Source: an uncultured Planctomycetia bacterium (GTDB lineage: Bacteria; Planctomycetota; UBA8108; UBA1146). From it: a stretch of DNA of 64,000 bases. Shown in pieces: positions 1 through 64,000 of the stretch. The position numbers and the translations under genes are program-made. Where the stretch lies: NCBI GenBank assembly GCA_964605665.1, contig CAZSDP010000001.1:203166-267165 (forward strand). The letters are read 5' to 3'. The number at the start of each line of letters is the position of its first letter. Position 1 is the first letter of the stretch. The notes beneath the pieces are model-generated. The model did not search any database and was not told where the DNA came from. It worked only from the letters and a program-made list of their open reading frames with translations.

Positions 1-519
1 CCACCAGTCGAACTCTGGTTCAACAGCCAAGGAGACAACGCGAAAGTCGCCCAAGCGGTCCAACAGAACCTCAAAGAGATCGGGATTGAAATCACCCTCA
101 AGCAGCTCGATTGGGCAGCCTTTATCGAAGCGTGCGATGCCGGAGAACCGGCGTTCTTTCGCTTGGGCTGGGTTGCCGACTATCCAGACCCAGAGAACTT
201 CCTCTATTTCCTCTTCCATTCCTCGAACAAGGGACCGAATGGAAATGTGTCATTCTACGATCGACCCGAAGTGGACGCTTTGATCGACCAAAGCTACTTT
301 GAAAGTGATCCCCAAAAGAGACTCGCACTGCTGCAAGAAGCAGAAGAGCTGATCCTCAAAGATTTCCCTTGGCTCTTTTTGACGTCGACGATGGAGGGAA
401 TTCTGGTCAAGCCCTACTTGAAAAACTTCAATCCGACCGCAATGGACGACGACAGTGCTGGAGGCTCACAAGTTCAATGGAATCGAGTCGAAATCGAAAC
501 TCCGAGCGGGACTGAATAA
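1..519 (+). CDS. ABC transporter substrate-binding protein, family 5 (peptide/nickel), C-terminal fragment (5' truncated by window edge)
   Basis: Frame 1 is open from nt 1. Translation contains 'GWVADYPDPENFLYFLF…NGNVSFYDRPEVDALID', typical of the OppA/DppA C-terminal lobe. It is followed by two permease genes. Confidence 0.8.
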   Translation, partial: PPVELWFNSQGDNAKVAQAVQQNLKEIGIEITLKQLDWAAFIEACDAGEPAFFRLGWVADYPDPENFLYFLFHSSNKGPNGNVSFYDRPEVDALIDQSYFESDPQKRLALLQEAEELILKDFPWLFLTSTMEGILVKPYLKNFNPTAMDDDSAGGSQVQWNRVEIETPSGTE

Positions 520-534
520 AGTCGAGGGCATTCG

Positions 535-1686
535 ATGTTGAGCTACACGCTGCGGAGAATTGCCGGAGTGATTCCGGTGATTCTCCTAGTGACACTACTG
601 GTCTTCACGCTGAATGCGTTGATTCCAGGAGACCCGGGACGAATCAGACTGGGTCAGCGCGCTGACCCAGATCAGGTCGCTGCGTGGAATTTCAAGCGTG
701 GCTACGACGCCCCTTTCATTCTGCAGTACCTACGTTATCTAGGGTTCGCTCCATCTCGGGTCTACCTCGATACCGCACTTCCCTCCGGGGAGCTCTCAGA
801 GGAGGCCTATGAGCAAGCGCGCGACCTACAGTCGCGTAATGCGCCACTCGAGGAGTACCAGGAGTTCGCGAAACAGTATCGACTGTCGGTCGATACCGAC
901 TCAGAGTTCGCAAAGAAGAGTCAGCCCCTTCTTTACCAATCGAGATTCCAAGGGGTCCTTCAGGGCAACTTCGGAGAGTCAGATGTCAAGGGGGGGAAGC
1001 GGGTTTTCCCAGTGATCGGGGAGGCGTTCCAGGTCACCCTAAGGCTTGCCTTCGGGTCGATTTTGGTCGCCATTTTTCTCGGCGTCTGCGCCGGAATCTT
1101 GTCCGCGGTCAAAAGCCGTACTTGGATCGACTACACGTCGATGGTTCTCGCCATCATCGGAGTATCCTTGCCCGTCTTCTGGCTCGGAATCCTGATGATC
1201 ATCTACGTTGCGCCAGTCGTTGGTTTACCGAGGAGTGGGTTCAATGACGCGACGCTACTGACGATGACGAAGTCGCTCGTCCTTCCCTGCATCGCCTTGG
1301 GCTTGATCTCGTCTGCAACGATCGCTCGATTGACCCGCTCGGCAATGCTCGACGTCTTGAGCCAAGACTATGTCAGAACCGCCAAGGCGAAAGGGCTCAA
1401 ACCCCGGATTGTCATTCTGAGACACGCTCTCCGCAATGCTTCGATCCCCATCGTGACCGTCGTCGGAAACTCGTTCGGCTATCTGCTCGTCGGAGCGGTC
1501 TTGACCGAGTCGGTGTTCGCCTTGCCCGGTCTCGGAAGAACAATCGTCGATTCCATCGTCCAGCGTGATCGGATGGTGATCACCGGAGGAATCTTGGTGA
1601 TGTCGGTGATTTTCGTCACCGTCAATCTACTCGTCGATCTCAGTTACGGATTCTTCGATCCGAGGGTGCGCCATGGCAGAGGTTGA
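535..1686 (+). CDS. ABC transporter permease, DppB/OppB family, with an extended ~140-aa periplasmic loop
   Basis: Multi-TM protein with the BPD-transporter signature region 'ARLTRSAMLDVLSQDYVRTAKAKGL' (EAA loop). Its end overlaps the next permease start. Confidence 0.9.
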   Translation: MLSYTLRRIAGVIPVILLVTLLVFTLNALIPGDPGRIRLGQRADPDQVAAWNFKRGYDAPFILQYLRYLGFAPSRVYLDTALPSGELSEEAYEQARDLQSRNAPLEEYQEFAKQYRLSVDTDSEFAKKSQPLLYQSRFQGVLQGNFGESDVKGGKRVFPVIGEAFQVTLRLAFGSILVAIFLGVCAGILSAVKSRTWIDYTSMVLAIIGVSLPVFWLGILMIIYVAPVVGLPRSGFNDATLLTMTKSLVLPCIALGLISSATIARLTRSAMLDVLSQDYVRTAKAKGLKPRIVILRHALRNASIPIVTVVGNSFGYLLVGAVLTESVFALPGLGRTIVDSIVQRDRMVITGGILVMSVIFVTVNLLVDLSYGFFDPRVRHGRG

Positions 1687-2584
1687 AAACCAACCACGCA
1701 AAGGTCGTTCGCCAACCCAGTTGGCAGTGCGAAGACTCAAGAAGAACCGCCTCGCGATGGTCGGCCTCGCAGCGGTGTCTGTCGTGGTGATCCTCGGCTT
1801 GTTTCCAGGTCTCCTCGCACCTCACGACTATGCACTGCAGTACCGAGACAATGATTCCTGGCAAGTTCCACCGATCTATTGGCCCGGCTTTTCAGGTGAA
1901 TCGAACCCGTCACATCCCCTCGGAACAGACGAGCTCGGAAGAGACGTCCTCTCGAGATTGATCTATGGAGCTGGAATTTCACTTCGAGTCGGTGTCGTGG
2001 GCACTGCGGTCGCCGTCTTGATCGGAGTTCTCTTCGGAGCCATTGCTGGCTATTTCGCGGGACTGACCGACTGGACAATTTCGCGATTGACCGACACCTT
2101 CTTCGCATTTCCGAGCCTACTCCTCGCCATCGGGATACTTGCCGTCTTCGAAGAGCCAAACGAGACGATTATTTTCGCGGCGCTCGGTCTAGTGGGTTGG
2201 CCAGGGGTCGCCCGAATCGTGCGAGGACAAGTGATCTCACTCCGAAACTCGGAATATGTGCTCGCGGCACAAGCACTCGGACAAAAGAATTCAGCGATCT
2301 TGATTCGCCACATTCTCCCCAATTGCATGGGGCCGATCGTGGTCGTGGCGACACTGATGATCGCAGGTAACATCCTCGCCGAGGCAGGACTGAGCTTCCT
2401 CGGAATCGGCCTCCCTCCTCCCAGTCCATCGTGGGGAAGAATGTTGGTCGACTCCAAGGAGTTTTGGCCAACGATGCCTTGGATGGGGGTCCTACCAGGA
2501 CTCGCCATCAGCTTTACAGTTCTCGGCTTCAATCTCTTTGGGGATGGCCTACGCGATGCGTTCGATCCGAAGATGAGGGCTTAG
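1673..2584 (+). CDS. ABC transporter permease, DppC/OppC family
   Basis: N-terminal OppC_N-like region, six TM segments and an EAA loop 'AAQALGQKNSAILIRHILPN'. Confidence 0.9.
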   Translation: MAEVENQPRKGRSPTQLAVRRLKKNRLAMVGLAAVSVVVILGLFPGLLAPHDYALQYRDNDSWQVPPIYWPGFSGESNPSHPLGTDELGRDVLSRLIYGAGISLRVGVVGTAVAVLIGVLFGAIAGYFAGLTDWTISRLTDTFFAFPSLLLAIGILAVFEEPNETIIFAALGLVGWPGVARIVRGQVISLRNSEYVLAAQALGQKNSAILIRHILPNCMGPIVVVATLMIAGNILAEAGLSFLGIGLPPPSPSWGRMLVDSKEFWPTMPWMGVLPGLAISFTVLGFNLFGDGLRDAFDPKMRA

Positions 2585-2648
2585 TACTTCGGCACCGACT
2601 TCCAAATAAAAACGACCAGTTGAACTCTCAGAACCGCTCCGCTCAACT

Positions 2649-3617
2649 TCAAGTCTGATCCTTAGGATCGAGAGCATCTCTCAGAGCATCCCCGAGATGC
2701 CCTAAGGCACCGAGCGTGGCGACAATGACCACAGAAGGGAAAAAGATCAGCCACCAGGGCGGATCGATCGGGGTCATCACTTCAAATGCGTCGCGTGAAA
2801 GCGTTCCCCAGCTCACCAAGGGGGCTTGTACCCCGAGACCAAGAAAACTCAAGAACGCCTCCACCAAGAGAATTTTTGGAATCGTCAGGGTCAAGGTGAC
2901 GATGATCACGGGGAGCAAGTTCGGAAACACGTGAGAACGAACCAACCGGGACGAGCTTCCTCCGAGCGCCCGCGCCGCCTCAACATATTCCCGTTCGCGT
3001 AATGAGATCACTTGGCCATGGACCACTCTTGCCATCGTCAGCCAGTAAACCAATCCCAAGGTCACCAAAAACACGGTGAGATTTCCCATTGTCCCCGAAA
3101 ACACCGGGACTCCTCTGGCGACCGTGACGAAGAAGATCACCAAGAAGATGAATGGGATCGAGTAAAGAACATCGACAATGCGCATCATCACATTGTCCAA
3201 CCAGCCTCCCACAAATCCTGCGGTAGCCCCCCAAAGTACGCCAATCGTCAAAGACACAAATGCGGCCGCAAGAGCGGTGACGAGAGAAATCCTCGCTCCC
3301 CATAGGATCCTCGAGAGCAGGTCGCGCCCCAACGCATCGGTACCGCAGAGAGCGTGAATCTCCGTATCTCCAAAGAGAAAACCTCTGACCGAATCATCGA
3401 GGTGAGATGCGGAGGAACGAACATCCAGTTGTGGGGGACTCAATGCCGCTGCGAGGTCGATCGCCTTCGGTGAGGACAAGGGGAGCCACGGAGTCGCGAG
3501 CGTCAAAAGACAAACAAAGCAGAGAAAGCAGAAGGCGGTGATCGTGCTCTTTCGCGCGAATAGTCGCCGTATCGCGCGCGATCCTGGACTTTTCGCAGAA
3601 GCAACCGCGTGCGGCAT
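2649..3617 (-). CDS. ABC transporter permease, DppC/OppC family
   Basis: 'YVEAARALGGSSSRLVRSHVFPNLLP' EAA loop. It is translationally coupled to the upstream permease (ATGA overlap at 3617). Confidence 0.9.
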   Translation of the reverse strand: MPHAVASAKSPGSRAIRRLFARKSTITAFCFLCFVCLLTLATPWLPLSSPKAIDLAAALSPPQLDVRSSASHLDDSVRGFLFGDTEIHALCGTDALGRDLLSRILWGARISLVTALAAAFVSLTIGVLWGATAGFVGGWLDNVMMRIVDVLYSIPFIFLVIFFVTVARGVPVFSGTMGNLTVFLVTLGLVYWLTMARVVHGQVISLREREYVEAARALGGSSSRLVRSHVFPNLLPVIIVTLTLTIPKILLVEAFLSFLGLGVQAPLVSWGTLSRDAFEVMTPIDPPWWLIFFPSVVIVATLGALGHLGDALRDALDPKDQT

Positions 3618-4534
3618 CAGGAACCTCCCACCCGTGGATCGAGGCCTCGTATCAGAAGATCCACAAGTAGATTGAAACTGCCGACCATCGCGGTGTAGAG
3701 CATCACGACCCCCATCGAGAGGGGATAGTCGCGATTCAAAGCAGCCTGGACGAAGTGACTCCCCAAACCGGGGATTGCGAAGACTTGCTCAATCACCAGA
3801 GACCCGGTGAGAATTCCGGCCGCGGCGGGACCGAGATAACTGACGACTGGGATAATTCCGGGGCGAAAGGCGTGCCTCCAGAGAGCTTGACTCGGGGTCA
3901 ATCCCTTCGCTCGCGCAGTACGGATGAAGTCTTCATTCATCGCTTCGCGCCAGCCGGTTCTCGCGAGACGAGCGATCGCGGCAGCAAATGGAAGCGCCAA
4001 ACAAACCGATGGCAAAACGAGATGTCGCACCCCGCCCCAACCAGCGGCGGGCAACCATCCGAGCCAAAATGAGAAGAAGAGAACCAGCGCGGATGCGAGA
4101 ACGAAGTTCGGAATCGCCAAGCCAAGACTAGACGCTGCCATCACCAGCGTGTCAGTTCTCTTCCCCGGGAAGAGCGCAGCGCGTGCTCCCGCATACAAAC
4201 CGAGACCCAATGCGATCACCAACGCCACGCCGCCGAGCAAGAGGCTGCGCGGAAGCCCCTGCCTGATCACCTCGACCACGCTATAGTCCACGAGTCGATA
4301 GCTCGGGCCCATATCTCCCTTGAGAGCAGCGGTCAAGTGCGACCAATACTGTCGGTAGATCGGGTCATTCAGTTTGTACTTCTCTTCGATCGCCTCGACG
4401 ACCGCGGCGGGAGGACTTCTCTCTTCGTCGAATGGTCCTCCGGGGACGGCACGCATCAAGAAGAAGGAGACGGTATAAACCGCCCAAAGGGTCAACAGCA
4501 GCCAGAGAGCTCGCTTGAACAGGAACCCGATCAC
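3617..4534 (-). CDS. ABC transporter permease, DppB/OppB family
   Basis: 'DFIRTARAKGLTPSQALWRHAFRPGIIP' EAA loop. Overlaps the SBP gene stop. Confidence 0.9.
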   Translation of the reverse strand: MIGFLFKRALWLLLTLWAVYTVSFFLMRAVPGGPFDEERSPPAAVVEAIEEKYKLNDPIYRQYWSHLTAALKGDMGPSYRLVDYSVVEVIRQGLPRSLLLGGVALVIALGLGLYAGARAALFPGKRTDTLVMAASSLGLAIPNFVLASALVLFFSFWLGWLPAAGWGGVRHLVLPSVCLALPFAAAIARLARTGWREAMNEDFIRTARAKGLTPSQALWRHAFRPGIIPVVSYLGPAAAGILTGSLVIEQVFAIPGLGSHFVQAALNRDYPLSMGVVMLYTAMVGSFNLLVDLLIRGLDPRVGGS

Positions 4535-6246
4535 CGAGTCTCTCCATCACTCTTAGAGTTCATCCACCGAAACAGCTTTGGCCACTGTTGGTCGAGAGCA
4601 TTCGGTCCGAGTCCTTGAAGCTCTGGGGAGATCATCGAGGTGGTGACTCCGTACCAGAGAGGGATCACCGGCCCACTTTCGAGTAACTGTCGCTCTGCTT
4701 CAAAGAGAAGCGTATCTCGTATGACACCATCGGGAGTACGTTCAGCCCGCGCGAGCAAGTCATCGTAAGTCGCGTCACTCCACCCAGTCCGATTCGAACC
4801 TGAATCAGTTCTAAAGACTTCCAGGAACGTCATCGGATCGAGATAGTCAGCAACCCACGAAGACGTCGCGACGTCATAGTCGAGAGCCCTTTGAGCATCG
4901 CGACTACTCTTACCCTCCAGATTTCGCAGGATCAGCTCGACTCCCAATTCACGCGCCCAAGTCTCTTGTAACCACTCCGCGACTCTTTGTTGGCGAGGTG
5001 ACGATGAATAGAGAAGCTCCAATTCTGGTGGTGGAGACCCCGCTGACTCCCCTGGAACTCGAAAACCCGCTCGACGCATCAGCTCTCGCGCCTGCTGAGG
5101 GTCAAAGCCGAGAGTGCCCCAGGTATCGGAGGTGATCTCGGTCGAAGAGAGCACACCCGCGGTCGACAGACATGCTCTCGCTTCTGGAAAAGGGGTCGAG
5201 GCCATCGGATCGAGTCGATTCAGGGCGATTTGCGGCCAAGGAACAAAACTCCAGGCCGGTTGTTCGCCTGAACCGATCACTCGATCGCAGAGCTCTCTTC
5301 GATCGATACTCATCGATAGAGCTCGCCTCAACGATTCGGACAATCGCTCAGCCCGGGTGGCATTGACTCTCAGAAATGCGATTTCCAGATGCGGTCGACG
5401 AGTGAAGACGCCCGCGAATTCTTGGTTCCCGACAAGATTTGGAATCACCGCATGAGGGATCTGAGTGATCCAGTCTGCTTCACCGGTGAGGAATAAATTC
5501 AATAGAGTGGTGGGGGACTCAGCAGAGAGGAAATCGATCGTCGAAACGGAAACCTCAGTCGATCCCCAATAGTGAGGATTCTTCTCCACACGAACCCGGT
5601 CACGGAGCCACCGATCCGCCAGCGAGTATGGTCCATTGGACACCAGTCGATTGGGAGCGAGAAGCGCAGACCCACCCGACTCTTCGACACTCTGGCGATG
5701 GACAGGAGCCAGGGGATAAAAGCTGGTCAACGAAAGAAAGTACGGAACTGGCTTTTCGAGTTCGACAATCAAGGTCTGCGGATCGGGACAGCGGATCGAA
5801 ACCGCGTCTCGTGATCCAATTCCCGAGGTGTATTCACGAGCACCGACGATCGGCCAAAGAAAAGACCCGTAAGCACAGCCCTCGCGTGGATCGAGCAATC
5901 TGAGCCAAGAGAACCGAAAATCCTCAGCGGTGAGGGGATCGCCATTCGACCACTGAAGTCGATCACGCAGCGTGAATTCGATCTGGCGACCATCGGGGGA
6001 GACCCGCCAAGACTTCGCGGCACCCGGGAGCGGCTCCAGAGTATGCGGATCCGCGATCGTGAGTCCTTCGAAGAGCGCCCGAAGCACTCTCCCTTCCGCG
6101 ACCGCTGTCACACGAGCAGGATCGAGGCTACCAGGGTCTCGGCCGATCCCGACCACCAATGTCGTTCGATCACGGGGCACTGACCCTGCGGCCAACAGAA
6201 AGGCCAGGTACAAAATGACGGAGAGCGTCATGATGACTCGACCCAA
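4531..6246 (-). CDS. ABC transporter substrate-binding protein, family 5 (peptide/nickel)
   Basis: 571 aa with an N-terminal signal-like hydrophobic segment. SBP_bac_5-like motifs ('WSNGDPLTAEDF', 'ADYLDPMTFLEVF'). It is the first gene of a minus-strand SBP–permease–permease operon. Confidence 0.85.
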   Translation of the reverse strand: MGRVIMTLSVILYLAFLLAAGSVPRDRTTLVVGIGRDPGSLDPARVTAVAEGRVLRALFEGLTIADPHTLEPLPGAAKSWRVSPDGRQIEFTLRDRLQWSNGDPLTAEDFRFSWLRLLDPREGCAYGSFLWPIVGAREYTSGIGSRDAVSIRCPDPQTLIVELEKPVPYFLSLTSFYPLAPVHRQSVEESGGSALLAPNRLVSNGPYSLADRWLRDRVRVEKNPHYWGSTEVSVSTIDFLSAESPTTLLNLFLTGEADWITQIPHAVIPNLVGNQEFAGVFTRRPHLEIAFLRVNATRAERLSESLRRALSMSIDRRELCDRVIGSGEQPAWSFVPWPQIALNRLDPMASTPFPEARACLSTAGVLSSTEITSDTWGTLGFDPQQARELMRRAGFRVPGESAGSPPPELELLYSSSPRQQRVAEWLQETWARELGVELILRNLEGKSSRDAQRALDYDVATSSWVADYLDPMTFLEVFRTDSGSNRTGWSDATYDDLLARAERTPDGVIRDTLLFEAERQLLESGPVIPLWYGVTTSMISPELQGLGPNALDQQWPKLFRWMNSKSDGETR

Positions 6247-6513
6247 TCGGGATTCCTTTCTGAAGCGGAGAGGCCCCGCTCACGCCGCCCATCGCTCTCG
6301 ATCAAAGTTGCATCGCCCGCGAGGATGCGCCCTATCGAAGAGAGTGTCCAATGATCTGAGCGACTCCCGAAGGCGAATTCGCGCAAAAACGAAAGATCGT
6401 CGCACTCGATTTTCACCTTTGCGGAGGCTGAATCGTTATCCTGACTCCATCAGTTCAGCGACCGGGGGGAGGATCAAAGCGTGACGAACAGCGGGCCAAT
6501 CCAGTCCACGAAG

Positions 6514-7167
6514 ATGCGAATCGTTCACCGTTGCAGGTCGTACCTATTGATGGTGAGCCTGCTCCTCGCTAGCTGTACAACCCCGATGAGTCTGATCGAA
6601 GAAGCGAACGAGGGAGGACGCCACGAACGCCGAGACGCGCTCGATAAGCTCGGTGAACTCGCCAGTCGAGAACAAGGCTTCCCCGACGATCCTGAACTTC
6701 GCGCTGCACTCAATCGCACTCTCGTGGAGCGATCCGCGGTCGAACCAAACCCGAGTTTACGGGCGCAAATGTTAAAAATCGCGGTCGACGCAGATCTCCC
6801 CGCCGCTTCAGAGTTGTTACTGAAAGCGTATAAAGACTCTCATCTCGCCGTCCGTCTCGAGGCGGTGTCCTCGATCACCGCTCTCCCATCGGACGCTCGT
6901 CGTGAACAACTCAAACGACAACTCGACTCCGATGACGATGCTCTCCTGCAAATTGCCGCGGCCTCCGAATACAGCGAAGTCGGGAGCATTGAGTGGGTTC
7001 CCGACTTGGTCGGCGTCATCGTTGATCCCCGTATCGACATCAATATTCGATTCCAAGCCTACTTGTCCGCTCTCGCCCTGACCGGCGAGGAATTGCTGTT
7101 CCTCCCGGCTGAGTGGGAACGCTGGAGCAATCGCACCCGGCAATCCCAAGAGAAATCGACCCCCTGA
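6514..7167 (+). CDS. HEAT-repeat lipoprotein (hypothetical)
   Basis: Internal Met followed by lipobox 'LLMVSLLLASC'. Repetitive α-helical 'LAVRLEAV…' HEAT/PBS-like repeats. The ORF track start at 6481 is also possible. Confidence 0.45.
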   Translation: MRIVHRCRSYLLMVSLLLASCTTPMSLIEEANEGGRHERRDALDKLGELASREQGFPDDPELRAALNRTLVERSAVEPNPSLRAQMLKIAVDADLPAASELLLKAYKDSHLAVRLEAVSSITALPSDARREQLKRQLDSDDDALLQIAAASEYSEVGSIEWVPDLVGVIVDPRIDINIRFQAYLSALALTGEELLFLPAEWERWSNRTRQSQEKSTP

Positions 7168-8267
7168 TGGGGAAGACCACCCCCCTCGATCGAGAAAACC
7201 GTCGCAAGAAATCCTTTTGGTTCGGGGTGAAGGCGCTCCTGGCGATCGGTCTGATCGGTTATCTCCTTCGCAGTGGAAAAATCGACCTCGAGACCCTTCG
7301 CGTGGCGACCCCGAGCAAAATCGTCGTTGCTCAACTCTTCTGGTTTTCCGCATTTCTTCTCACTGTACTGCGATGGCGACTCCTTCTGATCGCACTGGGA
7401 GTTCCCCACCGATTTCGAGATACCCTCCGGCTCAGCGGCCTTGGACTTTGTTTCAGTCAGGTGATCCCCGGCGCGACGGGTGGAGACTTGGTACGGGGGG
7501 TCCAGATCGCCCGCGAGAGCCCCGGAAAGGGCTCAAATGCCGTTCTGTCGGTACTCCTCGATCGAGCGATCGGTCTGACCGCCCTCACCGCAATCGGAGT
7601 GATCGGTGTCGTTCTGAGTCCTGCAGAAATGCGGGATAGTCCTCTTCTCAATCGCCTTGGCTACCTCCTCAGCGCCCTCTTTCTCGCGACCATAATCGTG
7701 GGTGCCCTGCTCTTCTGGCGGCGATTGTGGACCGACACTGTTTTGTCCCGCTGGCTCTCCGTCCTTCCCGGTCATCGCTGGTTTCTTCGATTGGGGGAGG
7801 CCCTTTGGCAGATGAAGCGGCGCGTTCGGACCTTGGTCGCCTGCTTTCTGATTTCGGTCGCATCTCATGGATTGTTCGTCCTCACCGCCTTTTCACTGGC
7901 GAAGAGCCTCTCTGGCGACGTCCCCTCAATCGGACGCTACTTCCTCTTGGTCCCCTTGGGTCAGCTCGCATTCAGCCTCCCTCTGACTCCGGGCGGAACC
8001 GGAGTCGGCCAATGGGCTTACGGAGAGCTCTTTCAGTCGGTGGGAGAAGCAAATGGGGCCGAACTCGCCACCCTGCTCCAAGCCACCTCGGTCTTCTGGG
8101 CGATTCTCGGCGCCTTCGCGCTCTTCCGGGGGGGGCGGGCCATCGGCGAAATTTGGTCAGAAAGCGTGGATCAGGGAGATGAGATCGAATTTGGCCACTC
8201 CACCCCATCCCCCTCACCTGAAGGAGAGATCCGCCAACCACCGAGAGACCCAACATCTGACCGCTGA
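7167..8267 (+). CDS. Integral membrane protein, lysylphosphatidylglycerol-synthase-TM-region-like (UPF0104 / flippase-like family)
   Basis: ATG overlaps the upstream stop (TGATG). There are ≥7 predicted TM helices. 'GATGGDLVRGVQIARE' and 'LLAIGLIGYLL' resemble the LPG_synthase_TM family. Confidence 0.55.
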   Translation: MGKTTPLDRENRRKKSFWFGVKALLAIGLIGYLLRSGKIDLETLRVATPSKIVVAQLFWFSAFLLTVLRWRLLLIALGVPHRFRDTLRLSGLGLCFSQVIPGATGGDLVRGVQIARESPGKGSNAVLSVLLDRAIGLTALTAIGVIGVVLSPAEMRDSPLLNRLGYLLSALFLATIIVGALLFWRRLWTDTVLSRWLSVLPGHRWFLRLGEALWQMKRRVRTLVACFLISVASHGLFVLTAFSLAKSLSGDVPSIGRYFLLVPLGQLAFSLPLTPGGTGVGQWAYGELFQSVGEANGAELATLLQATSVFWAILGAFALFRGGRAIGEIWSESVDQGDEIEFGHSTPSPSPEGEIRQPPRDPTSDR

Positions 8268-8421
8268 GACCACTTGCCGCTCCGAGGAGGCTTCGCTATC
8301 CTCTTACCGGTTACGGTGATGGGGAGACGCGTTGACGATTCCCAACGAAATCCATGGGATGATCCCGCGATCTGACCGCAACCCGATTCATGTGACTCAA
8401 GCAATCGAATGGACCTGAACC

Positions 8422-8646
8422 ATGTCTGTCCACAAGACTTTGAAAGCGGGCGATGGGCTGAAGCGAACCCGCAACGTGTTGAACCGCTACGAGAGAATCT
8501 TAGAGCTCGAACGACAGGGCGATTTCAGTGAGGGGCAAAGTCCCTACGGACTGCGCAAAGTCCGCATCGCCAAACCAAAGAAACGCGGAAAGACCAAGAA
8601 GAAGAAAGAAGAAGCTGCGGCCGAAGAGACCGGAGGGGTGTCTTGA
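8422..8646 (+). CDS. Small basic protein with a Lys-rich C-terminal tail (hypothetical)
   Basis: 74-aa ORF ending '…KPKKRGKTKKKKEEAAAEE'. I recognise no family. Confidence 0.35.
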   Translation: MSVHKTLKAGDGLKRTRNVLNRYERILELERQGDFSEGQSPYGLRKVRIAKPKKRGKTKKKKEEAAAEETGGVS

Positions 8647-8772
8647 GCGCCATCCGATGGTAAGCGCTTTGTCTCAGGTTTAAGCTTTGCTGGTCATGGC
8701 CGCGCCGCAATTCGTGGTAGCGGCCAATTTCGTGAGTTTGACCGATCGCGACACGTCGACGCGATCTCCTCC

Positions 8773-10833
8773 ATGACCGTCCCGCCTCAGGGGCACGATT
8801 CTGCTGATCGCAGGGAGTTCCCGATGCTTCGAATTCTATTCAGCGCGACCCTTTTGATCGTTCTTCTCCTCCTCGCCGGGTGCACTTCGAGCGACTCAGG
8901 GAGCTCTGCGAATCAGGAAGGCCAATCGTCGTCCGGAGGTTCAACCGAGAGCTCGAGTCTCTCTGATGCCGGGGGAAGTGAGATTGTCGAAGTCACCTAC
9001 AATCTCGAGATTCCAAATGTCTCCTACCAACTCAACCCCGATGCCGGAGATCCATCAGTTTCTGCTGAAGACGGTGGCCCCGGTTTCACTGGGGAAGGTT
9101 GGGAAACGAATTTGGAGTTCCCAGCGATCGGTTCTAGTGAAGCGGTCAAGGGAGGATCCCTCTCCACCGACATTCTGGACTGGCCCGCAACTTTGCGGAT
9201 GGGGGGACAAAATTGGAACACCTCCCTGAACTATCTCGTTCGCGATCTCTGTTACCCAGCATTGATTCAGCAACACCCGGTCACTCTGCAGTTCATTCCA
9301 GCTATCGCGTCACACTGGAAGATTTCCGATGACAAGATGACCTACCAATTCCGGATCAATCCAAAGGCGAAGTGGAGTGACGGAACACCGGTCACCGCTG
9401 AGGACTACGTCGCCTCCTACAATCTCTGGCTCGATCCGACGATTCTCTTCCCGAGTAACCAAGTGGTCTACGGAAAGTTCGCGCCCCGCGCCCTCTCCAA
9501 ATACATCTTGGAAATCCAATGCTCAGAAGAGAATTGGCGCAACTTGCTCTACTCGGGCGGAATGGTGATCTTGCCAGCGAAAGAGATCGAAGGCCTCACC
9601 GGTACTGAGTACTTAGACAGATACCAATTTGCCTACACTTCATTCTGTGGGCCGTACCAGGTGTCTGCGGATGATATCGAGATGAATCGCTCGGTCACTC
9701 TCACCCGGAATCCGGATTGGTGGGATGCAGACAATCCCGCTTGGACCGGCCTCTACAACATCGATGAAATTCGGTACGAGGTCGTCAAAGAAGCGGCACT
9801 TGTCTACGAAAAAGCAAAGCGAGGAGAGCTCGATTACTATGTGATTCCTCGAGCAAAGTGGTTTGCTTCCGACCTTCCAAAAGAAGATGTGTGTATCCGC
9901 GGCCTACTGGTACGCCACAAAATCTTCAACGATTCTCCAATCGGAACTTCAGGCATCGCGATGAATCGCCAACGCTCCCCCTTGGGAGACGTCAGGATGA
10001 GGAAGGCGATCTCACATCTTTTCGATCGCGACACCATGATTGAGAAGCTGTTCTACGACGAATACGAGAAACTCAACAGTTATTGGCAAGGCGGGACCTA
10101 CGGGAACCCCAAAAACGTCACAGTGGAGTATGACGAGCTTGCTGCCGATGAACTCTTGAACGAAATGGGCTACACCGAGCGAAACGACACGGGTTTCAGG
10201 ACGAAAGACGGAAAAATCCTGGAACTCGACCTGATGTATCGATCGAAGCAGAGCGAGATCTACCTCACGATCATCCAGGAGTCATTCGAACGGTTAGGAA
10301 TCAAGCTCAATCTGAAACTCCTGACCCCCTCCACCTTCTGGAAGAACTTGCAGGAAAAAGAGTACGAGCTCTCGATGATGAATTGGGGTGCGCTCGTCAT
10401 TCCCAATCCAGAGACATCCTGGAAGAGCACCCTCGCCCAGGAAAAAAATAACAACAATGTCACCGCCTTTGAGAGCGAACGCGTCGATGAACTCCTGATC
10501 GCCTACGACCGGGAGTACGACATCCAGAAGCGGCGCCAGATCATTCGTGAAATCGATGGCATCGTCTACAACGAACACCCCTATGCACTCGGTTGGTACA
10601 AACCAGCTCAGCGCGTCGTTTTCGCCAACAAGTTTTCTTGGCCTGAGTGGGGCACGAGTCGTATCTACGGTGATACTCAGGAACTGATTTACGTCTGGTG
10701 GGTTGACCCGGAAAAAGAGAAAGCACTCGAACAAGCGCGTAAAGACTCAACAATGAAGCTCGAGATCCCGCCACTGGAAAATCGCTTTTGGCCTCAGTGG
10801 AATGCTGCGCAAGAAGCGAAGGGATCCCTCTAG
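8773..10833 (+). CDS. Large (686 aa) oligopeptide-type ABC substrate-binding lipoprotein, family 5
   Basis: Lipobox 'LLLAGCTSS', a low-complexity S/G linker, then an SBP_bac_5 core ('KWSDGTPVTAEDY', 'NPDWWD'). It is the first gene of a 5-gene opp-like operon. Confidence 0.85.
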   Translation: MTVPPQGHDSADRREFPMLRILFSATLLIVLLLLAGCTSSDSGSSANQEGQSSSGGSTESSSLSDAGGSEIVEVTYNLEIPNVSYQLNPDAGDPSVSAEDGGPGFTGEGWETNLEFPAIGSSEAVKGGSLSTDILDWPATLRMGGQNWNTSLNYLVRDLCYPALIQQHPVTLQFIPAIASHWKISDDKMTYQFRINPKAKWSDGTPVTAEDYVASYNLWLDPTILFPSNQVVYGKFAPRALSKYILEIQCSEENWRNLLYSGGMVILPAKEIEGLTGTEYLDRYQFAYTSFCGPYQVSADDIEMNRSVTLTRNPDWWDADNPAWTGLYNIDEIRYEVVKEAALVYEKAKRGELDYYVIPRAKWFASDLPKEDVCIRGLLVRHKIFNDSPIGTSGIAMNRQRSPLGDVRMRKAISHLFDRDTMIEKLFYDEYEKLNSYWQGGTYGNPKNVTVEYDELAADELLNEMGYTERNDTGFRTKDGKILELDLMYRSKQSEIYLTIIQESFERLGIKLNLKLLTPSTFWKNLQEKEYELSMMNWGALVIPNPETSWKSTLAQEKNNNNVTAFESERVDELLIAYDREYDIQKRRQIIREIDGIVYNEHPYALGWYKPAQRVVFANKFSWPEWGTSRIYGDTQELIYVWWVDPEKEKALEQARKDSTMKLEIPPLENRFWPQWNAAQEAKGSL

Positions 10834-10894
10834 TCACTCTGACACGCTCGTCGTTCGGTTTCTGATCACCCCCGACTGGAGGAGCGGAAGCACC

Positions 10895-11923
10895 GTGGGA
10901 GCCTACTTTTCACGCCGAGCTCTGTTGATGATCCCGACATTTCTCGGGATCACTTTGCTCGTCTTCACGATCACCCGTTTTGTCCCCGGTGGGCCGGTGG
11001 ACAGAATGATCATGCAAATGCAGATGGGGGCTACTGCAGGTGAAGCAGGAGGAGTCGGAGGGGGCGAAGCTTCAAGTGTCGCAATTCCTGAGGCTGCGCT
11101 CGCCAGCCTGAAGGAACACTATCACCTCGACAAGTCTATCGCTCACGCTTACTTCCTCTGGTTGAGCGACTTGTTACGCTTCGACCTCGGGAACTCTTTC
11201 AAGTACAACCTCCCGGTGGTCGATCTCATCACCGCTCGATTTCCAGTCAGTATGTACTTTGGGCTCATCGGATTTTTCTTGGCATATTCGGTATGCATAC
11301 CACTTGGGGTATTCAAAGCGATACGACATGGAAGTCGCTTTGACTTTACCAGCAGTGCCTTGGTCTTTTTGGGGTACTCCATCCCGGGTTGGGCTTTGGG
11401 CCTGCTTCTCCTCCTCGTTCTTGGAGCAGAATTCGAGTTGGTTCCCCTCGGTAGTTTTCGTTCACAAGACTGGGATAAATTGGGAATGTTCGCAAAGATC
11501 AAAGATCAACTGCACCATACCATACTCCCCGTGATCGCTTACGCAGCTGGGAGCTTTGCCACGCTCACGATCTTGATGAAGAACTCCTTGATGGACAATC
11601 TCGGACAAGATTATGTCCGGACCGCTTTTGCCAAGGGGCTTCCTGAACGAAAAGCAATCTTTGTCCACGCTCTTCGAAATTCACTGATCCCAATCTGTAC
11701 CGGACTCGGTCACGCCATCGGCCTCGTGATGGCTGGGAGCTACCTGATCGAGAAAGTCTTCAATATCGATGGGATAGGGTACTTGGGCTTCACCTCCATC
11801 CTCGATCGTGACTACGCGGTCGTGATGGGGATCCTCGTCATCAACACCGGATTGATCCTACTCGGGAACATCTTGAGTGACGTCCTGTACGTGCTGGTCG
11901 ATCCTCGAATTCGTTTCCAATAG
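10895..11923 (+). CDS. Oligopeptide ABC permease, OppB/DppB family
   Basis: A GTG at 10895 is preceded by GGAGGA; the ORF track ATG at 10802 would overlap the SBP gene. EAA loop 'DYVRTAFAKGLPERKAIFVHALRNSLIP'. Confidence 0.8.
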   Translation: MGAYFSRRALLMIPTFLGITLLVFTITRFVPGGPVDRMIMQMQMGATAGEAGGVGGGEASSVAIPEAALASLKEHYHLDKSIAHAYFLWLSDLLRFDLGNSFKYNLPVVDLITARFPVSMYFGLIGFFLAYSVCIPLGVFKAIRHGSRFDFTSSALVFLGYSIPGWALGLLLLLVLGAEFELVPLGSFRSQDWDKLGMFAKIKDQLHHTILPVIAYAAGSFATLTILMKNSLMDNLGQDYVRTAFAKGLPERKAIFVHALRNSLIPICTGLGHAIGLVMAGSYLIEKVFNIDGIGYLGFTSILDRDYAVVMGILVINTGLILLGNILSDVLYVLVDPRIRFQ

Positions 11924-11930
11924 GGGATTA

Positions 11931-13037
11931 ATGATGACGAAGACCAAAGAAGAATCCCCACCTGTTGACGCTGAGACTCCGGTCGTTGAGAAGTCTCGAT
12001 CGGTTTTGCAGCGTCGATTTCAGAGATTCCGTCGACTGAAGCGCGGCTGGTACAGCTTCCTGATTTTGACCACTTTCTACGCCTTGAGCTTTTTCTGCCA
12101 TCTATTGGTGACTGAGAACGCACTCATCGTGAAGTACAACGGGAAACTCCACTTCCCTGCCTTTGGGAACTTCTACGAAGCGAAGGAGTTTGGCCAACGT
12201 CGCATTGGCGAGACTCACTACCGAATGCTTGCTGAGCAATTGGCAACGGACGACGACGAGGAGACTTGGGTGCTCCTGGCTCCGTATCCATACGGACCAT
12301 TCGAAAACCTACTTCGAGAATTGGAGGGGCCACCTCCACACAAGCCATCCGCGGTTCATTGGCTCGGCACCGACAATCGAGGACGAGACGTCTTTGCCCG
12401 GCTCGTCTATGGATTTTGGTACTCGATGACATTTGCCGTCGGGGTGGTCTTCGCTTCTTACTTGATCGGAATCTTCGTCGGAGCATGCTTCGGGTTCTTT
12501 GGTGGCCGCATCGACATCTACGGGCAACGACTGGTCGAAATCTGGGCCGCATTACCCTTTCTGTATACGGTGATGATCCTCTCCAACATCCTGCAACCAA
12601 GTCTCGGAATCTTGATCTTTCTCGTCGCTCTCTTCTCTTGGGTTGGAATCACCTATTACATGCGTGGAGAGTTTTACCGAGAAAAGTCTCGAGACTACGT
12701 TTCAGCGGCGATCGCACAAGGCGAGTCTCGTCTTGCCATCATGTTTCAGCACATCCTTCCCAATGCGCTCACACCCATCATCAGCTTTGCTCCGTTCGCT
12801 CTGGTTGGCGCAATCACCGCGATCGTTTCTCTCGACTTCCTCGGTCTCGGATTACCCGCCCCGACTCCAAGTTGGGGCGAACTGATGAATCAAGGTCTCG
12901 ACTCTCTCACCGCTGGGGACTACCACCTCATCCTGAGTCCCGTGCTCGCTCTATTCTCTACGCTTCTGATGGTTGTCTTCATTGGGGAAGCGATCCGCGA
13001 AGCGTTCGATCCAAAAGTCTTCTCGAGGTTGAGGTAA
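11931..13037 (+). CDS. Oligopeptide ABC permease, OppC/DppC family
   Basis: ATGATG start just after the upstream stop. 'DYVSAAIAQGESRLAIMFQHILPN' EAA loop. Confidence 0.85.
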   Translation: MMTKTKEESPPVDAETPVVEKSRSVLQRRFQRFRRLKRGWYSFLILTTFYALSFFCHLLVTENALIVKYNGKLHFPAFGNFYEAKEFGQRRIGETHYRMLAEQLATDDDEETWVLLAPYPYGPFENLLRELEGPPPHKPSAVHWLGTDNRGRDVFARLVYGFWYSMTFAVGVVFASYLIGIFVGACFGFFGGRIDIYGQRLVEIWAALPFLYTVMILSNILQPSLGILIFLVALFSWVGITYYMRGEFYREKSRDYVSAAIAQGESRLAIMFQHILPNALTPIISFAPFALVGAITAIVSLDFLGLGLPAPTPSWGELMNQGLDSLTAGDYHLILSPVLALFSTLLMVVFIGEAIREAFDPKVFSRLR

Positions 13038-13041
13038 TGAG

Positions 13042-14030
<989 letters not shown>

Positions 14031-14034
<4 letters not shown>

Positions 14035-15071
14035 CCGAACCGATTTTACAGCTCAAGAATCTGGAAGTTTTCTTTCCGGTTTATGGGGGAGTCCTCCGTC
14101 ACAAGATCGCCGAAGTTCGAGCGGTCGATGGGGTCTCACTCGCTGTCGATGAAGGGGAAACGATCGGACTCGTCGGGGAATCTGGATCAGGAAAAACCAC
14201 GGTTGGACGTGCAGTGATCAATCTACTGCGTCAGACAACTCCCGGAGTCCATCTCGGTGGGGAGGTCCTCTATCGAAGCCGTTCAGGAAAGGTCATCGAT
14301 CTGAATGGGCTTTCGCGTGCGGAAATGAAAGCGTATCGAGCTGAGATACAGATGGTCTTCCAGGACCCCTTCAGTTCTCTCAATCCTCGGATGACGGTCG
14401 AGCAAATCGTTGGAGGCCCGCTCGCATTGCACACAGATCTCGATCGGAAAGCTCGAAAACGACGAGTGGAAGAACTGCTCGAGCGAGTTGGATTGCAAGG
14501 GAGCTACGCCGCACGCTACCCCCATGAGTTTTCCGGAGGACAACGGCAACGGATCGGGATCGCCCGATCGCTCTCTACCAATCCGCGAGTGGTGATCGCC
14601 GATGAACCGGTCAGCGCCCTCGACGTTTCCGTTCAGGCACAAGTCGTGAATTTGATGGAAGATTTACAAGAGGAGTTTGGCCTCACCTATCTCTTCATCG
14701 CCCACGACATCGGAGTGGTCTACCACGTAAGCGACCGCATTGCGGTGATGTACCTCGGAAACATCGTTGAAACCGGTGGTGCGGAGGAATTGTATCGCAA
14801 TGCTCAACACCCCTACACTCAGGCGCTCCTCTCCGCAGTCCCTGAAGCAACGCCTCGCCGGACTCGACCCGATCGAACCGTACTCGAAGGCGACATCCCG
14901 ACTCCTCTAGCAAAGCCGAGTGGTTGCGGATTTAGAACCCGCTGCCCGATCGCCCAACCCGATTGTGCGATTGATATCCCGGCGTTCAAAGAGGTGAGCC
15001 CTGGACACAACGTTGCTTGCCCCCATACCGGCAGTCAGACTTCCAAGGAACAAGCAGTGGAGGCTGAATGA
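14031..15071 (+). CDS. Oligopeptide ABC transporter ATP-binding protein (OppF/DppF-like)
   Basis: Walker A 'GESGSGKT', signature 'FSGGQRQRI', Walker B 'VVIADEPVSALD'. ATGA-coupled to the upstream ATPase. Confidence 0.9.
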
Positions 15072-15080
15072 GGAATCACC

Positions 15081-16025
15081 ATGCTAAACCCGGGTTGTGA
15101 TCTGGACCTGGACTGGGTCCTCTCCGCACGCGCAAATCGATCTGCCATCGAACGTCGTGCCGCCACCCTCACCGGGCGGCGCACTGTAAAGAAAGAGTGG
15201 CAAGTTGGTTGGCTTGCACATGCGGTCACATGCATCGATTTAACGACACTCGCCGGTGATGACACCCCAGGCACCGTTCGGCGACTGGCCTCGAAAGCAT
15301 GTTCTCCCGTCCGTGAGTCGATCCTAAAGGCACATTCTCTGCCGCTCGACCTTCACTGTGGAGCGGTCTGCGTTTATCACAATTTGGTCCCTGTTGCGGT
15401 TGAGAGCTGCACCAACAAGGGAGTCAACGTCTGCGCAGTTTCAACTGGTTTTCCAGCGGGTCAAATCCCACACGCGCTCAAACTCGAGCAGATCGAAGCA
15501 TCGGTCAATGCCGGTGCTCAAGAGATCGACATCGTCGTTTCTCGACCGTTGGTTCTCGAAGGACGCTGGACGGAGCTGTATGAGGAAGTTCGCGACTTCC
15601 GCGCTGCCTGTGGCGACCAGGTCCACCTGAAATCGATTCTCGCTACTGGAGAGCTAGCAACACTCGCCCAGGTCGCAAAAGCCAGTCGAGTCTGCCTCGC
15701 AGCCGGCGCCGACTTCATCAAGACTTCCACCGGGAAAGAACCGGTGAACGCGACACTGCCCGTTGCCCTGGTGATGCTTCGAGCAATTCGCGAACATGCT
15801 GACCGAACGGGACATCTCGCAGGCTTCAAGCCAGCTGGGGGAATCAAGACTGCAAAACAGGCCATCGCTTTTCTGATGCTCGTCAAAGAAGAACTGGGAA
15901 CAGAGTCGATGCGATCCGATCGGTTTCGATTCGGCGCATCGTCACTACTTGCCGACCTTGAACGTCAACTGGAGTTTCACGCCACGGGCCGCTATTCCGC
16001 GGTCCATCACCATCCGATGGGTTGA
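15081..16025 (+). CDS. deoC: Deoxyribose-phosphate aldolase, long form
   Basis: 'CIDLTTLAGDDTP', 'CAVSTGFPAGQ' and 'IKTSTGKEP' carrying the Schiff-base lysine. 314 aa, like the long eukaryote-type DERA. Confidence 0.8.
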   Translation: MLNPGCDLDLDWVLSARANRSAIERRAATLTGRRTVKKEWQVGWLAHAVTCIDLTTLAGDDTPGTVRRLASKACSPVRESILKAHSLPLDLHCGAVCVYHNLVPVAVESCTNKGVNVCAVSTGFPAGQIPHALKLEQIEASVNAGAQEIDIVVSRPLVLEGRWTELYEEVRDFRAACGDQVHLKSILATGELATLAQVAKASRVCLAAGADFIKTSTGKEPVNATLPVALVMLRAIREHADRTGHLAGFKPAGGIKTAKQAIAFLMLVKEELGTESMRSDRFRFGASSLLADLERQLEFHATGRYSAVHHHPMG

Positions 16026-16037
16026 TAGGATGATGTC

Positions 16038-18419
16038 ATGACTGGAGCGAGCACCATTTTCGAGAATCTCGATTGGGGTCCCGCACCGGAGGCTGACGGT
16101 CCAGCACGAGCTTGGATCGAACAGCTTGGCGAGGTCGCCCCTTTGTTCATCGATGGAGACTGGGCTAGACCGAAGAAGGCATCGACCTTTCCCACTCGCA
16201 ACCCAGCAACGGGAGAAACGCTGACTCAAATTGTTCAGACCGAACAGAAGGAAGTCGACCGTGCAGTCCAAGCAGCTCGAGCTGCACAGCCCGGCTGGGC
16301 TTCGGTGGGGGGGGCTGCCCGAGCTCGCTACCTCTATGCGATTTCACGTGGCATCCAAAAGAACTCCAGGCTCTTCGCCACACTTGAGACCCTCGACAAC
16401 GGGAAACCGATTCGAGAAACCCGGGACATCGATGTCCCCCTGGTGGCTCGACACTTCCATCACCATGCTGGCTGGGCTGAGATCTTGGACGTCAAAGCTC
16501 CGACTTTGAAGCCGTGGGGGGTTTGTGGCCAGGTCGTGCCATGGAACTTCCCACTTCTCATGCTCGCCTGGAAAATCGCCCCAGCCCTCGCTGCAGGAAA
16601 CACCGTGGTTCTCAAACCTGCGGAATGGACGTCCCTCACCGCGATACTCTTTGCAGAGCTTTGCGACTCCGTTGGACTCCCTCCCGGAGTCGTCAACATC
16701 GTCACTGGCGATGGCACAACCGGAGCAGGACTAGTGGGGCATCCCGACATCGACAAGGTTGCATTTACCGGCTCCACAGAAGTCGGAAGAATCATCCGAA
16801 AGCAGATCGCCGGAAGCGGGAAGGGACTGACTCTCGAGCTCGGCGGAAAAAGCCCCTTTATCGTTTTCGAAGATGCGGATCTCGACTCAGCCATCGAGGG
16901 AATCGTCGACGCAATATGGTTTAACCAAGGGCAAGTTTGTTGCGCAGGCAGTCGATTGCTCGTCGCCGAATCGATCGCCGACGTCTTCCACGCTAAGCTT
17001 GAAGCACGGATGAAGCGCCTCAGAGTTGGTAACCCTCTCGACAAAGCCGTTGACCTCGGAGCGATGATCGAAGAAGACCACCTCAACAATGTCCGCTCGC
17101 TCTGCTCCGCTGCGGTAGAAGACGGCAATCGCTGCATTCAATCTGCAGAAGATTTGCCCAAGGAAGGATTTTGGTTCCCACCAACACTCTTCCCAAACGT
17201 CTCACCAGCGTCTCAAATCGCCCAAGAAGAAGTCTTCGGTCCAGTCCTCGTCTCGATGACCTTCAGAACTCCCACCGAGGCGATCGCGCTCGCGAATCAC
17301 ACTCGCTACGGCCTGGCCGGCAGTGTTTGGACGCAAGATCTCGATACAGCACTCCACGTCGCGAGAGCTCTTCACGCCGGCACGGTGTGGGTCAACTCAA
17401 CAAACCTCTTCGATGCGGCTTCCGGATTTGGTGGGGTTCGCGAATCAGGTTTTGGCCGTGAAGGGGGACTCGAGGGCCTTCATGCGTACCTTCGCCCGTC
17501 TGAATCGTGGGAACCGCAAACATCAGGACAAGCACCAGGAAAACTACAGACCAGCGATACCCAGCCAACGATCGAATCACCATCCCTCGATCGCACTGCG
17601 AAACTGTACATCGGAGGCAAACAGTGCCGACCCGATGGGGGCTACTCACTCGAAGTCTTAAATCCTGCTGGAGAAAACATCGACAAGGTGGGCCGCGGGA
17701 ATAGAAAAGACATCCGTAACGCGGTCGAAGCAGCGAACAGTGCGCGATCTTGGGGTCAAACCGATGCCCACCTTCGCTCTCAGATTCTTTGGTATCTGGC
17801 AGAGAATCTAGCGCCCCGTACCCAGGAACTCTCCAATCGCATCGCATCGATGACCGGCTGCGACACTGCATCCGCAACCGAAGAGGTTGAACTCGCGATT
17901 CAGAGACTGACACACTGGGCCTCTTGGGCCGATAAACACGATGGGGCAGTTCACGCCGTCCCAATTCGCGGCCTCGTACTCGCTCTTCACGAACCTGTCG
18001 GCGTGGTCGGAGTGGTGTGCCCAAACCACGAACCCCTCCTTTCGCTGATCGCCCTGGTAGCACCCTTGATCGCCACCGGGAACACTGTCGTCGCCATTCC
18101 GAGCGAGACTGCACCACTGGCTGCAACAGACCTCTACCAGGTCCTCGAAACCTCCGACATCCCGGGCGGCGTGCTCAATATCGTCACCGGAATCCACAGC
18201 GAGCTGACTCCACATCTCGCCTCCCACGATGCTATCGATATGATCTGGCATGCCGGCAGCAAAGAGAGCGCGGCCGAAGCGGAAGTCCTCTCCGCCGGAA
18301 ACCTCAAACGAACCTGGTGCCCACTCGGGTTCTCAGGAAGGCAACCTCGATCGAAGAGTGAGGAACTACTGAGGCAAGGAACCAGGGTCAAAAACCTCTG
18401 GCTTCCTCACGGAGTCTGA
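16038..18419 (+). CDS. NAD(P)-dependent aldehyde dehydrogenase with a C-terminal partial ALDH-like (NAD-binding half) duplication
   Basis: Complete ALDH core in aa 1–~490: 'VVPWNFPLLM', catalytic 'ELGGKSP', catalytic Cys 'QGQVCCAGSRL'. Residues ~500–793 repeat an ALDH N-terminal-like fold ('VCPNHEPLLSLIALVAPLIATGNTVV') without a second catalytic Cys. Confidence 0.8.
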   Translation: MTGASTIFENLDWGPAPEADGPARAWIEQLGEVAPLFIDGDWARPKKASTFPTRNPATGETLTQIVQTEQKEVDRAVQAARAAQPGWASVGGAARARYLYAISRGIQKNSRLFATLETLDNGKPIRETRDIDVPLVARHFHHHAGWAEILDVKAPTLKPWGVCGQVVPWNFPLLMLAWKIAPALAAGNTVVLKPAEWTSLTAILFAELCDSVGLPPGVVNIVTGDGTTGAGLVGHPDIDKVAFTGSTEVGRIIRKQIAGSGKGLTLELGGKSPFIVFEDADLDSAIEGIVDAIWFNQGQVCCAGSRLLVAESIADVFHAKLEARMKRLRVGNPLDKAVDLGAMIEEDHLNNVRSLCSAAVEDGNRCIQSAEDLPKEGFWFPPTLFPNVSPASQIAQEEVFGPVLVSMTFRTPTEAIALANHTRYGLAGSVWTQDLDTALHVARALHAGTVWVNSTNLFDAASGFGGVRESGFGREGGLEGLHAYLRPSESWEPQTSGQAPGKLQTSDTQPTIESPSLDRTAKLYIGGKQCRPDGGYSLEVLNPAGENIDKVGRGNRKDIRNAVEAANSARSWGQTDAHLRSQILWYLAENLAPRTQELSNRIASMTGCDTASATEEVELAIQRLTHWASWADKHDGAVHAVPIRGLVLALHEPVGVVGVVCPNHEPLLSLIALVAPLIATGNTVVAIPSETAPLAATDLYQVLETSDIPGGVLNIVTGIHSELTPHLASHDAIDMIWHAGSKESAAEAEVLSAGNLKRTWCPLGFSGRQPRSKSEELLRQGTRVKNLWLPHGV

Positions 18420-18443
18420 GACCAGTCGCACCGCGCGAAAGTC

Positions 18444-18492
18444 CGAGACCCGGAACAACCCAGTGCCGGAACAATTCAGAGCCGGAACAAAC
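18444..18492. repeat. Three direct repeats of 'ccggaacaa' with an exact 16-nt period
   Basis: Copies at ~18450, 18466 and 18482 in the convergent intergenic region between the ALDH and SDR genes. Confidence 0.5.
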
Positions 18493-18669
18493 TAGAGCCG
18501 CGGACCATGCCAAAGCCCGAGCAAACTCGAGCAACCGCGATCCAAACCGCTCCCAAATGGCCACCAACCGCGATTCTCGGCATTTCGGCACGCATCATAA
18601 TATACCTTATCGGAACGTCGAGAATTTGAGCGCCGGCCCTGGGTGACCCCGGACCGATCGACTTGGAAC

Positions 18670-19401
18670 TCAGATTCGACGTCGAAGCCGCCTCGCGACA
18701 AACGATGAAACCGCCTGCCCGATCGCCGCCAGCTCGACGATCATTGCCGCCCGACGCGGACGACTGATTTGCTCGGGTCGGTCGATGAGTGACTGGATCA
18801 CGACCCTCGCCGCCTTTTCCCGGGTCATCAGCAATGGTCTACGTCTCGATTTCGCGAGCTTGGTGTCCACGAAGCCGAACCGCACGTTCGTGATCGACAC
18901 CCCCTCGGGCCGCAGCGTGCGATTGAGCATCTCCAAATATGCGCTGAGAGCTTTCTTCGATGCGCAATAACTTGGAGCGTCCGACATCATGAACTTGTCA
19001 GCCAAACTGGAAAGGACAACGATATGCCCACCCTTGCCTTTCCACTTCGGGACAACAGCAGCAATCATCTCCACGACCGAGATCAAGTTTGTGTCGAAAC
19101 AGCGCCTCTCTCGACTCAGGTCGTCAGGACGGTACTGACTTCCCACTGCGGCGCAGTGGATCAGCGCTTGGAGACCTTGCTCTTCATTCAGGATCTTGTC
19201 GATAAATGCTGGAAACTCTTCCGTCGTCACATCGACAACGTGGTGCTTATAGTTACCAGGCATGCTTAGATTGCTTCTACTCGCCCCGATAACGCGACGC
19301 CCCGAGTCAAGAAGCTGCCTGGTGACCTCTTTTCCGATCCCATCGGAGTTACCGATGACCAGCACAGGCCCCTGATCGGCAGATGCCCGCTTGACGCTCA
19401 T
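18670..19401 (-). CDS. Short-chain dehydrogenase/reductase (SDR)
   Basis: The internal Met start forms an ATGA overlap with the upstream gene. Gly-rich 'VLVIGNSDGIGKE' NAD(P)-binding motif, SDR-length. Confidence 0.75.
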   Translation of the reverse strand: MSVKRASADQGPVLVIGNSDGIGKEVTRQLLDSGRRVIGASRSNLSMPGNYKHHVVDVTTEEFPAFIDKILNEEQGLQALIHCAAVGSQYRPDDLSRERRCFDTNLISVVEMIAAVVPKWKGKGGHIVVLSSLADKFMMSDAPSYCASKKALSAYLEMLNRTLRPEGVSITNVRFGFVDTKLAKSRRRPLLMTREKAARVVIQSLIDRPEQISRPRRAAMIVELAAIGQAVSSFVARRLRRRI

Positions 19402-20270
19402 CCACGGTCCAGTCGGGATCGGACCGCCTCGATGAATCGATTGAGCGCCGGTGGATGCTGCAGAAAGAACAGACTTGGCTCCAACAGCTCCAATTCCGCG
19501 AGCAACCATTTCCCATCTGAATCTTGAATCATGTCCACTCTGCCGTAGAGAATCTCCGGAACTCTCTCAAGGATCCGGCTTGCAAGTACCTTTTGCTCAT
19601 CGTTTGGCACAAATGCGTCAGAGATCCGCTCTTCATCATCGTGGAAACGTGGGGATTTACGAACTGCATGGGAACACTGACCATCGATAAAGACGATCGC
19701 GTGTTCCCCAATTGGACCCTCGACCGCTTCGAGGTATTCCTGAATCATCCAGTCTCGCTCGTGAGCACCATCACTCAAAAATTTCTGCGCGCGGTCGACC
19801 TCGTTCGCGTCGAACCTCTCAGTCATCAACGAGCCCGCCGAGATTGTCGGCTTCACCACAAAACGCGACCATCCCCTTTGCTCGATCAGACTCTCCACAT
19901 CGATGGCATGACCTCTTTCGATAAACTCGGTCGGAATTGTGGAGATTCCTAGGGCATCGTACTCACGGAGATACGTTTTTCTGAGGTTCCAACGACAGAC
20001 CTCCAGGGGATTGTAGAGGCGGCTCACCCCATTCACCGACTCTAACCAAGCCTCGAATTCCTCCGGATGCTCCGGATAGTTCCAACACGATCTCAAAATA
20101 CAAAGATCATACTTTTCAGGGGTCGCGGCCGGATCATCCCAAGGAAGTAGATCGACTTCGATTCCTGCCTCATCAAATGCCCCCACCAGCACCGCTTCAT
20201 CGGGATCCGGCTCAGGAATATCGATACAGGTCACCAGAGCCACCCGCCCCAATTCACTTTTCTTCATCAC
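19398..20270 (-). CDS. ATP-grasp family protein (RimK/glutathione-synthetase-like ligase)
   Basis: 290 aa. The central 'VVKPTISAGSLMTERF' and C-terminal 'WLLAELEL' pattern is consistent with an ATP-grasp fold. Coupled to both neighbours by ATGA overlaps. Confidence 0.5.
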   Translation of the reverse strand: MMKKSELGRVALVTCIDIPEPDPDEAVLVGAFDEAGIEVDLLPWDDPAATPEKYDLCILRSCWNYPEHPEEFEAWLESVNGVSRLYNPLEVCRWNLRKTYLREYDALGISTIPTEFIERGHAIDVESLIEQRGWSRFVVKPTISAGSLMTERFDANEVDRAQKFLSDGAHERDWMIQEYLEAVEGPIGEHAIVFIDGQCSHAVRKSPRFHDDEERISDAFVPNDEQKVLASRILERVPEILYGRVDMIQDSDGKWLLAELELLEPSLFFLQHPPALNRFIEAVRSRLDRG

Positions 20271-21802
20271 TGGGGATGACCTTCATGCTTTGATTTCTGG
20301 TCTGCCGCTGGCGGACAGATTTGATCGTAAGCAATTTCCTCAAGCGCCTCATCTGTCAACTGGCGAGCCATCTCTCTTGAGACGTCAATTCCATAGAAGA
20401 TGGAAGCTTGAATTCGTGCTTGCTCAGCAAAGAGCAGACTTCCGTCTATCGATTTTGCTCCATGACCAGCGCACAACTTCAAGAAGTCGGTCTCCTTCGG
20501 TTCATAGCTATAGTCGATTGCCCATCCTCCGCGGAATCGATCGATTGGCCATCTGAGCCGATCTTGGGAGATGGAACCTAATCCTGACGCGTTGATGAGG
20601 ATTTCCGTCCTCTCAATTTCCTCCGGCCCTGCCTCCGGGATCGAACCTTCGATCAGACACTTTGGCAACCGTCCTTTTATTCGCGGCAAGACTGAGACGC
20701 GCCCTCCCCGGGCGGCGAGCTCAAGGGCGATCGGCTGGGCAACTCCCCCACTTCCGATAATCAAAATCTTTTCACCAAACGGTATTTCGTGTTCAGAGAA
20801 GATCCGCACTAGAGCTGGAACATCGGTATTCCAACCCAACACATCCCCCTCTTCGTGCAGAAGCGTATTCCAACTGGGATGCCGCTCTTCGCCGGCAGCT
20901 CCCGCACGTCCTTGTCCACGCGCCCAAATCTTGTGAGGCGCCGTCACCGCTAGGCATCTCGGTGGCTCGTAGCTGCCGACAGCTCGCTCGAAAATGCCGT
21001 CTGGAGTATCTAAAGAGAAGTCGACCCAACGTTCACGATGGTTCGCCGCGGTGAGAACACGATTGTGAAAACCTGGCGAAATCGACCTCGTCACATCCCC
21101 ACCGATCACTGCACACCAACTCTGGCCGTCTCCTTGGAGCCCTCCTCCATATCGCGTCGGGATGCTCTGAACCACCGGCTGCCCCTCTGCCGTTCCGACG
21201 CAACCCGCCAATCGCCCATAAGCCCAGGACTGTCCATTGGCCAAAGCGAGAAATCGGGAAGCTGTTCCCATCTTTGAAGCCGCGAACATCACCACCGGTC
21301 GTGGTCCCCCAAACTCAGAGGAGATGCGCAATGCCTGTCCCGTTGCGGCAACTCCCCCATTCGCCAAAACGAGCTTTCCGGCATCGACGCCCGGCCTCAA
21401 CAAGTCTCGAGCTGCGCCGCGAATCGCCGCGTCCGATTGTGGCTCCTCGAGATGTCTGCTCAGAATCACCTGCACATCGAGAGATCGCTCACTGTTCAAG
21501 GACAGGTTCCTCAAGGCCGCTGGATCATCCACATCGAGATCGATCCAGAGTTTGCCTCCATGCCCCGCTATCGCGTCCTTCAGGTAACGAAGCCGTTCCG
21601 ATTCACGGGACAATCCCGGTTTCCAGGCGATCACCTTTGGCTGAGCGATGGCGCAGATCTCAGCAAGAGAAAGAGGCGAGTCCCACAAATCGAAGCGAAA
21701 TTCAATCGCTCCAGAGCTTCGAATCGCTCGCGAATCTTGCAAAAATCTACGAAAAGACTCTCGGCTCGGAAGGACCGTCACCCACCGCGGAGACAGCTCC
21801 AT
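20267..21802 (-). CDS. Bifunctional 3-dehydroquinate dehydratase (type I) / shikimate 5-dehydrogenase-like protein
   Basis: The N-terminal half matches AroD type I ('IEFRFDL', 'PVVMFAASKMGTASRFLALANGQSWAYG'). The C-terminal half matches AroE ('VIGGDVTRSISPGFHN', Rossmann 'ILIIGSGGVAQPIALEL'). Confidence 0.65.
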   Translation of the reverse strand: MELSPRWVTVLPSRESFRRFLQDSRAIRSSGAIEFRFDLWDSPLSLAEICAIAQPKVIAWKPGLSRESERLRYLKDAIAGHGGKLWIDLDVDDPAALRNLSLNSERSLDVQVILSRHLEEPQSDAAIRGAARDLLRPGVDAGKLVLANGGVAATGQALRISSEFGGPRPVVMFAASKMGTASRFLALANGQSWAYGRLAGCVGTAEGQPVVQSIPTRYGGGLQGDGQSWCAVIGGDVTRSISPGFHNRVLTAANHRERWVDFSLDTPDGIFERAVGSYEPPRCLAVTAPHKIWARGQGRAGAAGEERHPSWNTLLHEEGDVLGWNTDVPALVRIFSEHEIPFGEKILIIGSGGVAQPIALELAARGGRVSVLPRIKGRLPKCLIEGSIPEAGPEEIERTEILINASGLGSISQDRLRWPIDRFRGGWAIDYSYEPKETDFLKLCAGHGAKSIDGSLLFAEQARIQASIFYGIDVSREMARQLTDEALEEIAYDQICPPAADQKSKHEGHPQ

Positions 21803-21914
21803 TCTGACTCACCTCCCTTAGATTCGCCGTTCCCGGTGGCTTTTGGGGACACTCTTCTTTCACACATCAAGTCCATCAAAAGGAGAAAGTCGTGAAGGTC
21901 AGGCTCAGGATTTT

Positions 21915-21942
21915 GTTGGACCGATGCCGATAGTGGTTATAA
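21915..21942 (+). promoter_or_regulatory. Candidate σ70-type promoter (TTGGAC–16 nt–TATAAT) for a long rho leader
   Basis: Hexamers read directly. The TSS would lie ~940 nt upstream of the rho ATG. Confidence 0.3.
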
Positions 21943-22346
21943 TCTGCCACAGCAGCCGGGTCGAGTAGACCCTCGCTTGCTTCCCCGTGGCACTTCGATT
22001 CCAGTGAAACTGAATTCAATTCCAATGAGTTTGGTTGCCTTTTCGAGGCCTCTTGAGCATAGCCTTTCGACGAAAGGCCGTATCGGATCTCTCCGACTCT
22101 TGCAGGCCGTTCTTGTTCGGGGCTTTCTTTTTCGGGGGATTTCTTTTCAGGTCACCCGAACTCAAAGAAACCGAGTTCAATTCACTGGAATAGGCTCACC
22201 AGCTCATACGAGGCTTGACCGTCTTAGCTCGAGCAATCCAGAGCCCGCAATGGAGTGTATCCGTCAGCCAGGATTTGGAGTTCCTGCGCATGATCGGAAT
22301 GGGGTGTGTGCCTTTTGACGCCTCTCCGCTCGATGAATTGCTCGAT

Positions 22347-22440
22347 CGCAGTGGCGAACTCAGAAAACTGAGAACTCAGAAAACTGAGAATTCAGAGAAC
22401 TGAGAATTCAATGCACGTGACTTTCAGTGCACGAGACTCT
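22347..22440 (+). repeat. Six degenerate tandem 16-nt repeats (aactcagaaaactgag ×2, then variants) in the rho leader
   Basis: Direct reading: two perfect copies, then four decaying copies sharing a 'tcag' core. No spacers, so not CRISPR. Confidence 0.7.
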
Positions 22441-22888
22441 CAGTGAAACGATGCGCGGGTTAAAGTAGGGAAATCCGCAAGTCTTTAGAGACTGTTCTTT
22501 AAAGGCCGTCGAATCGTCTTCGTTTCGAGTTCCTCGAAACGCTCTCATGTCGGCGCTGACTTTCCAGCTGATCTCCAGTCCGGGTGCTTCGCATCGCCTT
22601 CTTTTGCCCCTTCGCCTTGTCGGAGCTTGAGCAAAATTCGGTGGTCGCTGTTAACCAAGATCGAGACGTTGGATTCAACTGATTCAATCCTCACTCATCA
22701 TGACGGTCGTACTGAAGTCCGTCGATTGAGGTTCACGCTCCAGATTTTCACATCTGTGTGAATTCACCTGGATCGTCATACCTCGCAACTCATCTGACCA
22801 ATGTGAGTCAGGCTTCACACCTCCGTTTCCCTGCAACGCGCGTTGAATTCGCGAGTGAAACGGTGACATATCAAGGAGAGATTCGAAC

Positions 22889-24478
22889 TTGAACTCCCAG
22901 AACCGAGACGATTCATCCAGTCAACGCCCTTCGGGCTCGCGTAGCCGCAGAGGTGGAAGAACCGGTGGATCCCGAAAGAGTGGCACAGGAGAGAGCCGCG
23001 CCGATGGTCGTAGTGATCGGCGCGCAGGTTCATCACGACGTTCGCAGCCACGCGCTTCCAGTTCAGAGCGAGGCGAGGAGCGCCGCACGCGAGGCTCGAA
23101 CCGACGCTCCGATGGACGGCATTCCGAGCATCGCCAGGGCCAAAATGGAGATTCCCGACGATCGCGTCGCACCACTGATGGTCGTCACCGCTCTACTGGT
23201 GATTCCCGCCGTGGAGAGAGCGAGGGCCGATCTGGACGCCCTTCCCGCTCTCATTCAGGCCGTGGGGGGAGAAACGACCAACGCCGACGGCAAAAGCCTC
23301 GCAACGATCATAGGAATTCCGACTTTGCGGTCGATGAGTCATATCCGACCGGGCCTGGCGACCGATCCAAGCGAGAGTTGGTTCGCGGGATCCTGGAAAT
23401 CGGAAACCAAGGTTTTGGCTTCCTTCGAAATCCACAAAAGAGCTTCCGCATTCAACCGATGGACGTCCATGTCGGAAAGCACCTCGTCACCCGATACCGC
23501 CTACGCTCTGGGCACTACATCGTCGGAGCCACCGGTGGACATCGAGCGCCGAAAGGACGCGGGCCTTCGCTTCACGAGATCCACACTGTTGATGGGGATC
23601 CACCATCCGCGGTACCAAAGCGTCCATTCTATAAGGATCTCACCAGTATCGATCCAACTGAACGGTTCCAACTCGGCACCAACGGTGACCTCTCGATGCG
23701 CCTCGCCGACCTGATTGCTCCTGTGGGTAGAGGGCAGCGCGCACTGATCGTCGCCCCCCCCCGTACAGGCAAGACCGTTCTTCTGCAGAAAATGGCCCAA
23801 TCGATCACTTCGAGCTACCACGATGTCGCTGTCGTCACCCTCCTGGTCGATGAACGACCGGAGGAAGTCACCGACTGGAAGCGAAACGTTCGCGCGGAAG
23901 TTTATGCGTCCAGCTCCGACGAAAATTCAAAAAGCCATGTTCGCGTTGCCGAGATGGTCTTGAACCGCTGCCATCGACTGCTCGAGTCTGGTTGCGACGT
24001 CGTCCTGCTCCTTGATTCACTGACACGCCTAGGTCGCGCTTACAACTTAGAAACGGCACACAGTGGGCGCACTCTCTCCGGAGGCGTCGACGCCAAGACT
24101 CTTGAGAAACCGAAAGCAATCTTTGGCGCTGCGAGAAATGTTGAAGGTGGCGGAAGTTTGACAATCATCGCGACTGCGTTGATTGAGACTGGTAGCCGAA
24201 TGGACGAAGTGATCTTCGAAGAATTCAAGGGTACCGGAAATATGGAGCTCGTTCTCTCCAGAAAACTCGCTGATCACCGCGTCTTCCCCGCGATCGACGT
24301 CACACTGTCAGGAACGCGTAAAGAAGAGAAGTTGTATACCACGGAGGAGATCGACCAGATTTGGAAATTGCGTCGAGTACTGACGAATGTGAACCCCATC
24401 GAGGGTATGGAACTACTCAGCGAACGCGTCGGGGCTTTCGAAGACAACCAGAACTTCTTGCTATCGCTCAAAGCCTAG
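22889..24478 (+). CDS. rho: Transcription termination factor Rho with a ~150-aa R/S/G/D-rich disordered N-terminal extension
   Basis: OB-fold RNA-binding region ('[14 protein letters not shown]'), Walker A 'PPRTGKT', Q/R loops, and '[14 protein letters not shown]…SGGVD…[52 protein letters not shown]'. N-terminus '[15 protein letters not shown]…[11 protein letters not shown]…'. Confidence 0.9.
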
Positions 24479-24513
24479 GCAATACACCCCAAATCCCCAC
24501 CGCTGCAAGGAAA

Positions 24514-25317
24514 TCACTTCTTCGGTAAGAGCTCAGTGGCGACGTCGGCGATCGTGACCCGGTACCAGCCAACCCGTTTTTTCTTCCCGCCGTGATAATC
24601 GGTTCCACCACTCTCGAGCAGGCGATGTTCTGCCGCGAATTCCTTCGCCACCACTCGTCTTTCACCCCGCATTACCGGAGATCTCGTCTCCATTCCTTGC
24701 AGGCCTTCTCTTAAGAGCCTCAGTCCAAACTTACGGACGTGCTCACTCTCCGGATGGGCCCAACATGAAATCCCACCACTTCGTCGAATCGTATCGATGA
24801 CTTCCGCTGTGCTCACCTCAGTTGGACGAAAACGGCTTCGATTCATAAAACCGCCATATAGCCGCTCAGGATTGCGCGGCCAGCCAATTCGCACCAAACA
24901 ACGTGCAACGTGACTGCGACAAGGAACAGCCTCACCAACCTCTGCTTCATAGTCTTTCCAATGCAGCGGTATCCCATCATTACGCAATGCAACAACCCCC
25001 GCCCGCATCCGAGTCCTTCGATCGGACTCCCGCTCCCCCACCCAATTCTGAAACTCCTCAGGAAATCCGGAGGGAAAGTAACCGAGTATATGGATCTCTC
25101 GGTCACCACTGAGCTTCGCGCTGATCTCGACCCCGGGTAGCAGTCGCGGGCCCGACTCCTGCGGGAGATCGTGATAGGCACCAACGGTGTCGTGGTCGCA
25201 GATCGAAAGCACCGCAACGGGTGCCTTCAAGAGTTCCGTTGGCGAGTCCTGACCGTCAGAGAAATGGCTATGAACATGGAGGTCGATTCGACTTGTCGGA
25301 AGAAGCCTCTCCGTCAT
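24514..25317 (-). CDS. PHP-domain metal-dependent phosphoesterase
   Basis: 'IDLHVHSHFSDGQ' PHP motif, with further His/Asp metal ligands downstream. Confidence 0.7.
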   Translation of the reverse strand: MTERLLPTSRIDLHVHSHFSDGQDSPTELLKAPVAVLSICDHDTVGAYHDLPQESGPRLLPGVEISAKLSGDREIHILGYFPSGFPEEFQNWVGERESDRRTRMRAGVVALRNDGIPLHWKDYEAEVGEAVPCRSHVARCLVRIGWPRNPERLYGGFMNRSRFRPTEVSTAEVIDTIRRSGGISCWAHPESEHVRKFGLRLLREGLQGMETRSPVMRGERRVVAKEFAAEHRLLESGGTDYHGGKKKRVGWYRVTIADVATELLPKK

Positions 25318-26801
25318 TCTGAGAGGGCTTTCGCCACCAAGGCCTTTCCTCTTACGATCCGCTCAATTGAGCGCTCCCGACCGAGGACATCCAGCACTTC
25401 ATAGATTCCTGGGGAGTCTTTCCGACCGGTCAAGGCGATGCGAAGAGGCATGAAGAGTTGCGGTTTCTTGATGGGTAACTCACGAAGGACTCCTTCGAGC
25501 GCCCCCTCAATCGTTGCCAAATCCCAGTTCGCCAATCCACTAAGGGCCTCAATCGTCGCCTCCAGAGTAGGGATCACGTCGGGAAGCGCACTCTTAGGAG
25601 GCGTCATATCGATTCCGCTGTACTCGTCTGGCTCGCCAAAGAACCACCGAGTCTTCTCCGCAACATCCGGCAATCGGTGCAATCTCTCTTGGACCACCGG
25701 AATGATCTGCTTCAGCCCTTCTTCATCGCAATTGTCAGGCAGCATCTTTTCACTCGTCAGTCGCCGAAAGAGTTCATCGGCTGGAAGTCTTCGCAAATGC
25801 TGACCGTTGATCCAGTCCAATTTTTCGAGGTCGAAAATCGGTGCTCCCAAAGAGATCTTCTCCAGGCGAAATTCCTCTTCGAAGTGCTTCATATCAAACA
25901 CCTCTTCTCCGGTCGGACTCGCCCAACCCATCAATGCCAAGAAATTCAAGAGAGCTTCAGGCAAGTAGCCTTCCGATCGGAACCAATCGAGAGAAACCGG
26001 GTTCTTTCGTTTGGAAATTTTCGACTTGTCAGCATTGCGCAAGAGCGGAACGTGAAAGAAACGGGGAAGCGGCGCCTCAAAGCCTCGATAGAGGAGTACG
26101 TGCTTGGGAGTTGAGACCAACCACTCTTCGGCTCGAACAACCTCAGTGATGCCAAAATCGATGTCGTCCACCACATTCGCCAAGTGGTAGGTCGGAAAAC
26201 CGTCGGACTTAAGAAGCACCTGGTCATCGATTTCCGAGTTTTGAATCTCGACTTTACCTCGAAGTTCATCTCGAAACACCGTCGTGCCACGACTCGGTAC
26301 ACGTAATCGAATGACATGTGTCTCGCCAGCTTGCGCTCGCTCTGCAGCAACACTCGGATCTAAATCTCGACAGTGGCCGTCATAGCCGAGGCGCTCTTTA
26401 TTCCTATTTTGCTCTTCTCGCAACGCCGCAATTCGCTCCGGGGTGCAGAAACAGCGATAGGCAGCACCTTTTTGAATCAGTTCATCGAGACGGCCCAAGT
26501 ACACCTCGAGCCTCTCCGACTGTCGGTAAGGGGCGTGCGGACCTCCGATGTCTGGACCTTCATCCCAAGACAAACCGAGCCAATCGAGCGCCTTGAAGAT
26601 CTGATTCTCCGCGGTCTCTTGGTAGCGACTGCGGTCAGTATCGTCGATCCTGAGGATGAACTTCCCATCATTTGCTCTTGCCCAACTACGATTGAACAAC
26701 GCCACATATGCAGTGCCGACATGTGGATCTCCCGTTGGACTCGGCGCAATTCGAACTCTTGGTTTGTTCAATGAGGCTCTCCGTCGGTCTATTCGTTTCA
26801 T
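25314..26801 (-). CDS. gltX: Glutamate–tRNA ligase
   Basis: HIGH motif 'PSPTGDPHVGTA', KMSKS-type 'KISKRK', class I catalytic core and anticodon-binding C-terminus. Confidence 0.9.
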   Translation of the reverse strand: MKRIDRRRASLNKPRVRIAPSPTGDPHVGTAYVALFNRSWARANDGKFILRIDDTDRSRYQETAENQIFKALDWLGLSWDEGPDIGGPHAPYRQSERLEVYLGRLDELIQKGAAYRCFCTPERIAALREEQNRNKERLGYDGHCRDLDPSVAAERAQAGETHVIRLRVPSRGTTVFRDELRGKVEIQNSEIDDQVLLKSDGFPTYHLANVVDDIDFGITEVVRAEEWLVSTPKHVLLYRGFEAPLPRFFHVPLLRNADKSKISKRKNPVSLDWFRSEGYLPEALLNFLALMGWASPTGEEVFDMKHFEEEFRLEKISLGAPIFDLEKLDWINGQHLRRLPADELFRRLTSEKMLPDNCDEEGLKQIIPVVQERLHRLPDVAEKTRWFFGEPDEYSGIDMTPPKSALPDVIPTLEATIEALSGLANWDLATIEGALEGVLRELPIKKPQLFMPLRIALTGRKDSPGIYEVLDVLGRERSIERIVRGKALVAKALSE

Positions 26802-27434
26802 TTACGGTTCGTCAGAAATACGAGCAGCACCTTGTTCAAGATCTAGAAGGCTTTTGACCCAACGACCGATCTGATCCATCTCCAAATTGACACGATCGCC
26901 CACCTGACGATCTGAGAGATTCGTGATTTCTAGAGTGTGTGGAATCAAAGCCACTGTAAATCTTGGTGGATCAATCTTGGCGACTGTCAAACTGACGCCA
27001 TCCAGCGTGATCGACCCCTTATGAATCACCTGAACCGGGACTTCCGCCGGAATCTCGACGGTCAGCAAAGTGTCATTGCTTCCATGAGAAACCTCCGTCA
27101 CTCGACCGGTCCCGTCGACGTGCCCCGTCACATAGTGGCCACCAAGGCGGTCGCCGACCCTCAGGGCGCGCTCCATATTCAAGGCGTCGCCTGGGTTACG
27201 TTCAGAGAGATTTGTACAACGCAGGGTCTCGTCCAACACGTCAAAACTGAGCGATCCTCCTGAGGTCTCCACCAAAGTGAGGCAGCAACCATCGACCGCG
27301 ATACTCTCTCCTAAAGCCAAATTCGCCCACATCTCCAGATCATTTTGCGGCAGCTGCAAAGTCAGCCGTCTTCCACTCGGAATCTCCTGAAGTCTCTCCA
27401 GTCTGCCGGTACAGTTCACGATTCCGGTGAACAT
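26802..27434 (-). CDS. ribE: Riboflavin synthase (alpha chain)
   Basis: Internal Met start 'MFTGIVNCTG' is preceded by GGAGGAG. Duplicated lumazine-binding halves ('GHVDGTG'). Confidence 0.85.
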   Translation of the reverse strand: MFTGIVNCTGRLERLQEIPSGRRLTLQLPQNDLEMWANLALGESIAVDGCCLTLVETSGGSLSFDVLDETLRCTNLSERNPGDALNMERALRVGDRLGGHYVTGHVDGTGRVTEVSHGSNDTLLTVEIPAEVPVQVIHKGSITLDGVSLTVAKIDPPRFTVALIPHTLEITNLSDRQVGDRVNLEMDQIGRWVKSLLDLEQGAARISDEP

Positions 27435-28077
27435 GTGACTCTCCTCCCCAACCATCCCCGATCTCCCCAAAATCGGGCTAAAGCCCCTACATCGCCGATA
27501 TTTAGTCGAACTGCAGCAAAAATCTTCCTCGAAGCTCTCTCCGACTAGGGGCTAGTCAGAACGGCTGAGGATCGTACCATCGAGAGTAGAAGCCGCCAAA
27601 AGAACCAGATTCGGTCACTTCTCCAGTCTCGACGTGCCTGACGATCGTCGCGACCAAATTTCAGAGAAGACCACCAATCTGGGAGTATTGACCAACTTGG
27701 GGGCAGCGTTATAATTCCAAGATCCACGGGCACCTGTTCCCATCGGAACATGGAGGTTCGGGATGATGGTTCTAGTCGAAGACGGGGAGTTACCCCTCCC
27801 GGGGTAAATTGTCTTCAATGGGTCGAACCGTCTCCTGATTCGCCCCCCCAATCTGGCGAAGGTTAGATTCTTACGCCGATCGCGATTTTGCACTCCTCGT
27901 TGGAGCGAATGATCGTCCGGCGGCACCGACATTGTCTACTGTTGGTGCGGAGGGGCCTGTGGTTCGATCTTGTGAAGCAAGTGGAGCAGGTTTCGATCTG
28001 CCAGAGTTCCGTGAAGGTTCTCCACGTCGGACGCGTGGCAGGCCCTTCCGAGATTCCCTGAGGGGAGGACGATTCTC

Positions 28078-28923
28078 ATGAGTGGGCTCGCAAAAGCCTT
28101 CGTGGTGATCAACCTGATCCTAGCGCTCTTCTTTTTGGGCGCTGTGTCGACGCTTTTCCAAACACAAAAGAACTGGCGTCAAGTCGCTGAAGAAGGTCTT
28201 GAGGACTTCAAAGCAACTTCCGCGGATCTTCAGGCCGAGATCGAACGCCGCGACGGAACGATCGATTCGCTGGAAAGCTCAAATAAGAACATTTCATCGC
28301 AGAACAAGGTCCTCATGTCGGACAAGCAGAAGTTGCTGGATGACAATGGCGATCTGAAGACCCAGCTCGCAAATTCCGAGAGCCGTGTCGATGACCTCAA
28401 CAACCAGCTCTCTATTCGCGATCAGCGGCTTCAAGACAAAGACAACGCTCTTGCCGCCAAAGAAGATCGGATTGCTGATCTGATCGGACAGGCATCAGAA
28501 GCGGATGAGGCGAGAAAGAAAGCGGTCAAGCTGGCCCAGAGATCTCTGCTCGACCAGCAGGAATTGGCCAAGCTCGCCGAAGACACCAACATCGAACTCG
28601 CGGAAGCACGCGCTGAGCTGGAAGATGCTCAACTCGTGATCTCTGGCTATGAAGCCTCTGGTGTCGGTTCGGTCATGGTCGCGCAGCCGAAGATTGACGG
28701 AGTCGTGATGGCGGTCAACAACGGAATCGTTGTTCTTTCCGTCGGTCGCGACGACAACGTCAAAGCCGGTTACGAATTCACCATTTACGAAGGCGATACC
28801 TTTATCGGCAAAGTAAAGGTGGAAAACGTCGTTGGCGACATGGCAGGCGCACGTGTTCTCTTCACCGAGAGTGGCCAAACGATCCGTGCTGGCAACAAAG
28901 CCTCCACGCGCTTGGGCGCCTAA
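28078..28923 (+). CDS. Membrane-anchored coiled-coil protein with a C-terminal β-rich domain (hypothetical)
   Basis: N-terminal TM 'AFVVINLILALFFLGAV', ~170 aa of heptad-like charged repeats, and a C-terminal 'VKAGYEFTIYEGDTFIGKVKVENVV' β-domain. It lies upstream of the mre cluster. Confidence 0.45.
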   Translation: MSGLAKAFVVINLILALFFLGAVSTLFQTQKNWRQVAEEGLEDFKATSADLQAEIERRDGTIDSLESSNKNISSQNKVLMSDKQKLLDDNGDLKTQLANSESRVDDLNNQLSIRDQRLQDKDNALAAKEDRIADLIGQASEADEARKKAVKLAQRSLLDQQELAKLAEDTNIELAEARAELEDAQLVISGYEASGVGSVMVAQPKIDGVVMAVNNGIVVLSVGRDDNVKAGYEFTIYEGDTFIGKVKVENVVGDMAGARVLFTESGQTIRAGNKASTRLGA

Positions 28924-28941
28924 TTCGGGAGGAGATGGCAC

Positions 28942-29169
28942 ATGTTTGATCAGCCAATCGTTGAGCGGAAGAGTTCGAGTCCACTTGCGACGAGTCTCCT
29001 CGTGCTTTCTGCGGTTTGCCTGCTCACCGCTTCTGTGTTTGTCGGAGCCCAAATCAAGGGCTTGACTGTCACCGGGTCGACCCCCACCGACAGCTCTCAA
29101 ACGCTGGAGAGTCAGCAGAAAAAAGCAATTCGCGATGCACGTTCGGTCATCACAAGCGAGGACGGCTAA
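28942..29169 (+). CDS. Small secreted/membrane protein (hypothetical)
   Basis: A GGAGGAG SD lies 7 nt upstream. Hydrophobic 'LLVLSAVCLLTASVFVGA' segment. Followed by a terminator. Confidence 0.35.
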   Translation: MFDQPIVERKSSSPLATSLLVLSAVCLLTASVFVGAQIKGLTVTGSTPTDSSQTLESQQKKAIRDARSVITSEDG

Positions 29170-29196
29170 ACGACTCTGACTTTAATTCGATAAAAC

Positions 29197-29240
29197 GACG
29201 CGCTCCCAACCATTTCAAGGTTGGGAGCGCGTTTCTATTG
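29197..29240 (+). terminator. Intrinsic terminator (13-bp perfect stem, 7-nt loop, T-rich tail)
   Basis: acgcgctcccaacc-atttcaa-ggttgggagcgcgt-ttctatt. Confidence 0.55.
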
Positions 29241-29702
29241 GGGGAAATCTCTCGACTCTCCCAACAGGTATGAATTGACAAAAATCGGGCGGGTCCCCCC
29301 TCCGCATCATCTCCACCCCAATGGCCCCACAGAAGCGTCTTCCACTCCGCTGCCCCCGCTACATCCCAGAAATGCTCGGGAAGCGACCGACTCGCGATGA
29401 GAATCTGGCAATCTATGCGACTGCCACTCTTCCTTGAAAGACTGCCGAAGCGTAGAATGTCCCTCTGCGGGAACGTCTCGCTCGCTGGGGAATACCGTCC
29501 TGTTCTCTTGCCAGTCCTGCTCGACCTCGCTGAGCCGCCCTTTGGCTGAGACCCCGCACTCGTACTCGTGAATTTGTAGAGTGCTACCAATCAACCTGGG
29601 TTCTCGAGTCATACGCCACGCAGCTCCGGGAGAGTCGCCAGTTTCGCGCTTCTGGGTGAAGTGGGAATCAACGATCGCTTCTACAGGTGGGGGAACCGAA
29701 CT

Positions 29703-30776
29703 ATGGTCCTACAGTTGATCAATAATTCGTTGAATCGACTCCTTGGGGTTTTTTCGACCGACATGGGTATCGACCTCGGAACAGCGAACACTCTGGTCTG
29801 TATTCGCGGCGAGGGAGTTGTGATTTCTGAGCCTTCGGTCGTGGCAGTCAAGGCAGGAACCAACCAAGTTCTACTTGGCGGTAAAGCGGTTGGCAGAGTC
29901 GCTAAAGAAATGATCGGCCGAACACCTGGTTCGATCGACTCGGTACGCCCTCTCAAAGATGGTGTGATCGCTGACTTTGAAGTGACCGAGGCCCTCCTCA
30001 AGTACTTCATTACTAAGGTGCATAAGCGAAAGAGATTCTTCAGTCCTCGCGTGGTGATCGCCGTTCCAAGTGGGATCACCGCAGTGGAAAAGCGTGCAGT
30101 CTACAATTCCGCTGAACGGGCCGGCGCTCGCAAGGTCTACCTCGTCGAAGAACCGCGCGCCGCAGGACTCGGTTCTGGCCTTGAGATTGAAGAGCCTATC
30201 GCAAGCATGGTGGTAGACATCGGAGGTGGCACGACTGAAATCGCCGTCATCTCTCTCGCTGATGTTGTCACATCTGTTTCCTTGCGAGTTGCTGGTGATG
30301 ATATGGATGAGGCGATCATCCAATACATGAAGAAGACCTATAACATTTTGCTCGGAGTTCTCACTGCAGAGCAAATCAAGATCGACATAGGCTCGGCCCA
30401 TCCTCTCGAGCAGGAACTTGAGCTCGAGGTGAAAGGGAGAGACCTTATCGTTGGCCTCCCCCGCTCGGTCCGAATCACTTCTGAAGAAATTCGTGAAGCA
30501 CTCGCCGAACCCGTAACAGCAATCATTGAAGGCATCAAAGAAACGCTCGAGAAAACCGATCCTGAACTCTCAGCGGACCTCGTTGAACGCGGACTGGTAT
30601 TGTGCGGAGGCGGAGTTCTGCTCCGTGGCCTAGACGAGCTGATCGCACGCGAAACCGGCCTCCCGGTGCGCATTGCCGAGGATCCATTAACGTGCGTCGC
30701 TCGAGGAACAGCCATCTTCCTCGAAAAGCTCGATCAATACTCGACCGTGCTGGATTCAATCGAGGACGACTTTTAG
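29703..30776 (+). CDS. mreB: Rod shape-determining actin homologue MreB
   Basis: 'GIDLGTANTLV', 'VIAVPSGITAVEKRAV', 'YLVEEPRAAGLG', 'VVDIGGGTTEIAVIS'. Confidence 0.9.
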   Translation: MVLQLINNSLNRLLGVFSTDMGIDLGTANTLVCIRGEGVVISEPSVVAVKAGTNQVLLGGKAVGRVAKEMIGRTPGSIDSVRPLKDGVIADFEVTEALLKYFITKVHKRKRFFSPRVVIAVPSGITAVEKRAVYNSAERAGARKVYLVEEPRAAGLGSGLEIEEPIASMVVDIGGGTTEIAVISLADVVTSVSLRVAGDDMDEAIIQYMKKTYNILLGVLTAEQIKIDIGSAHPLEQELELEVKGRDLIVGLPRSVRITSEEIREALAEPVTAIIEGIKETLEKTDPELSADLVERGLVLCGGGVLLRGLDELIARETGLPVRIAEDPLTCVARGTAIFLEKLDQYSTVLDSIEDDF

Positions 30777-30835
30777 TCCACGATGCAGTGGATTCACGAA
30801 CCACCATCGCCTGAGACTCATCGAGGACGATACAA

Positions 30836-31534
30836 ATGAAGCCTCGTCAGCGTGCGCAGTGGGCAGTGTTGGCGTGGTTGTTGATTATTCTTGTGGGCAC
30901 TGGCGCCCGCCTGATCAATTTCAGATCGGACGACGCCCAGCGAGACGAACAAGCGTGGGAGCTACTTCAAGAACACTTCAGTGACTCTTCTCGCCGCGCG
31001 GCCCAAAGCCAACTCGAGGAGCTGATCACAGTCTATGATCAAGGCCTCGATGGTTTTATCCCGATACCCGCCCGACTCTTCCCCACAAGTGACCTCTCAC
31101 CCCAAAGACAGTCTGGATTACTCAATCGCGGTCGAGAACACGGAATCAAAGTCGGTCAGGGAGTGATCGGTAGAAGGGGCGTTGTTGGGGCGATTGCTGA
31201 GGTTTCAAGGACGAGCAGTCGGATCATATTTTCCGACGATCCCGATTTCCGAGTGAGCTTCTCGATCCGAGCAAAGGGGCGCGGAGTTGCTGCTGGGGGC
31301 CCACGGAGGGGGCAGCTTCATCCGATACTACGCCTCGAATCACTTCAGTTTCAGGTAGGCGATCTACTTGTCACCAGTGGGACAGATGGGGTCTTTCCCC
31401 GCAGCCTTGTCGTTGGAACCGTCCGAACCGCGAGCTTACCGATAGAGTCGTGCAAGATATCACCTCCCCCAGACATCCATGAGCCACAAGAAGTTCTAGT
31501 ACTTGCTCTCCCCACCCTCCAGGAGGATAGATGA
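30836..31534 (+). CDS. mreC: Rod shape-determining protein MreC
   Basis: N-terminal TM, coiled coil, then β-domains ('GQGVIGRRGVVGAIAEV'). It sits between mreB and mreD. Confidence 0.75.
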   Translation: MKPRQRAQWAVLAWLLIILVGTGARLINFRSDDAQRDEQAWELLQEHFSDSSRRAAQSQLEELITVYDQGLDGFIPIPARLFPTSDLSPQRQSGLLNRGREHGIKVGQGVIGRRGVVGAIAEVSRTSSRIIFSDDPDFRVSFSIRAKGRGVAAGGPRRGQLHPILRLESLQFQVGDLLVTSGTDGVFPRSLVVGTVRTASLPIESCKISPPPDIHEPQEVLVLALPTLQEDR

Positions 31535-32022
31535 GGTCGATCCGCCCCTTCTATTGCATACTGGTACTCACCCTTGGGATGGCGATGCAATGGTCGCTGG
31601 CACCACTTCTTGTTGGTGGCCCCTGCACCGTGGACTTCACCCTACTGATCCTCATTTGGTTTGCTCTGATCGACCGCGTGGAACGGGTGACCTTGCTTTT
31701 GCTCGTGGTCATCGTCTTGCGAACCATCTACGGCGTCGCGACCCCGGTCGAAGCGGCACTACCCCTAATTTCTGGCCTGATTTGGACCAGATTTGCTCGA
31801 AGATTTGTCGATTCGCGGGACGACATACGCCGAATAGTGATCAGCTTGGGGGCGATCCTCATCGCAGGCCTACTGAACAGTATCTTGCTGAGCGAGTATT
31901 GGATCCAGGACATCGACCAGATGGTGGCTGGCGTCATCTACAGCTTGATCGCTGGGATCATGTTGTTCCCTATATTGGACGAGTTGATTCCCCTCTTGCG
32001 AAGCCCCCGATTTCCGATGTGA
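31531..32022 (+). CDS. mreD: Rod shape-determining protein MreD (polytopic membrane protein)
   Basis: 163 aa with 4–5 TM helices. Overlaps the mreC stop. Called from its position in the operon. Confidence 0.55.
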   Translation: MRSIRPFYCILVLTLGMAMQWSLAPLLVGGPCTVDFTLLILIWFALIDRVERVTLLLLVVIVLRTIYGVATPVEAALPLISGLIWTRFARRFVDSRDDIRRIVISLGAILIAGLLNSILLSEYWIQDIDQMVAGVIYSLIAGIMLFPILDELIPLLRSPRFPM

Positions 32023-32126
32023 CGTACTCCAGAGGGTTTTCTTTGACTATTCCCCTCTCACTATTCTCCAAGGTTCACCCCTGCGGTAACATTTCTCCAC
32101 CAAGTCACTGAGAGGATGCTATCGAG

Positions 32127-34271
32127 ATGCAAAGAAAGCGCATCACTATCCTTGTCCTACTCGTGATCTTGGGATTCTCCGCGGTTTCAGCCCGTCTCTA
32201 TTGGCTCCAAGCCCTCCAGTGGCGTGAATTTCATCTTCGAGCAGAAAATTTTCAGCGCCGCGTCCAAACAACTCCTGCTCCCCGGGGACGCATCCTCGAT
32301 CGATATGGGAAGGTGATCACTCAAGATGAACCGACTCATGAGATCGTCTACAACCTCAGCCAACTTGAACCTGTTCGCTGGCTATGCAGAAGAGTGCACC
32401 GGGTCATCGGAAAGTCTCCGAGCGGTCGTAATTTTCCATACGATGTCGACACTCTTTGGAACTCACTCGATGCGATACGAGCATCGGTACGCCCACAATT
32501 TGATCAGACGACACAGATCCCACTACAGATCTGGCTCTCTCGGCTACCCCTGGACTCTACACAGAGTCTCTCCAATGCCATTTCAGCGCGACCACGGGAC
32601 TTTCCAGGTCTCAAGGTGTTTCCCTCGAAGGGTGAAGTTTGGATCGATCCAAACGCCCTCTTCGCCGGAGAAATCGGAATCCGTTCTGTTGAACGCCGAC
32701 TCGAGCTCTCTCCTGGCTCCCTCTTCCAACAAGTTTGGCGAAGATACAAAAGCGTGAGCGATCCCGACCTGAGCTCCACGCGCAGGGAAGAGATTTACCG
32801 TTACTTAGAACACCACTTGGTTGGAAACATCACTGACCAACTCGCCGAGGACATTGTTACCAACCCGGAACTCTATCCTGGCCTGCGAGTCCGTGAAGTT
32901 CCGAGACGGTCATTTGTTGGACCTGCAGGTATCGCACGACTAATCGGTCGAGTCGGAGCACGAAGGCCTGACGATGAGCTACGGTGGAAGCAAGCCCAGG
33001 AACCGATCGTTGACCGGCTTCACTTTCGAACACTTAGCACTTTTCTTGCTCTACAAAAAGCCTCTCATCACTCTGAGGATCTCGTCGGACATGATGGAAT
33101 TGAACAACAGTTAGAAGACCACCTACGCGGTCGAAGCGGTGGCCAGCTGGTCATTCTCGATCACCGCCAAAATATGCGAGGTGAGCCGCTTGACGTCATC
33201 CCACCCACCCCTGGGCAGGATGTCGAGCTCACGCTCGATCTTGATCTCTGTCGGCAATTGCAATTGACGCTCGCCTCGAGAGATCCTCACGGTGCGTCTG
33301 CCCTGATCGCAAATGTTCAAACCGGCGAGATACTCGGCTGGTGTAGCTATCCAGCAGCGACTCCCGAAGTCTACCGCGACACTGGACAATATCGCCACTT
33401 GCAAGCACTCGGGCGGGGTCACTTCTTTGATCGCCCTGTCAGCTACCCACTCGAACCTGGATCGACTTTTAAGACCCTCGTTGCCCTCGCAGCCTTGGAA
33501 GAAGGCGTCGTCGATCCGACAGAGAAGATCACTTGCACCGGTGTCTACGATCCGGCAAACCCACAACACTTAAGATGCAATAATCACACTCCCTATCTCG
33601 ACTTGGATCTCCAAGAAGCACTTCTTCGATCTTGCAATGTTTACTTCTACAAAGTTGGTGGCGATCGCCTGGGGCTCGATAAACTCTCGTCATGGAGCGA
33701 CAAGTTTCAGTTTTGGAAACCAGTGAGTTGCGGGAGTGGTTTCGAACGCGTTGGAATCGGACCACGCTCTAGCCCGCACAGTGTTTCTATCGGACAAGCA
33801 TTCACGACAACCCCGATTCAAATGTTACGCCTCAGTGCGATGATCGCTCAAAGAGGACGAGCGCCGCAATTGACAGTGCTTCAAAGCGATGTCGGAAGAG
33901 TCGTAGAGGAGATTCCCCTTAGATCGAACACATGGAGTCAGGTGATTCGTGGAATGGAAAGAACTGTCCATGATCCCAACGGCACGGCGGCAAAGCCCCA
34001 CTATGGATTACAAGAATTCGATTGTGCAGTGAAAACCGGCTCTGCAGAGGTGCCGAAACAACAGATTCCTCCACAAGAGCGATTCCGTGAATGGAATCAC
34101 GCATGGCTGATCGGTTTCACCCCAGTGCAGAATCCCCTCTATGCATTTGTCATCGCCCTGGAACGTGTTGAGGGTCATGGGGGCGAAGAATGCGCCCCCA
34201 TCGTCACAGAAATCCTCAATTGGCTCTCTGAAAACAGGGCATTCGAAGGTAGGCGGGAAAGGCGACAGTGA
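32127..34271 (+). CDS. mrdA: Penicillin-binding protein 2 (elongasome transpeptidase)
   Basis: N-terminal TM and PBP dimerisation domain. 'STFK' active-site serine motif, with the SXN and KTG(S/T) regions downstream. Confidence 0.85.
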   Translation: MQRKRITILVLLVILGFSAVSARLYWLQALQWREFHLRAENFQRRVQTTPAPRGRILDRYGKVITQDEPTHEIVYNLSQLEPVRWLCRRVHRVIGKSPSGRNFPYDVDTLWNSLDAIRASVRPQFDQTTQIPLQIWLSRLPLDSTQSLSNAISARPRDFPGLKVFPSKGEVWIDPNALFAGEIGIRSVERRLELSPGSLFQQVWRRYKSVSDPDLSSTRREEIYRYLEHHLVGNITDQLAEDIVTNPELYPGLRVREVPRRSFVGPAGIARLIGRVGARRPDDELRWKQAQEPIVDRLHFRTLSTFLALQKASHHSEDLVGHDGIEQQLEDHLRGRSGGQLVILDHRQNMRGEPLDVIPPTPGQDVELTLDLDLCRQLQLTLASRDPHGASALIANVQTGEILGWCSYPAATPEVYRDTGQYRHLQALGRGHFFDRPVSYPLEPGSTFKTLVALAALEEGVVDPTEKITCTGVYDPANPQHLRCNNHTPYLDLDLQEALLRSCNVYFYKVGGDRLGLDKLSSWSDKFQFWKPVSCGSGFERVGIGPRSSPHSVSIGQAFTTTPIQMLRLSAMIAQRGRAPQLTVLQSDVGRVVEEIPLRSNTWSQVIRGMERTVHDPNGTAAKPHYGLQEFDCAVKTGSAEVPKQQIPPQERFREWNHAWLIGFTPVQNPLYAFVIALERVEGHGGEECAPIVTEILNWLSENRAFEGRRERRQ

Positions 34272-35428
34272 TTTTATCCTCGAGCCAAAATAGTCCCTTT
34301 CTCCTCTTTGCGATGGGCCTCTTGATCTTACTCCTCCTAATCGGTGGAGTGATCTTCGTGCACTCCGCCTCCTCTGGACCTGAAGACTCATTTCCCAGTC
34401 CTTTGGCAAAGGCACATCTCCTACGAATATTTGTTGGCTGTGCCGTGTTCGCGGTATTCGCGTTTAGCGATTATCGAACTTGGGAACGGTGGGCACCACT
34501 CTTGTATTGGATGGGAATTGGCCTACTACTCTTCCTGCTCTTCATCAAAGTTACTGAGGGGGGGGTTGTCCGCTGGTTCAAGATTGGCGGTGTGAGCGTA
34601 CAACCGTCGGAATGGGCGAAACTATTTACGATTTTCTGGCTCGCAAAGATTTTTCACAGCAGTCAAATCCAACGCAGCGGCACCCCTATTCTTCACCCTC
34701 TTCTCGTAGTCCTCCTTCCCTTCCTCTTGATCGCGATCCAACCCGATTTAGGAACGGCTCTCGTGTTCGTACCGATCGCCCTTGCAATCCTCTGGGTCGG
34801 GGGTGCCTCTTTAAAACTGATGGGAGTCATGGGATTGGCCGGCCTCGTATCTGCTGCCGTTGGATATCTCTTTCTCTTACGTGACTACCAAAGAGACCGG
34901 TTGCTGGTTTATATCGGCCGTGCTGGTGAAGATGTAGCAACCGCCCAGAGTTATCACGTCACCCATTCGATGATTTCCATCGGCTCAGGCGGACCATCTG
35001 GAAAAGGTCTCTTTCTGGGGACACATAGTGATCTCGGTTATCTTCCGGAGGATCACAACGATTTTATCTTCGGAGTCATCGGCGAAGAATGGGGACTGAT
35101 AGGGACGCTGGCAACTGTTGCTATATTCATGAGTCTCTACCTCATCTGCCTGAGAGTTGCGTGGAACACCCGAGAACCCTTCGGACGTCTGGCAGTTGTC
35201 GGGATCACCGCCCAATTGGCGTTCCAAACGATGGTCAATTTGGGAATGACTGTCGGACTCGTTCCTGTAACCGGTTTGCCCTTACCACTGGTCAGCTATG
35301 GCGGAACCTCGATGTATATCGTGATGGCGGGTCTCGGATTCATTTTTTCCGTCGCACGACAGCCGGTCGCTAGCCTACACCCTGACGGTCTCCTCGCAGG
35401 AACCTCGTCACCTCAACATCGGCCGTAG
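34268..35428 (+). CDS. rodA: Peptidoglycan glycosyltransferase RodA (SEDS family)
   Basis: 10-TM SEDS protein ending 'GLVPVTGLPLPLVSYGGTSM'. Overlaps the mrdA stop. Confidence 0.85.
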   Translation: MILSSSQNSPFLLFAMGLLILLLLIGGVIFVHSASSGPEDSFPSPLAKAHLLRIFVGCAVFAVFAFSDYRTWERWAPLLYWMGIGLLLFLLFIKVTEGGVVRWFKIGGVSVQPSEWAKLFTIFWLAKIFHSSQIQRSGTPILHPLLVVLLPFLLIAIQPDLGTALVFVPIALAILWVGGASLKLMGVMGLAGLVSAAVGYLFLLRDYQRDRLLVYIGRAGEDVATAQSYHVTHSMISIGSGGPSGKGLFLGTHSDLGYLPEDHNDFIFGVIGEEWGLIGTLATVAIFMSLYLICLRVAWNTREPFGRLAVVGITAQLAFQTMVNLGMTVGLVPVTGLPLPLVSYGGTSMYIVMAGLGFIFSVARQPVASLHPDGLLAGTSSPQHRP

Positions 35429-35429
35429 A

Positions 35430-36245
35430 TCATGGCCGGCTGTTCAATGCGGTCCAAAGACCGAGGCCGACCGAAACCGCGATCAGGTAGTACCCCCACA
35501 AGTAGATCCGTCCAGAATTCAACATCCTCAATAGAATCTGCAAAGCTATCAAGCCGACGACAAAGGCGGTCACAAAGCCCAGGCCCAGCGACAATGACAT
35601 CAGGTCTCCTGCCGCGCCAGACCCGACCACCTTCTTCAACTTCAACATCGTCGCTCCGACGATCAGAGGAGCTGCGATCATAAATGAATATCTGGCCGAG
35701 TCGGTACGGGATACTCCAATGAACAGTGCGGCGAGAATTGTAATACCGCTTCGTGACACCCCTGGAAGTAATGCCAACGCTTGCCAGCAGCCGATCCATA
35801 AAGCCGCGCCAACTCCGATTCTCTTTGGTTGCTGATTGACGGCCGTTTCACTGAAGCGATGCTGAATCAAAAAAGCTAATCCGCAAAAGAGCCAACAGAT
35901 CGACAGTAAGTAGGGATAGTGAGCTGAAAAACTCTCGATCGAATCTTCAAAAAGCAAACCAACGATTCCCGCTGGAACAGCTCCCAAACCAACGAGTAGC
36001 AGATCACGCCGATCTTCACCAGCTTGCCAAAATCCTCTCAGTAATCGCACAAAGTCACGTCGAAAAACGACGACGACTGAAAGCAGCGTTGCAAAATGCA
36101 AGAGAACATCAATCGTCAGGTCTCCCTGGAGAGAAGAGCCGGATATACGTTTCCAGGCTTCGAGATGGCCACTGGAGGAGATCGGTAAGAATTCGGTAAG
36201 GCCTTGGACGATCGCCAGAATCAAAAGTTCTAGGTAATTCTCCAA
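35430..36245 (-). CDS. uppP: Undecaprenyl-diphosphate phosphatase
   Basis: 'QGLTEFLPISSSGHL' BacA signature. 8 TM segments. Confidence 0.85.
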   Translation of the reverse strand: MENYLELLILAIVQGLTEFLPISSSGHLEAWKRISGSSLQGDLTIDVLLHFATLLSVVVVFRRDFVRLLRGFWQAGEDRRDLLLVGLGAVPAGIVGLLFEDSIESFSAHYPYLLSICWLFCGLAFLIQHRFSETAVNQQPKRIGVGAALWIGCWQALALLPGVSRSGITILAALFIGVSRTDSARYSFMIAAPLIVGATMLKLKKVVGSGAAGDLMSLSLGLGFVTAFVVGLIALQILLRMLNSGRIYLWGYYLIAVSVGLGLWTALNSRP

Positions 36246-36255
36246 CGTTGATTCC

Positions 36256-37251
36256 TCAGAACTTCACTGAGTGAAAGCGGCGCCAATTGTCCAAAATTTC
36301 AACGAGAGTATTGTCGAGAGATCGTACGGGAGACCAATTGGTCAGAGCCTGCAATCTTTCTGAAGTCCCCGTTACTGGATTTGAGTCTGGACCTCGACCT
36401 TCAAATCTCGCACGGTCCCGCGTGATCTCGATTTCAACACTGGTTTGTGCGCACAAGGACTCCAACAGATCACCGATTCGGTGCGTTTGCCCAGAGCAGA
36501 CGTTGAAGACTCCCCGTGCAGATGGGGTTTTGAGCAACTCTAAGTATGCTGATACAACATCCCTCACATCGAGGAAATCTCTCCGCGCGTCGAGATTACC
36601 GGTCAACACCCGCATTGGTCCGGCTGATTCACTGCGTTCCAACTCGGCGATCTGCTGGGCAAAACTCGAAAGTGCAAATGCATCAGACTGTCCTGGCCCA
36701 ACATGGTTGAAAGGTCGCGCGATAATCGTGCGAATCGAGTCCTGCTCACTCTTCTCAACCATTGCGAGCCACGCTTCCGCGGCCAGCTTTGACCACCCGT
36801 AACTGTGCTCTGGTTGGCACATACGCGTCTCATCTGCAGGCTGTTCGTTGTCCTTAGCCGCTCCATAAACAGCGCCTGTCGAGACATGAAGAAGCGTCGC
36901 CTCTGGACAGCATTTTTGCATAGCACGGTAGATCGAACGAACACCCTCAACATTGGTCCGCCAGGTCATCTCGGGATCAGCAGCGGCAGTCGCGATCGAT
37001 GTCACAGCAGCGAGGTGAACAACTGCGTCTGGCCGAAGTTCATTGAGTAAGTCCAAAACCGCAGTGTCATTTGGCAGGCAGAGCTCACGCCGGAAGTTCG
37101 GGTCACTGAGCAGCTCCCGATCATCATCCGCTACTAGGTCCGGCCCGGAGTTGGTTTTAACCGTCCCATAGCACTCGAGGCCATCGTTGATCAGCGCCCG
37201 TAAAAGGTGCTTCCCGACGAATCCATTCGCTCCGGTCACAAGTATCTTCAA
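36256..37251 (-). CDS. GDP-4-keto-6-deoxy-D-mannose reductase / GDP-L-fucose-synthase-like NAD-dependent epimerase/dehydratase
   Basis: '[15 protein letters not shown]' Rossmann start (Rmd-like) and YxxxK present. Lies immediately downstream of gmd with an overlap. Confidence 0.65.
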
Positions 37252-38264
37252 GGGGAAAGAGCCTCCGCACTCTCATGATCAAACTTTGCGAAACGAGCGG
37301 CTCGTCGATGCCGCTCCACATCACCATCCACCATCATCGCGATCAATTCTGGAAAAGTCGTCAGAGGTTCCCAATCCAACTTCTGCCTGGCATGGCTGGC
37401 GTCTCCAACGAGCAGATCGACTTCTGCCGGGCGCACCAGAGTGGGGTCAACCTTGACGTACTTCCGCCAATCTAGACCGACATGTGCAAATGCGCACTCC
37501 ACCATTTCACCGACCGTGTGGGTCTCGCCGGTGGCAATCACAAAGTCTTCCGGCTCATCGAGCTGCAACATCTTCCACATTGCTTGCACATAATCCCCGG
37601 CAAACCCCCAGTCTCTTCGCGCATCGAGGTTGCCAAGCTTCACTTCATCAGCAAACCCTAAAGAGATTCGGGCCACTGCGTCAGAGACTTTTCGCGTCAC
37701 AAACTCATGACCCCTTCGGGGCGACTCGTGATTGAAGAGAATGCCACTCGTGGCAAACAGTTTGTAACTCTCGCGATAGTTCACGGTGATCCAATGACCA
37801 TATGCTTTTGCGACCCCATAAGGGCTTCTCGGATGGAAGGGTGTTGTTTCTCGCTGCGGTGTCTCTCTGACTTTTCCAAACATCTCACTAGAGCTCGCTT
37901 GATAGTATCGAATCGTAGGATCGACATGCCGTACCGCTTCCAAAAGGCGAGTCACCCCCATCGCGGTAAACTCTGCGGTCAACACTGGTTCTCGAAAGCT
38001 GGTTGGAACAAAGGACTGCGCAGCAAGATTGTAGATCTCGTTCGGGCGAACCTCTTCAAGGAGTCTGACCAAAGAGAACTGATCGAGTAGATCCCCATAG
38101 ACAATGTTGAGTTGGTCTTTGATATGCTCAATGCGCTCGCCCGCTTCAGTAGAGCGACGACGCATCATTCCAAATACTTCATAACCTTTGCCAAGCAGCC
38201 ATTCCGCCAAATATGAGCCGTCTTGCCCAGTGATCCCAGTAATCAAGGCGCGCTGTGCAGTCAT
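37248..38264 (-). CDS. gmd: GDP-mannose 4,6-dehydratase
   Basis: '[25 protein letters not shown]', '[10 protein letters not shown]', '[12 protein letters not shown]'. Confidence 0.9.
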
Positions 38265-38788
38265 GAAGTGTCCTTCCCCGAAACTCCTCCGGTTTCAGGC
38301 GGTGAGCCTGAACCCTTGATTCGAGAAACCGTGTCACGACTCGAATGGTCTTTCGGGTCTCCAACGATAGCGATTTCTCCCCCGTACGCGCGGACTGTCG
38401 GTCCTTCCGGGACCGTATCCGGGGTGTAATCTGTCCCTTTGGCGTAAACCTCAGGACGAATCCGCACGAGGATGCTATCGACCGTTTTCTCGGAGAAGAT
38501 CAGCACTGCATCGACAGATCTGAGCCCGGCGAGCAACTCGGAGCGCTCATTTGCTGGGAAAATCGGGCGATGATCCCCTTTTGAGAGCCGTACGCTGGCA
38601 TCGTCATTGACACAGACAATAAGGAAATCCCCACGACTTTTTGCGTCGTCCAGGGAGCGCAAGTGCCCGACATGCAGCAAATCGAAACACCCGTTTGTCA
38701 GGACAATCCGATCCCCTCGTCGTCGGCGTTCTTCGACGAGAGTAGCGAGCGCTTCAAGGTCGGAGAATTGTGCGCCTGATCTGTCCAC
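38261..38788 (-). CDS. Stand-alone D-glycero-β-D-manno-heptose-1-phosphate adenylyltransferase-like cytidylyltransferase (RfaE/HldE domain II)
   Basis: '[18 protein letters not shown]' nucleotidyltransferase motif. 175 aa with no kinase domain. Confidence 0.75.
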
Positions 38789-38879
38789 AGCCCCTCCTCA
38801 GGAAATGACTGCGACCAGGCTAACCGTTCGTAGATTCAGTTTCGAATAGTTCGGTTGCCGGAGTTGTAGAGTCGAGTAC

Positions 38880-40301
38880 TCAACTCATCTCTGAACTCTG
38901 ATAGAGAGCCGTTGGAATGGCACAGATGCGCTTGGATTCGCCAAATATACCAACTGCAACCCCGTGAAGGACTTTCTTGTCTGTATCGTAACGACGACCA
39001 CGAATAGAGATTCTCGTCGATGATTCAGCGCTTCCATGAATCAGAACAACCGCCCTGGGGTTGGAGGTCCGACTTCCTGTCAACAACTCTAGGCGACTCC
39101 GAAGCCGAGAAATTCGCTGATCGACCCGCTGTTGCTCGGCATAAACTTCGTCTTCATCTTCATAAAAAGCGAGGCGCTTCTCTTCCGATAAGTGCCAGAC
39201 TTTCGAACGATCTTCACCCTCGGTTCCGTGCTTCGCCTTGAAGTCCTCGAAGAGTTTTCCGTGATAGAGGACCCAACGACGAATCTCGCTCTCAATTTCA
39301 TGCATTTGCTCGTTGATCCAACTCGCATGCCCAACCTCGATCGAAACTGGATGAAAGCCCGATGCGACCGCATCTGCGATTTCAGCACCGCTAATCGCCT
39401 CTACCGTTCCTCCCCGAATCACACAACCTTCAGTGGCAGCTTGCACGGTTCCGCGGGAACGACAGCGACAATCGGTCAGACCTTTGATCACGACCACGTC
39501 ATCCCCAGCGGTGATCGAAGTCCCGATTGCAGTTTGGACTTTGACCCTGCCTTCCGCCTCGATGGTCGTGCTCCCTCCCCCAACGATCTCCCCTTCGACT
39601 CGGATGTCACCCTCAGCTCGCAGTTGCACACCAACTCCGATATCGCCTTCGATGATCAGATGCCCACCAACCTCGATCGTTGTCTCCGCAGCAACTGAAC
39701 CAGAGATCTTCGCATCCCCGGGCCAGCGATAAGTCCCCGGCCCGATGCCATGGGAATGCAGGAGCGTTTTGACAATCTTGAGTTCGCTCTCATCTGCATG
39801 GAGAAATCCCGTCGCACGCGCCGTCCATACTCCATCGTCAACGCTGATGCCGCTTCCGGCCTTCAATACGGGAGATTCTTGAGTTGGAGGGGGAGGGACC
39901 GGGTGTCCAAGCACATCGACTCCCACTTGAGCCGCAGCTCCATCGGTCACCTGAAAGAGAGGATCCCCCTGCTTGACGTAGAGTGGGAGAAGCTCAACGT
40001 CGTCGTTCCCGGTTCTCGCTGGAGGGGCGAGCCTGTCTAGTCCCCCACCATGACCAGCGACCGAGGGGGTCCCTCGAGCGACAATCCAAGGGCCCGTATC
40101 CCCCGATTTCCAATCTGAAATGAGCGATTTAAGCGCTTCCTTAAGGACCCCGTGCTGAATTCCACAACCCTTGAGATACCGGTGAAGCGTATGAGCGTTT
40201 AATCCGCGGGGAGGGCGAGGTTCTAGTGGAGAAACCGCCGCTTCTAGACCATCTGCGGCGATTTGGAGGTCGAGAGCAGACCGAATTTCATCGTCCAACA
40301 A
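38880..40301 (-). CDS. DUF342 / FapA-like protein (β-helical repeat plus C-terminal coiled coil)
   Basis: Repetitive 'GxIxxxGDIxVxG' β-helix-like segment ('HLIIEGDIGVGVQLRAEGDIRVEGEIVGGG…'), then coiled-coil 'EIRRWVLYHGKLFEDFKAKH…'. The architecture is reminiscent of FapA. Confidence 0.4.
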   Translation of the reverse strand: MLDDEIRSALDLQIAADGLEAAVSPLEPRPPRGLNAHTLHRYLKGCGIQHGVLKEALKSLISDWKSGDTGPWIVARGTPSVAGHGGGLDRLAPPARTGNDDVELLPLYVKQGDPLFQVTDGAAAQVGVDVLGHPVPPPPTQESPVLKAGSGISVDDGVWTARATGFLHADESELKIVKTLLHSHGIGPGTYRWPGDAKISGSVAAETTIEVGGHLIIEGDIGVGVQLRAEGDIRVEGEIVGGGSTTIEAEGRVKVQTAIGTSITAGDDVVVIKGLTDCRCRSRGTVQAATEGCVIRGGTVEAISGAEIADAVASGFHPVSIEVGHASWINEQMHEIESEIRRWVLYHGKLFEDFKAKHGTEGEDRSKVWHLSEEKRLAFYEDEDEVYAEQQRVDQRISRLRSRLELLTGSRTSNPRAVVLIHGSAESSTRISIRGRRYDTDKKVLHGVAVGIFGESKRICAIPTALYQSSEMS

Positions 40302-40494
40302 GGCCCAACCTTCCTAACTTATTACGCAACAGCAACTTACGGACCCGCAGACCCGAAACAACGCCTCCTGGAAGCGAAATCCACCCTCAACAGCGTACAA
40401 CGCCCTTCTAGAACTCGGCAAACTTGGCCCAGCGTCCTACACCATCTCCTCTCTACAACAATCAAGATCAACGAATGGATGACCTGGAGGGCTG

Positions 40495-40516
40495 GGTGTG
40501 AAAAAATGTTCACACC
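40495..40516. promoter_or_regulatory. Perfect 8-bp-arm palindrome GGTGTGAA-N6-TTCACACC (candidate operator) in the divergent region between the DUF342 gene and the kinase/EBP gene
   Basis: Read directly. It lies ~85 nt upstream of the ATG at 40599. Confidence 0.45.
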
Positions 40517-40598
40517 TCAAGGATGGGACTCAATTGGACCTTCATTCGGAGTCGATCAGATTTTCCGGCGGGCCACCTGCCCCGCGAAATAGAGCAAG

Positions 40599-43500
40599 AT
40601 GAAACAGATCCAACACGATTACCGATTTCTCAAACCCCTGGGATCGGGGGCGGAGGGAGAGGTTTGGTTAGCAGAAGATCTCCGAAGGGACCAACTTCTC
40701 GTCTCCTGGAAACGACTTTTCGACTCTTCAACAGATCGGAAAATCCCGTCCGAGTTTCGAACGTTGCAAGGGATCCAACACCCAGCACTCGCGACGGTTC
40801 TAGAGAGTGGATTACTTCCCGATGGAGCTGGTCGCTGGTTCACAAGCCCATTTTTTCCTGGTCAATCGATCGACAAATTGCCTCGTCCGATAGACCCCGC
40901 TCTCCTCGAGGGGATTATCCGACGGGCTGTCGAAGGGATTGCCGCGCTTCACCGCTCTGGTTACCGCCACGGAGACCTTAAACCGGCTCACTTGCTTTGG
41001 AATGGCCCCCGACCTCTCGATGTACAGTTGATCGACCTGGGGCATGCTGCGCTCCTCGATGATCCCTCTCCGATCAATGCGGGAACGCCCCCGTACGCAG
41101 CTCCCGAATTGTGGAGCTCTTCACCAAAGCCACGCAGAAACACAGATCTCTACGCCCTCGCGATGATTGCCCTCGAAGTACTCAGAGGAGCACCCGTTCA
41201 ACAAAGTGTTGCACTGAGTGAGTGGCGAGATTGGCACCAACATGGCAACCGCGAGAGTGCACTCTCAGGAATAACAGTGCAGATTCGTGGCGCATTTCAC
41301 GAAGTGATCCGTTCCTGTTTGCAGCCCGACCCAGACGACCGTCCGCTTGACGCGGAAGCGATCTTACAGCAACTGCAACCATTCGAACCGACGAAGGAAG
41401 ACTCAGCGGAACAACGGAGTCGTTTCGATGAACTTCCGTTGATCGGTCGGGATCATTGGTTGACCACAAAGTATCAGGAGCTCAACTCTCCCGACGGTCC
41501 AGCCGGATTCCTACTGCTTGGAGAGGCGCGATCAGGACGCACGCGCCTGGTTCGCGCACTTGCCGCTCGCGTCAAATCTCGCGGCGGAATTGCCGTCGAA
41601 GGGGCATCTTCCGATCCGATCCACCAACGCGCACTTTCCACTCTCTCTCAACAGGCCCCCTGTCGTCTCCTCTGGTTCGACAACGTCATGGAACATCACT
41701 TTGAATCGGTCATCCAGGGGTGGAAACGGGTACGTTCTCTCGCTGGCTCCTCCGAGACTCGGCTCATCGCCATCGTCGACCCCTCGGCAAGTTCCGCTGC
41801 TTTGGCTCATCTAAAGAGAAGACTTGCCGGCATCTCTGGTCCAGTAAAAAGTGAGTTCCTGGCGGGGCTCGACCGCACGAGCTTTCACGAGTTGTTTCAA
41901 TATACTCACCAAAGCAAGGGGCGATCCGCTCTCGCCCCAACTGAAATCGATGCTCTATGGAGAAGTAGCGGCGGATCTCCCGCCAGTCTTGCACCCGACC
42001 CACCTCGCCCACCCTCCTCAAGACACGCACAAAGCGTGCTCGGACCTCGCTTGGGAAGCTGGTTGGCGCACATTCCAACTTCGCTGCCTTGGCATGTGCT
42101 CAAAGAAGCCTCTGGCAATTTAGATGAAGAGCTCGAGGATCTGTTTCTTTCTTGCGGATCAGGTGGACCAACCCGAGTTGAGAGTCGAGGTGAAACTCGA
42201 GTTCTTCCTTGGCCAGCGATCTTCCCCGTTGATTCGTCGATTCGACACCTCGCTGAAACTTGGAGGGATCGTGACGCTCCCACCGGACGATGGGCAGCGC
42301 TCTACCTCGAGGCGATTTCCGGAATCGTGATCTCTTCCGAAGCTTGGAGAATTGAGGTCGAGTCAGCGCGGCTCCGCGAGGATCCAGTGTCCCTACTCTC
42401 TCTGGCTCAAATCGCCCCTCAACCCGAACTGAAACATTGGCTCGAGATCGAAGGACGAGCACTGAGCGGAGAAGCGCAGAGGGTGGTCGATGAGTTGCCC
42501 GATCACCCGAGTGAACTCAACTCAGAACAGAGCATGATTTGCTCCACGATTCTGCAAACGACGGCCGGTCCAGCGCGAGCACTTCCATACGCGCTGCATT
42601 CACTGGAACATGCAGACAAGAGCTCTGTCATGGCGAGAAAGATACACGCAGCCTGCATCGCCCATGAATCTGGGGACGGAAAACTCGTAGACTCCTTAGT
42701 TCGTGATCTCGACAATCGATCAGAATTGAGCCCCCATTCCCTTTTCGAACTCGGGTCACTGCACTTACGACGTGGCCGATTCGCCGAGGCTGAGCCTTGC
42801 TTAAGTCAAGCGTTGAAACGATCGCGAGGCGGCGTTTCACCTCCGATCGTTTTGAAGTGCATGTCAGCACTCGCAGGGCACGCTCGTCTCACTGGTGACC
42901 TGCAGACCGCCCTTCAACGGATTCAAGTCGCGCATCGATACGCATCCTTCTTGAAAGTCGAGGAGGAGAATCCGGGATTGGTGGGAAACCTCGGAGCCAT
43001 TCTTCACTCGCTCCGTCGGTCTGACGAAGCCCTCCTTGCCTATCTGCGTGCCAATCAACTGGTGAAACGACGACCCGACCCAAATCTTGAAGTCCATCTG
43101 CAACTTGGGCTCGGTACAGTTCTGCGAGATCGTGGATCTCTGTTTGAAGCTTATCGCGCTCTGCGACGCTCCGTTCGCCTGGCCCGCACCACCAAAATGG
43201 GGCCGATTCTTGCCGCTGCGCTCGGCAACACCGGCGACCTAGAGCTCCTCATGGGAAACCCTCGAGCTTCGGCAATCCACCGATCTGAACTCCTTGAGTT
43301 GGCGGAAAAGGTCGGTGATCCAGCGCTTCTCCGACAAGCGCGCATCGCACTCGCGGCGGCCTCTTTGCACCTCGGCCAATGGAATCGATCGAATACCCTT
43401 TTGGAAGCTGCTGAAGAAGCCAAAGGAGTCGGAGGCTTACGACTTGATTCTTGGAATCTCGTCGTTCGCGCAGAATGGCTAGACCTTCATGGCGACAGAC

Positions 43501-45473
43501 GAGCTGCACTCACTGCGGCTGCAGCCGCTCTGCGCACTGCGTTTAGGAGCGGGCGTTCCTACATGGCAGCGACATCACTCCGCTTGATCTCTCGACAGGT
43601 CGCTAAACTCGGCGATGTTCCCCGTGCAATTCGACTTCTATCACGGGGACTTGAACTCGCTCGTCAAGACCCATGTCCCCCTCTCGCACGAATCCCTCTG
43701 GAACTCGAGAAACTTCACTGGACCGAGTCGCTCAACGGCGAAAGACGAACCGACCTCCGACTGACCCTCGCTAGGAACGCCAGGCAACACGGCTTACTGG
43801 AAGAATTCCTCGTCGCAACAGCACCGATATCAGACCTGCTTCCAGACGACCTAGCCGAAGCTCAAGGTGGTTTACGCGGCCGCCTCCTTCGCCGCTACGG
43901 TCATGCTGGGATCGACGCATTAGAAAAACGAAGAGGTTTCACGATCGCAGCAAGAGTAGCGACCACCCGCATGGAACTCCAAGTGAGCAGCTCCACGATC
44001 GAGGACTCCCCTGAAGAACCCTCACTTGAATTGCCCGAACGGCTTCAGAATCTATCGACCAATCTAGGGGCCGATGGCGCCTTGGCGTTGTCACGTCCGA
44101 TCAGAGCCTGGAGGCATGTCTGTAAGGTCGGCAATATCCAGTCGCCGGAAGCCTCCGATCTGCCGACGACCACAACTCTCTGGCCTGGCTCGACGTGGTC
44201 GCTGTGGATCCCGATACACTCCTCAACCCCTTGCGCCCTATGGTTGCAGGGAAGTGGTCAAGCTCCCGATATCGAATCGCTCGATCTGCGCGGTTGGAAT
44301 GAGACGATCACAGTTCATAGGTTGAAAAGTAATGAAGAGCGGCTCAAGAAGCTCGTCAAGCAACTACGCAGCGATCTCCAAGATTCTCGAGAAGAGAAGA
44401 TATCAGAGCGAGCCCGCCTAGAAACCCAACTGCTGACTCAACGGCTCGAGGTGACTCAAGATGGAGAGAGCCCCTCGGAGAACTCCATTTGGATCTCGGA
44501 ATCCCCCGCGATGAAAGCTCTTGAAGGACTCCTACCTCAGTGGGCGAAGAGTCAGCTACCGATTCTACTTTGGGGAGAAAGTGGAGTCGGTAAAAGCGCT
44601 CTTCTCTCGCGACTCTCACGCCTCTCTGGAGAATCTCCGATCACTGAAAACTGCGCAGCATTGCCCGAGCCTCTTCTCGAAGCTGAACTCTTCGGATACG
44701 TACCTGGAGCCTTTACCGGGGCAGAACAGGAACACAGCGGTCTCTTCGAGCGCGCTGCTGGAAACTCGCTGATTCTCGATCACCTCGATGAACTTCCCCT
44801 CAACCTACAGGCAAAGCTGTTGCGGGTCTTAGACTCAGGTAAGTTCCGACCTCTTGGCGCAGAAGAGGATCGGCAAGTTCAGTTTCGATTGATCGCCACC
44901 CTCAGGGATGATCCGCAAACCCTGATCGAACAGAATCGTCTGCGCCTCGATCTGTACTATCGACTTCAAGGTATCGAAGGGCATGTCCCTCCTCTTCGCC
45001 GCCGCAGGGAAGAGATCGGCCCTCTTTTGGAAGCGTATCTGAGTGAGGCTGCTCGAATTCAGGTCCGGCCACAGCCAACGATCCACCCACAGGCACTTTC
45101 TATCCTTGAGGCTGCAGACTGGCCTGGGAATGTCAGAGAATTGGTGAATGCCACACAACGCTGGCTGATCCAATCGGTCGATACCCTTCGCCCTGAGGAC
45201 CTAGACCGGGAATTCGTGCAGACTCCTGCAGTGGGTGATCCGTCTGGAAACACCGCATTCACAGAGAGAAAGGACGCAGCATCAACGACCGTCGCCACCT
45301 GGTCGGGAGAGGACTGGCGAACAGAGACGGAGAGATTCCACCGCGGTCTTCTTCGGGCCGCTCTCGATCGCTTCGCTGGGAATCAAACTCAGACCGCTCA
45401 AGCTCTCGGAATCAGTAGAAGACACCTGCAAAATCTGCTCAACAAACTTGATCTCAGGGAGCAAGAGGAATGA
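40599..45473 (+). CDS. Giant fusion protein: Ser/Thr protein kinase – degenerate STAND/AAA_16 NTPase – TPR array – σ54-interaction AAA+ domain – Fis-type HTH
   Basis: Kinase: Gly loop 'GSGAEGEV', 'VSWK', catalytic loop 'YRHGDLKPAHLLW', 'DLG', 'PPYAAPE'. STAND-like: 'LLGEARSGRT'. C-terminal enhancer-binding module: Walker A 'GESGVGKS', 'GAFTGA', 'LDLYYRL…PPLRRRREEI', HTH 'QTAQALGISRRHLQNLLNKL'. Confidence 0.8.
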   Translation: MKQIQHDYRFLKPLGSGAEGEVWLAEDLRRDQLLVSWKRLFDSSTDRKIPSEFRTLQGIQHPALATVLESGLLPDGAGRWFTSPFFPGQSIDKLPRPIDPALLEGIIRRAVEGIAALHRSGYRHGDLKPAHLLWNGPRPLDVQLIDLGHAALLDDPSPINAGTPPYAAPELWSSSPKPRRNTDLYALAMIALEVLRGAPVQQSVALSEWRDWHQHGNRESALSGITVQIRGAFHEVIRSCLQPDPDDRPLDAEAILQQLQPFEPTKEDSAEQRSRFDELPLIGRDHWLTTKYQELNSPDGPAGFLLLGEARSGRTRLVRALAARVKSRGGIAVEGASSDPIHQRALSTLSQQAPCRLLWFDNVMEHHFESVIQGWKRVRSLAGSSETRLIAIVDPSASSAALAHLKRRLAGISGPVKSEFLAGLDRTSFHELFQYTHQSKGRSALAPTEIDALWRSSGGSPASLAPDPPRPPSSRHAQSVLGPRLGSWLAHIPTSLPWHVLKEASGNLDEELEDLFLSCGSGGPTRVESRGETRVLPWPAIFPVDSSIRHLAETWRDRDAPTGRWAALYLEAISGIVISSEAWRIEVESARLREDPVSLLSLAQIAPQPELKHWLEIEGRALSGEAQRVVDELPDHPSELNSEQSMICSTILQTTAGPARALPYALHSLEHADKSSVMARKIHAACIAHESGDGKLVDSLVRDLDNRSELSPHSLFELGSLHLRRGRFAEAEPCLSQALKRSRGGVSPPIVLKCMSALAGHARLTGDLQTALQRIQVAHRYASFLKVEEENPGLVGNLGAILHSLRRSDEALLAYLRANQLVKRRPDPNLEVHLQLGLGTVLRDRGSLFEAYRALRRSVRLARTTKMGPILAAALGNTGDLELLMGNPRASAIHRSELLELAEKVGDPALLRQARIALAAASLHLGQWNRSNTLLEAAEEAKGVGGLRLDSWNLVVRAEWLDLHGDRRAALTAAAAALRTAFRSGRSYMAATSLRLISRQVAKLGDVPRAIRLLSRGLELARQDPCPPLARIPLELEKLHWTESLNGERRTDLRLTLARNARQHGLLEEFLVATAPISDLLPDDLAEAQGGLRGRLLRRYGHAGIDALEKRRGFTIAARVATTRMELQVSSSTIEDSPEEPSLELPERLQNLSTNLGADGALALSRPIRAWRHVCKVGNIQSPEASDLPTTTTLWPGSTWSLWIPIHSSTPCALWLQGSGQAPDIESLDLRGWNETITVHRLKSNEERLKKLVKQLRSDLQDSREEKISERARLETQLLTQRLEVTQDGESPSENSIWISESPAMKALEGLLPQWAKSQLPILLWGESGVGKSALLSRLSRLSGESPITENCAALPEPLLEAELFGYVPGAFTGAEQEHSGLFERAAGNSLILDHLDELPLNLQAKLLRVLDSGKFRPLGAEEDRQVQFRLIATLRDDPQTLIEQNRLRLDLYYRLQGIEGHVPPLRRRREEIGPLLEAYLSEAARIQVRPQPTIHPQALSILEAADWPGNVRELVNATQRWLIQSVDTLRPEDLDREFVQTPAVGDPSGNTAFTERKDAASTTVATWSGEDWRTETERFHRGLLRAALDRFAGNQTQTAQALGISRRHLQNLLNKLDLREQEE

Positions 45474-46200
45474 GTTGCAGATCTTACCGGGAACTTTCGT
45501 TCACACTTCGCCGTCGAAAACGTTGCCTCCACTTGACATATCCCTCGGCAACGCGCCGTAACCCGCCCAACTAAATCGCCACAAACCACCAAATAAACAG
45601 CACTTACAACACCTTCACGATGTCTCTTCGAGGATTGGAACGGCGGGTGCTTTGCTTCACTCGGCTGTAAGAGACCTGTGAGGAGGACAGGGGTGGCCGC
45701 TGGAATCTGGGCTTACTTCGTCGACACTCGCTATGGTGTCGCGAAGGAAGCTCGGGGAGGACTCCGGCGCTGCCCCCTCCTTTTTGCCTTCGATTCCTTA
45801 AATAGATAAACAACCCGACTTGGAGCAGCGGCTTTCGCTCCTTCATTCACCACCTGTCAATGAGTCCCTTCTTGACCGCCGCTACTTGCCTAGATACCCT
45901 CGAACTGTAGCCCTGTAACGATTCAGGGCGCATCATGGGTTCAAAAGAGAGAATCTGCCCGCTGGGACTCCTGAGGTGTGAAGCCTGTGAAATCGGGAGT
46001 TCGTTGACTTCACCGAATCGTGACGGTCTTAACTGGGTGAAGCGAGGCCGATGAGGTATCCAGCGGGGCAGTCCGCTCGTCTTTTCAACTCGATTGGACT
46101 TGAACTCGATGTGACGTGGAGGAGCGCTCTCGGATCACGCAAGAGATCCCCTGTGACCTCCACTTGAGATTGACGTACCTCGATGTGGGAGAGGAATACT

Positions 46201-47427
46201 ATGGCTCAGCCACTCGATTGCCAAAGTCAACCCACTCCAAAATCTCCACGACGCTGGTACCCAAAGAGCTTTGCCCCGCTCGCCGCACTTCTGATTCTTC
46301 TCTCAGCCACCGCGAAGATCGAAGCAAATCACTTTGTTCGTGGTGACGTGAATTTTGATGGATTTGTCACCATCGCTGATGCTTCTCGATTGATCAGAGC
46401 AACCATCCTCGGGGACACCACCATTCAGTTTGCTTGCTCAGATAGTGCGGATGTCGATGACAACGGGATTGTCGAGTTTCTTGATGCGGTTCAGCTGATC
46501 ACATTTCTTTTTGGCGCCGACGGAGCAGGAGCACTTCCACATCCTTATCCTCAACCGGGGGAGGACCAAACCACGGATAGCTTGCCAAATTGCACGGGGG
46601 TCCATACGCCCTGCGTCGGCTCGAATTGTCCAAATGGGTCAGAGATCCCCCACATCTTCTTCTTGAGCCAAGAATCGGATAACCCCCTCGAACTGATGTT
46701 GGGCGCTGGCGGGCCAACCACAGCGATACCGATTCGGATGACCTCGATCGACCCGGTGGAGGGATTCACTCTCAGCATGATCTTTGATCCCCAGCAGATC
46801 GCCTCGATAGATATCGACTTTGAGGGGGGGGTCGCAGCGGAATACAACGCGGATCTCCGAATCTCCCATGTCAGCTCCGCGCATCCTGGCCATGTCTATG
46901 CCTACGTCGTCATGGAAATGTTCCCCCCTTTCACCGAGGAGGCGATCCCCGCCGGATTCGAACTTCTTTTGGGCCACCTGCTCGTCGAAGTTCAAGAGTC
47001 TGTCCCTGTTGGCGCTACTGTTGAAATCGGATTTGAGACTCTCCCACCCGTCGGTCAAGAACCACCGATGCGAAACGAGGTTGTTCAAGGAGGAGGATTC
47101 GGCATTCGCTACCCGATCACCCACACCAGATCATTCTTGGTCGAGCACCCTCATAACCTCTTCATTCGCGGTGACGTTAATCGGGATGGCTACGTCAACA
47201 TTGGAGATGCGATCCCACTACTACAGTTCTTGTTCCTCAACCTTCAGGATGCTCCTCTCTGCTTTGACGCTTGCGATGTCAATGACTCAGGTTCGATCGA
47301 CTTGGGAGACTCCATCACGCTGCTGATGACCCTCTTCCAGCCCCAGCTTGGAATCCAACCTGCTGCCCCATTCCCATATCCATCAGTCGACCCGACCACC
47401 GATTCACTACCCTGCGAGAATTTCTAG
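46201..47427 (+). CDS. Secreted protein with two dockerin-type Ca-binding repeat pairs flanking a β-rich middle domain
   Basis: Signal-like 'LAALLILLSATAKIEA'. Dockerin repeats 'GDVNFDGFVTIAD…DVDDNGIVEFLD' and 'GDVNRDGYVNIGD…DVNDSGSIDLGD'. Each is followed by a 'PFPYP…DPTTDSLP(N)C' tail. The ORF track start at 46183 is an alternative. Confidence 0.6.
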   Translation: MAQPLDCQSQPTPKSPRRWYPKSFAPLAALLILLSATAKIEANHFVRGDVNFDGFVTIADASRLIRATILGDTTIQFACSDSADVDDNGIVEFLDAVQLITFLFGADGAGALPHPYPQPGEDQTTDSLPNCTGVHTPCVGSNCPNGSEIPHIFFLSQESDNPLELMLGAGGPTTAIPIRMTSIDPVEGFTLSMIFDPQQIASIDIDFEGGVAAEYNADLRISHVSSAHPGHVYAYVVMEMFPPFTEEAIPAGFELLLGHLLVEVQESVPVGATVEIGFETLPPVGQEPPMRNEVVQGGGFGIRYPITHTRSFLVEHPHNLFIRGDVNRDGYVNIGDAIPLLQFLFLNLQDAPLCFDACDVNDSGSIDLGDSITLLMTLFQPQLGIQPAAPFPYPSVDPTTDSLPCENF

Positions 47428-47870
47428 AGATTCTCCTGACCTAACTTCGCCGCATCCCAACCTCTCCTCTGTCTCCACCTCGTCAGTTGGGGACCGCAGA
47501 ACTGCTTGAGGTTCCCCACTCACTGCGGATTTCACGATTCTAGAACCACCCCTTAAGTCACGACTCAGCTCCTGCCTTTCGTTCAGATCTCAAAGAGGAT
47601 TTCCTCCTCTATTCAACGGGTGGTCTGAACTTCTCTGGAACCCAACAGCCCCCGGCCACACATTCACCAAGGACCGGAAAAATTGGGGCCTATCGAGAAG
47701 CAATCAGGTGGCAACTTGTGATTCTGCAAACGTTCGTGAAGAGCGTTGAGGATGATCACTCGACAGAATCAGCTCTCCTATCACTAGGTCGGGAGCTCGA
47801 GGGTGAGTCGTGCACGGCATGGGTCAGCATTTCGGATGAGATCGGTCCGATTCCTAGGCGAGAGCGAAAC

Positions 47871-47907
47871 AAAAAAAAAAGAGGCGCAATCGGGGAAATT
47901 GCGCCCC
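47871..47907 (-). terminator. Rho-independent terminator on the minus strand (8-bp GC-rich stem plus T10)
   Basis: Minus strand reads gggcgcaat-ttccccg-attgcgcc-tc-tttttttttt. Confidence 0.65.
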
Positions 47908-48122
47908 CTCGGAAAGAAATGAAGCAAGCAGAGCGTGCTCTACCGAGCCTTGCTCTGTGCAGTCGCGAGAGCGAGAGCCACCGCTCCGGCGACAATCTGC
48001 CCAGTCACCACTTTAGATAGGCAACTGAGCGTTTCCCCCCGAAGGGGAAAAGGTCAGAAAGGAAGAGGCGCCTAGCCAAGGGCTGGCCCCATACTCCTCC
48101 TCTCCTGTCCCTAAAGAGCCCA
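47871..48122 (-). ncRNA. Candidate ~250-nt small RNA (σ54-type promoter to intrinsic terminator). No ORF ≥60 aa; a 5-codon mini-ORF sits behind a strong SD.
   Basis: Region is ORF-free and lower in GC. Promoter motif upstream, terminator downstream. The internal 'ggaggaggagtATGgggccagcccttggcTAG' encodes only MGPALG. No tmRNA, RNase P or SRP motifs recognised. Confidence 0.2.
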
Positions 48123-48131
48123 CCACATACT

Positions 48132-48149
48132 AAGCACGCGAGGTGCCAA
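48132..48149 (-). promoter_or_regulatory. σ54-type −24/−12 promoter-like element (minus strand: tTGGCACctcgcgTGCTt)
   Basis: GG and GC dinucleotides are separated by exactly 10 nt. TGGCAC is exact; the −12 region reads GTGCT against consensus TTGCW. Two GC palindromes (GGGGGACCCCC at ~48191–48201; GGAGGACCTCC at ~48344–48354) lie upstream in the minus-strand sense and could be activator sites. Confidence 0.3.
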
Positions 48150-48329
48150 AACGGCCCACACAACCTAACTTATTATATATCAGGGCCTTAGGGGGACCCC
48201 CTTCCGCCAACAAACAGCCCGACCGGGTAGATTTTAACCGCCCAGTAACCGGGAACACCTAAGCTTCGACAGAAGAAAGACTTACGGATCCGGCCAAAAA
48301 CTTACCGGCCGTACCTCGGAGGGCCTAAT

Positions 48330-48626
48330 CTATAACCGGTCTCGGAGGACCTCCAGGAGGGCGAGTCTTTGTCCGGCCTCAACTCGCGCTCCCTCGCCAA
48401 TCCAGTGCTCCAGAACTGTGCCATCATATGGAGACGAGATCACCACAGAGCCGCTAGAAGCAAGGACAACGGCGAGAGGCTCCCCAGATCGGGCCTGCTC
48501 CCCTTCGCCGACGAGCCACTCCAAAAGCACCCACTCCCTGCGCTCGAGGTCATCGGGTACTTTGACAAATTGTTGGTCTTTGGTGGCCCCCATCGGTACT
48601 TCTCCTCTTGCTGAGGACATCCTCAC
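48330..48626 (-). CDS. Small lipoyl/biotinyl-domain-like protein lacking the modifiable lysine
   Basis: 'VKVPDDLERREWVLLEWLVGEGEQARSGEPLAVVLASSGSVVISSPYDGTVLEHWIGEGARVEAGQRLALLE' aligns by eye to a lipoyl-domain hybrid fold. The 'ETDKA' position reads 'ASSGS'. Confidence 0.45.
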   Translation of the reverse strand: MRMSSARGEVPMGATKDQQFVKVPDDLERREWVLLEWLVGEGEQARSGEPLAVVLASSGSVVISSPYDGTVLEHWIGEGARVEAGQRLALLEVLRDRL

Positions 48627-48674
48627 CTAGGGCCGAAAAGAACGCAAGACGGAGAGCTTCAACGGAAACTTGGT

Positions 48675-49061
48675 TCAGGGCGCACTCGACTCAAGGCGCT
48701 TCTTGCACTCGATACAGTGGGTAGCAAAGGGAATCGCCTCCAAGCGCGCATCACCAATCGGACCTTCACACTCTTCGCAGGTGGTATATGTTCCATCGTC
48801 GATGCGGTGGATCGCTCGCTGGATTTGCTCCAAAGTTGCCCCGCTAGTCCGAAATTGTTCAAAAACAACGGCATCGGCACTGGTATCGCCAGCGAGGTCC
48901 TCAAGATCCGCGATGTGATGACGATCTTCTTGTGCACTCAGGGAGTCGAGCCCTGTCTCGACGTCTTCACTCAAGAGCCGAAGCTGATCAACGAGGCGTT
49001 CTCTGACCTTTTGCAGGTGATCTTCCATCTTGCAGTCTCCCGATAAGGGGCAGTCTCCCAC
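48675..49061 (-). CDS. DksA/TraR-family C4 zinc-finger protein
   Basis: N-terminal coiled coil plus 'CEECEGPIGDARLEAIPFATHCIECK' (CxxC-N17-CxxC). Confidence 0.75.
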   Translation of the reverse strand: MGDCPLSGDCKMEDHLQKVRERLVDQLRLLSEDVETGLDSLSAQEDRHHIADLEDLAGDTSADAVVFEQFRTSGATLEQIQRAIHRIDDGTYTTCEECEGPIGDARLEAIPFATHCIECKKRLESSAP

Positions 49062-49261
49062 GGTTGCTTGAGCCCACCATTAACCCACTGGCAAACGCTG
49101 GTGAATCACAAGTTGCTCCGGACTCTCACGCCGAGCCTCCGAACCAACAACTGCATGAGAATACCATCTTCAAATCCTCCTGGCCGAAATCGCCATCACT
49201 TCTTCGGCTCAGAATCTCAGCAGCCAGCGAAATTTACCGCTGAGATCGACCCGATTGTGGC

Positions 49262-49308
49262 AAAAAAAAAACGGTCCCGATCGCTCGATAAAGGAGCGAT
49301 CGGGACCG
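49262..49308 (-). terminator. Strong Rho-independent terminator on the minus strand (14-bp perfect stem plus T10)
   Basis: Minus strand reads cggtcccgatcgctc-ctttatc-gagcgatcgggaccg-tttttttttt, directly after the stop of the 49332..50693 gene. Confidence 0.75.
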
Positions 49309-49331
49309 TGAATCGGGCGTTAGAGACTCTC

Positions 49332-50693
49332 TTACGGACAGACTGTCGAGGTCAAACAACCAACGCCATCCGCATCCCCACTCGGATCGGGTCCGCAATC
49401 GGGGAAGGGCGCCGCAGGCTCGGGGCCCATCGTGAACAAGTAATTCAAAAGCGTAATCGGATCGGACAGATCCACCCCGCCGCTATCATTGACATCGGCA
49501 GTGTCCAAACATGCGGGCTCAGGCCCCATGGTGAACAGGTAATTTAAGAGGAAGATGGGATCGGACAGATCGATCGTCAAAGATCCGTTGACGTCACCTC
49601 GTACAAAGACTCCTCCGGTGACCCCCGATTCAATTTCAAAAGAGCCGTCGATCACGATCGGTAGAACGCTTGACTCTCCAATACTGATGGCGATCGCCAC
49701 TGGCGGTGCAGGAGCGGGAGGAGAGAGATCGGAAGTGAACGACAAAGGAGTCAAACCGACTGTCGCTGTGGCCGAAACGTCATAGGACGTGACGATAATC
49801 TCGTGCTCAACTCCGACCGGCAAAACGCTGACGGAGCCGCCAGCCATCGGAGACATGATTGCTCCAACCGTAATACCAGTCCCGCCGCTCGGAGCGAGAT
49901 CAGCAAAGAAGAATCCAGCTCCCGCGCCTCCATTGAGCGCTTGCACAGCGGCACCCTGATCCACAGATGTCGCCGTCAGTGAAGAACCATCGTGCAAAAC
50001 GCCCAGACTAAAGCCGTGAACGTCGAGCGAGTTCGTCATCAGTAACGGTACGCTCGCAACTTCCCCTTGGGGCACCGCCGCAATCGGGGCAAATGAAAGC
50101 TCAAATGGAACCACGTCGATATCGATGATGGCGTCTTCTATCGTTGGGAAGAGGCTCGACCCCGAAAGCGGGCCCGCCCCGGGAACGACAACAGTCTGGG
50201 GTGCGGGCTGTCCCGGAATACCAGCATTGTCGCAATAGCTAATTGTCGCGGTGGTTCCGTTTGGGCCGACCAAGGCGTAATCGATATTGACGACCTCATA
50301 GTCCAAGCCTGGGGGCAACTGCGCACAAGATACGAAACAAATGATCACACCTTGGCTCACCCCTCCGGCGTCAGTGTCATCTCCGCCGTAGAAGTTGATC
50401 TCATTGAAATCAACCGGGCTTCCATTCTTGGCGACTTCGCAAGTCGCGCCGGTCGTCGCGCTGATCGGCTGTACCAGGTTGAAGTCATGACAGACTCCGA
50501 GTGACCACCCACCCAGCGGGTCAGCCCCGTCGAGAACATCGAGGAGCGCAACCAGGCTGATTTCCTCACCAGAGGAACCGCTCAATCCCTGGGGAAACCT
50601 CAAGGTGTAGTTTTCACCTTGGGCCAACGCCTGCGAGGGTAAAAGGAGGGAAAGGCAGATGAGCAGTAGTGAAGCTCCGATAATGCGACACAT
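49332..50693 (-). CDS. Secreted β-rich protein with a C-terminal dockerin-type repeat pair (paralogue of 46201..47427)
   Basis: Signal peptide 'MCRIIGASLLLICLSLLLPSQALAQ'. Internal duplicated 'GxSLGVxHD' domains. C-terminal 'RGDVNGSLTIDLSDPIFLLNYLF…DVNDSGGVDLSDPITLLNYLF' then 'PAAPFPDCGPDP'. Confidence 0.6.
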   Translation of the reverse strand: MCRIIGASLLLICLSLLLPSQALAQGENYTLRFPQGLSGSSGEEISLVALLDVLDGADPLGGWSLGVCHDFNLVQPISATTGATCEVAKNGSPVDFNEINFYGGDDTDAGGVSQGVIICFVSCAQLPPGLDYEVVNIDYALVGPNGTTATISYCDNAGIPGQPAPQTVVVPGAGPLSGSSLFPTIEDAIIDIDVVPFELSFAPIAAVPQGEVASVPLLMTNSLDVHGFSLGVLHDGSSLTATSVDQGAAVQALNGGAGAGFFFADLAPSGGTGITVGAIMSPMAGGSVSVLPVGVEHEIIVTSYDVSATATVGLTPLSFTSDLSPPAPAPPVAIAISIGESSVLPIVIDGSFEIESGVTGGVFVRGDVNGSLTIDLSDPIFLLNYLFTMGPEPACLDTADVNDSGGVDLSDPITLLNYLFTMGPEPAAPFPDCGPDPSGDADGVGCLTSTVCP

Positions 50694-50842
50694 TCCAATT
50701 CCTCGTTTCTCTTCAGCTGTAGAGGAGGATCGAGTCGATCTCTCCAGCCCCTCAGCTCTCAGATGCTTGAACTCTCCAGAATTAGAGGTCCTCAAGTGAT
50801 TTCAAACTCCGAAATTGGGTCCGAGCGTGACCCAAGCGGCCA

Positions 50843-50880
50843 TTATAGCACAATTTGCCCCAATTCACCCTCTCCCGCTG
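50843..50880 (-). promoter_or_regulatory. Candidate σ70 promoter with an extended −10 (TGcTATAAT) for the dockerin-protein gene
   Basis: Minus strand reads 'ggcaaattgtgcTATAATgg'. Gives a ~140-nt 5' UTR. Confidence 0.3.
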
Positions 50881-51080
50881 TACAGAAACAAGACGCTGTT
50901 GAGCAGGTCGCGCCTCAGCCTCGAATCCCCTCGGTCCTGATCAGATTGTCTAAAAGCCAGACGAGAGGTTCATGATCCGCCCCATCCCACCACGCCACAA
51001 TCGGTCGCCAGAGGGCCGTTCTCGCCGATCCACCCGATTAGGCCGCCAATGGAACGGAAATCTCACCCAAAGTAGAGGGT

Positions 51081-51096
51081 AGGCCCCTCCCTTGCC
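51081..51096 (+). promoter_or_regulatory. Weak σ54-like −24/−12 element (aGGCCCctcccTTGCc) ~45 nt upstream of the 51140 gene
   Basis: GG-N10-GC spacing is correct and TTGC is exact. The −24 region matches GGC only. Confidence 0.2.
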
Positions 51097-51139
51097 ACTG
51101 TGACTGGTGACGGGCGAAGTCCCGTAGGGAGGATGAAGA

Positions 51140-51826
51140 ATGAACTCGGAAGCCAACCAAAGCTCAGACAATCCTGGAGACCTCTCGACCCTTCAAAAGG
51201 TGAGCCGCGTTGAACCGGTCGGCGAGCTGAAGGAGAAGGGAATCTCGAGGGTTCAGCTGATCAGCCGCAGCCAATTTGAGACGGTCATCAGAGATGCGGT
51301 TGCGAGAGAGATTCTCAATATTCTCGACCAGGTCGAGCTCTCAGCTGAGGAACAAGAAGTCCTTACAGAGCGAGCAATCGCAAGACTCTCTGGAGAAGTT
51401 CCACAGATAGAAGCCAAACCATCAGAGTCGAACAGTTCCAACCCCTCAAGTGAAGAAGTGACTCCTTCCCCTTCGACAACTTCTGACTTCGACCCAACGG
51501 CGTTCAAGCAGAAGATCATCGAAGAAGTAGGCGGCTTAGTTTCTCAGAACTGGAGAGAAGAACTAAAGTCCGCTCAAGTCTCTCAATCAAACCATATCGG
51601 TCGACTCGAAGACCGCATCGATTCTCTTATGAATGCGCTCGACCAAATTGAAAAACTGATGGAGAAGTCCGATTCCACGCCTGCTGACGAGACTCACTCA
51701 ACTCAATCAAATGGCACGAGCAACGGAACTCTAGGTGGAATGAAAAATGAGCTCCTTGAGCAGCTCTTCGATGCGAACTTAGTACTCCGAGAATTGGAGG
51801 CTGGCGAAGACCTCGACGGAGAATAA
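51140..51826 (+). CDS. Acidic Ser/Glu-rich hypothetical protein (candidate partner of the downstream actin homologue)
   Basis: 228 aa. Low-complexity acidic 'SESNSSNPSSEEVTPSPSTTSDFDP' and a coiled-coil-like C-terminal half. SD 'gggagga' upstream. Confidence 0.45.
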   Translation: MNSEANQSSDNPGDLSTLQKVSRVEPVGELKEKGISRVQLISRSQFETVIRDAVAREILNILDQVELSAEEQEVLTERAIARLSGEVPQIEAKPSESNSSNPSSEEVTPSPSTTSDFDPTAFKQKIIEEVGGLVSQNWREELKSAQVSQSNHIGRLEDRIDSLMNALDQIEKLMEKSDSTPADETHSTQSNGTSNGTLGGMKNELLEQLFDANLVLRELEAGEDLDGE

Positions 51827-51972
51827 ACAGAAAGTGACGACTGAGAATACCTCTGGACTTCGGTTCACATGTTGGTGAATTGCTCCCCACCAACGTCTTA
51901 CCGAAAACGGACAATCCAAATTTGAAATTCAGGAGCCGCACCACAAGGTCGCGATAGAAGAAGAGGAGATCG

Positions 51973-53085
51973 ATGAGCACCAAGACCCAAGGAAATGGCA
52001 GCAAACCAGCTTCGAAAACTCGAAAGGCCTCTACGGCCAAAGCGAACACCAAGACGGAGATTCTTCATGTCGGAATCGACCTTGGTACCTCACGATCTGC
52101 TGTTGCGACCTCAACGGGAGTCAGAGACTTGATTGCGAGCGTTGTCGGCTGGCCAAAAGACACGATCTCCGCCAAGGCATTCGGAAAAGGAACCCAATTT
52201 GGTGGTGACGTCCTGAAAAACCGGCTCGCACTCGATGTTTGCTGGCCACTCGCTGACGGAAATCTCATCTTCACCGACCTCGAAGGTAAAGAGCAAACCC
52301 GAGCACGTCGAGCAGCAGAAGAGCTGATGAAAGAGATCAAGCGGCTAGCCCAACCAGCTAAGAACGAATCGATCTATGCCGTGATCGGAGCCCCCGCTGA
52401 GGCCACTCGAGAGAACAAGCAGGCAATCATCGAAATAGCTCAAAAAGCCGGCATTGACGCGGTCATGGTCGTTTCCGAGCCATTTGCTGTGGCATACACT
52501 GTCGATGCCTTGATCGATTCAATCGTCATCGATATCGGAGCCGGAACGATCGATCTCTGCCGAATGTCAGGCACATTACCCACCGAGGAAGATCAGGTCA
52601 CCGTCTTCAAGGCTGGAAACTACATCGATCAAGAAATTGCAAATCGAGTCCGCGAAAAGTATGGAGACGCTCAGTTTTCCATCAACATGATTAAGCTAGC
52701 CAAGGAACGGTTCTCTTCCGTTACCCAAAACGCCCAAAGAGCTCTGGTGACCTTCCCCGTGGATGGTGTACCGACCGAGCTCGACATCACCAAAGAAGTC
52801 CGCGAGGCGGTAAATTTGATTGTCCCTGAGGTTGTTGAGGGAATTCGAAAGCTCGTCGCGACCTTTGATCCTGAGTTCCAAGAGCGAATTCGAAACCGGG
52901 TCTTCGTATCCGGAGGTGGATCACTGATCTACGGAATTCGCGAGGCGATCGAAATTGGAATGCAGGAGATTGGTGGAGGCAAAGTCAGCCTCGTCGATGA
53001 GCCAGTTTACGCCGGTGCTGACGGAGCGCTCAAACTTGCCCAAGAGATGCCTGCGAAGTTCTGGGCCAAACTCAAGAGCAACTAA
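51973..53085 (+). CDS. Actin-family ATPase, MamK-like (distinct from MreB) with a basic N-terminal tail
   Basis: 'ILHVGIDLGTSRSAV' (phosphate 1), 'SVVGWPKD', 'YAVIGAPAEATRENKQAIIEIAQKAGIDAVMVVSEPFAVAY', 'IVIDIGAGTIDLCRMSG' (phosphate 2), 'VFVSGGGS'. The order and spacing match, by recollection, MamK-type actins rather than MreB. N-terminal 'KPASKTRKASTAKANTK'. Confidence 0.65.
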   Translation: MSTKTQGNGSKPASKTRKASTAKANTKTEILHVGIDLGTSRSAVATSTGVRDLIASVVGWPKDTISAKAFGKGTQFGGDVLKNRLALDVCWPLADGNLIFTDLEGKEQTRARRAAEELMKEIKRLAQPAKNESIYAVIGAPAEATRENKQAIIEIAQKAGIDAVMVVSEPFAVAYTVDALIDSIVIDIGAGTIDLCRMSGTLPTEEDQVTVFKAGNYIDQEIANRVREKYGDAQFSINMIKLAKERFSSVTQNAQRALVTFPVDGVPTELDITKEVREAVNLIVPEVVEGIRKLVATFDPEFQERIRNRVFVSGGGSLIYGIREAIEIGMQEIGGGKVSLVDEPVYAGADGALKLAQEMPAKFWAKLKSN

Positions 53086-53161
53086 GTCTACAGTTGAACT
53101 AGACAATCGCGGGGACGGAATCGGTTCGATTCCGTCCCCGCTCTACATCCGGAACGCAAAT

Positions 53162-54223
53162 TCAAAGCACGTTCTGCCAATCCTCGCTCTTTGAGAAATT
53201 GGCGAATGCTCCGCCGGTGTGCCAAAAGAGAACACGAGATCCAGCTGGGATATAGCCCTCAGCAACGGCTTTTCGGAGTCCGAGATAGGCCTTGCCGGTA
53301 TAGCAAGGATCAACGAGAGCACCCTCTTTCATCGCTAAATCAGCATAGCGATTTAACTCCTCTGCCGTGGTCAGGCCGTAACCACGACCTTGCAAACCTT
53401 CGAGGAAGCGATCAGCCTCTCCCAGCACCTGATCTTCGGCCGGCAAGTGATGCCGCTCAGTTAAATCAGATCGAATCGCTGTGACCTTTTCTCGAAAGTA
53501 AGCCGCATCGTCACAAACCGGCACGCCTATAATTTGCCAATCTCGCTGGAGCGCATCACGTCCCGCGCTCAGCCCCGCCGATGTCCCTCCCGATCCCACG
53601 GCATGAACGATGAAATCGAAAGGAACTCCAAGCCGCTCTTCTTGTTGGTAGAGTTCCTCAGCTGCTGCGACAAATCCTAGGGCGCCGAGCGCATCGGATG
53701 CCCCTTCCGGAATCACAAATACTCGAGAACCACTTTGTTCAATCTTCTCCCGGGTTCTATCGAGCAATTCTCTCCCCTGCTGGTATTCCTCACGACTGAC
53801 CCAATCAATCTTTGCGCCCGCGATTGAATTGAGGAGTGTGTTTCCCGATCGCACCGAAGGCGCTCTGCCATCTTCAGTACGAAGCAATAAATGCGGCTCC
53901 AAACCGACGCGGCGAGCGAGAAACGTTGTAGCTCTGCAGTGATTCGAGTCCACACCGCCGCAGGTCAAGACCGCGTCGCACTTCTTCGCAATGGCCTTCG
54001 AAAAGGAAAACTCTAGTTTTCGTACTTTGTTTCCGCTGAGTTCGAACCCGGTCAAATCATCACGCTTGACCCACAAATCGACTCCCAATTCTGAGCCGAT
54101 CCGTTTCCAGTGTTCAATTGGGGTGGGTGTGCGTGCCACCTCTAGTCGCGAAGGAATCTCCAACAACCTGGACCCCGTAGTCCGTGAATTTGGAAGGTCT
54201 TCTGCCACGGGTGACTCCTTCAT
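53162..54223 (-). CDS. PLP-dependent D-cysteine desulfhydrase / ACC deaminase family enzyme
   Basis: 'VKRDDLTGFELSGNKVRKLEF' with the PLP lysine. Fold type II tryptophan-synthase-β-like. Confidence 0.75.
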   Translation of the reverse strand: MKESPVAEDLPNSRTTGSRLLEIPSRLEVARTPTPIEHWKRIGSELGVDLWVKRDDLTGFELSGNKVRKLEFSFSKAIAKKCDAVLTCGGVDSNHCRATTFLARRVGLEPHLLLRTEDGRAPSVRSGNTLLNSIAGAKIDWVSREEYQQGRELLDRTREKIEQSGSRVFVIPEGASDALGALGFVAAAEELYQQEERLGVPFDFIVHAVGSGGTSAGLSAGRDALQRDWQIIGVPVCDDAAYFREKVTAIRSDLTERHHLPAEDQVLGEADRFLEGLQGRGYGLTTAEELNRYADLAMKEGALVDPCYTGKAYLGLRKAVAEGYIPAGSRVLFWHTGGAFANFSKSEDWQNVL

Positions 54224-55368
54224 CCTCGCCGACCGCGGAGTTCTTCCGATATCACTCGCAGTCGATCCACGACAAAAGACAATTCAGCGTCGGAGCTCTG
54301 AGGTCCTAATGAAAATCGAAGAGCACCTTGAATCTCTGCTTCTGGAACACCCATCGCGGCTAGGACGTGCGACGGTTCACGTGCACCAGATGAACATGCC
54401 GACCCACTCGAGGCAGCGATTCCTTCTAGATCGAGACGGACGAGAACCGTCTCTGCGACCAAGTCCTGAAGAGTGACGGAAATACAATTCGGAAAGTGAT
54501 GGCTGATCGGTGAGATCACCCGCAAACCTGGGATCGAGCTCAATTGGCTTCGAAACTCCTCCGCTTTCCGAGTGAGATCACCCAATTCCCACAAAGGCGA
54601 TCTCTGACAGATCTCCGCCAAGGCCCCCATACCAACAATCGCGAGCAAATTCTCTGTCCCAGGCCGGACCTTTCTTTCCTGCGGACCTCCACGAAGAATC
54701 GGATCTAGAACAACCCCCCGTCGAACCCAAAGAGCGCCGACTCCGGTGGGACCGAAACTCTTGTGCGCAGTGATTGTTGCGGCATCGACTCCCAGCTCTG
54801 AGACCTTTACTGGGAGACGGAAAAACCCCTGTGCGCCATCCGTATGTACCAGAGCACCCTGCTGATGGAACCAATCAACCCAGTCACGGAGTAGCTGGAC
54901 TGTACCCGTCTCATTATTGACCCATTGAAGTGAGACTAAGGCACCTTCAAAATCCCAACCCATGCTCCGGATCTTCATATCGAGCAATCCGGACTCTGTC
55001 ACAGGAAGCTCGCCTCCTGGAGCACCTTCCGCCCAGCGTTTCTTCGCTGCTTCTCTAACGGACGGATGCTCGGTCGCTGAGATCCAAAGCGGTTGTTCCG
55101 ATTCGGCTATTCCCAGAAGCAGCGCGTTATTGCTCTCTGTACCTCCAGACGTGAAAAACAACTCTGAAGGCTCGACCCCAAGTAGCAGAGATAACTGTTC
55201 ACGGGCTTTCTCAAGCAAAGCGCGCGCTACGCGTCCGGGACCATGGAGCGAGGATGGATTTCCAACGAGGGACTCGCTGAGATGCTGCCGTAAGACTCCT
55301 GATACTTCTGGGTGAAGCGGAGTCGTGGCATTGTGATCAAGATAGATCGAACCAAACTGCTGTATCAT
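54220..55368 (-). CDS. Cysteine desulfurase (class V aminotransferase, IscS/NifS-like)
   Basis: 'IYLDHNATTPL', 'ITAHKSFGPTGVGALWV' (PLP lysine), 'SSGSACSSG' catalytic Cys loop. Confidence 0.85.
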   Translation of the reverse strand: MIQQFGSIYLDHNATTPLHPEVSGVLRQHLSESLVGNPSSLHGPGRVARALLEKAREQLSLLLGVEPSELFFTSGGTESNNALLLGIAESEQPLWISATEHPSVREAAKKRWAEGAPGGELPVTESGLLDMKIRSMGWDFEGALVSLQWVNNETGTVQLLRDWVDWFHQQGALVHTDGAQGFFRLPVKVSELGVDAATITAHKSFGPTGVGALWVRRGVVLDPILRGGPQERKVRPGTENLLAIVGMGALAEICQRSPLWELGDLTRKAEEFRSQLSSIPGLRVISPISHHFPNCISVTLQDLVAETVLVRLDLEGIAASSGSACSSGAREPSHVLAAMGVPEAEIQGALRFSLGPQSSDAELSFVVDRLRVISEELRGRRG

Positions 55369-55392
55369 CTACTTTTCGGATCGTTCGCCAGG

Positions 55393-55863
55393 TCAAAACG
55401 GAGCTCGTGAAACCTCTCCCGAGAAAGACTCGAGCAATCGAACGTCCTTCGCAGGATCGATCCGCCACTCACCACCTTCCCCCGTTGCCTCAAACTTCAG
55501 ATAGAGAGGGATTTCATCGAAATCTGGGAGTTCATCATCACCAAAGAAGTAAATCACTGTCACAGCTTGCGCTTGCTGCGGAGGTACTCCAGGAATCGGC
55601 TCATAACCTGACAACTGTTGGCTATTTGAAATCATCTTCCTCAAAGGTTCCCCTTCGAGTCTCCCGAAACGCAAGGCTAATGAGAATTCAGTCGCTGAGT
55701 GCTCAGAACGAAAACTATCGACCATGCAGTCGTAGGCAAACCGATCCTGCTTCGTTTCGACAGCATAGCGGAACATCCGCACCGTCTGATCGGGCGACAA
55801 TCGATCGAAGTAGCGATCAGGTTTAGGGACAGATGCGCAACAGCCGACCAATGCGATGGTCAT
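55393..55863 (-). CDS. Hypothetical lipoprotein
   Basis: Internal Met start with lipobox 'MTIALVGCCAS'. No recognisable family. Confidence 0.35.
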   Translation of the reverse strand: MTIALVGCCASVPKPDRYFDRLSPDQTVRMFRYAVETKQDRFAYDCMVDSFRSEHSATEFSLALRFGRLEGEPLRKMISNSQQLSGYEPIPGVPPQQAQAVTVIYFFGDDELPDFDEIPLYLKFEATGEGGEWRIDPAKDVRLLESFSGEVSRAPF

Positions 55864-55894
55864 GAAGCTGAAAAAGAGCACTCCCTTTGATCGA

Positions 55895-56407
55895 TCAACC
55901 GTCACGACGCGTCGCAGAGTAGACTTCACTGACGTCAAACCCACCGCCTCGGCCTGCCCGCACATATCGAGCTTTTCCTGTAACCGGGTTCATGATCCAA
56001 AGGAAGTTGGTGAGATTCCGCTCACTCAACTGAAATTGCACCTGATCAACCGGAAACACCTCTGTGTCAATTTCATAGATGCGTGAACGGATCACGGACT
56101 CTTCCGCCCCGTCCGGCAGCATTAAGAACTGTAGCTTTCCGGTCGGCTGATGGACGATCCAGAGATTTCTACGAAACGTAAAAAACAGATACTCACCATC
56201 GGTATTCCCCCCAATGTCGCCAGACTCCGCAGCGAACAGGCTTTCAGTGATCAGAGGGCTCTGATTCTCAGGGGAACTGAACACCACGGCACCAAGCACC
56301 ACGCCGACAAAGAGGAGCACAAGTCCTTGGGTAGATTTCGGGCGACGACTCGAGGCCACCCCTGTTGGGCGATTCGACTCAATCCTGTTCATCATCAACC
56401 TCTGCAT
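55895..56407 (-). CDS. Hypothetical membrane-anchored protein
   Basis: N-terminal TM 'GLVLLFVGVVLGAVVF'. Start chosen to avoid overlap with the upstream BFN gene. Uncertain. Confidence 0.3.
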   Translation of the reverse strand: MQRLMMNRIESNRPTGVASSRRPKSTQGLVLLFVGVVLGAVVFSSPENQSPLITESLFAAESGDIGGNTDGEYLFFTFRRNLWIVHQPTGKLQFLMLPDGAEESVIRSRIYEIDTEVFPVDQVQFQLSERNLTNFLWIMNPVTGKARYVRAGRGGGFDVSEVYSATRRDG

Positions 56408-56960
56408 CTCCTTCATTTTCCGTCTCTGGTCCCCAAGAGGAAAGTAGATCAGTTTCGAACGTCTCAGCGGAAACATCGGCGCCGATAACTGAGGCCCAAT
56501 CAGCCCCTGTAAGATCGGCAATTGCCAGACTCGAAACGTCTTGTACCTCTTCAAAGACTTCGCGGGTTACCTGGATTTCAGCACGGTTCTTCAAGGCGAG
56601 TACCAAGCAATCACTTGGACGGGCATCGATGCGCACTTCATTGCGACGACCGACCCACTGCCCACCTTTCTCCGAACCCGTTTGTTCTAAAATGAGTGTT
56701 GCACAGAAAGCGTTATCAAGAATGCTCGTCACGACAATTTGGCGAACTTTTATGTCGAATCCCAGCAAAACAGCTTGGAGCAGATCGTGCGTGAGGGGTC
56801 TTTCTGCAGGTTCGCCCTTAATCTCACGACGGATCGCCATCGCTTCGTGCAATCCGATGAAGACCACGAATGACTTCTTGTCATTCCCGAGCAACACCGC
56901 AGAGCCAGCAGATGCTGGCCCGATCACTTTCTGAATCTCAACTGGGATCAGATCCTCCAC
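56379..56960 (-). CDS. Bifunctional nuclease (BFN/DUF151) family protein with an acidic tail
   Basis: 'SAVLLGNDKKSFVVFIGLHEAMAI…THDLL…IDARPSDCLVLALK' matches the BFN-domain pattern. C-terminus 'ENEGDAEVDDEQD'. Confidence 0.65.
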   Translation of the reverse strand: MEDLIPVEIQKVIGPASAGSAVLLGNDKKSFVVFIGLHEAMAIRREIKGEPAERPLTHDLLQAVLLGFDIKVRQIVVTSILDNAFCATLILEQTGSEKGGQWVGRRNEVRIDARPSDCLVLALKNRAEIQVTREVFEEVQDVSSLAIADLTGADWASVIGADVSAETFETDLLSSWGPETENEGDAEVDDEQD

Positions 56961-57124
56961 TTGAGAACCCCTCCCGCGTTCGAGGCGTAACGAACGCGTC
57001 TATGCGGCACAAACACCGTAACCATGAGATTTTAGCCTGGAATAGACCCGGATGTGGAGCCCTCATCCCGAAGGAATACAGAAACTGCAGCGATTTTGGA
57101 GACAAATGTGGTTTTAAAGAGTCG

Positions 57125-57901
57125 TCATCCCGCGGTCGAACGGTGATCGATCATGGCATCCAGCCAACTTCGATACTTCGGATGTCCTGCAACGAGATCG
57201 AGGCGAACCGATTTCGGGTTTTGCCCCACCAGAGGAGCCCAAGAGTCGACTCCGACCCCATGAGGGGAAACGAGATGAGCCCCCGATTCGATCAGCACCA
57301 ACCAGCCTGCTGCAATGTCAAAGGTCCGAGAATCTCCCCAGGCTCCCCCACCGAACTGGCCATTCGCGACACTGACGAGCTCTAGAGCAGTCGCGCCGAG
57401 AAGACGATCGATACAGAATCCAGGGAGAACTGAACGCCAGTCTTGTTTCGTCCTTCGCCACCGCCGACTTACGCTGATCACAGCATTGGGTGGAAACTCT
57501 GGCAGCACGAGGGGAACACCGTCCAGAGAAGCCCCTTGGCCCGAAATTGCCTCAAAAACTCGATTGTGAACAGGATCGATCACCCAGCCAAGAATGGGCC
57601 AACCACTCTCGATATACGAAAAACTAGCTCCGAACCACGGAAGATCACAGGTGAGGTTGGTGGTTCCATCGAGAGGATCGATCAACCAACCCGAACCAGC
57701 CCACTTCATCGTATCGGGCAGTTCTTCACCAACGACATTGTCGGTGGGAAACTGAGAGCTGAGGGCAAGTCGAAACCGCCCTTCCAAATCTGCATCGAAC
57801 GAGGAGTCAAGTGGTGTGGGTAGGTTTTGTAAGTCGGCCAAGAAACGTACTGACTGAGCTCGACCAAACTGAAGACGGTCGGCGTGGTCGTGACCGCTCA
57901 T
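57125..57901 (-). CDS. Inositol monophosphatase family protein (SuhB/CysQ-like)
   Basis: 'WLIDPLDGTTNL' and 'WDIAAG' motifs. ATGA overlap with pgk. Confidence 0.8.
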   Translation of the reverse strand: MSGHDHADRLQFGRAQSVRFLADLQNLPTPLDSSFDADLEGRFRLALSSQFPTDNVVGEELPDTMKWAGSGWLIDPLDGTTNLTCDLPWFGASFSYIESGWPILGWVIDPVHNRVFEAISGQGASLDGVPLVLPEFPPNAVISVSRRWRRTKQDWRSVLPGFCIDRLLGATALELVSVANGQFGGGAWGDSRTFDIAAGWLVLIESGAHLVSPHGVGVDSWAPLVGQNPKSVRLDLVAGHPKYRSWLDAMIDHRSTAG

Positions 57902-59184
57902 GAATCGGAGCGCTTCGCTAGATATTCAGGGAGGGGATCCTTCGCGGACTGTTCTAGTAACTCTAGTCCTGGAAGCTGAACACCTTCCAAGAACTCGAGC
58001 GCAGCACCGCCACCGGTACAAACGTGAGTCACCCGACTCGCGACACCAATTTTTCGAGCAGCAGCAGCTGTATCGCCACCTCCGACGACCGTCGTCCCCG
58101 AGTGCTCGCCTAAGAATTTTGCGATCAAACGAGTCCCACCACAGAAGGTCTCATTTTCAAACACGCCCATCGGGCCATTCCAAAAGATCGTCTCAGCAGA
58201 GGAGAGGACTTGAGTAAAGCGGCCTTGCGTCTCAGGACCGATGTCCAAGAATAGCCGTTGGGAGCCGGGATCATCTCCAACTCGCCATCTTTCTCCCTCG
58301 TGGTCTTCTATTGAGCCACCTGTGATCATGTCTGTTGGAAAGACCCACTGTACCTCAGTCCCCGTCGCTAAGAGCTCTCGTGCCACGTCGATCGCGCCCT
58401 CTTCGACTCGTGAACCTCCAACGGGTATGCCCTGAGCTGCGAGGAACGTGTTTGCCATCCCTCCGCCGACGATAAATCCGTCGACTCGATCTCTCAGCTG
58501 TTCGATGACCCCGATCTTGTCTGACACCTTTGCCCCACCCAAAATCACCCAGAATGGTCGACGTGGCCGGTCTCTGATTTTCTTGAGTACCTCCACTTCT
58601 TGCTCGATGAGATATCCAGCAAAAGCGGGCAGCCGCGCGGCAACTCCGACAACTGATGCATGTGCTCGATGGCAGGTCCCGAAGGCATCATTCACGAAGA
58701 CGTCGATCGTATCGCCAAGTGAACGCGCAAACTCCGGATCATTCTTCTTCTCGCGGGGATCAAAGCGCAGATTTTCCAACAAGCAAATTTCGCCAGGCCC
58801 GACATTCTTTGCCATCTCTCGCGACCGGCTGTCCGCTGGCATGCCACCGACAAACTGCACCGGCTGCTGTAGATGATCTGCAAGACTCTCTGCAACGGGT
58901 GAAAGGCTGAACTGATTCTCAGGCCCTTTAGGTCGACCCAAGTGTGAGCAAAGCACCACAGCACATCCTTGCTGTAGAAGCGCCCGAAGAGTAGGAAGAG
59001 ATGCGAGAATTCGCGTCTGGTCTGCAACGAACCAATTCGATTCATCCACACCTGAAGATTGTTGAGGATCTGCCGACAGCGGAACATTGAGATCCGCCCG
59101 GACCAAGACTCGAACTCCAGGGGATAAACGGTCGAAAAGTAGATGAAGCGATCGCATCGAAAGACCTTCCCAACGCTGGTTCAA
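57898..59184 (-). CDS. pgk: Phosphoglycerate kinase
   Basis: 'RADLNVP', 'ILGGAKVSDKIGVI', 'VGGGMANTFLAAQG', 'GGGDTAAA'. The true start may be the internal 'MRSLHLL' Met. Confidence 0.9.
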   Translation of the reverse strand: MNQRWEGLSMRSLHLLFDRLSPGVRVLVRADLNVPLSADPQQSSGVDESNWFVADQTRILASLPTLRALLQQGCAVVLCSHLGRPKGPENQFSLSPVAESLADHLQQPVQFVGGMPADSRSREMAKNVGPGEICLLENLRFDPREKKNDPEFARSLGDTIDVFVNDAFGTCHRAHASVVGVAARLPAFAGYLIEQEVEVLKKIRDRPRRPFWVILGGAKVSDKIGVIEQLRDRVDGFIVGGGMANTFLAAQGIPVGGSRVEEGAIDVARELLATGTEVQWVFPTDMITGGSIEDHEGERWRVGDDPGSQRLFLDIGPETQGRFTQVLSSAETIFWNGPMGVFENETFCGGTRLIAKFLGEHSGTTVVGGGDTAAAARKIGVASRVTHVCTGGGAALEFLEGVQLPGLELLEQSAKDPLPEYLAKRSDS

Positions 59185-59202
59185 GATCCTCGATCCCGAA
59201 AC

Positions 59203-59514
59203 TCAGCGTAATAGACGGAAGGTACTGCGTAACTCTTCAAACGAAAAGGGCCCCCAGAAGGTCTGATGTAAATCTCTACCGATCACCCGGAAGCCGCTTT
59301 CGGGTCCCTGCATAAGTAATTCAGCACTCTTGGCAACATCGCTGAAGTCGTTAGAGCCCTCTAACAGGTCAACCGTTCTCTTGACGTGACCAAAGGTCCC
59401 TTGAGACCCGGTCATATTCCAGAGTTCCCAGGAAGATCGAGTTCCCACGGAGGAAGCGCAGCCCGCATTGAAAAGGCAAACAACTGCGATCAGGGCCAAC
59501 AATTTGAGTTTCAT
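59203..59514 (-). CDS. Small lipoprotein (hypothetical)
   Basis: Internal Met with lipobox 'MKLKLLALIAVVCLFNAGCASS'. The 5' part of the longer ORF is probably not translated. Confidence 0.35.
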   Translation of the reverse strand: MKLKLLALIAVVCLFNAGCASSVGTRSSWELWNMTGSQGTFGHVKRTVDLLEGSNDFSDVAKSAELLMQGPESGFRVIGRDLHQTFWGPFSFEELRSTFRLLR

Positions 59515-59993
59515 CCGGTGAACCTGTCCGATCACTCGATTTACTGACATCCTGCATCTCCGGAGTCTTGAGCCACGGTCAGCGGCATGGTCAGCGGCAT
59601 GGTCACCGCGTGGGGAAGCGCTTTCGCCTCGATTCTGGCCGCCATCTTCCGGCGCCAGCTTTCTCGAGTGAAACAAAAAGCACCGAGTTTCATCGTCTGA
59701 ACCAGAATCTCGAAAAGAACCAAAACCAACGTCAGCAGCACCACCGACCATGCGGCCAATGAAGGGTCGATTGGGCGCTCATTGAACAACAAACGGTCAC
59801 TCGTTCTGTTTTCTATCACGAGCAACTCCGCGAAACCGTCGAGCCTACGCGAATCTGTCGCCATCGACTACCACTCATCAGTATAGCTCCTCAAACGGAA
59901 TCTGCCGATTTCCAAAAAACCCTCTCGGAAACTCAGCGGTCAAAGCAGCTCAAAACACCGATAAAGCTCCCTCCCGCATGGCCAGGCAATTCC

Positions 59994-61010
59994 CTAAAGC
60001 CGCTTCTTGAACCAGGAATAGTCTTCCAGTTTCTTCTCCAACTCTTCAATTGTCGCGTGATACGACCAATTGATTGATTTCGACTTGTCGTGATCAACGT
60101 TTGCAGACAGGTTCTTCTTGAACTTCATCCGCCCGACACTTCGTGTCGAACCATCGGCACGACGCTCGAGAATCTGCATTTGAACTTCACCCGTAAACAC
60201 GTGGTACAAAGGCTTATTGTAGAACCGCACTGTCTTAGCAAAGTAGCACCGTACCTTTACCCTAATCTCAAAGGCACACTTCTCGGGATCTCCACTTTTC
60301 GTCACACGCATCGGCTCTGAAAAAGAGCGGCAGAGCTTCGAAACCACATGAGAGGCCCCAGACACCTTCGGGCGTTCACGTCCAATCCGCTCGTCGAGGA
60401 CAAGGTGAATCATTTCCGCGCTCGCGGGCAGAGGTGGTAACCCTCTCTCCTCTGCAGGTGAAGGTTTCGGAATCGAAAACCGGTCGGGCATCTCTATCAG
60501 ATCTTCAGTGGGAGTCTCTTCCAACTCCGCCCGCTTTGCTTCGATTTCCGGAGAGCCTTCAAGAAACCAATCACCAGCAAGCCAAAGATATCCGAGTTTG
60601 GTTCGAGCTTCCTCATTGTCCGGTGACAGCTGCATCACCTTCTTAAAATGAAGAATCGCTTCCGCCTTCAATTCATTTTGATCACAAAACCTGGCGAGTT
60701 CGAGATGACCTGAGGAATCGTTGTCCGCAAGCTCTTTGACCCGGTCGAGATATTCCTCATATGGGGTTCTGGTTTCGACCCGTTTGACAATATCACTACG
60801 TTCAACCGTCACGACTCCGGTCGTCGTCTTAATACTGACGAGATCACCAATTTCACGGACGATCTCACCAACCAAGCGACGCCCATCCTTGAGCCGAAAC
60901 TCGTCAGCAAAGCCGGACGTGCTCGACCCTAGAATTCCGATCAAGAGTAGCGGTAAAGCCCACCTGAAGCGGCCGAAGCCAGAAGTCGGCCGCGTCAATA
61001 GTTGTGTCAT
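59994..61010 (-). CDS. Secreted TPR-like hypothetical protein
   Basis: Internal Met 'MTQLLTRPTSGFGRFRWALPLLLIGILGSS' signal. 'AEAILHFKKVMQLSPDNEEARTKLGYLW' TPR-like segment. Confidence 0.4.
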   Translation of the reverse strand: MTQLLTRPTSGFGRFRWALPLLLIGILGSSTSGFADEFRLKDGRRLVGEIVREIGDLVSIKTTTGVVTVERSDIVKRVETRTPYEEYLDRVKELADNDSSGHLELARFCDQNELKAEAILHFKKVMQLSPDNEEARTKLGYLWLAGDWFLEGSPEIEAKRAELEETPTEDLIEMPDRFSIPKPSPAEERGLPPLPASAEMIHLVLDERIGRERPKVSGASHVVSKLCRSFSEPMRVTKSGDPEKCAFEIRVKVRCYFAKTVRFYNKPLYHVFTGEVQMQILERRADGSTRSVGRMKFKKNLSANVDHDKSKSINWSYHATIEELEKKLEDYSWFKKRL

Positions 61011-61374
61011 GTCTTGGTTCTTTCTCTCCCGGGCTGCGCGCAAATGGGTCCCACCCAAAGCAACCACGATCTCTACAGAGGAACGACTCGACTTCGCCGA
61101 CCGGTTCCTCAAAGATTGCCTCAGCGTGCGGTACCCCGCCTCGCCAAGTTCCCCGCAATCGGTGTGCCGCCGAAGCGGCGCATTTGTAAATCCCCGATGT
61201 CTTCCCCCTGAAACAGGACGCCGAAGCTCTCTCGAAGTAAGATATCGGCGTCGAAGGGGCTGAAAAAGCCCCAGATCTCGTTTTTGCATGTACTTCACAG
61301 AAAGGCCGATGGAGACTTCTAGAGTCTCCGCTTGGTGAATCTCGCCACCTGGCATCTCTGGAACCCCGGAAAAT

Positions 61375-63216
61375 GTGAAGGGTCACTCGATGAGTTTCGT
61401 ATCTGCTCGAAACTCGGCTGCGAACCACCCCCAAAATCGAGGCCGATCGAAGAACGACCACCGCTGGCTGTTGTGGATGACTGTCCTTTTTTCGGTCAGT
61501 TGCCAACCCTCACTGGAAGAAGGTCGGTCGACAATCACTAAAATGCCCAGCACTTCGGAGTCCCTCCCTCGTCTCTCCGATGATCGATCGCTCGGTGTTT
61601 CCTTTCATCATGTGAATGGGATGTTCGGACAACGGTACTTTTGCGAAATGGTCGGACCTGGAGGGGCTCTCTTCGACGTCGATGGAGATGGTGACCTCGA
61701 TCTGTTCTTGGTCCAGGGATCAGCACTTGGCGGCGTCCCACTTTCCGAGTCGATTTTCCCGCCAGATCCAAACGCCCCCCAAGGTGACCGGCTACTCATC
61801 AATCAACTCAAAGAGAGTGGGGAGTTGAGATTCCGAGACACCACTGAAGAGTCCGGTATCTCAGAGAGCGAATATGGGATGGGATGCACAGTGGGTGATG
61901 TCGATGGAGACGGTGATCCAGACATTTACGTCACAAACTTCGGTCGAGATCGCCTGTGGCTAAACCAAGGCGATACAACCTTTGTTGAGGCCTCTGCCAA
62001 CGCAGGCCTGGCCGAAGATGACTGGACCACCAGCGCCGTCTTTTTTGACTGCGATCTAGACGGAGATCTCGATCTGTTCGTCTGCACCTACGTCGACTAC
62101 CGATTGGAAAACCACAAACCTTGCTACTCAGAAACGAGTGCAATCGATTACTGTGGTCCGAGCAGCTTCCGTTCTCAACCTGATCGCCTCTATCTCAATC
62201 AAGGAGATGGCGTTTTCCAGGATGTGACGTCTACTAGCCGCATTGGAACTGAAGTTGGCGCTGGTCTAGGAGTTGTCACCGCAGACTTTGATGCTGACGG
62301 CCTTCTCGATATCTATGTCGCTAATGATGGCACTCCAAATCGACTTTGGAAAAACCTCGGCGATGGCACTTTTGTCGACACGGGCCTCCTCGCTGGCTGC
62401 GCTTACAATCGAGACGGGCGAGCAGAAGCCAGCATGGGCATCGAAGCTTCCGACTTCGATGCCGACGGAGACGAAGATGTCTTCCTCACTCATCTCACCG
62501 ATGAAACGAACACGCTCTACAAAAATGACGGGAATGGAGTTTTCGAGGACGTCTCTGCCCCAATCGGTTTGGGAGTTCCCAGCCGAGCATTTACCGGATT
62601 TGGAACCGCAACCTTTGATTATGATCTCGATGGCTTTCTAGACTTGTTTGTCGCCAATGGGGCGGTAAAGACGATCGAAGCGCTCGCCGCAAAGGGCGAC
62701 CCCTATCCCCTTCGCCAAAGAAATCAGCTGTTCCGAAACCGCGGTGATGGCCGCTTTGAAGAAGTACTCCCCCAAACCGAGCCTGTTCTGAAACAAGCTG
62801 AGGTGAGCAGAGGAGTTCTCTCTGGAGACATCAATAATGACGGCGCTATAGACCTCGTCGTCTTGAACAACTCAGCCCTACCCCAGATTCTGATCGGAAC
62901 CACGCCAAAACCCACGGATTGGATCGGATTCGATGTTCGAAGACCGGATGGGCAACGTCCCGCCATCGGGACCCTCATCGAATTGAAGATCGGCTCGGAA
63001 ACAAGTCGGATCCAAAGAGTTCGCGTCGCAGCGAGCTACCTCAGCGCAAATGACCCTCGGATTATTTTTGGTCTTAGGAATCAAGAACCAGCAGCGCTGA
63101 GCGCAATCCTCCATCACCCAGGTGGCCTATCAGAGAGTTTTGACGGTCTCAAGCCGGGCAAATACCAGACCCTCATTCAAGGGCAGGGCAAGGCTCTTGA
63201 AGTTGAAGGTAGATAA
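61375..63216 (+). CDS. CRTAC1-family protein (FG-GAP/VCBS repeats plus ASPIC/UnbV domain)
   Basis: Seven 'DxDxDGxxD' β-propeller repeats ('FDVDGDGDLDLF', 'VGDVDGDGDPDIYV', 'ADFDADGLLDIYVAN', …). C-terminal 'RVAASYLSANDPRIIFGL' ASPIC/UnbV-like domain. Confidence 0.8.
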   Translation: MKGHSMSFVSARNSAANHPQNRGRSKNDHRWLLWMTVLFSVSCQPSLEEGRSTITKMPSTSESLPRLSDDRSLGVSFHHVNGMFGQRYFCEMVGPGGALFDVDGDGDLDLFLVQGSALGGVPLSESIFPPDPNAPQGDRLLINQLKESGELRFRDTTEESGISESEYGMGCTVGDVDGDGDPDIYVTNFGRDRLWLNQGDTTFVEASANAGLAEDDWTTSAVFFDCDLDGDLDLFVCTYVDYRLENHKPCYSETSAIDYCGPSSFRSQPDRLYLNQGDGVFQDVTSTSRIGTEVGAGLGVVTADFDADGLLDIYVANDGTPNRLWKNLGDGTFVDTGLLAGCAYNRDGRAEASMGIEASDFDADGDEDVFLTHLTDETNTLYKNDGNGVFEDVSAPIGLGVPSRAFTGFGTATFDYDLDGFLDLFVANGAVKTIEALAAKGDPYPLRQRNQLFRNRGDGRFEEVLPQTEPVLKQAEVSRGVLSGDINNDGAIDLVVLNNSALPQILIGTTPKPTDWIGFDVRRPDGQRPAIGTLIELKIGSETSRIQRVRVAASYLSANDPRIIFGLRNQEPAALSAILHHPGGLSESFDGLKPGKYQTLIQGQGKALEVEGR

Positions 63217-64000
63217 TGAGCAGTCTTCTTCGATTACTGCTGAGCATCTCGATTCTACTTGGCGGCTGTACCCCATCAGATCGCAACGCTTCGCCGCTAG
63301 ATACTGAGTCCGGGCAGGCCCCCACTCTCGAGAACAAACCCGTTGGATCTTCTCCTGCTTCCTTTCCATGGCCAAGTCTCTCCGACTTTGAGCCACTGGT
63401 TCAGGATCACTTGCAGAAGACGAAAGAGCAGCTGAATCACGCAATCGAGTCGGAAGAACGGGCCAATGAACTAGCAAACCAATATGGGACTGCCGGTATG
63501 GTGTATCACGCTTATACACTGCGCGAGGCTGCGCGATTTGCTTATCAACAAGCAGAGGCTCTTGATCCAAGTGATCCGCGCTGGCCCTATCTACGTGGAC
63601 ATGTTGTACGCGTCGGAGATCACGTCGCTGAGGCGATTCCCGCTTTTCAACGAGCACTCGAACTAGAACCAGAACTCGTTGCCGGCTGGGTTGCTCTCGG
63701 CGAGATACTCTTTGAACTCAATAGAAACCGAGAGTCCGCGGAAGCGTTTCAAAAAGCCATCGCCTACGATCCCCTATGTGCTGCCGCCCACGGAGGAATC
63801 GGACGTAACAACCTAGAAGCCAAGAACTTTGCCGCAGCTGCAGAGAGCCTGAAAAAAGCGATTGAGATCGCGCCTCACGCCAGTTCATTTCGATATCCAC
63901 TGGGCCTAGCATTTCGAGGATTGGGAGATTCCAAGCGTGCGATTGAGGAGATGGAACAGCGTGGAATGATTAACGCCGCTCCGGCAGATCGCTATCTCCA
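63216..64000 (+). CDS. TPR-repeat lipoprotein (3' truncated by window edge)
   Basis: taATG overlap with the upstream stop. Lipobox 'LLGGCTPS'. TPR-like 'AIPAFQRALELEPELVAGWVALGEILFELNRNRESAEAFQKAIAYDP'. A typical partner of CRTAC1-family genes. Confidence 0.6.
   Translation, partial: MSSLLRLLLSISILLGGCTPSDRNASPLDTESGQAPTLENKPVGSSPASFPWPSLSDFEPLVQDHLQKTKEQLNHAIESEERANELANQYGTAGMVYHAYTLREAARFAYQQAEALDPSDPRWPYLRGHVVRVGDHVAEAIPAFQRALELEPELVAGWVALGEILFELNRNRESAEAFQKAIAYDPLCAAAHGGIGRNNLEAKNFAAAAESLKKAIEIAPHASSFRYPLGLAFRGLGDSKRAIEEMEQRGMINAAPADRYL

Follow-up and report, generated by a model that had tools for sequence, protein, structure and literature searches.

A predicted sigma-54-dependent small RNA gene conserved among uncultured marine Planctomycetota

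Introduction

What, if anything, is transcribed from a gap between convergent genes that seems to hold no protein-coding sequence? The question is raised by a locus within a 64-kb stretch of DNA from an uncultured Planctomycetia bacterium (64,000 nucleotides, referred to here as the window). A preliminary description of this locus had proposed that the minus strand of the gap carries an independently transcribed, sigma-54-dependent sRNA, extending from a -24/-12 element to an intrinsic terminator. To our knowledge, almost no regulatory RNAs have been described in Planctomycetota, and our full-text search of the literature did not find a sigma-54-dependent sRNA for this phylum.

Comparison with relatives strongly supports the proposed sRNA gene, as about 40 loci keep the RNA, a GG-N10-GC promoter and the terminator together, the conserved stretch starts at the predicted +1, and the helices of the RNA covary. 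We therefore consider it very probable, on comparative grounds, that the locus is a conserved sigma-54-driven non-coding RNA gene. It is also probable, with somewhat less confidence, that a structured non-coding RNA has a gene of its own at positions 48125..47871 of the minus strand, and that this RNA belongs to a family found in uncultured marine Planctomycetota and acts in trans by base-pairing.

Results

The gap is flanked on one side by a gene for a dockerin protein (46183..47427, plus strand), and on the other by genes for a biotin/lipoyl-like protein (48330..48626, minus strand) and a DksA/TraR-like protein (48675..49061, minus strand), all assigned by Pfam, which bears out the convergent setting described earlier. 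The absence of a real ORF from the gap also held, since the two ORFs of 100 aa (plus strand) and 79 aa (minus strand) had no Pfam hit and were not conserved. The lower GC content that had been claimed for the gap was not found, with values of 0.52-0.58 inside compared with 0.51-0.59 outside. No gene on the same strand lies downstream of the RNA. The 440-nt spacer at 47428-47870 could not be aligned with relatives (34% identity), and a search of it for conserved features found none.

The predicted sRNA is about 255 nt long (47871..48125, minus strand), and it is supported by conservation, a covariance model and a fold z-score of -4.08. Its 5' end was placed from the promoter and from where conservation starts, and its 3' end lies within the T10 tract. 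Compared with the relative L001, the RNA block is 93.8% identical, while the upstream flank is 54.8% and the downstream flank 34.0% identical; the neighbouring protein in L001 shows 83% identity.

Members of the family were recovered by synteny and then by a 25-nt pattern search. The pattern scan returned 28 genome loci and 14 metagenome loci, nearly all of them from marine Planctomycetota MAGs, where about 0.07 would be expected by a rough estimate. There are 43 copies in total, of which 41 are not cut off at the 5' end; the copy in L007 ends inside the RNA, before reaching the invariant 18-mer described below. The family RNAs are 170-280 nt long with one copy per locus, and they comprise short forms (19 relatives in the alignment and the model) and long forms, which include the RNA of the window itself.

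When the window region and one short-form relative were compared with Rfam 15 (including Qrr, GlmY/GlmZ, CrcZ, 6S, tmRNA, RNase P and SRP), no family reached its gathering threshold. The best scores were 18.1 and 17.7 bits for tfoR, against a gathering score of 70 and covering little beyond the terminator, and the rest were at most 17 bits, among them CcsR1 (13.4 bits against a gathering score of 65.3), where the terminator alone was covered. ARAGORN found no tRNA or tmRNA. The RNA family is therefore previously uncatalogued; it is a new family of a kind that is already known, most likely the sigma-54-dependent sRNA.

The near-consensus -24/-12 element described on the minus strand is present as TGGCAC-CTCGC-GTGC (48134..48148, with TGGCAC at 48148..48143, a spacer of five nucleotides and GTGC at 48137..48134), and it is kept in relatives. 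It lies about 250 nt upstream of the terminator hairpin, and its predicted +1, at about 48122-48124, is the position at which conservation of the RNA begins. The pattern TGG[CT]A[CT]-N5-NTGC was found at a fixed distance, with a variable spacer, in 38 of the 41 copies that are intact at the 5' end, where the chance rate is roughly estimated at 0.006 per copy, and GG-N10-GC can be read by eye in two of the three remaining copies (L035 and L043). A single match is not in itself above chance: TGGCAC-N5-TTGC with at most one mismatch occurs 5 times in the window compared with 2.9 expected, and the count of terminators in 3 kb is likewise unremarkable (3 found and 3.5 expected). It is conservation in relatives, and not the count of single motifs, that puts this locus far above chance. 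The window also encodes a Ser/Thr-kinase-TPR-sigma-54 activator (40599..45473), with a Sigma54_activat domain and a GAFTGA motif, suggesting that the organism uses sigma-54. An RpoN box was not found within the 64 kb.

The same region could be transcribed in another way, either with the DksA-lipoyl operon, as its 3' UTR or as a 3' fragment processed from its transcript, or from a sigma-70 promoter at TATAAT (48177..48172, minus strand), with the -24/-12 match being fortuitous. The RNA does share its strand with the DksA-like and lipoyl-like genes and follows them at a distance of about 200 nt, with no terminator predicted between the lipoyl stop and the RNA, and the TATAAT noted in the preliminary description exists. 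However, most members of the family do not have the DksA-lipoyl pair upstream, yet the RNA, GG-N10-GC and the upstream palindromes are kept at fixed spacing. The approximately 200 nt from the lipoyl stop to the +1 are only 55% identical to L001, compared with 94% for the RNA. The TATAAT is not conserved, as it reads TGTAAT, AATCAC or CATCAC in relatives, and in the promoter scan this position did not come up as a sigma-70-type promoter with a -35 hexamer. We regard both versions of this explanation as highly improbable, and continue with transcription from the -24/-12 element.

Upstream of this promoter, a 19-bp palindrome with the consensus GYGGYYA-N5-TRRCCRC was identified as the predicted activator site. 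The short-form relatives carry three such sites at fixed positions, and a position matrix was built from them only. With this matrix, site 1 of the window (GCGGTTAAAATCTACCCGG on the minus strand, 48223..48241), centred 111 bp upstream of the conserved RNA start, scored 17.6 bits and ranked first among about 64,000 window positions, and site 2 (CCGGTAAGTTTTTGGCCGG, 48290..48308), centred 178 bp upstream, scored 13.5 bits and ranked third. Top-scoring sites occur at the same position, -110 to -112, in L001, L012, L016 and L026, and the first three of these loci each have a site at -177/-178. The long forms were held out from the matrix. For each of these nine sources (the window and eight loci), when the whole sequence was scanned, two of the top three matches lay 110-270 bp upstream of the RNA. 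Counting of exact dyads was only weakly informative, as the half-sites drift between lineages, and it was the position matrix that worked.

Between the activator sites there is a second conserved element, TAAG-N17-CTTA (TAA-N19-TTA; 48260..48284, minus strand). Of 28 distinct upstream regions, 22 carry it at a fixed position, whereas shuffles reach 2.3 on average and 7 at most; a bending protein or a second regulator may bind there. The two GC palindromes that had previously been put forward as activator sites, GGGGGACCCCC (48191..48201) and GGAGGACCTCC (48344..48354), are present, but neither has been kept in even the closest relative, and by a rough estimate chance alone would supply a 5-N-5 palindrome about once in every 900 bp. 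We also set aside matrix matches at 1565-1583 and 1679-1697, which lie inside long ORFs with no nearby -24/-12 element and are probably due to chance.

At the 3' end, the intrinsic terminator (47871..47910, minus strand) consists of a stem, GAGGGGGCGCAAU / AUUGCGCCUC, with the conserved loop UUCCCCG, followed by T10. The terminator and its T10 tract had been described correctly, but the stem of 8 bp was too short, as the scan scored 14 pairs and the stem measures 13-14 bp. A hairpin noted in the predicted transcript is also present, as UUCCCC-UUCG-GGGGAA. Among the short forms the loop sequence CAUUUCCCCGAUG is invariant. In the stem, one position covaries between A-U, C-G and U-A in relatives and another between C-G and U-A.

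At the other end of the RNA, there is a conserved 5' box, GGUGGGCUCUUUAGGGACAGGAGA (48100..48123, minus strand), whose purine run supplies the 5' side of helix P1. All 19 short forms agree in GGGCUCUUUGGGACAGG-GAG except at one G/A position within the purine run, and this position covaries with C/U in the CUCCCC strand (13 G-C and 6 A-U pairs). Altogether, five helices covary, and 19 pairs change on both sides. In the tested structure, 89.4% of cells were paired compared with 47-57% in slid controls, and the covariation score was 0.299 compared with 0.158 in shuffles, none of 500 shuffles reaching the observed value. A covariance model built from the 19 short-form relatives, with the window left out, matched 48125..47874 with 83.5 bits (E=5e-23), and this was its sole match in the window.

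These changes also bear on whether the conserved block could encode a small protein, either MGPALG on the sense strand or an antisense ORF starting from ATG 47919 on the plus strand (MKQAERAL...). A strong SD-like sequence, GGAGAGGAGGAG, does precede the sense start codon in ATG GGG CCA GCC CTT GGC TAG, as had been described; the antisense GGAAAGAAATGAAG resembles a ribosome-binding site with a start codon, and gene callers annotated ORFs of 150-159 aa on the antisense strand in three relatives. However, the sense ORF is not conserved: it has six codons here and 12 aa in L001, its stop is lost in the closest relative, and it is missing from most members, so MGPALG was rejected as a leader peptide. 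The antisense ORFs have only MKQ in common, their lengths vary between 7 and 68 aa, and they pass through the conserved 5' box in three different frames. The alignment contains indels of 1, 2 and 4 nt, the helices show compensatory changes, and there are no Pfam hits. When ORF conservation was examined on both strands of the RNA block, none was conserved. A coding function is thus barely credible, and we return to the block as a structured RNA.

The most conserved part of this RNA is a pyrimidine-rich stretch of 18 nt, CTTGCTTCATTTCTTTCC (47911..47928, minus strand), which is CUUGCUUCAUUUCUUUCC in the RNA and could be a candidate seed. It was identical in the diverged synteny relatives L001, L012, L016 and L017 before its use as a search pattern, and in the loci retrieved later with the 18-mer its identity is by construction. 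In the short forms, the 18-mer is unpaired in the structure that we specified and tested, while the consensus from RNAalifold itself pairs part of it. For the long forms, RNAalifold predicts pairing between the 18-mer and the purine-rich 5' box, and the 18-mer may therefore not be free in the RNA of the window.

Within the 64-kb window, the complement of the 18-mer, with up to three mismatches, had no match besides itself. Among the duplex energies computed for 266 candidate start regions, none stood out (best -16.0, mean -9.1, sd 2.6 kcal/mol), and exact 11-mers across all loci (about 0.49 Mb) revealed no convincing target site. One 11-mer match recurs about 270 nt downstream of the RNA in four closely related loci, where it is most simply a chance match that was inherited.

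Discussion

The combination of a sigma-54 promoter, conserved activator sites, an invariant 18-mer and a strong terminator suggests that this RNA is probably a signal-controlled regulator. Judging from the conserved sequence, an enhancer-binding protein would bind the 19-bp palindromes about 111 and 178 bp upstream and activate the promoter at 48148..48134, where transcription would start, to end at the strong intrinsic terminator. The RNA would then act in trans as a base-pairing regulator: the probably unpaired, CU-rich CUUGCUUCAUUUCUUUCC would base-pair with mRNAs at their purine-rich ribosome-binding regions, and the invariant UUUCCCC loop of the terminator may do likewise. A set of genes would thereby fall under the signal sensed by the activator. 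A trans-acting sRNA dependent on sigma-54 and an activator is most likely, and for its mode of action we lean towards base-pairing through the CU-rich stretch.

Another possibility is that the same sigma-54-driven RNA binds or sequesters a protein instead of mRNAs, with the 18-mer, the terminator loop and the GGA-rich 5' box being the sites that are recognised. GlmY, CrcZ and CsrB/RsmZ work by binding or sequestering a protein. In the family described here, about 50 nt at the 3' end, hairpin loop included, are nearly invariant, which exceeds a typical seed. The 5' region of the window's RNA carries several GGA motifs (GGGACAGGAGAGGAGGAG), the junction GCAAG is invariant, as is a GCAA of the short forms that falls into the P3 loop when they are folded individually, and an mRNA target was not found in the DNA searched (the 64-kb window and about 0.49 Mb of loci). 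However, the RNA does not carry binding motifs repeated in an array, as CsrB and CrcZ do, and the short forms carry just one or two GGA motifs. The complement of the 18-mer, GGAAAGAAAUGAAGCAAG, resembles a ribosome-binding site followed by AUG, which is the usual target of C/U-rich seeds, and the target duplex search spanned 64 kb of one genome, so that its failure says little. Protein binding is rather unlikely as the mode of action, and base-pairing with mRNAs is the reading that we prefer.

Several known sRNAs resemble the predicted RNA in part. GlmY/GlmZ of Enterobacteria, controlled by sigma-54 and GlrR, are likewise stand-alone sRNA genes with a sigma-54 promoter, an intrinsic terminator and several palindromic activator sites that start about 100 bp and extend to about 250 bp upstream. 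A conserved element separates these sites, and in glmY its place is taken by IHF sites. In contrast, GlmY/GlmZ belong to a different phylum and share neither sequence nor structure with the window RNA, and GlmY acts by protein mimicry on RapZ.

CrcZ/CrcY and NrsZ of Pseudomonas and Pxr of Myxococcus are non-coding RNA genes gated by a signal-responsive sigma-54 activator, as is proposed here, but they come from different phyla and have no sequence similarity, and the window RNA does not have the CA-rich repeats of the CrcZ type. With the C-rich-seed sRNAs (RoxS/RsaE of Firmicutes and CcsR of Rhodobacter) it shares pyrimidine-rich, probably unpaired motifs suited to Shine-Dalgarno pairing (the UUUCCCC loop and the probably single-stranded CAUUUCUUUCC), although promoter type and architecture differ.

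The Qrr sRNAs of Vibrio, which depend on sigma-54 and LuxO, are similar in that the window RNA would also be a trans-acting sRNA dependent on sigma-54 and an activator. Qrr RNAs combine a long single-stranded stretch for pairing, in which conservation is absolute, with a Rho-independent terminator (PMC10162802). The window RNA has such a terminator and would have a pairing region of this kind. Unlike the family described here (170-280 nt, a single copy per locus and no Rfam match), Qrr RNAs are about 100 nt long and have a different fold.

The locus can be seen as a complete, testable regulatory module, in which activator sites and a sigma-54 promoter precede a structured RNA that contains the invariant 18-mer and ends in a terminator, and the module is kept in many marine lineages that resist cultivation. 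The RNA is suitable as an addition to RNA family databases, the palindrome motif can be used to search for the regulon of the activator, and the seed can be used for genome-wide target prediction. As a separate observation on the RNA, 18 invariant nucleotides together with an invariant terminator loop are more than most seeds need, and a protein-binding site would also fit.

The nearby Ser/Thr-kinase-TPR-sigma-54 activator is a candidate for the regulator of the RNA. By extension, this kinase-fused activator could bind the palindromes and drive a clade-wide riboregulator located in a cell-shape cluster (mreB ... RNA ... rodA-pbp2), controlling envelope or cell-shape genes. We consider this extended scheme decidedly doubtful; if true, the route from kinase to activator to RNA would be a signalling route not yet described, and the first functional sRNA regulon in Planctomycetota. 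In most other members of the family, the RNA adjoins RodA-PBP2 and no activator gene was seen within the locus DNA examined; linkage of the kinase-fused activator to the RNA is confined to close relatives, namely the clade of the window together with L033, L035 and L036.

Conservation of the RNA gene

The gap at 47428-48330 is flanked by convergent genes, a dockerin-domain gene (46183..47427, +) and a minus-strand unit of two genes, the first encoding a DksA/TraR zinc-finger protein (48675..49061) and the second a small biotin/lipoyl-like protein (48330..48626). A σ54-dependent sRNA had been proposed here in the preliminary description, and both of its main minus-strand signals were found on reading the sequence: a σ54-type element, with TGGCAC as the -24 part (48148..48143) and GTGC five bases later (48137..48134), and, about 225 nt beyond GTGC, a terminator hairpin GAGGGGGCGCAAU-UUCCCCG-AUUGCGCCUC (47910..47881) followed directly by a T10 tract (47880..47871). 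Also found were the UUCCCC/GGGGAA hairpin, both GC palindromes, the TATAAT and a 6-codon ORF preceded by an SD-like run, while the lower GC content claimed for the gap was not (0.52-0.58 inside vs 0.51-0.59 outside). No single motif of the locus is significant by itself; for the σ54 consensus with one mismatch, 5 matches were counted in the window where 2.9 would be expected, and terminator-like sites are at background frequency. The predicted transcript (48125..47871, -) folds better than its shuffles (-120.6 kcal/mol, z = -4.08).

From the comparison with related genomes, it is conservation that makes the candidate a gene. The lipoyl-like protein has just two relatives among 5.8 billion proteins, and the contigs carrying the 83%-identical protein are syntenic with the window. 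In the intergenic alignment with the closest relative, identity from just past the -12 element through the T tract is 93.8%, vs 54.8% in the upstream flank (228 columns) and 34.0% in the downstream flank (483 columns). This makes the RNA more strongly conserved than the protein gene beside it. Directly after the RNA terminator, the closest relatives carry a 16-nt unit, CAGTCGATGTCGGGCA, in tandem (L001 6725-6800; also in L002-L004), in 3-5 copies depending on the contig; the window has unrelated sequence in that spacer.

The RNA is still present in more distant syntenic contigs, reached via DksA homologues of 54-74% identity, and across these an 18-mer, CTTGCTTCATTTCTTTCC (window 47928..47911, -), is invariant just 5' of the terminator. 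Scanning with the exact 25-nt pattern of 18-mer plus GNNGNGG, which more diverged members of the family would escape, gave 28 loci in GTDB contigs (one genome per species; about 0.07 expected by chance, by our estimate), nearly all from marine Planctomycetota MAGs (UBA1146, TMED53, MCMED-G47 and others), and 14 in metagenome contigs. Members are of two types, a short form of ~170 nt and long forms of ~220-280 nt with additional internal hairpins, to which the RNA of the window belongs. When 19 short-form members were used for a covariance model, with the window and all long forms left out, the model matched all 14 metagenome loci and, as its sole match in 64 kb, the segment 48125..47874 (-) of the window (83.5 bits, E=5e-23).

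Promoter and upstream sites

Of 43 copies, 38 have the strict form TGG[CT]A[CT]-N5-NTGC at a constant distance upstream; by our estimate, the chance rate per copy is ~0.006. Among the five exceptions, two are truncated by the contig end, one (L007) ends within the RNA before reaching the 18-mer, and the other two keep GG-N10-GC (TGGCCC-N5-GTGC in L035 and TGGAAC-N5-TCGC in L043). The five spacer bases vary freely, with TGGCA and TGC fixed. Conservation of the RNA, (A)GUGGGCUCUUUGGGACAGG, begins 10-13 nt past the GC and so coincides with the expected σ54 start site. The TATAAT, previously noted as a rival σ70 promoter, is present in the window; in relatives the hexamer becomes TGTAAT, AATCAC or CATCAC and a σ70 scan there was empty, so that it was rejected as a promoter.

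The palindromes GGGGGACCCCC and GGAGGACCTCC exist as described, but as proposed enhancer-binding-protein sites they fail, not being conserved even in the closest relative. Instead, alignment of the 330-nt upstream regions of 18 short-form genes showed three blocks at fixed positions, and the second and third are picked up by a matrix made from the first; jointly they form a 19-bp palindrome, GYGGYYA-N5-TRRCCRC. With no long-form site in the matrix, predicted activator sites were found in the window at 48223-48241 (17.6 bits, rank 1 of ~64,000 positions) and 48290-48308 (13.5 bits, rank 3). Nine long-form sources, namely the window and eight loci, had been held out, and in every one of them two of the top three matches over the whole sequence lie upstream of the RNA by 110-270 bp, close to -111 and -178 for the clade of the window and from -133 to -269 in other long forms. 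This predicted arrangement is typical of enhancer-binding-protein sites at σ54 promoters. Other matches, at 1565-1583 and 1679-1697 (10.1 and 15.2 bits, 114 bp apart), lie where two long ORFs meet (535..1686 and 1673..2584) and are probably due to chance, as no -24/-12 element was seen near them.

Between the two predicted activator sites, at a fixed position, lies a TAA-N19-TTA element (here TAAGTCTTTCTTCTGTCGAAGCTTA, 48284..48260, -), which 22 of the 28 distinct upstream regions contain (shuffles: mean 2.3, maximum 7). It may be bound by a second regulator or by a protein that bends DNA.

Promoter, upstream sites, structured non-coding RNA and terminator are conserved jointly as an independent unit, in keeping with the σ54-dependent sRNA gene first proposed. 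An activator bound at the palindromes would remodel the σ54 holoenzyme, the RNA would be made only then, and it would subsequently act in trans.

Structure and possible mode of action

Neither strand encodes a conserved peptide across the family, in agreement with the initial view that the gap holds no real-looking ORF of 60 aa or more. The SD-like run and short sense ORF do exist, with 6 codons rather than the 5 first counted, but the ORF is not conserved (12 aa in L001, missing from most members). The antisense ORFs (7-68 codons) have only MKQ in common, and the conserved 5' box is read by them in three frames.

A structure of five helices was tested on the short-form alignment, in which P1 encloses hairpins P2 and P3, followed by P4, the single-stranded 18-mer and the terminator. 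It pairs 89.4% of cells, and sliding the partners by 1-3 columns lowers this to 47-57%; in 19 of 44 pairs both sides have changed. Covariation scores 0.299 vs 0.158 in shuffles, and 0/500 shuffles reach it, a count that is not a probability because the sequences are related to one another; the slid controls agree in direction. For the long forms, with five distinct sequences only, the internal helices are less certain.

We favour, with moderate confidence, base pairing of the RNA with translation-initiation regions of mRNAs, because the 18-mer is pyrimidine-rich and unpaired in the tested short-form structure, its complement GGAAAGAAAUGAAGCAAG looks like a ribosome-binding site with a start codon, and a second C-rich motif lies in the terminator loop. 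A caveat on the accessibility of this candidate seed is that RNAalifold paired it with the 5' purine box in the long forms. No pairing targets were found in the window and family-locus DNA. The main rival explanation is that the RNA binds a protein instead of mRNAs, for which the wide extent of invariance speaks: the junction GCAAG and, in the short forms, a second GCAA (placed in the P3 loop by individual folds) and the terminator loop CAUUUCCCCGAUG are invariant. Four loci (L019, L028, L030 and L041) carry AAGAAATGAAG, which is exactly complementary to 11 nt of the seed, ~270 nt downstream of the RNA, on the RNA's strand and on the rodA side; it is conserved in one sub-clade and may be an inherited chance match.

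No Rfam 15 family matched the RNA in the covariance-model scan that had been suggested, and full-text literature searches found no description of a σ54-dependent sRNA in Planctomycetota. The RNA is similar in logic to GlmY/GlmZ, Qrr, CrcZ, NrsZ and Pxr but shares neither sequence nor fold with them; it is a new family of a σ54-driven sRNA type already known elsewhere.

Gene neighbourhood and candidate activator

Family-wide, mreB and the genes for a 228-aa protein and a dockerin-like 487-aa protein are found upstream of the RNA, and most members have rodA-pbp2 convergent with it, a cell-shape neighbourhood (seen at 48675-53085 of the window and in loci L020-L045). Only in the window's clade and in L033, L035 and L036 is the RNA adjoined by the DksA-lipoyl pair, another dockerin gene and a 1624-aa kinase-activator gene, which the window's clade has inserted into this neighbourhood. 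Directly 3' of the 487-aa gene, a 16-bp hairpin with perfect pairing, ACGGTCCCGATCGCTC...GAGCGATCGGGACCGT, and a T9 tract after it (49271-49309, -) form a strong terminator dividing that gene from the DksA-lipoyl pair; Rfam gave only a chance miRNA-like match there.

The 1624-aa protein (40599-45473, +) joins an N-terminal Ser/Thr protein kinase domain to a MalT-like TPR region, a Sigma54_activat AAA+ domain with GAFTGA at residue 1370, and a Fis-type HTH. As few members outside the window's clade have its gene beside the RNA, it is a candidate regulator and not an established one. The fusion itself is an unusual coupling of a eukaryote-like kinase to σ54 transcription.

Follow-up and report, generated by a model that had tools for sequence, protein, structure and literature searches.

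A MamK-related actin and its conserved upstream partner in an uncultured Planctomycetota bacterium

Our understanding of bacterial actins usually comes by way of the partners dedicated to each, as with ParR for ParM, MamJ and MamY for MamK, and RodZ for MreB. Type II partition loci combine an actin and a small adaptor in a single operon, and in ParMRC it is the C-terminal helix of the adaptor that binds the actin. The binders known for MamK are MamJ, LimJ, MamY, McaA, and McaB (PMC13170167). In Magnetospirillum, MamJ is an acidic adaptor joining the magnetosome to the MamK filament. Relatives of MamK have also been described in other settings. ‘Saltatorellin' is a MamK-like actin from Saltatorellus ferox for which filament formation is reported (10.1101/817700), and BeeR is a three-stranded tubular actin from Verrucomicrobiota (PDB 8R2N; PMC11929497). 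We compared with these systems a locus from an uncultured Planctomycetota bacterium, contained in a 64-kb stretch of DNA that was analyzed as a whole and is referred to below as the window.

The locus consists of two genes, both on the + strand, and analysis of the region confirmed the earlier observation on it as a whole, including the positions of both open reading frames. The upstream gene (51140..51826) encodes an acidic protein of 228 aa belonging to an unannotated family, hereafter the partner, and the downstream gene (51973..53085) encodes a MamK-family actin-like ATPase of 370 aa from what we term the Planctomycetota cassette clade. Shine-Dalgarno-like strings can be read from the sequence 7 nt 5′ of the partner start codon (GGGAGG, 51127..51132, + strand), where orthologous loci carry comparable AGGGAGGA or GGAAGGA strings, and 4 nt 5′ of the actin ATG (GAGGAG, 51963..51968, + strand). 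No terminator-like site was found between the two genes on the + strand, and the locus is most likely a chromosomal two-gene operon. The genes are separated by 146 nt, whereas those of relatives are 0-126 nt apart or overlap; because the gap here exceeds that of most relatives, the actin gene may have its own separate promoter. A σ70 promoter scan around the operon gave no matches, and Rfam and tRNA scans over the whole window returned nothing. The surroundings are a conserved chromosomal housekeeping region, and the window also includes a genuine MreB (29661..30776) within the true mreB operon (29661..35428), outside of which the MamK-like actin gene lies.

Whether judged by sequence, HMM, or predicted fold, the closest characterized family to the window actin is MamK (5JYG, 5LJV, 5LJW; NF040964). 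The actin scores 390.1 bits on the NCBIfam MamK model (NF040964), 10 bits short of the family cutoff of 400, and its clade mates straddle that cutoff at 386-437 bits, as compared with 498-549 bits for MamKs of magnetosome clusters. Scores for other actin families fall below their respective cutoffs, whether for BeeR (NF053558, 174.7 bits, cutoff 530), the two NCBIfam/TIGRFAM MreB models (82 bits, cutoff 293, and 67 bits, cutoff 366), or ParM (20.7 bits, cutoff 417), with Alp7A likewise far under threshold. On Pfam MreB_Mbl the actin reaches 93 bits versus 465 bits for the genuine MreB of the window, and it is thus a second, distinct actin-like filament gene, as had been proposed. The nearest solved structures are again those of MamK (5LJW/5JYG/5LJV, E ~1e-76; MreB, 7e-14). 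When an AF2 model of the actin (pLDDT 85) was used for a fold search, the MamK filament 5LJV ranked first (TMt 0.93, rmsd 2.4 Å), above BeeR and MreB, so that the predicted fold matches that of the MamK filament subunit.

Alignment to MamK shows that the window actin has the phosphate and adenosine motifs and keeps SEPF and VDIGAGT. The catalytic residues E143 and D161 of MamK correspond to E169 and D187 of the window actin, of which D187 is invariant and E169 nearly so within the clade, and the two proteins also have in common a C-terminal ...MP..W..L motif. A neighbor-joining tree with bootstrap recovers the Planctomycetota actins as a monophyletic clade (100/100) that is sister to magnetosome-cluster MamK, and the window actin branches outside the magnetosome-cluster group, to which it is ~38-40% identical. 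Fixed differences between the cassette actins and magnetosome MamKs are confined to four positions, for example P262 versus R236. Relatives of the window actin are found in more than 585 GTDB species genomes, the clade members are 46-73% identical to it, and NCBI names such relatives ‘MamK family actin-like protein'. These sequence comparisons identify the protein as an ATPase with the actin fold, its nucleotide-binding and catalytic residues intact, from a clade that is specific to Planctomycetota and sister to magnetosome MamK. The HMM, solved-structure, fold, and tree evidence therefore agrees with the original prediction of a MamK or MamK-like actin carrying the phosphate and adenosine motifs, and places it outside MreB, FtsA/EutJ, and Hsp70.

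A further difference from MamK lies at the N-terminus, where the window actin has a longer disordered tail. This Lys/Thr/Ser-rich extension (residues 1-29; 51973..52059, + strand) has a pLDDT of <50 over residues 1-26, and median tail lengths are 29-33 aa in the clade versus 13 aa in magnetosome MamKs. A Lys-rich tail had been predicted and does exist here (33 residues, net charge +6); it is not a conserved trait, however, with tail charge ranging from -10 to +6 among relatives.

This type of actin is already known in the phylum, both through saltatorellin and through NCBI annotation. Like the window actin, saltatorellin is a MamK-related second actin beside MreB in a non-magnetotactic, Planctomycetota-affiliated lineage. 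The published reverse primer (10.1101/817700) encodes a C-terminus, ...YWEQLK*, that matches the consensus for the clade of the window actin and is common to several of its members, whereas the window actin itself ends in ...FWAKLKSN. The primer-derived N-terminus, MTDITTD, was not among the homologue matches that we obtained. From the phylum, the paralogy with MreB, and the shared C-terminus we infer that saltatorellin may belong to the same clade. Within the accessible part of the same source, neither a conserved upstream partner nor a σ54 promoter is mentioned. BeeR is also a MamK relative from non-magnetotactic hosts of the PVC superphylum, and also has a disordered N-terminal extension, but it is far more distant from the window actin, as its HMM score indicates, and in the fold search it ranks second, behind MamK.

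The partner protein is mostly helical, has a pI of 4.39, with 19% D+E and 18% S+T, and finds no significant family in Pfam or NCBIfam; TraP was discarded as a candidate family at only 20 bits (cutoff 135). We identified 12 close homologues, and a search of 1.84 billion proteins yielded 39 representative clusters; a description of the module was not found in the literature. The AF2 model of the whole protein is of low confidence (pLDDT 62, pTM 0.23), and a fold search with it retrieved generic coiled coils alone, all at E >0.4. Individual segments are nevertheless distinguishable by conservation and local confidence. At the N-terminus is a conserved unit, the ‘type A' head (residues 27-85; 51218..51394, + strand), which bears the motif V.EL..+GI.+V+L.S....AV.+E.L and for which AF2 predicts, at moderate confidence, helices at residues 43-64 and 69-83. 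This head is also found in distant loci. Some partners elsewhere carry instead a GGDEF-type domain that is degenerate, lacking the catalytic motif. The head is followed by a hypervariable, disordered, acidic linker rich in Ser, Glu, and Pro (residues 86-117; 51395..51490, + strand), which differs in length and composition among homologues and has a pLDDT of <50 over residues 85-114.

The C-terminal module consists, in order, of a heptad coiled coil, a flexible stretch, and a terminal amphipathic helix. The first of these is a long helix with a canonical heptad (residues 119-178; 51494..51673, + strand; pLDDT ~80), a predicted dimerizing coiled coil with hydrophobic positions at 153/156/160/163/167/170/174/177 and with an invariant R159 (100% of 80 sequences). 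The terminal helix, GGMKNELLEQLFDANLVLRELE (residues 195-220; 51722..51799, + strand; pLDDT ~80), conforms to the pattern K-x2-LL-x2-[IL]F-x-AN-L-x-L, and we propose that it is an actin-binding peptide. Conservation within it is sharp at K202 (94%), F210 (96%), A212 (86%), N213 (100%), and L216 (91%), and positions 205/206/209/210 are hydrophobic in every sequence. What is conserved in the partner, as far as homologous sequences indicate, is therefore the coiled coil and the terminal helix, and the acidity, the Ser/Glu richness, and the Lys-rich tail of the actin are lineage-specific features.

An HMM of the module (104 positions) was run on loci only, including 90 actin loci. Of these 90, 84 gave exactly one match, which in every case lay on the + strand and immediately preceded the actin gene, and three further loci contained weak matches in the same place; no matches occurred elsewhere within the searched loci. 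The distance from the module end to the actin start is 0-230 nt in nearly all loci, with a few actin start calls being uncertain, and among relatives the stop and start codons of the two genes often overlap. The linkage is kept in unrelated neighborhoods, as exemplified by locus L007, in which the partner is a GGDEF fusion, and locus L008, in which a ParA-like ATPase gene is a neighbor. Such a ParA-like gene adjoins the pair in 18 related loci, and the partners in all 18 have the type A head (17 by regular expression, and L008 by eye). When the open reading frames of the neighborhoods were clustered, the actin and the partner were the only universal neighbors. On this comparative evidence the partner is a real, almost universal companion of this actin clade, whatever the neighboring genes, which extends the predicted conservation of the upstream protein far beyond close relatives. 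The two together look like a phylum-wide cytoskeletal pair.

The resemblance to MamJ suggested by the original prediction has fared less well. As with MamJ, the partner is encoded immediately before the actin, is acidic with a low-complexity center, and has a presumed adaptor role. The acidity of the protein was correctly foreseen, but low complexity is restricted to the hypervariable linker (residues ~86-117), and acidity varies among the partner homologues. The partner lacks tandem repeats and has no detectable homology to the protein in the MamJ position, for which the protein encoded upstream of Magnetospira mamK was used, and it is also unrelated to LimJ, MamY, McaA, and McaB. Nor was the module, with its coiled coil and terminal helix, detectable upstream of four genuine mamK genes.

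A predicted σ54 (-24/-12) promoter element, AGGCCCCTCCCTTGC (51081..51095, + strand), ends 44 nt 5′ of the partner ATG. Its GG and GC cores are intact at the exact 10-nt spacing, and it has two mismatches to TGGCAC-N5-TTGC. Within the window, 51 σ54-like matches were observed versus 44 ± 7 expected, and this site alone is therefore not above chance, in keeping with the weak match originally noted. Phylogenetic footprinting strengthens the case: an equivalent element occupies the same relative position in 14/14 non-redundant orthologous loci of the sub-clade, ending 38-67 nt before the start codon in 11 of them, and the flanking sequences are not alignable. Such matches arise in the background at 1.4e-4 per nt per strand, and ~0.01-0.02 would be expected per 100 nt. 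Thus, the comparison of orthologous sequences points to a conserved σ54 -24/-12 element just 5′ of the partner start codon in the sub-clade to which the window belongs. A candidate cis-encoded σ54 activator is present in the window (40599..45473, + strand), a 1624-aa fusion of Ser/Thr kinase, TPR, AAA+ (Sigma54_activat), and HTH_8 domains, and the related locus L005 contains a syntenic 1597-aa protein with the same domains. We infer its possible tie to the actin operon. The rpoN gene is not within the 64-kb window.

We consider it reasonably probable that σ54 controls the locus as an operon, whose actin forms a dynamic filament and whose partner is an adaptor or regulator acting as a dimer. 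In this proposal, the actin would polymerize into dynamic, ATP-driven filaments like those of MamK and saltatorellin, and the partner would dimerize through its coiled coil, with the two terminal helices of the dimer docking on actin subunits. The N-terminal head, which is exchangeable, would couple the filament to a cargo, site, or signal, being a small conserved unit here and a degenerate GGDEF domain elsewhere, with an adjacent gene for a ParA/MinD-like ATPase in some lineages. Transcription would require σ54 and an enhancer-binding activator, for which the kinase-AAA+ fusion encoded 6 kb upstream is a candidate, and the operon would accordingly be switched on conditionally.

The terminal helix might instead be membrane-targeting, as in MinD, FtsA, or MreB, such that the partner would be a membrane tether whose coiled-coil dimer anchors filaments to, or patterns them on, the cytoplasmic or intracytoplasmic membrane and contacts the actin via another region. 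The placement of an amphipathic helix at the extreme C-terminus, preceded by a flexible stretch, is what such a tether would look like, and planctomycetes have elaborate membrane systems on which it could act. We nonetheless regard this as rather unlikely, because the conservation of the helix is residue-specific, above all at N213, F210, A212, and K202, unlike what mere amphipathicity would demand, and because no other region of the partner is kept across both head types that could serve as the actin-binding site. Membrane tethering and actin binding by the terminal helix are roles compatible with each other.

The two genes might also be co-inherited and co-expressed without contact between their products, the partner being, for example, a signaling or regulatory protein that influences expression or a downstream process common to both. 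The GGDEF-type domain of some partners would suit such a function, but those domains are without the catalytic motif. The immediate same-strand adjacency of the genes, in many cases with stop and start codons that overlap, across a clade whose members are 46-73% identical to the window actin and in unrelated neighborhoods, argues against this explanation, since linkage this tight is typical of pairs whose products interact physically, and we judge it improbable.

A further alternative is that the filament pushes DNA apart, as in ParMRC or AlfAB, with the partner as a centromere-binding adaptor. The operon layout is that of type II partition loci, with one actin-like filament and one small dedicated adaptor per operon as in ParM/ParR, AlfA/AlfB, and Alp7A/Alp7R, and the ParA-like gene adjoining 18 related loci would be in keeping with a segregation function. 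These systems differ from the present one in that the adaptor here is encoded upstream rather than downstream, shows no detected DNA-binding domain, and is accompanied by no centromere, there being no iteron or centromere-like repeats and no repeat arrays; there is also no sequence relationship, in line with the low ParM and Alp7A scores. The locus is chromosomal, in a conserved housekeeping context, and a homologue was absent from 72,556 plasmids at E <1e-20. DNA segregation is thus very unlikely.

The least credible reading is that these genes encode a true magnetosome MamK and an adaptor of the MamJ type, the rest of the cluster lying elsewhere in the genome. MamK is the closest characterized family and magnetosome clusters are reported in some Planctomycetota metagenome-derived genomes (PMC7449369), but no magnetosome gene family was found among the 46 open reading frames scanned in the 64 kb, in all four control loci, with MamKs close to AMB-1 MamK, the mamK gene lies inside a mamH-I-E-K-M-O-P cluster, and the separate clade, the lower MamK scores, the lack of the module upstream of real mamK, and the dissimilarity to the MamJ-position protein all speak against it. 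The cellular role of the pair is not magnetosome alignment; the predicted absence of magnetosome genes is borne out, and a non-magnetosome use agrees both with the housekeeping surroundings and with how the locus differs from true magnetosome clusters. The overall interpretation in the original prediction is supported.

Beyond the operon proposed here, it is possible, though doubtful at present, that the pair represents an unrecognized phylum-wide cytoskeletal module of Planctomycetota, in which the terminal helix is the actin-binding peptide and swappable heads connect the filament to different signals or cargos. For the widespread MamK-like actins of non-magnetotactic Planctomycetota, the filament protein alone has been noted so far, as saltatorellin, with a role that is a matter of speculation. 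The partner gene, which accompanies the actin across hundreds of species, provides concrete experimental handles, namely a short, sharply conserved terminal helix, swappable N-terminal heads, and, in this lineage, a predicted σ54 switch, and with these the role of the second actin in planctomycetes can be put to a direct test. Bacterial actin-binding proteins are an emerging theme, to which the pair contributes a further case. If the phylum-wide module is real, bacteria that are FtsZ-less, membrane-rich, and sometimes shape-shifting would possess a regulated actin system serving division, budding, endomembrane organization, or motility.

Two forward-strand open reading frames, each preceded by a Shine-Dalgarno-like string, encode a 228-aa partner protein (51140..51826) and a 370-aa actin homologue (51973..53085), as the original prediction had described. 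The intervening 146 nt (51827-51972) contain no terminator-like site on the forward strand according to a terminator scan, no Rfam family and no detectable sigma-70-like promoter; in relatives this gap is mostly shorter, from an overlap up to about 126 nt. The window is ordinary chromosome with a G+C content of about 54%, and Rfam and tRNA scans of its full length gave no matches. Domain scans identify Opp/Dpp-type ABC transporters, Rho, GltX, riboflavin synthase, GDP-mannose dehydratase, PGK, an mreB-mreC-pbp2-rodA block (29661..35428) and a DksA/TraR zinc-finger gene (48675-49061) lying between genes for two secreted-looking dockerin type I proteins (46183-47427, forward; 49332-50795, reverse). 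They also reveal a 1624-aa protein in which a Ser/Thr protein kinase is fused to TPR repeats, a sigma-54-activator AAA+ domain and HTH_8 (40599-45473, forward), just upstream of which lies a gene for a FapA-like protein (flagellar assembly protein A, beta-solenoid; 38880-40301, reverse).

Among NCBIfam models, MamK ranks first for the actin at 390.1 bits (cutoff 400), followed by BeeR at 175 (cutoff 530) and MreB at 82. A sequence search of solved structures returned Magnetospirillum MamK as the top three matches (E about 1e-76), then BeeR (4e-28) and MreB (7e-14). With 20 homologues as input, AF2 gives a confident model (pLDDT 85, pTM 0.82) that most closely resembles the MamK filament subunit 5LJV (TM 0.93 on target, rmsd 2.4 A, 38% identity), with BeeR and MreB next. 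The active site is intact, and the alignment retains the Glu and Asp equivalent to MamK E143 and D161. The MamK-like motifs named in the original prediction were therefore correct, and the protein is distinct from the window's real MreB, which scores 465 bits on Pfam MreB_Mbl versus a weak 93 for the actin. Its N-terminal tail is predicted by the AF2 model to be disordered, and a disordered N-terminal domain is also a hallmark of BeeR, another PVC relative of MamK (PMC11929497). Extensions of about 29-33 residues are usual in the Planctomycetota clade to which the actin belongs, versus about 13 in magnetosome MamKs; the Lys-richness noted earlier is a local trait, because tail charge varies from -10 to +6 across the clade.

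A large-database search with the actin returned over 4,000 relatives; those with names come almost entirely from Planctomycetota, and NCBI already calls some of them 'MamK family actin-like protein'. When one genome per GTDB species was scanned, at least 585 held a relative, the best 80 being nearly all labelled Planctomycetota MAGs. The magnetosome clade was retrieved with a second query, the AMB-1 MamK sequence reconstructed from a PDB alignment, and each of the four loci fetched from that clade, among them MAGs labelled Gammaproteobacteria, Mariprofundus and Nitrospinae, is a genuine magnetosome cluster (mamH-I-E-(J-like)-K-...-M-N-O-P). With the window's MreB as root, a 46-sequence NJ tree groups the Planctomycetota actins in a clade with 100/100 bootstrap support, and the magnetosome clade is its sister (56/100). 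Identity is about 40% between these clades and about 26% to MreB, and the NCBIfam MamK model gives magnetosome MamKs 498-549 bits versus 386-437 for the Planctomycetota proteins. The tree and bit-score separation therefore identify the window protein as a MamK-family actin in the broad sense and not a magnetosome MamK. Only four positions are fixed differently between the sampled actins of the two clades, among them residue 262, which is invariantly Pro in the Planctomycetota actins and Arg (MamK R236) in magnetosome MamKs. A Saltatorellota preprint (10.1101/817700) gives the MamK-like second actin of Saltatorellus the name 'saltatorellin' (also mentioned in PMC11032199) and shows it assembling into filaments in E. 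coli as well as in a mamK mutant of Magnetospirillum. The saltatorellin reverse primer given there encodes ...YWEQLK*, and this primer-derived terminus equals the consensus C-terminus of the Planctomycetota clade.

HMM scans of the partner match no Pfam or NCBIfam family. A profile from its 12 close homologues, run against 1.84 billion proteins, recovers only 39 representative clusters, and homologues are named 'hypothetical protein' in public records. Conservation is concentrated at residues about 27-85, 118-171 and 196-223. The acidic Ser/Glu-rich stretch stressed in the original prediction is present, but it is a hypervariable linker rather than a conserved feature, the pI of relatives ranging from 4.4 to 6.5. 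The partner, loosely likened to MamJ in the original prediction, has no tandem repeats and does not resemble in sequence the protein that Magnetospira encodes in the MamJ position. The partner is helical: AF2 predicts two N-terminal helices and, beyond a disordered linker (85-114), one long helix (119-178) that further disorder separates from a terminal helix (195-220), both of these at pLDDT about 80. The model as a whole has low confidence, which an elongated protein would lead one to expect, and a fold search returned generic coiled coils only.

The same gene order occurs in relatives down to 58% actin identity, inside a larger conserved block; dockerin, DksA, a ~430-aa protein, partner, actin and cysteine desulfurase are syntenic across the window's sub-clade (related loci L001, L002, L004 and L006). 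At two distant loci with unrelated neighbours, the upstream gene encodes a GGDEF-domain protein ending in the same coiled coil and terminal helix (L007), or carries the same N-terminal motif with the C-terminal module following an apparent assembly frameshift (L008). In the latter (GCA_016716265.1), the motif and module are in different frames, switching at about 5690-5700; the frameshift is either real or an artefact of assembly. An HMM of this module, built from eight instances, was used for a six-frame search of 89 loci of roughly 10 kb and the window. Exactly one match was found in 84 of the 90 sources (79/85 non-redundant loci) and none elsewhere in those loci, always on the actin's strand and ending just upstream of its start (nearly all within 0-230 nt, with some uncertainty in a few actin start calls). 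When the HMM was iterated, weak terminal-helix matches appeared at the same place in three of the six negatives, whereas the four magnetosome loci gave none (best E 0.38, wrong strand). ORF clustering of all loci likewise recovers actin and partner as the only universal families. The upstream protein is thus conserved beside the actin, and adjacency of its module on the same strand is near-obligate, unrelated neighbourhoods included.

Across 80 distinct sequences (window numbering), positions 153/156/160/163/167/170/174/177 of the coiled coil are hydrophobic, in a canonical 3-4 heptad, and R159 is invariant. In the terminal helix, positions 205/206/209/210 are hydrophobic in all sequences, and K202 (94%), F210 (96%), A212 (86%), N213 (100%) and L216 (91%) are conserved. 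Most members carry a G..S.YR.VQGL motif between these elements, in columns corresponding to window residues 186-192; the window's sub-clade, which also carries the sigma-54 element described below, has replaced it with a disordered Ser/Thr/Asn-rich stretch. The N-terminal halves vary, the window having a small head, type A. Pfam GGDEF is matched by 19/71 partners. The GGDEF-type fusions recognised by sequence pattern (L007, 4884-5936, and 16 other loci, e.g. L025, L034, L041, L058 and L071) all lack the canonical GG[DE]EF (17/17), so the domain is probably a non-catalytic sensor or interaction domain. Other partners have unclassified heads.

The next commonest neighbour, which the window lacks, is a ParA/MinD-like ATPase gene beside the partner at 18 loci (L008, 4271-5035; L031, L032, L035, L039, L040, L042, L043, L054, L069, L070, L078, L080, L082, L084, L086, L087 and L088). 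At 17 it lies directly upstream on the same strand, giving the order ParA-like, partner, actin; the L087 match is on the opposite strand, overlapping the partner ORF call. All 18 have type-A heads, 17 by regular expression and the frameshifted L008 by eye. One MAG contains two partner-actin pairs (L048, CAZQHA010000137.1; L089, CAZQHA010000241.1), and some genomes may therefore carry paralogous cassettes, or the bin may be mixed.

The weak sigma-54 motif reported before the pair (51081-51095, forward) has two mismatches to TGGCAC-N5-TTGC and is uninformative taken alone, because equally good matches number 51 in the window, with 44 +/- 7 expected. Yet all 14 non-redundant sub-clade loci carry the element, one per locus, with both the GG and GC cores intact, the spacing exact and two mismatches at most (a single mismatch at five loci), amid flanks that cannot be aligned. 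It ends 38-67 nt before the partner start codon in 11/14, the other three having uncertain start calls. Background density, from the other strand and downstream sequence, is 1.4e-4 per nt per strand, or about 0.01-0.02 expected per 100 nt. This recurrence at a fixed position makes the promoter prediction well supported for the window's lineage; in the other sub-clade, sigma-54-like matches are scattered with no positional consistency. Two further one-mismatch sites with intact cores lie on the reverse strand, at 48134-48148, within ~700 nt that hold no obvious gene, and at 61155-61169, 186 nt inside the called start of a 453-aa ORF (59994-61355) that may in fact begin further downstream. The kinase-activator fusion lies 6 kb upstream of the operon, and its domain set recurs in a syntenic 1597-aa protein of the related locus L005; that it regulates the operon is only a guess from proximity.

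The actin would form ATP-driven filaments. The partner would dimerise and dock its terminal helix on the actin, much as ParR binds ParM through its C-terminal helix, while the variable head would couple the filament to cargo or signal; expression would be conditional and activator-dependent. In the main rival reading the terminal helix, which is amphipathic, serves as a membrane anchor, although conservation of specific residues makes a role in lipid binding alone less likely. DNA partition is unlikely because the context is chromosomal and no repeats, DNA-binding domain or plasmid homologues were found. A cryptic magnetosome role is very unlikely, since the actin falls outside the magnetosome clade, the module is not found at the four magnetosome loci and, as first noted, the window has no magnetosome genes (0/46 scanned ORFs; no cation-efflux MamB/M, trypsin/PDZ/magnetochrome MamE/O/P, MamI or LemA).

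Known MamK-binding proteins are MamJ, LimJ, MamY, McaA and McaB (PMC13170167). No description of the partner module, its modular heads or the sigma-54 promoter was found in the literature searched, which covered few subscription journals, and an earlier description is possible. The actin belongs to a kind already known and annotated, and the locus to the kind that pairs an actin filament with a dedicated adaptor. It is unsurprising in principle, and offers a concrete handle on planctomycete cell biology.
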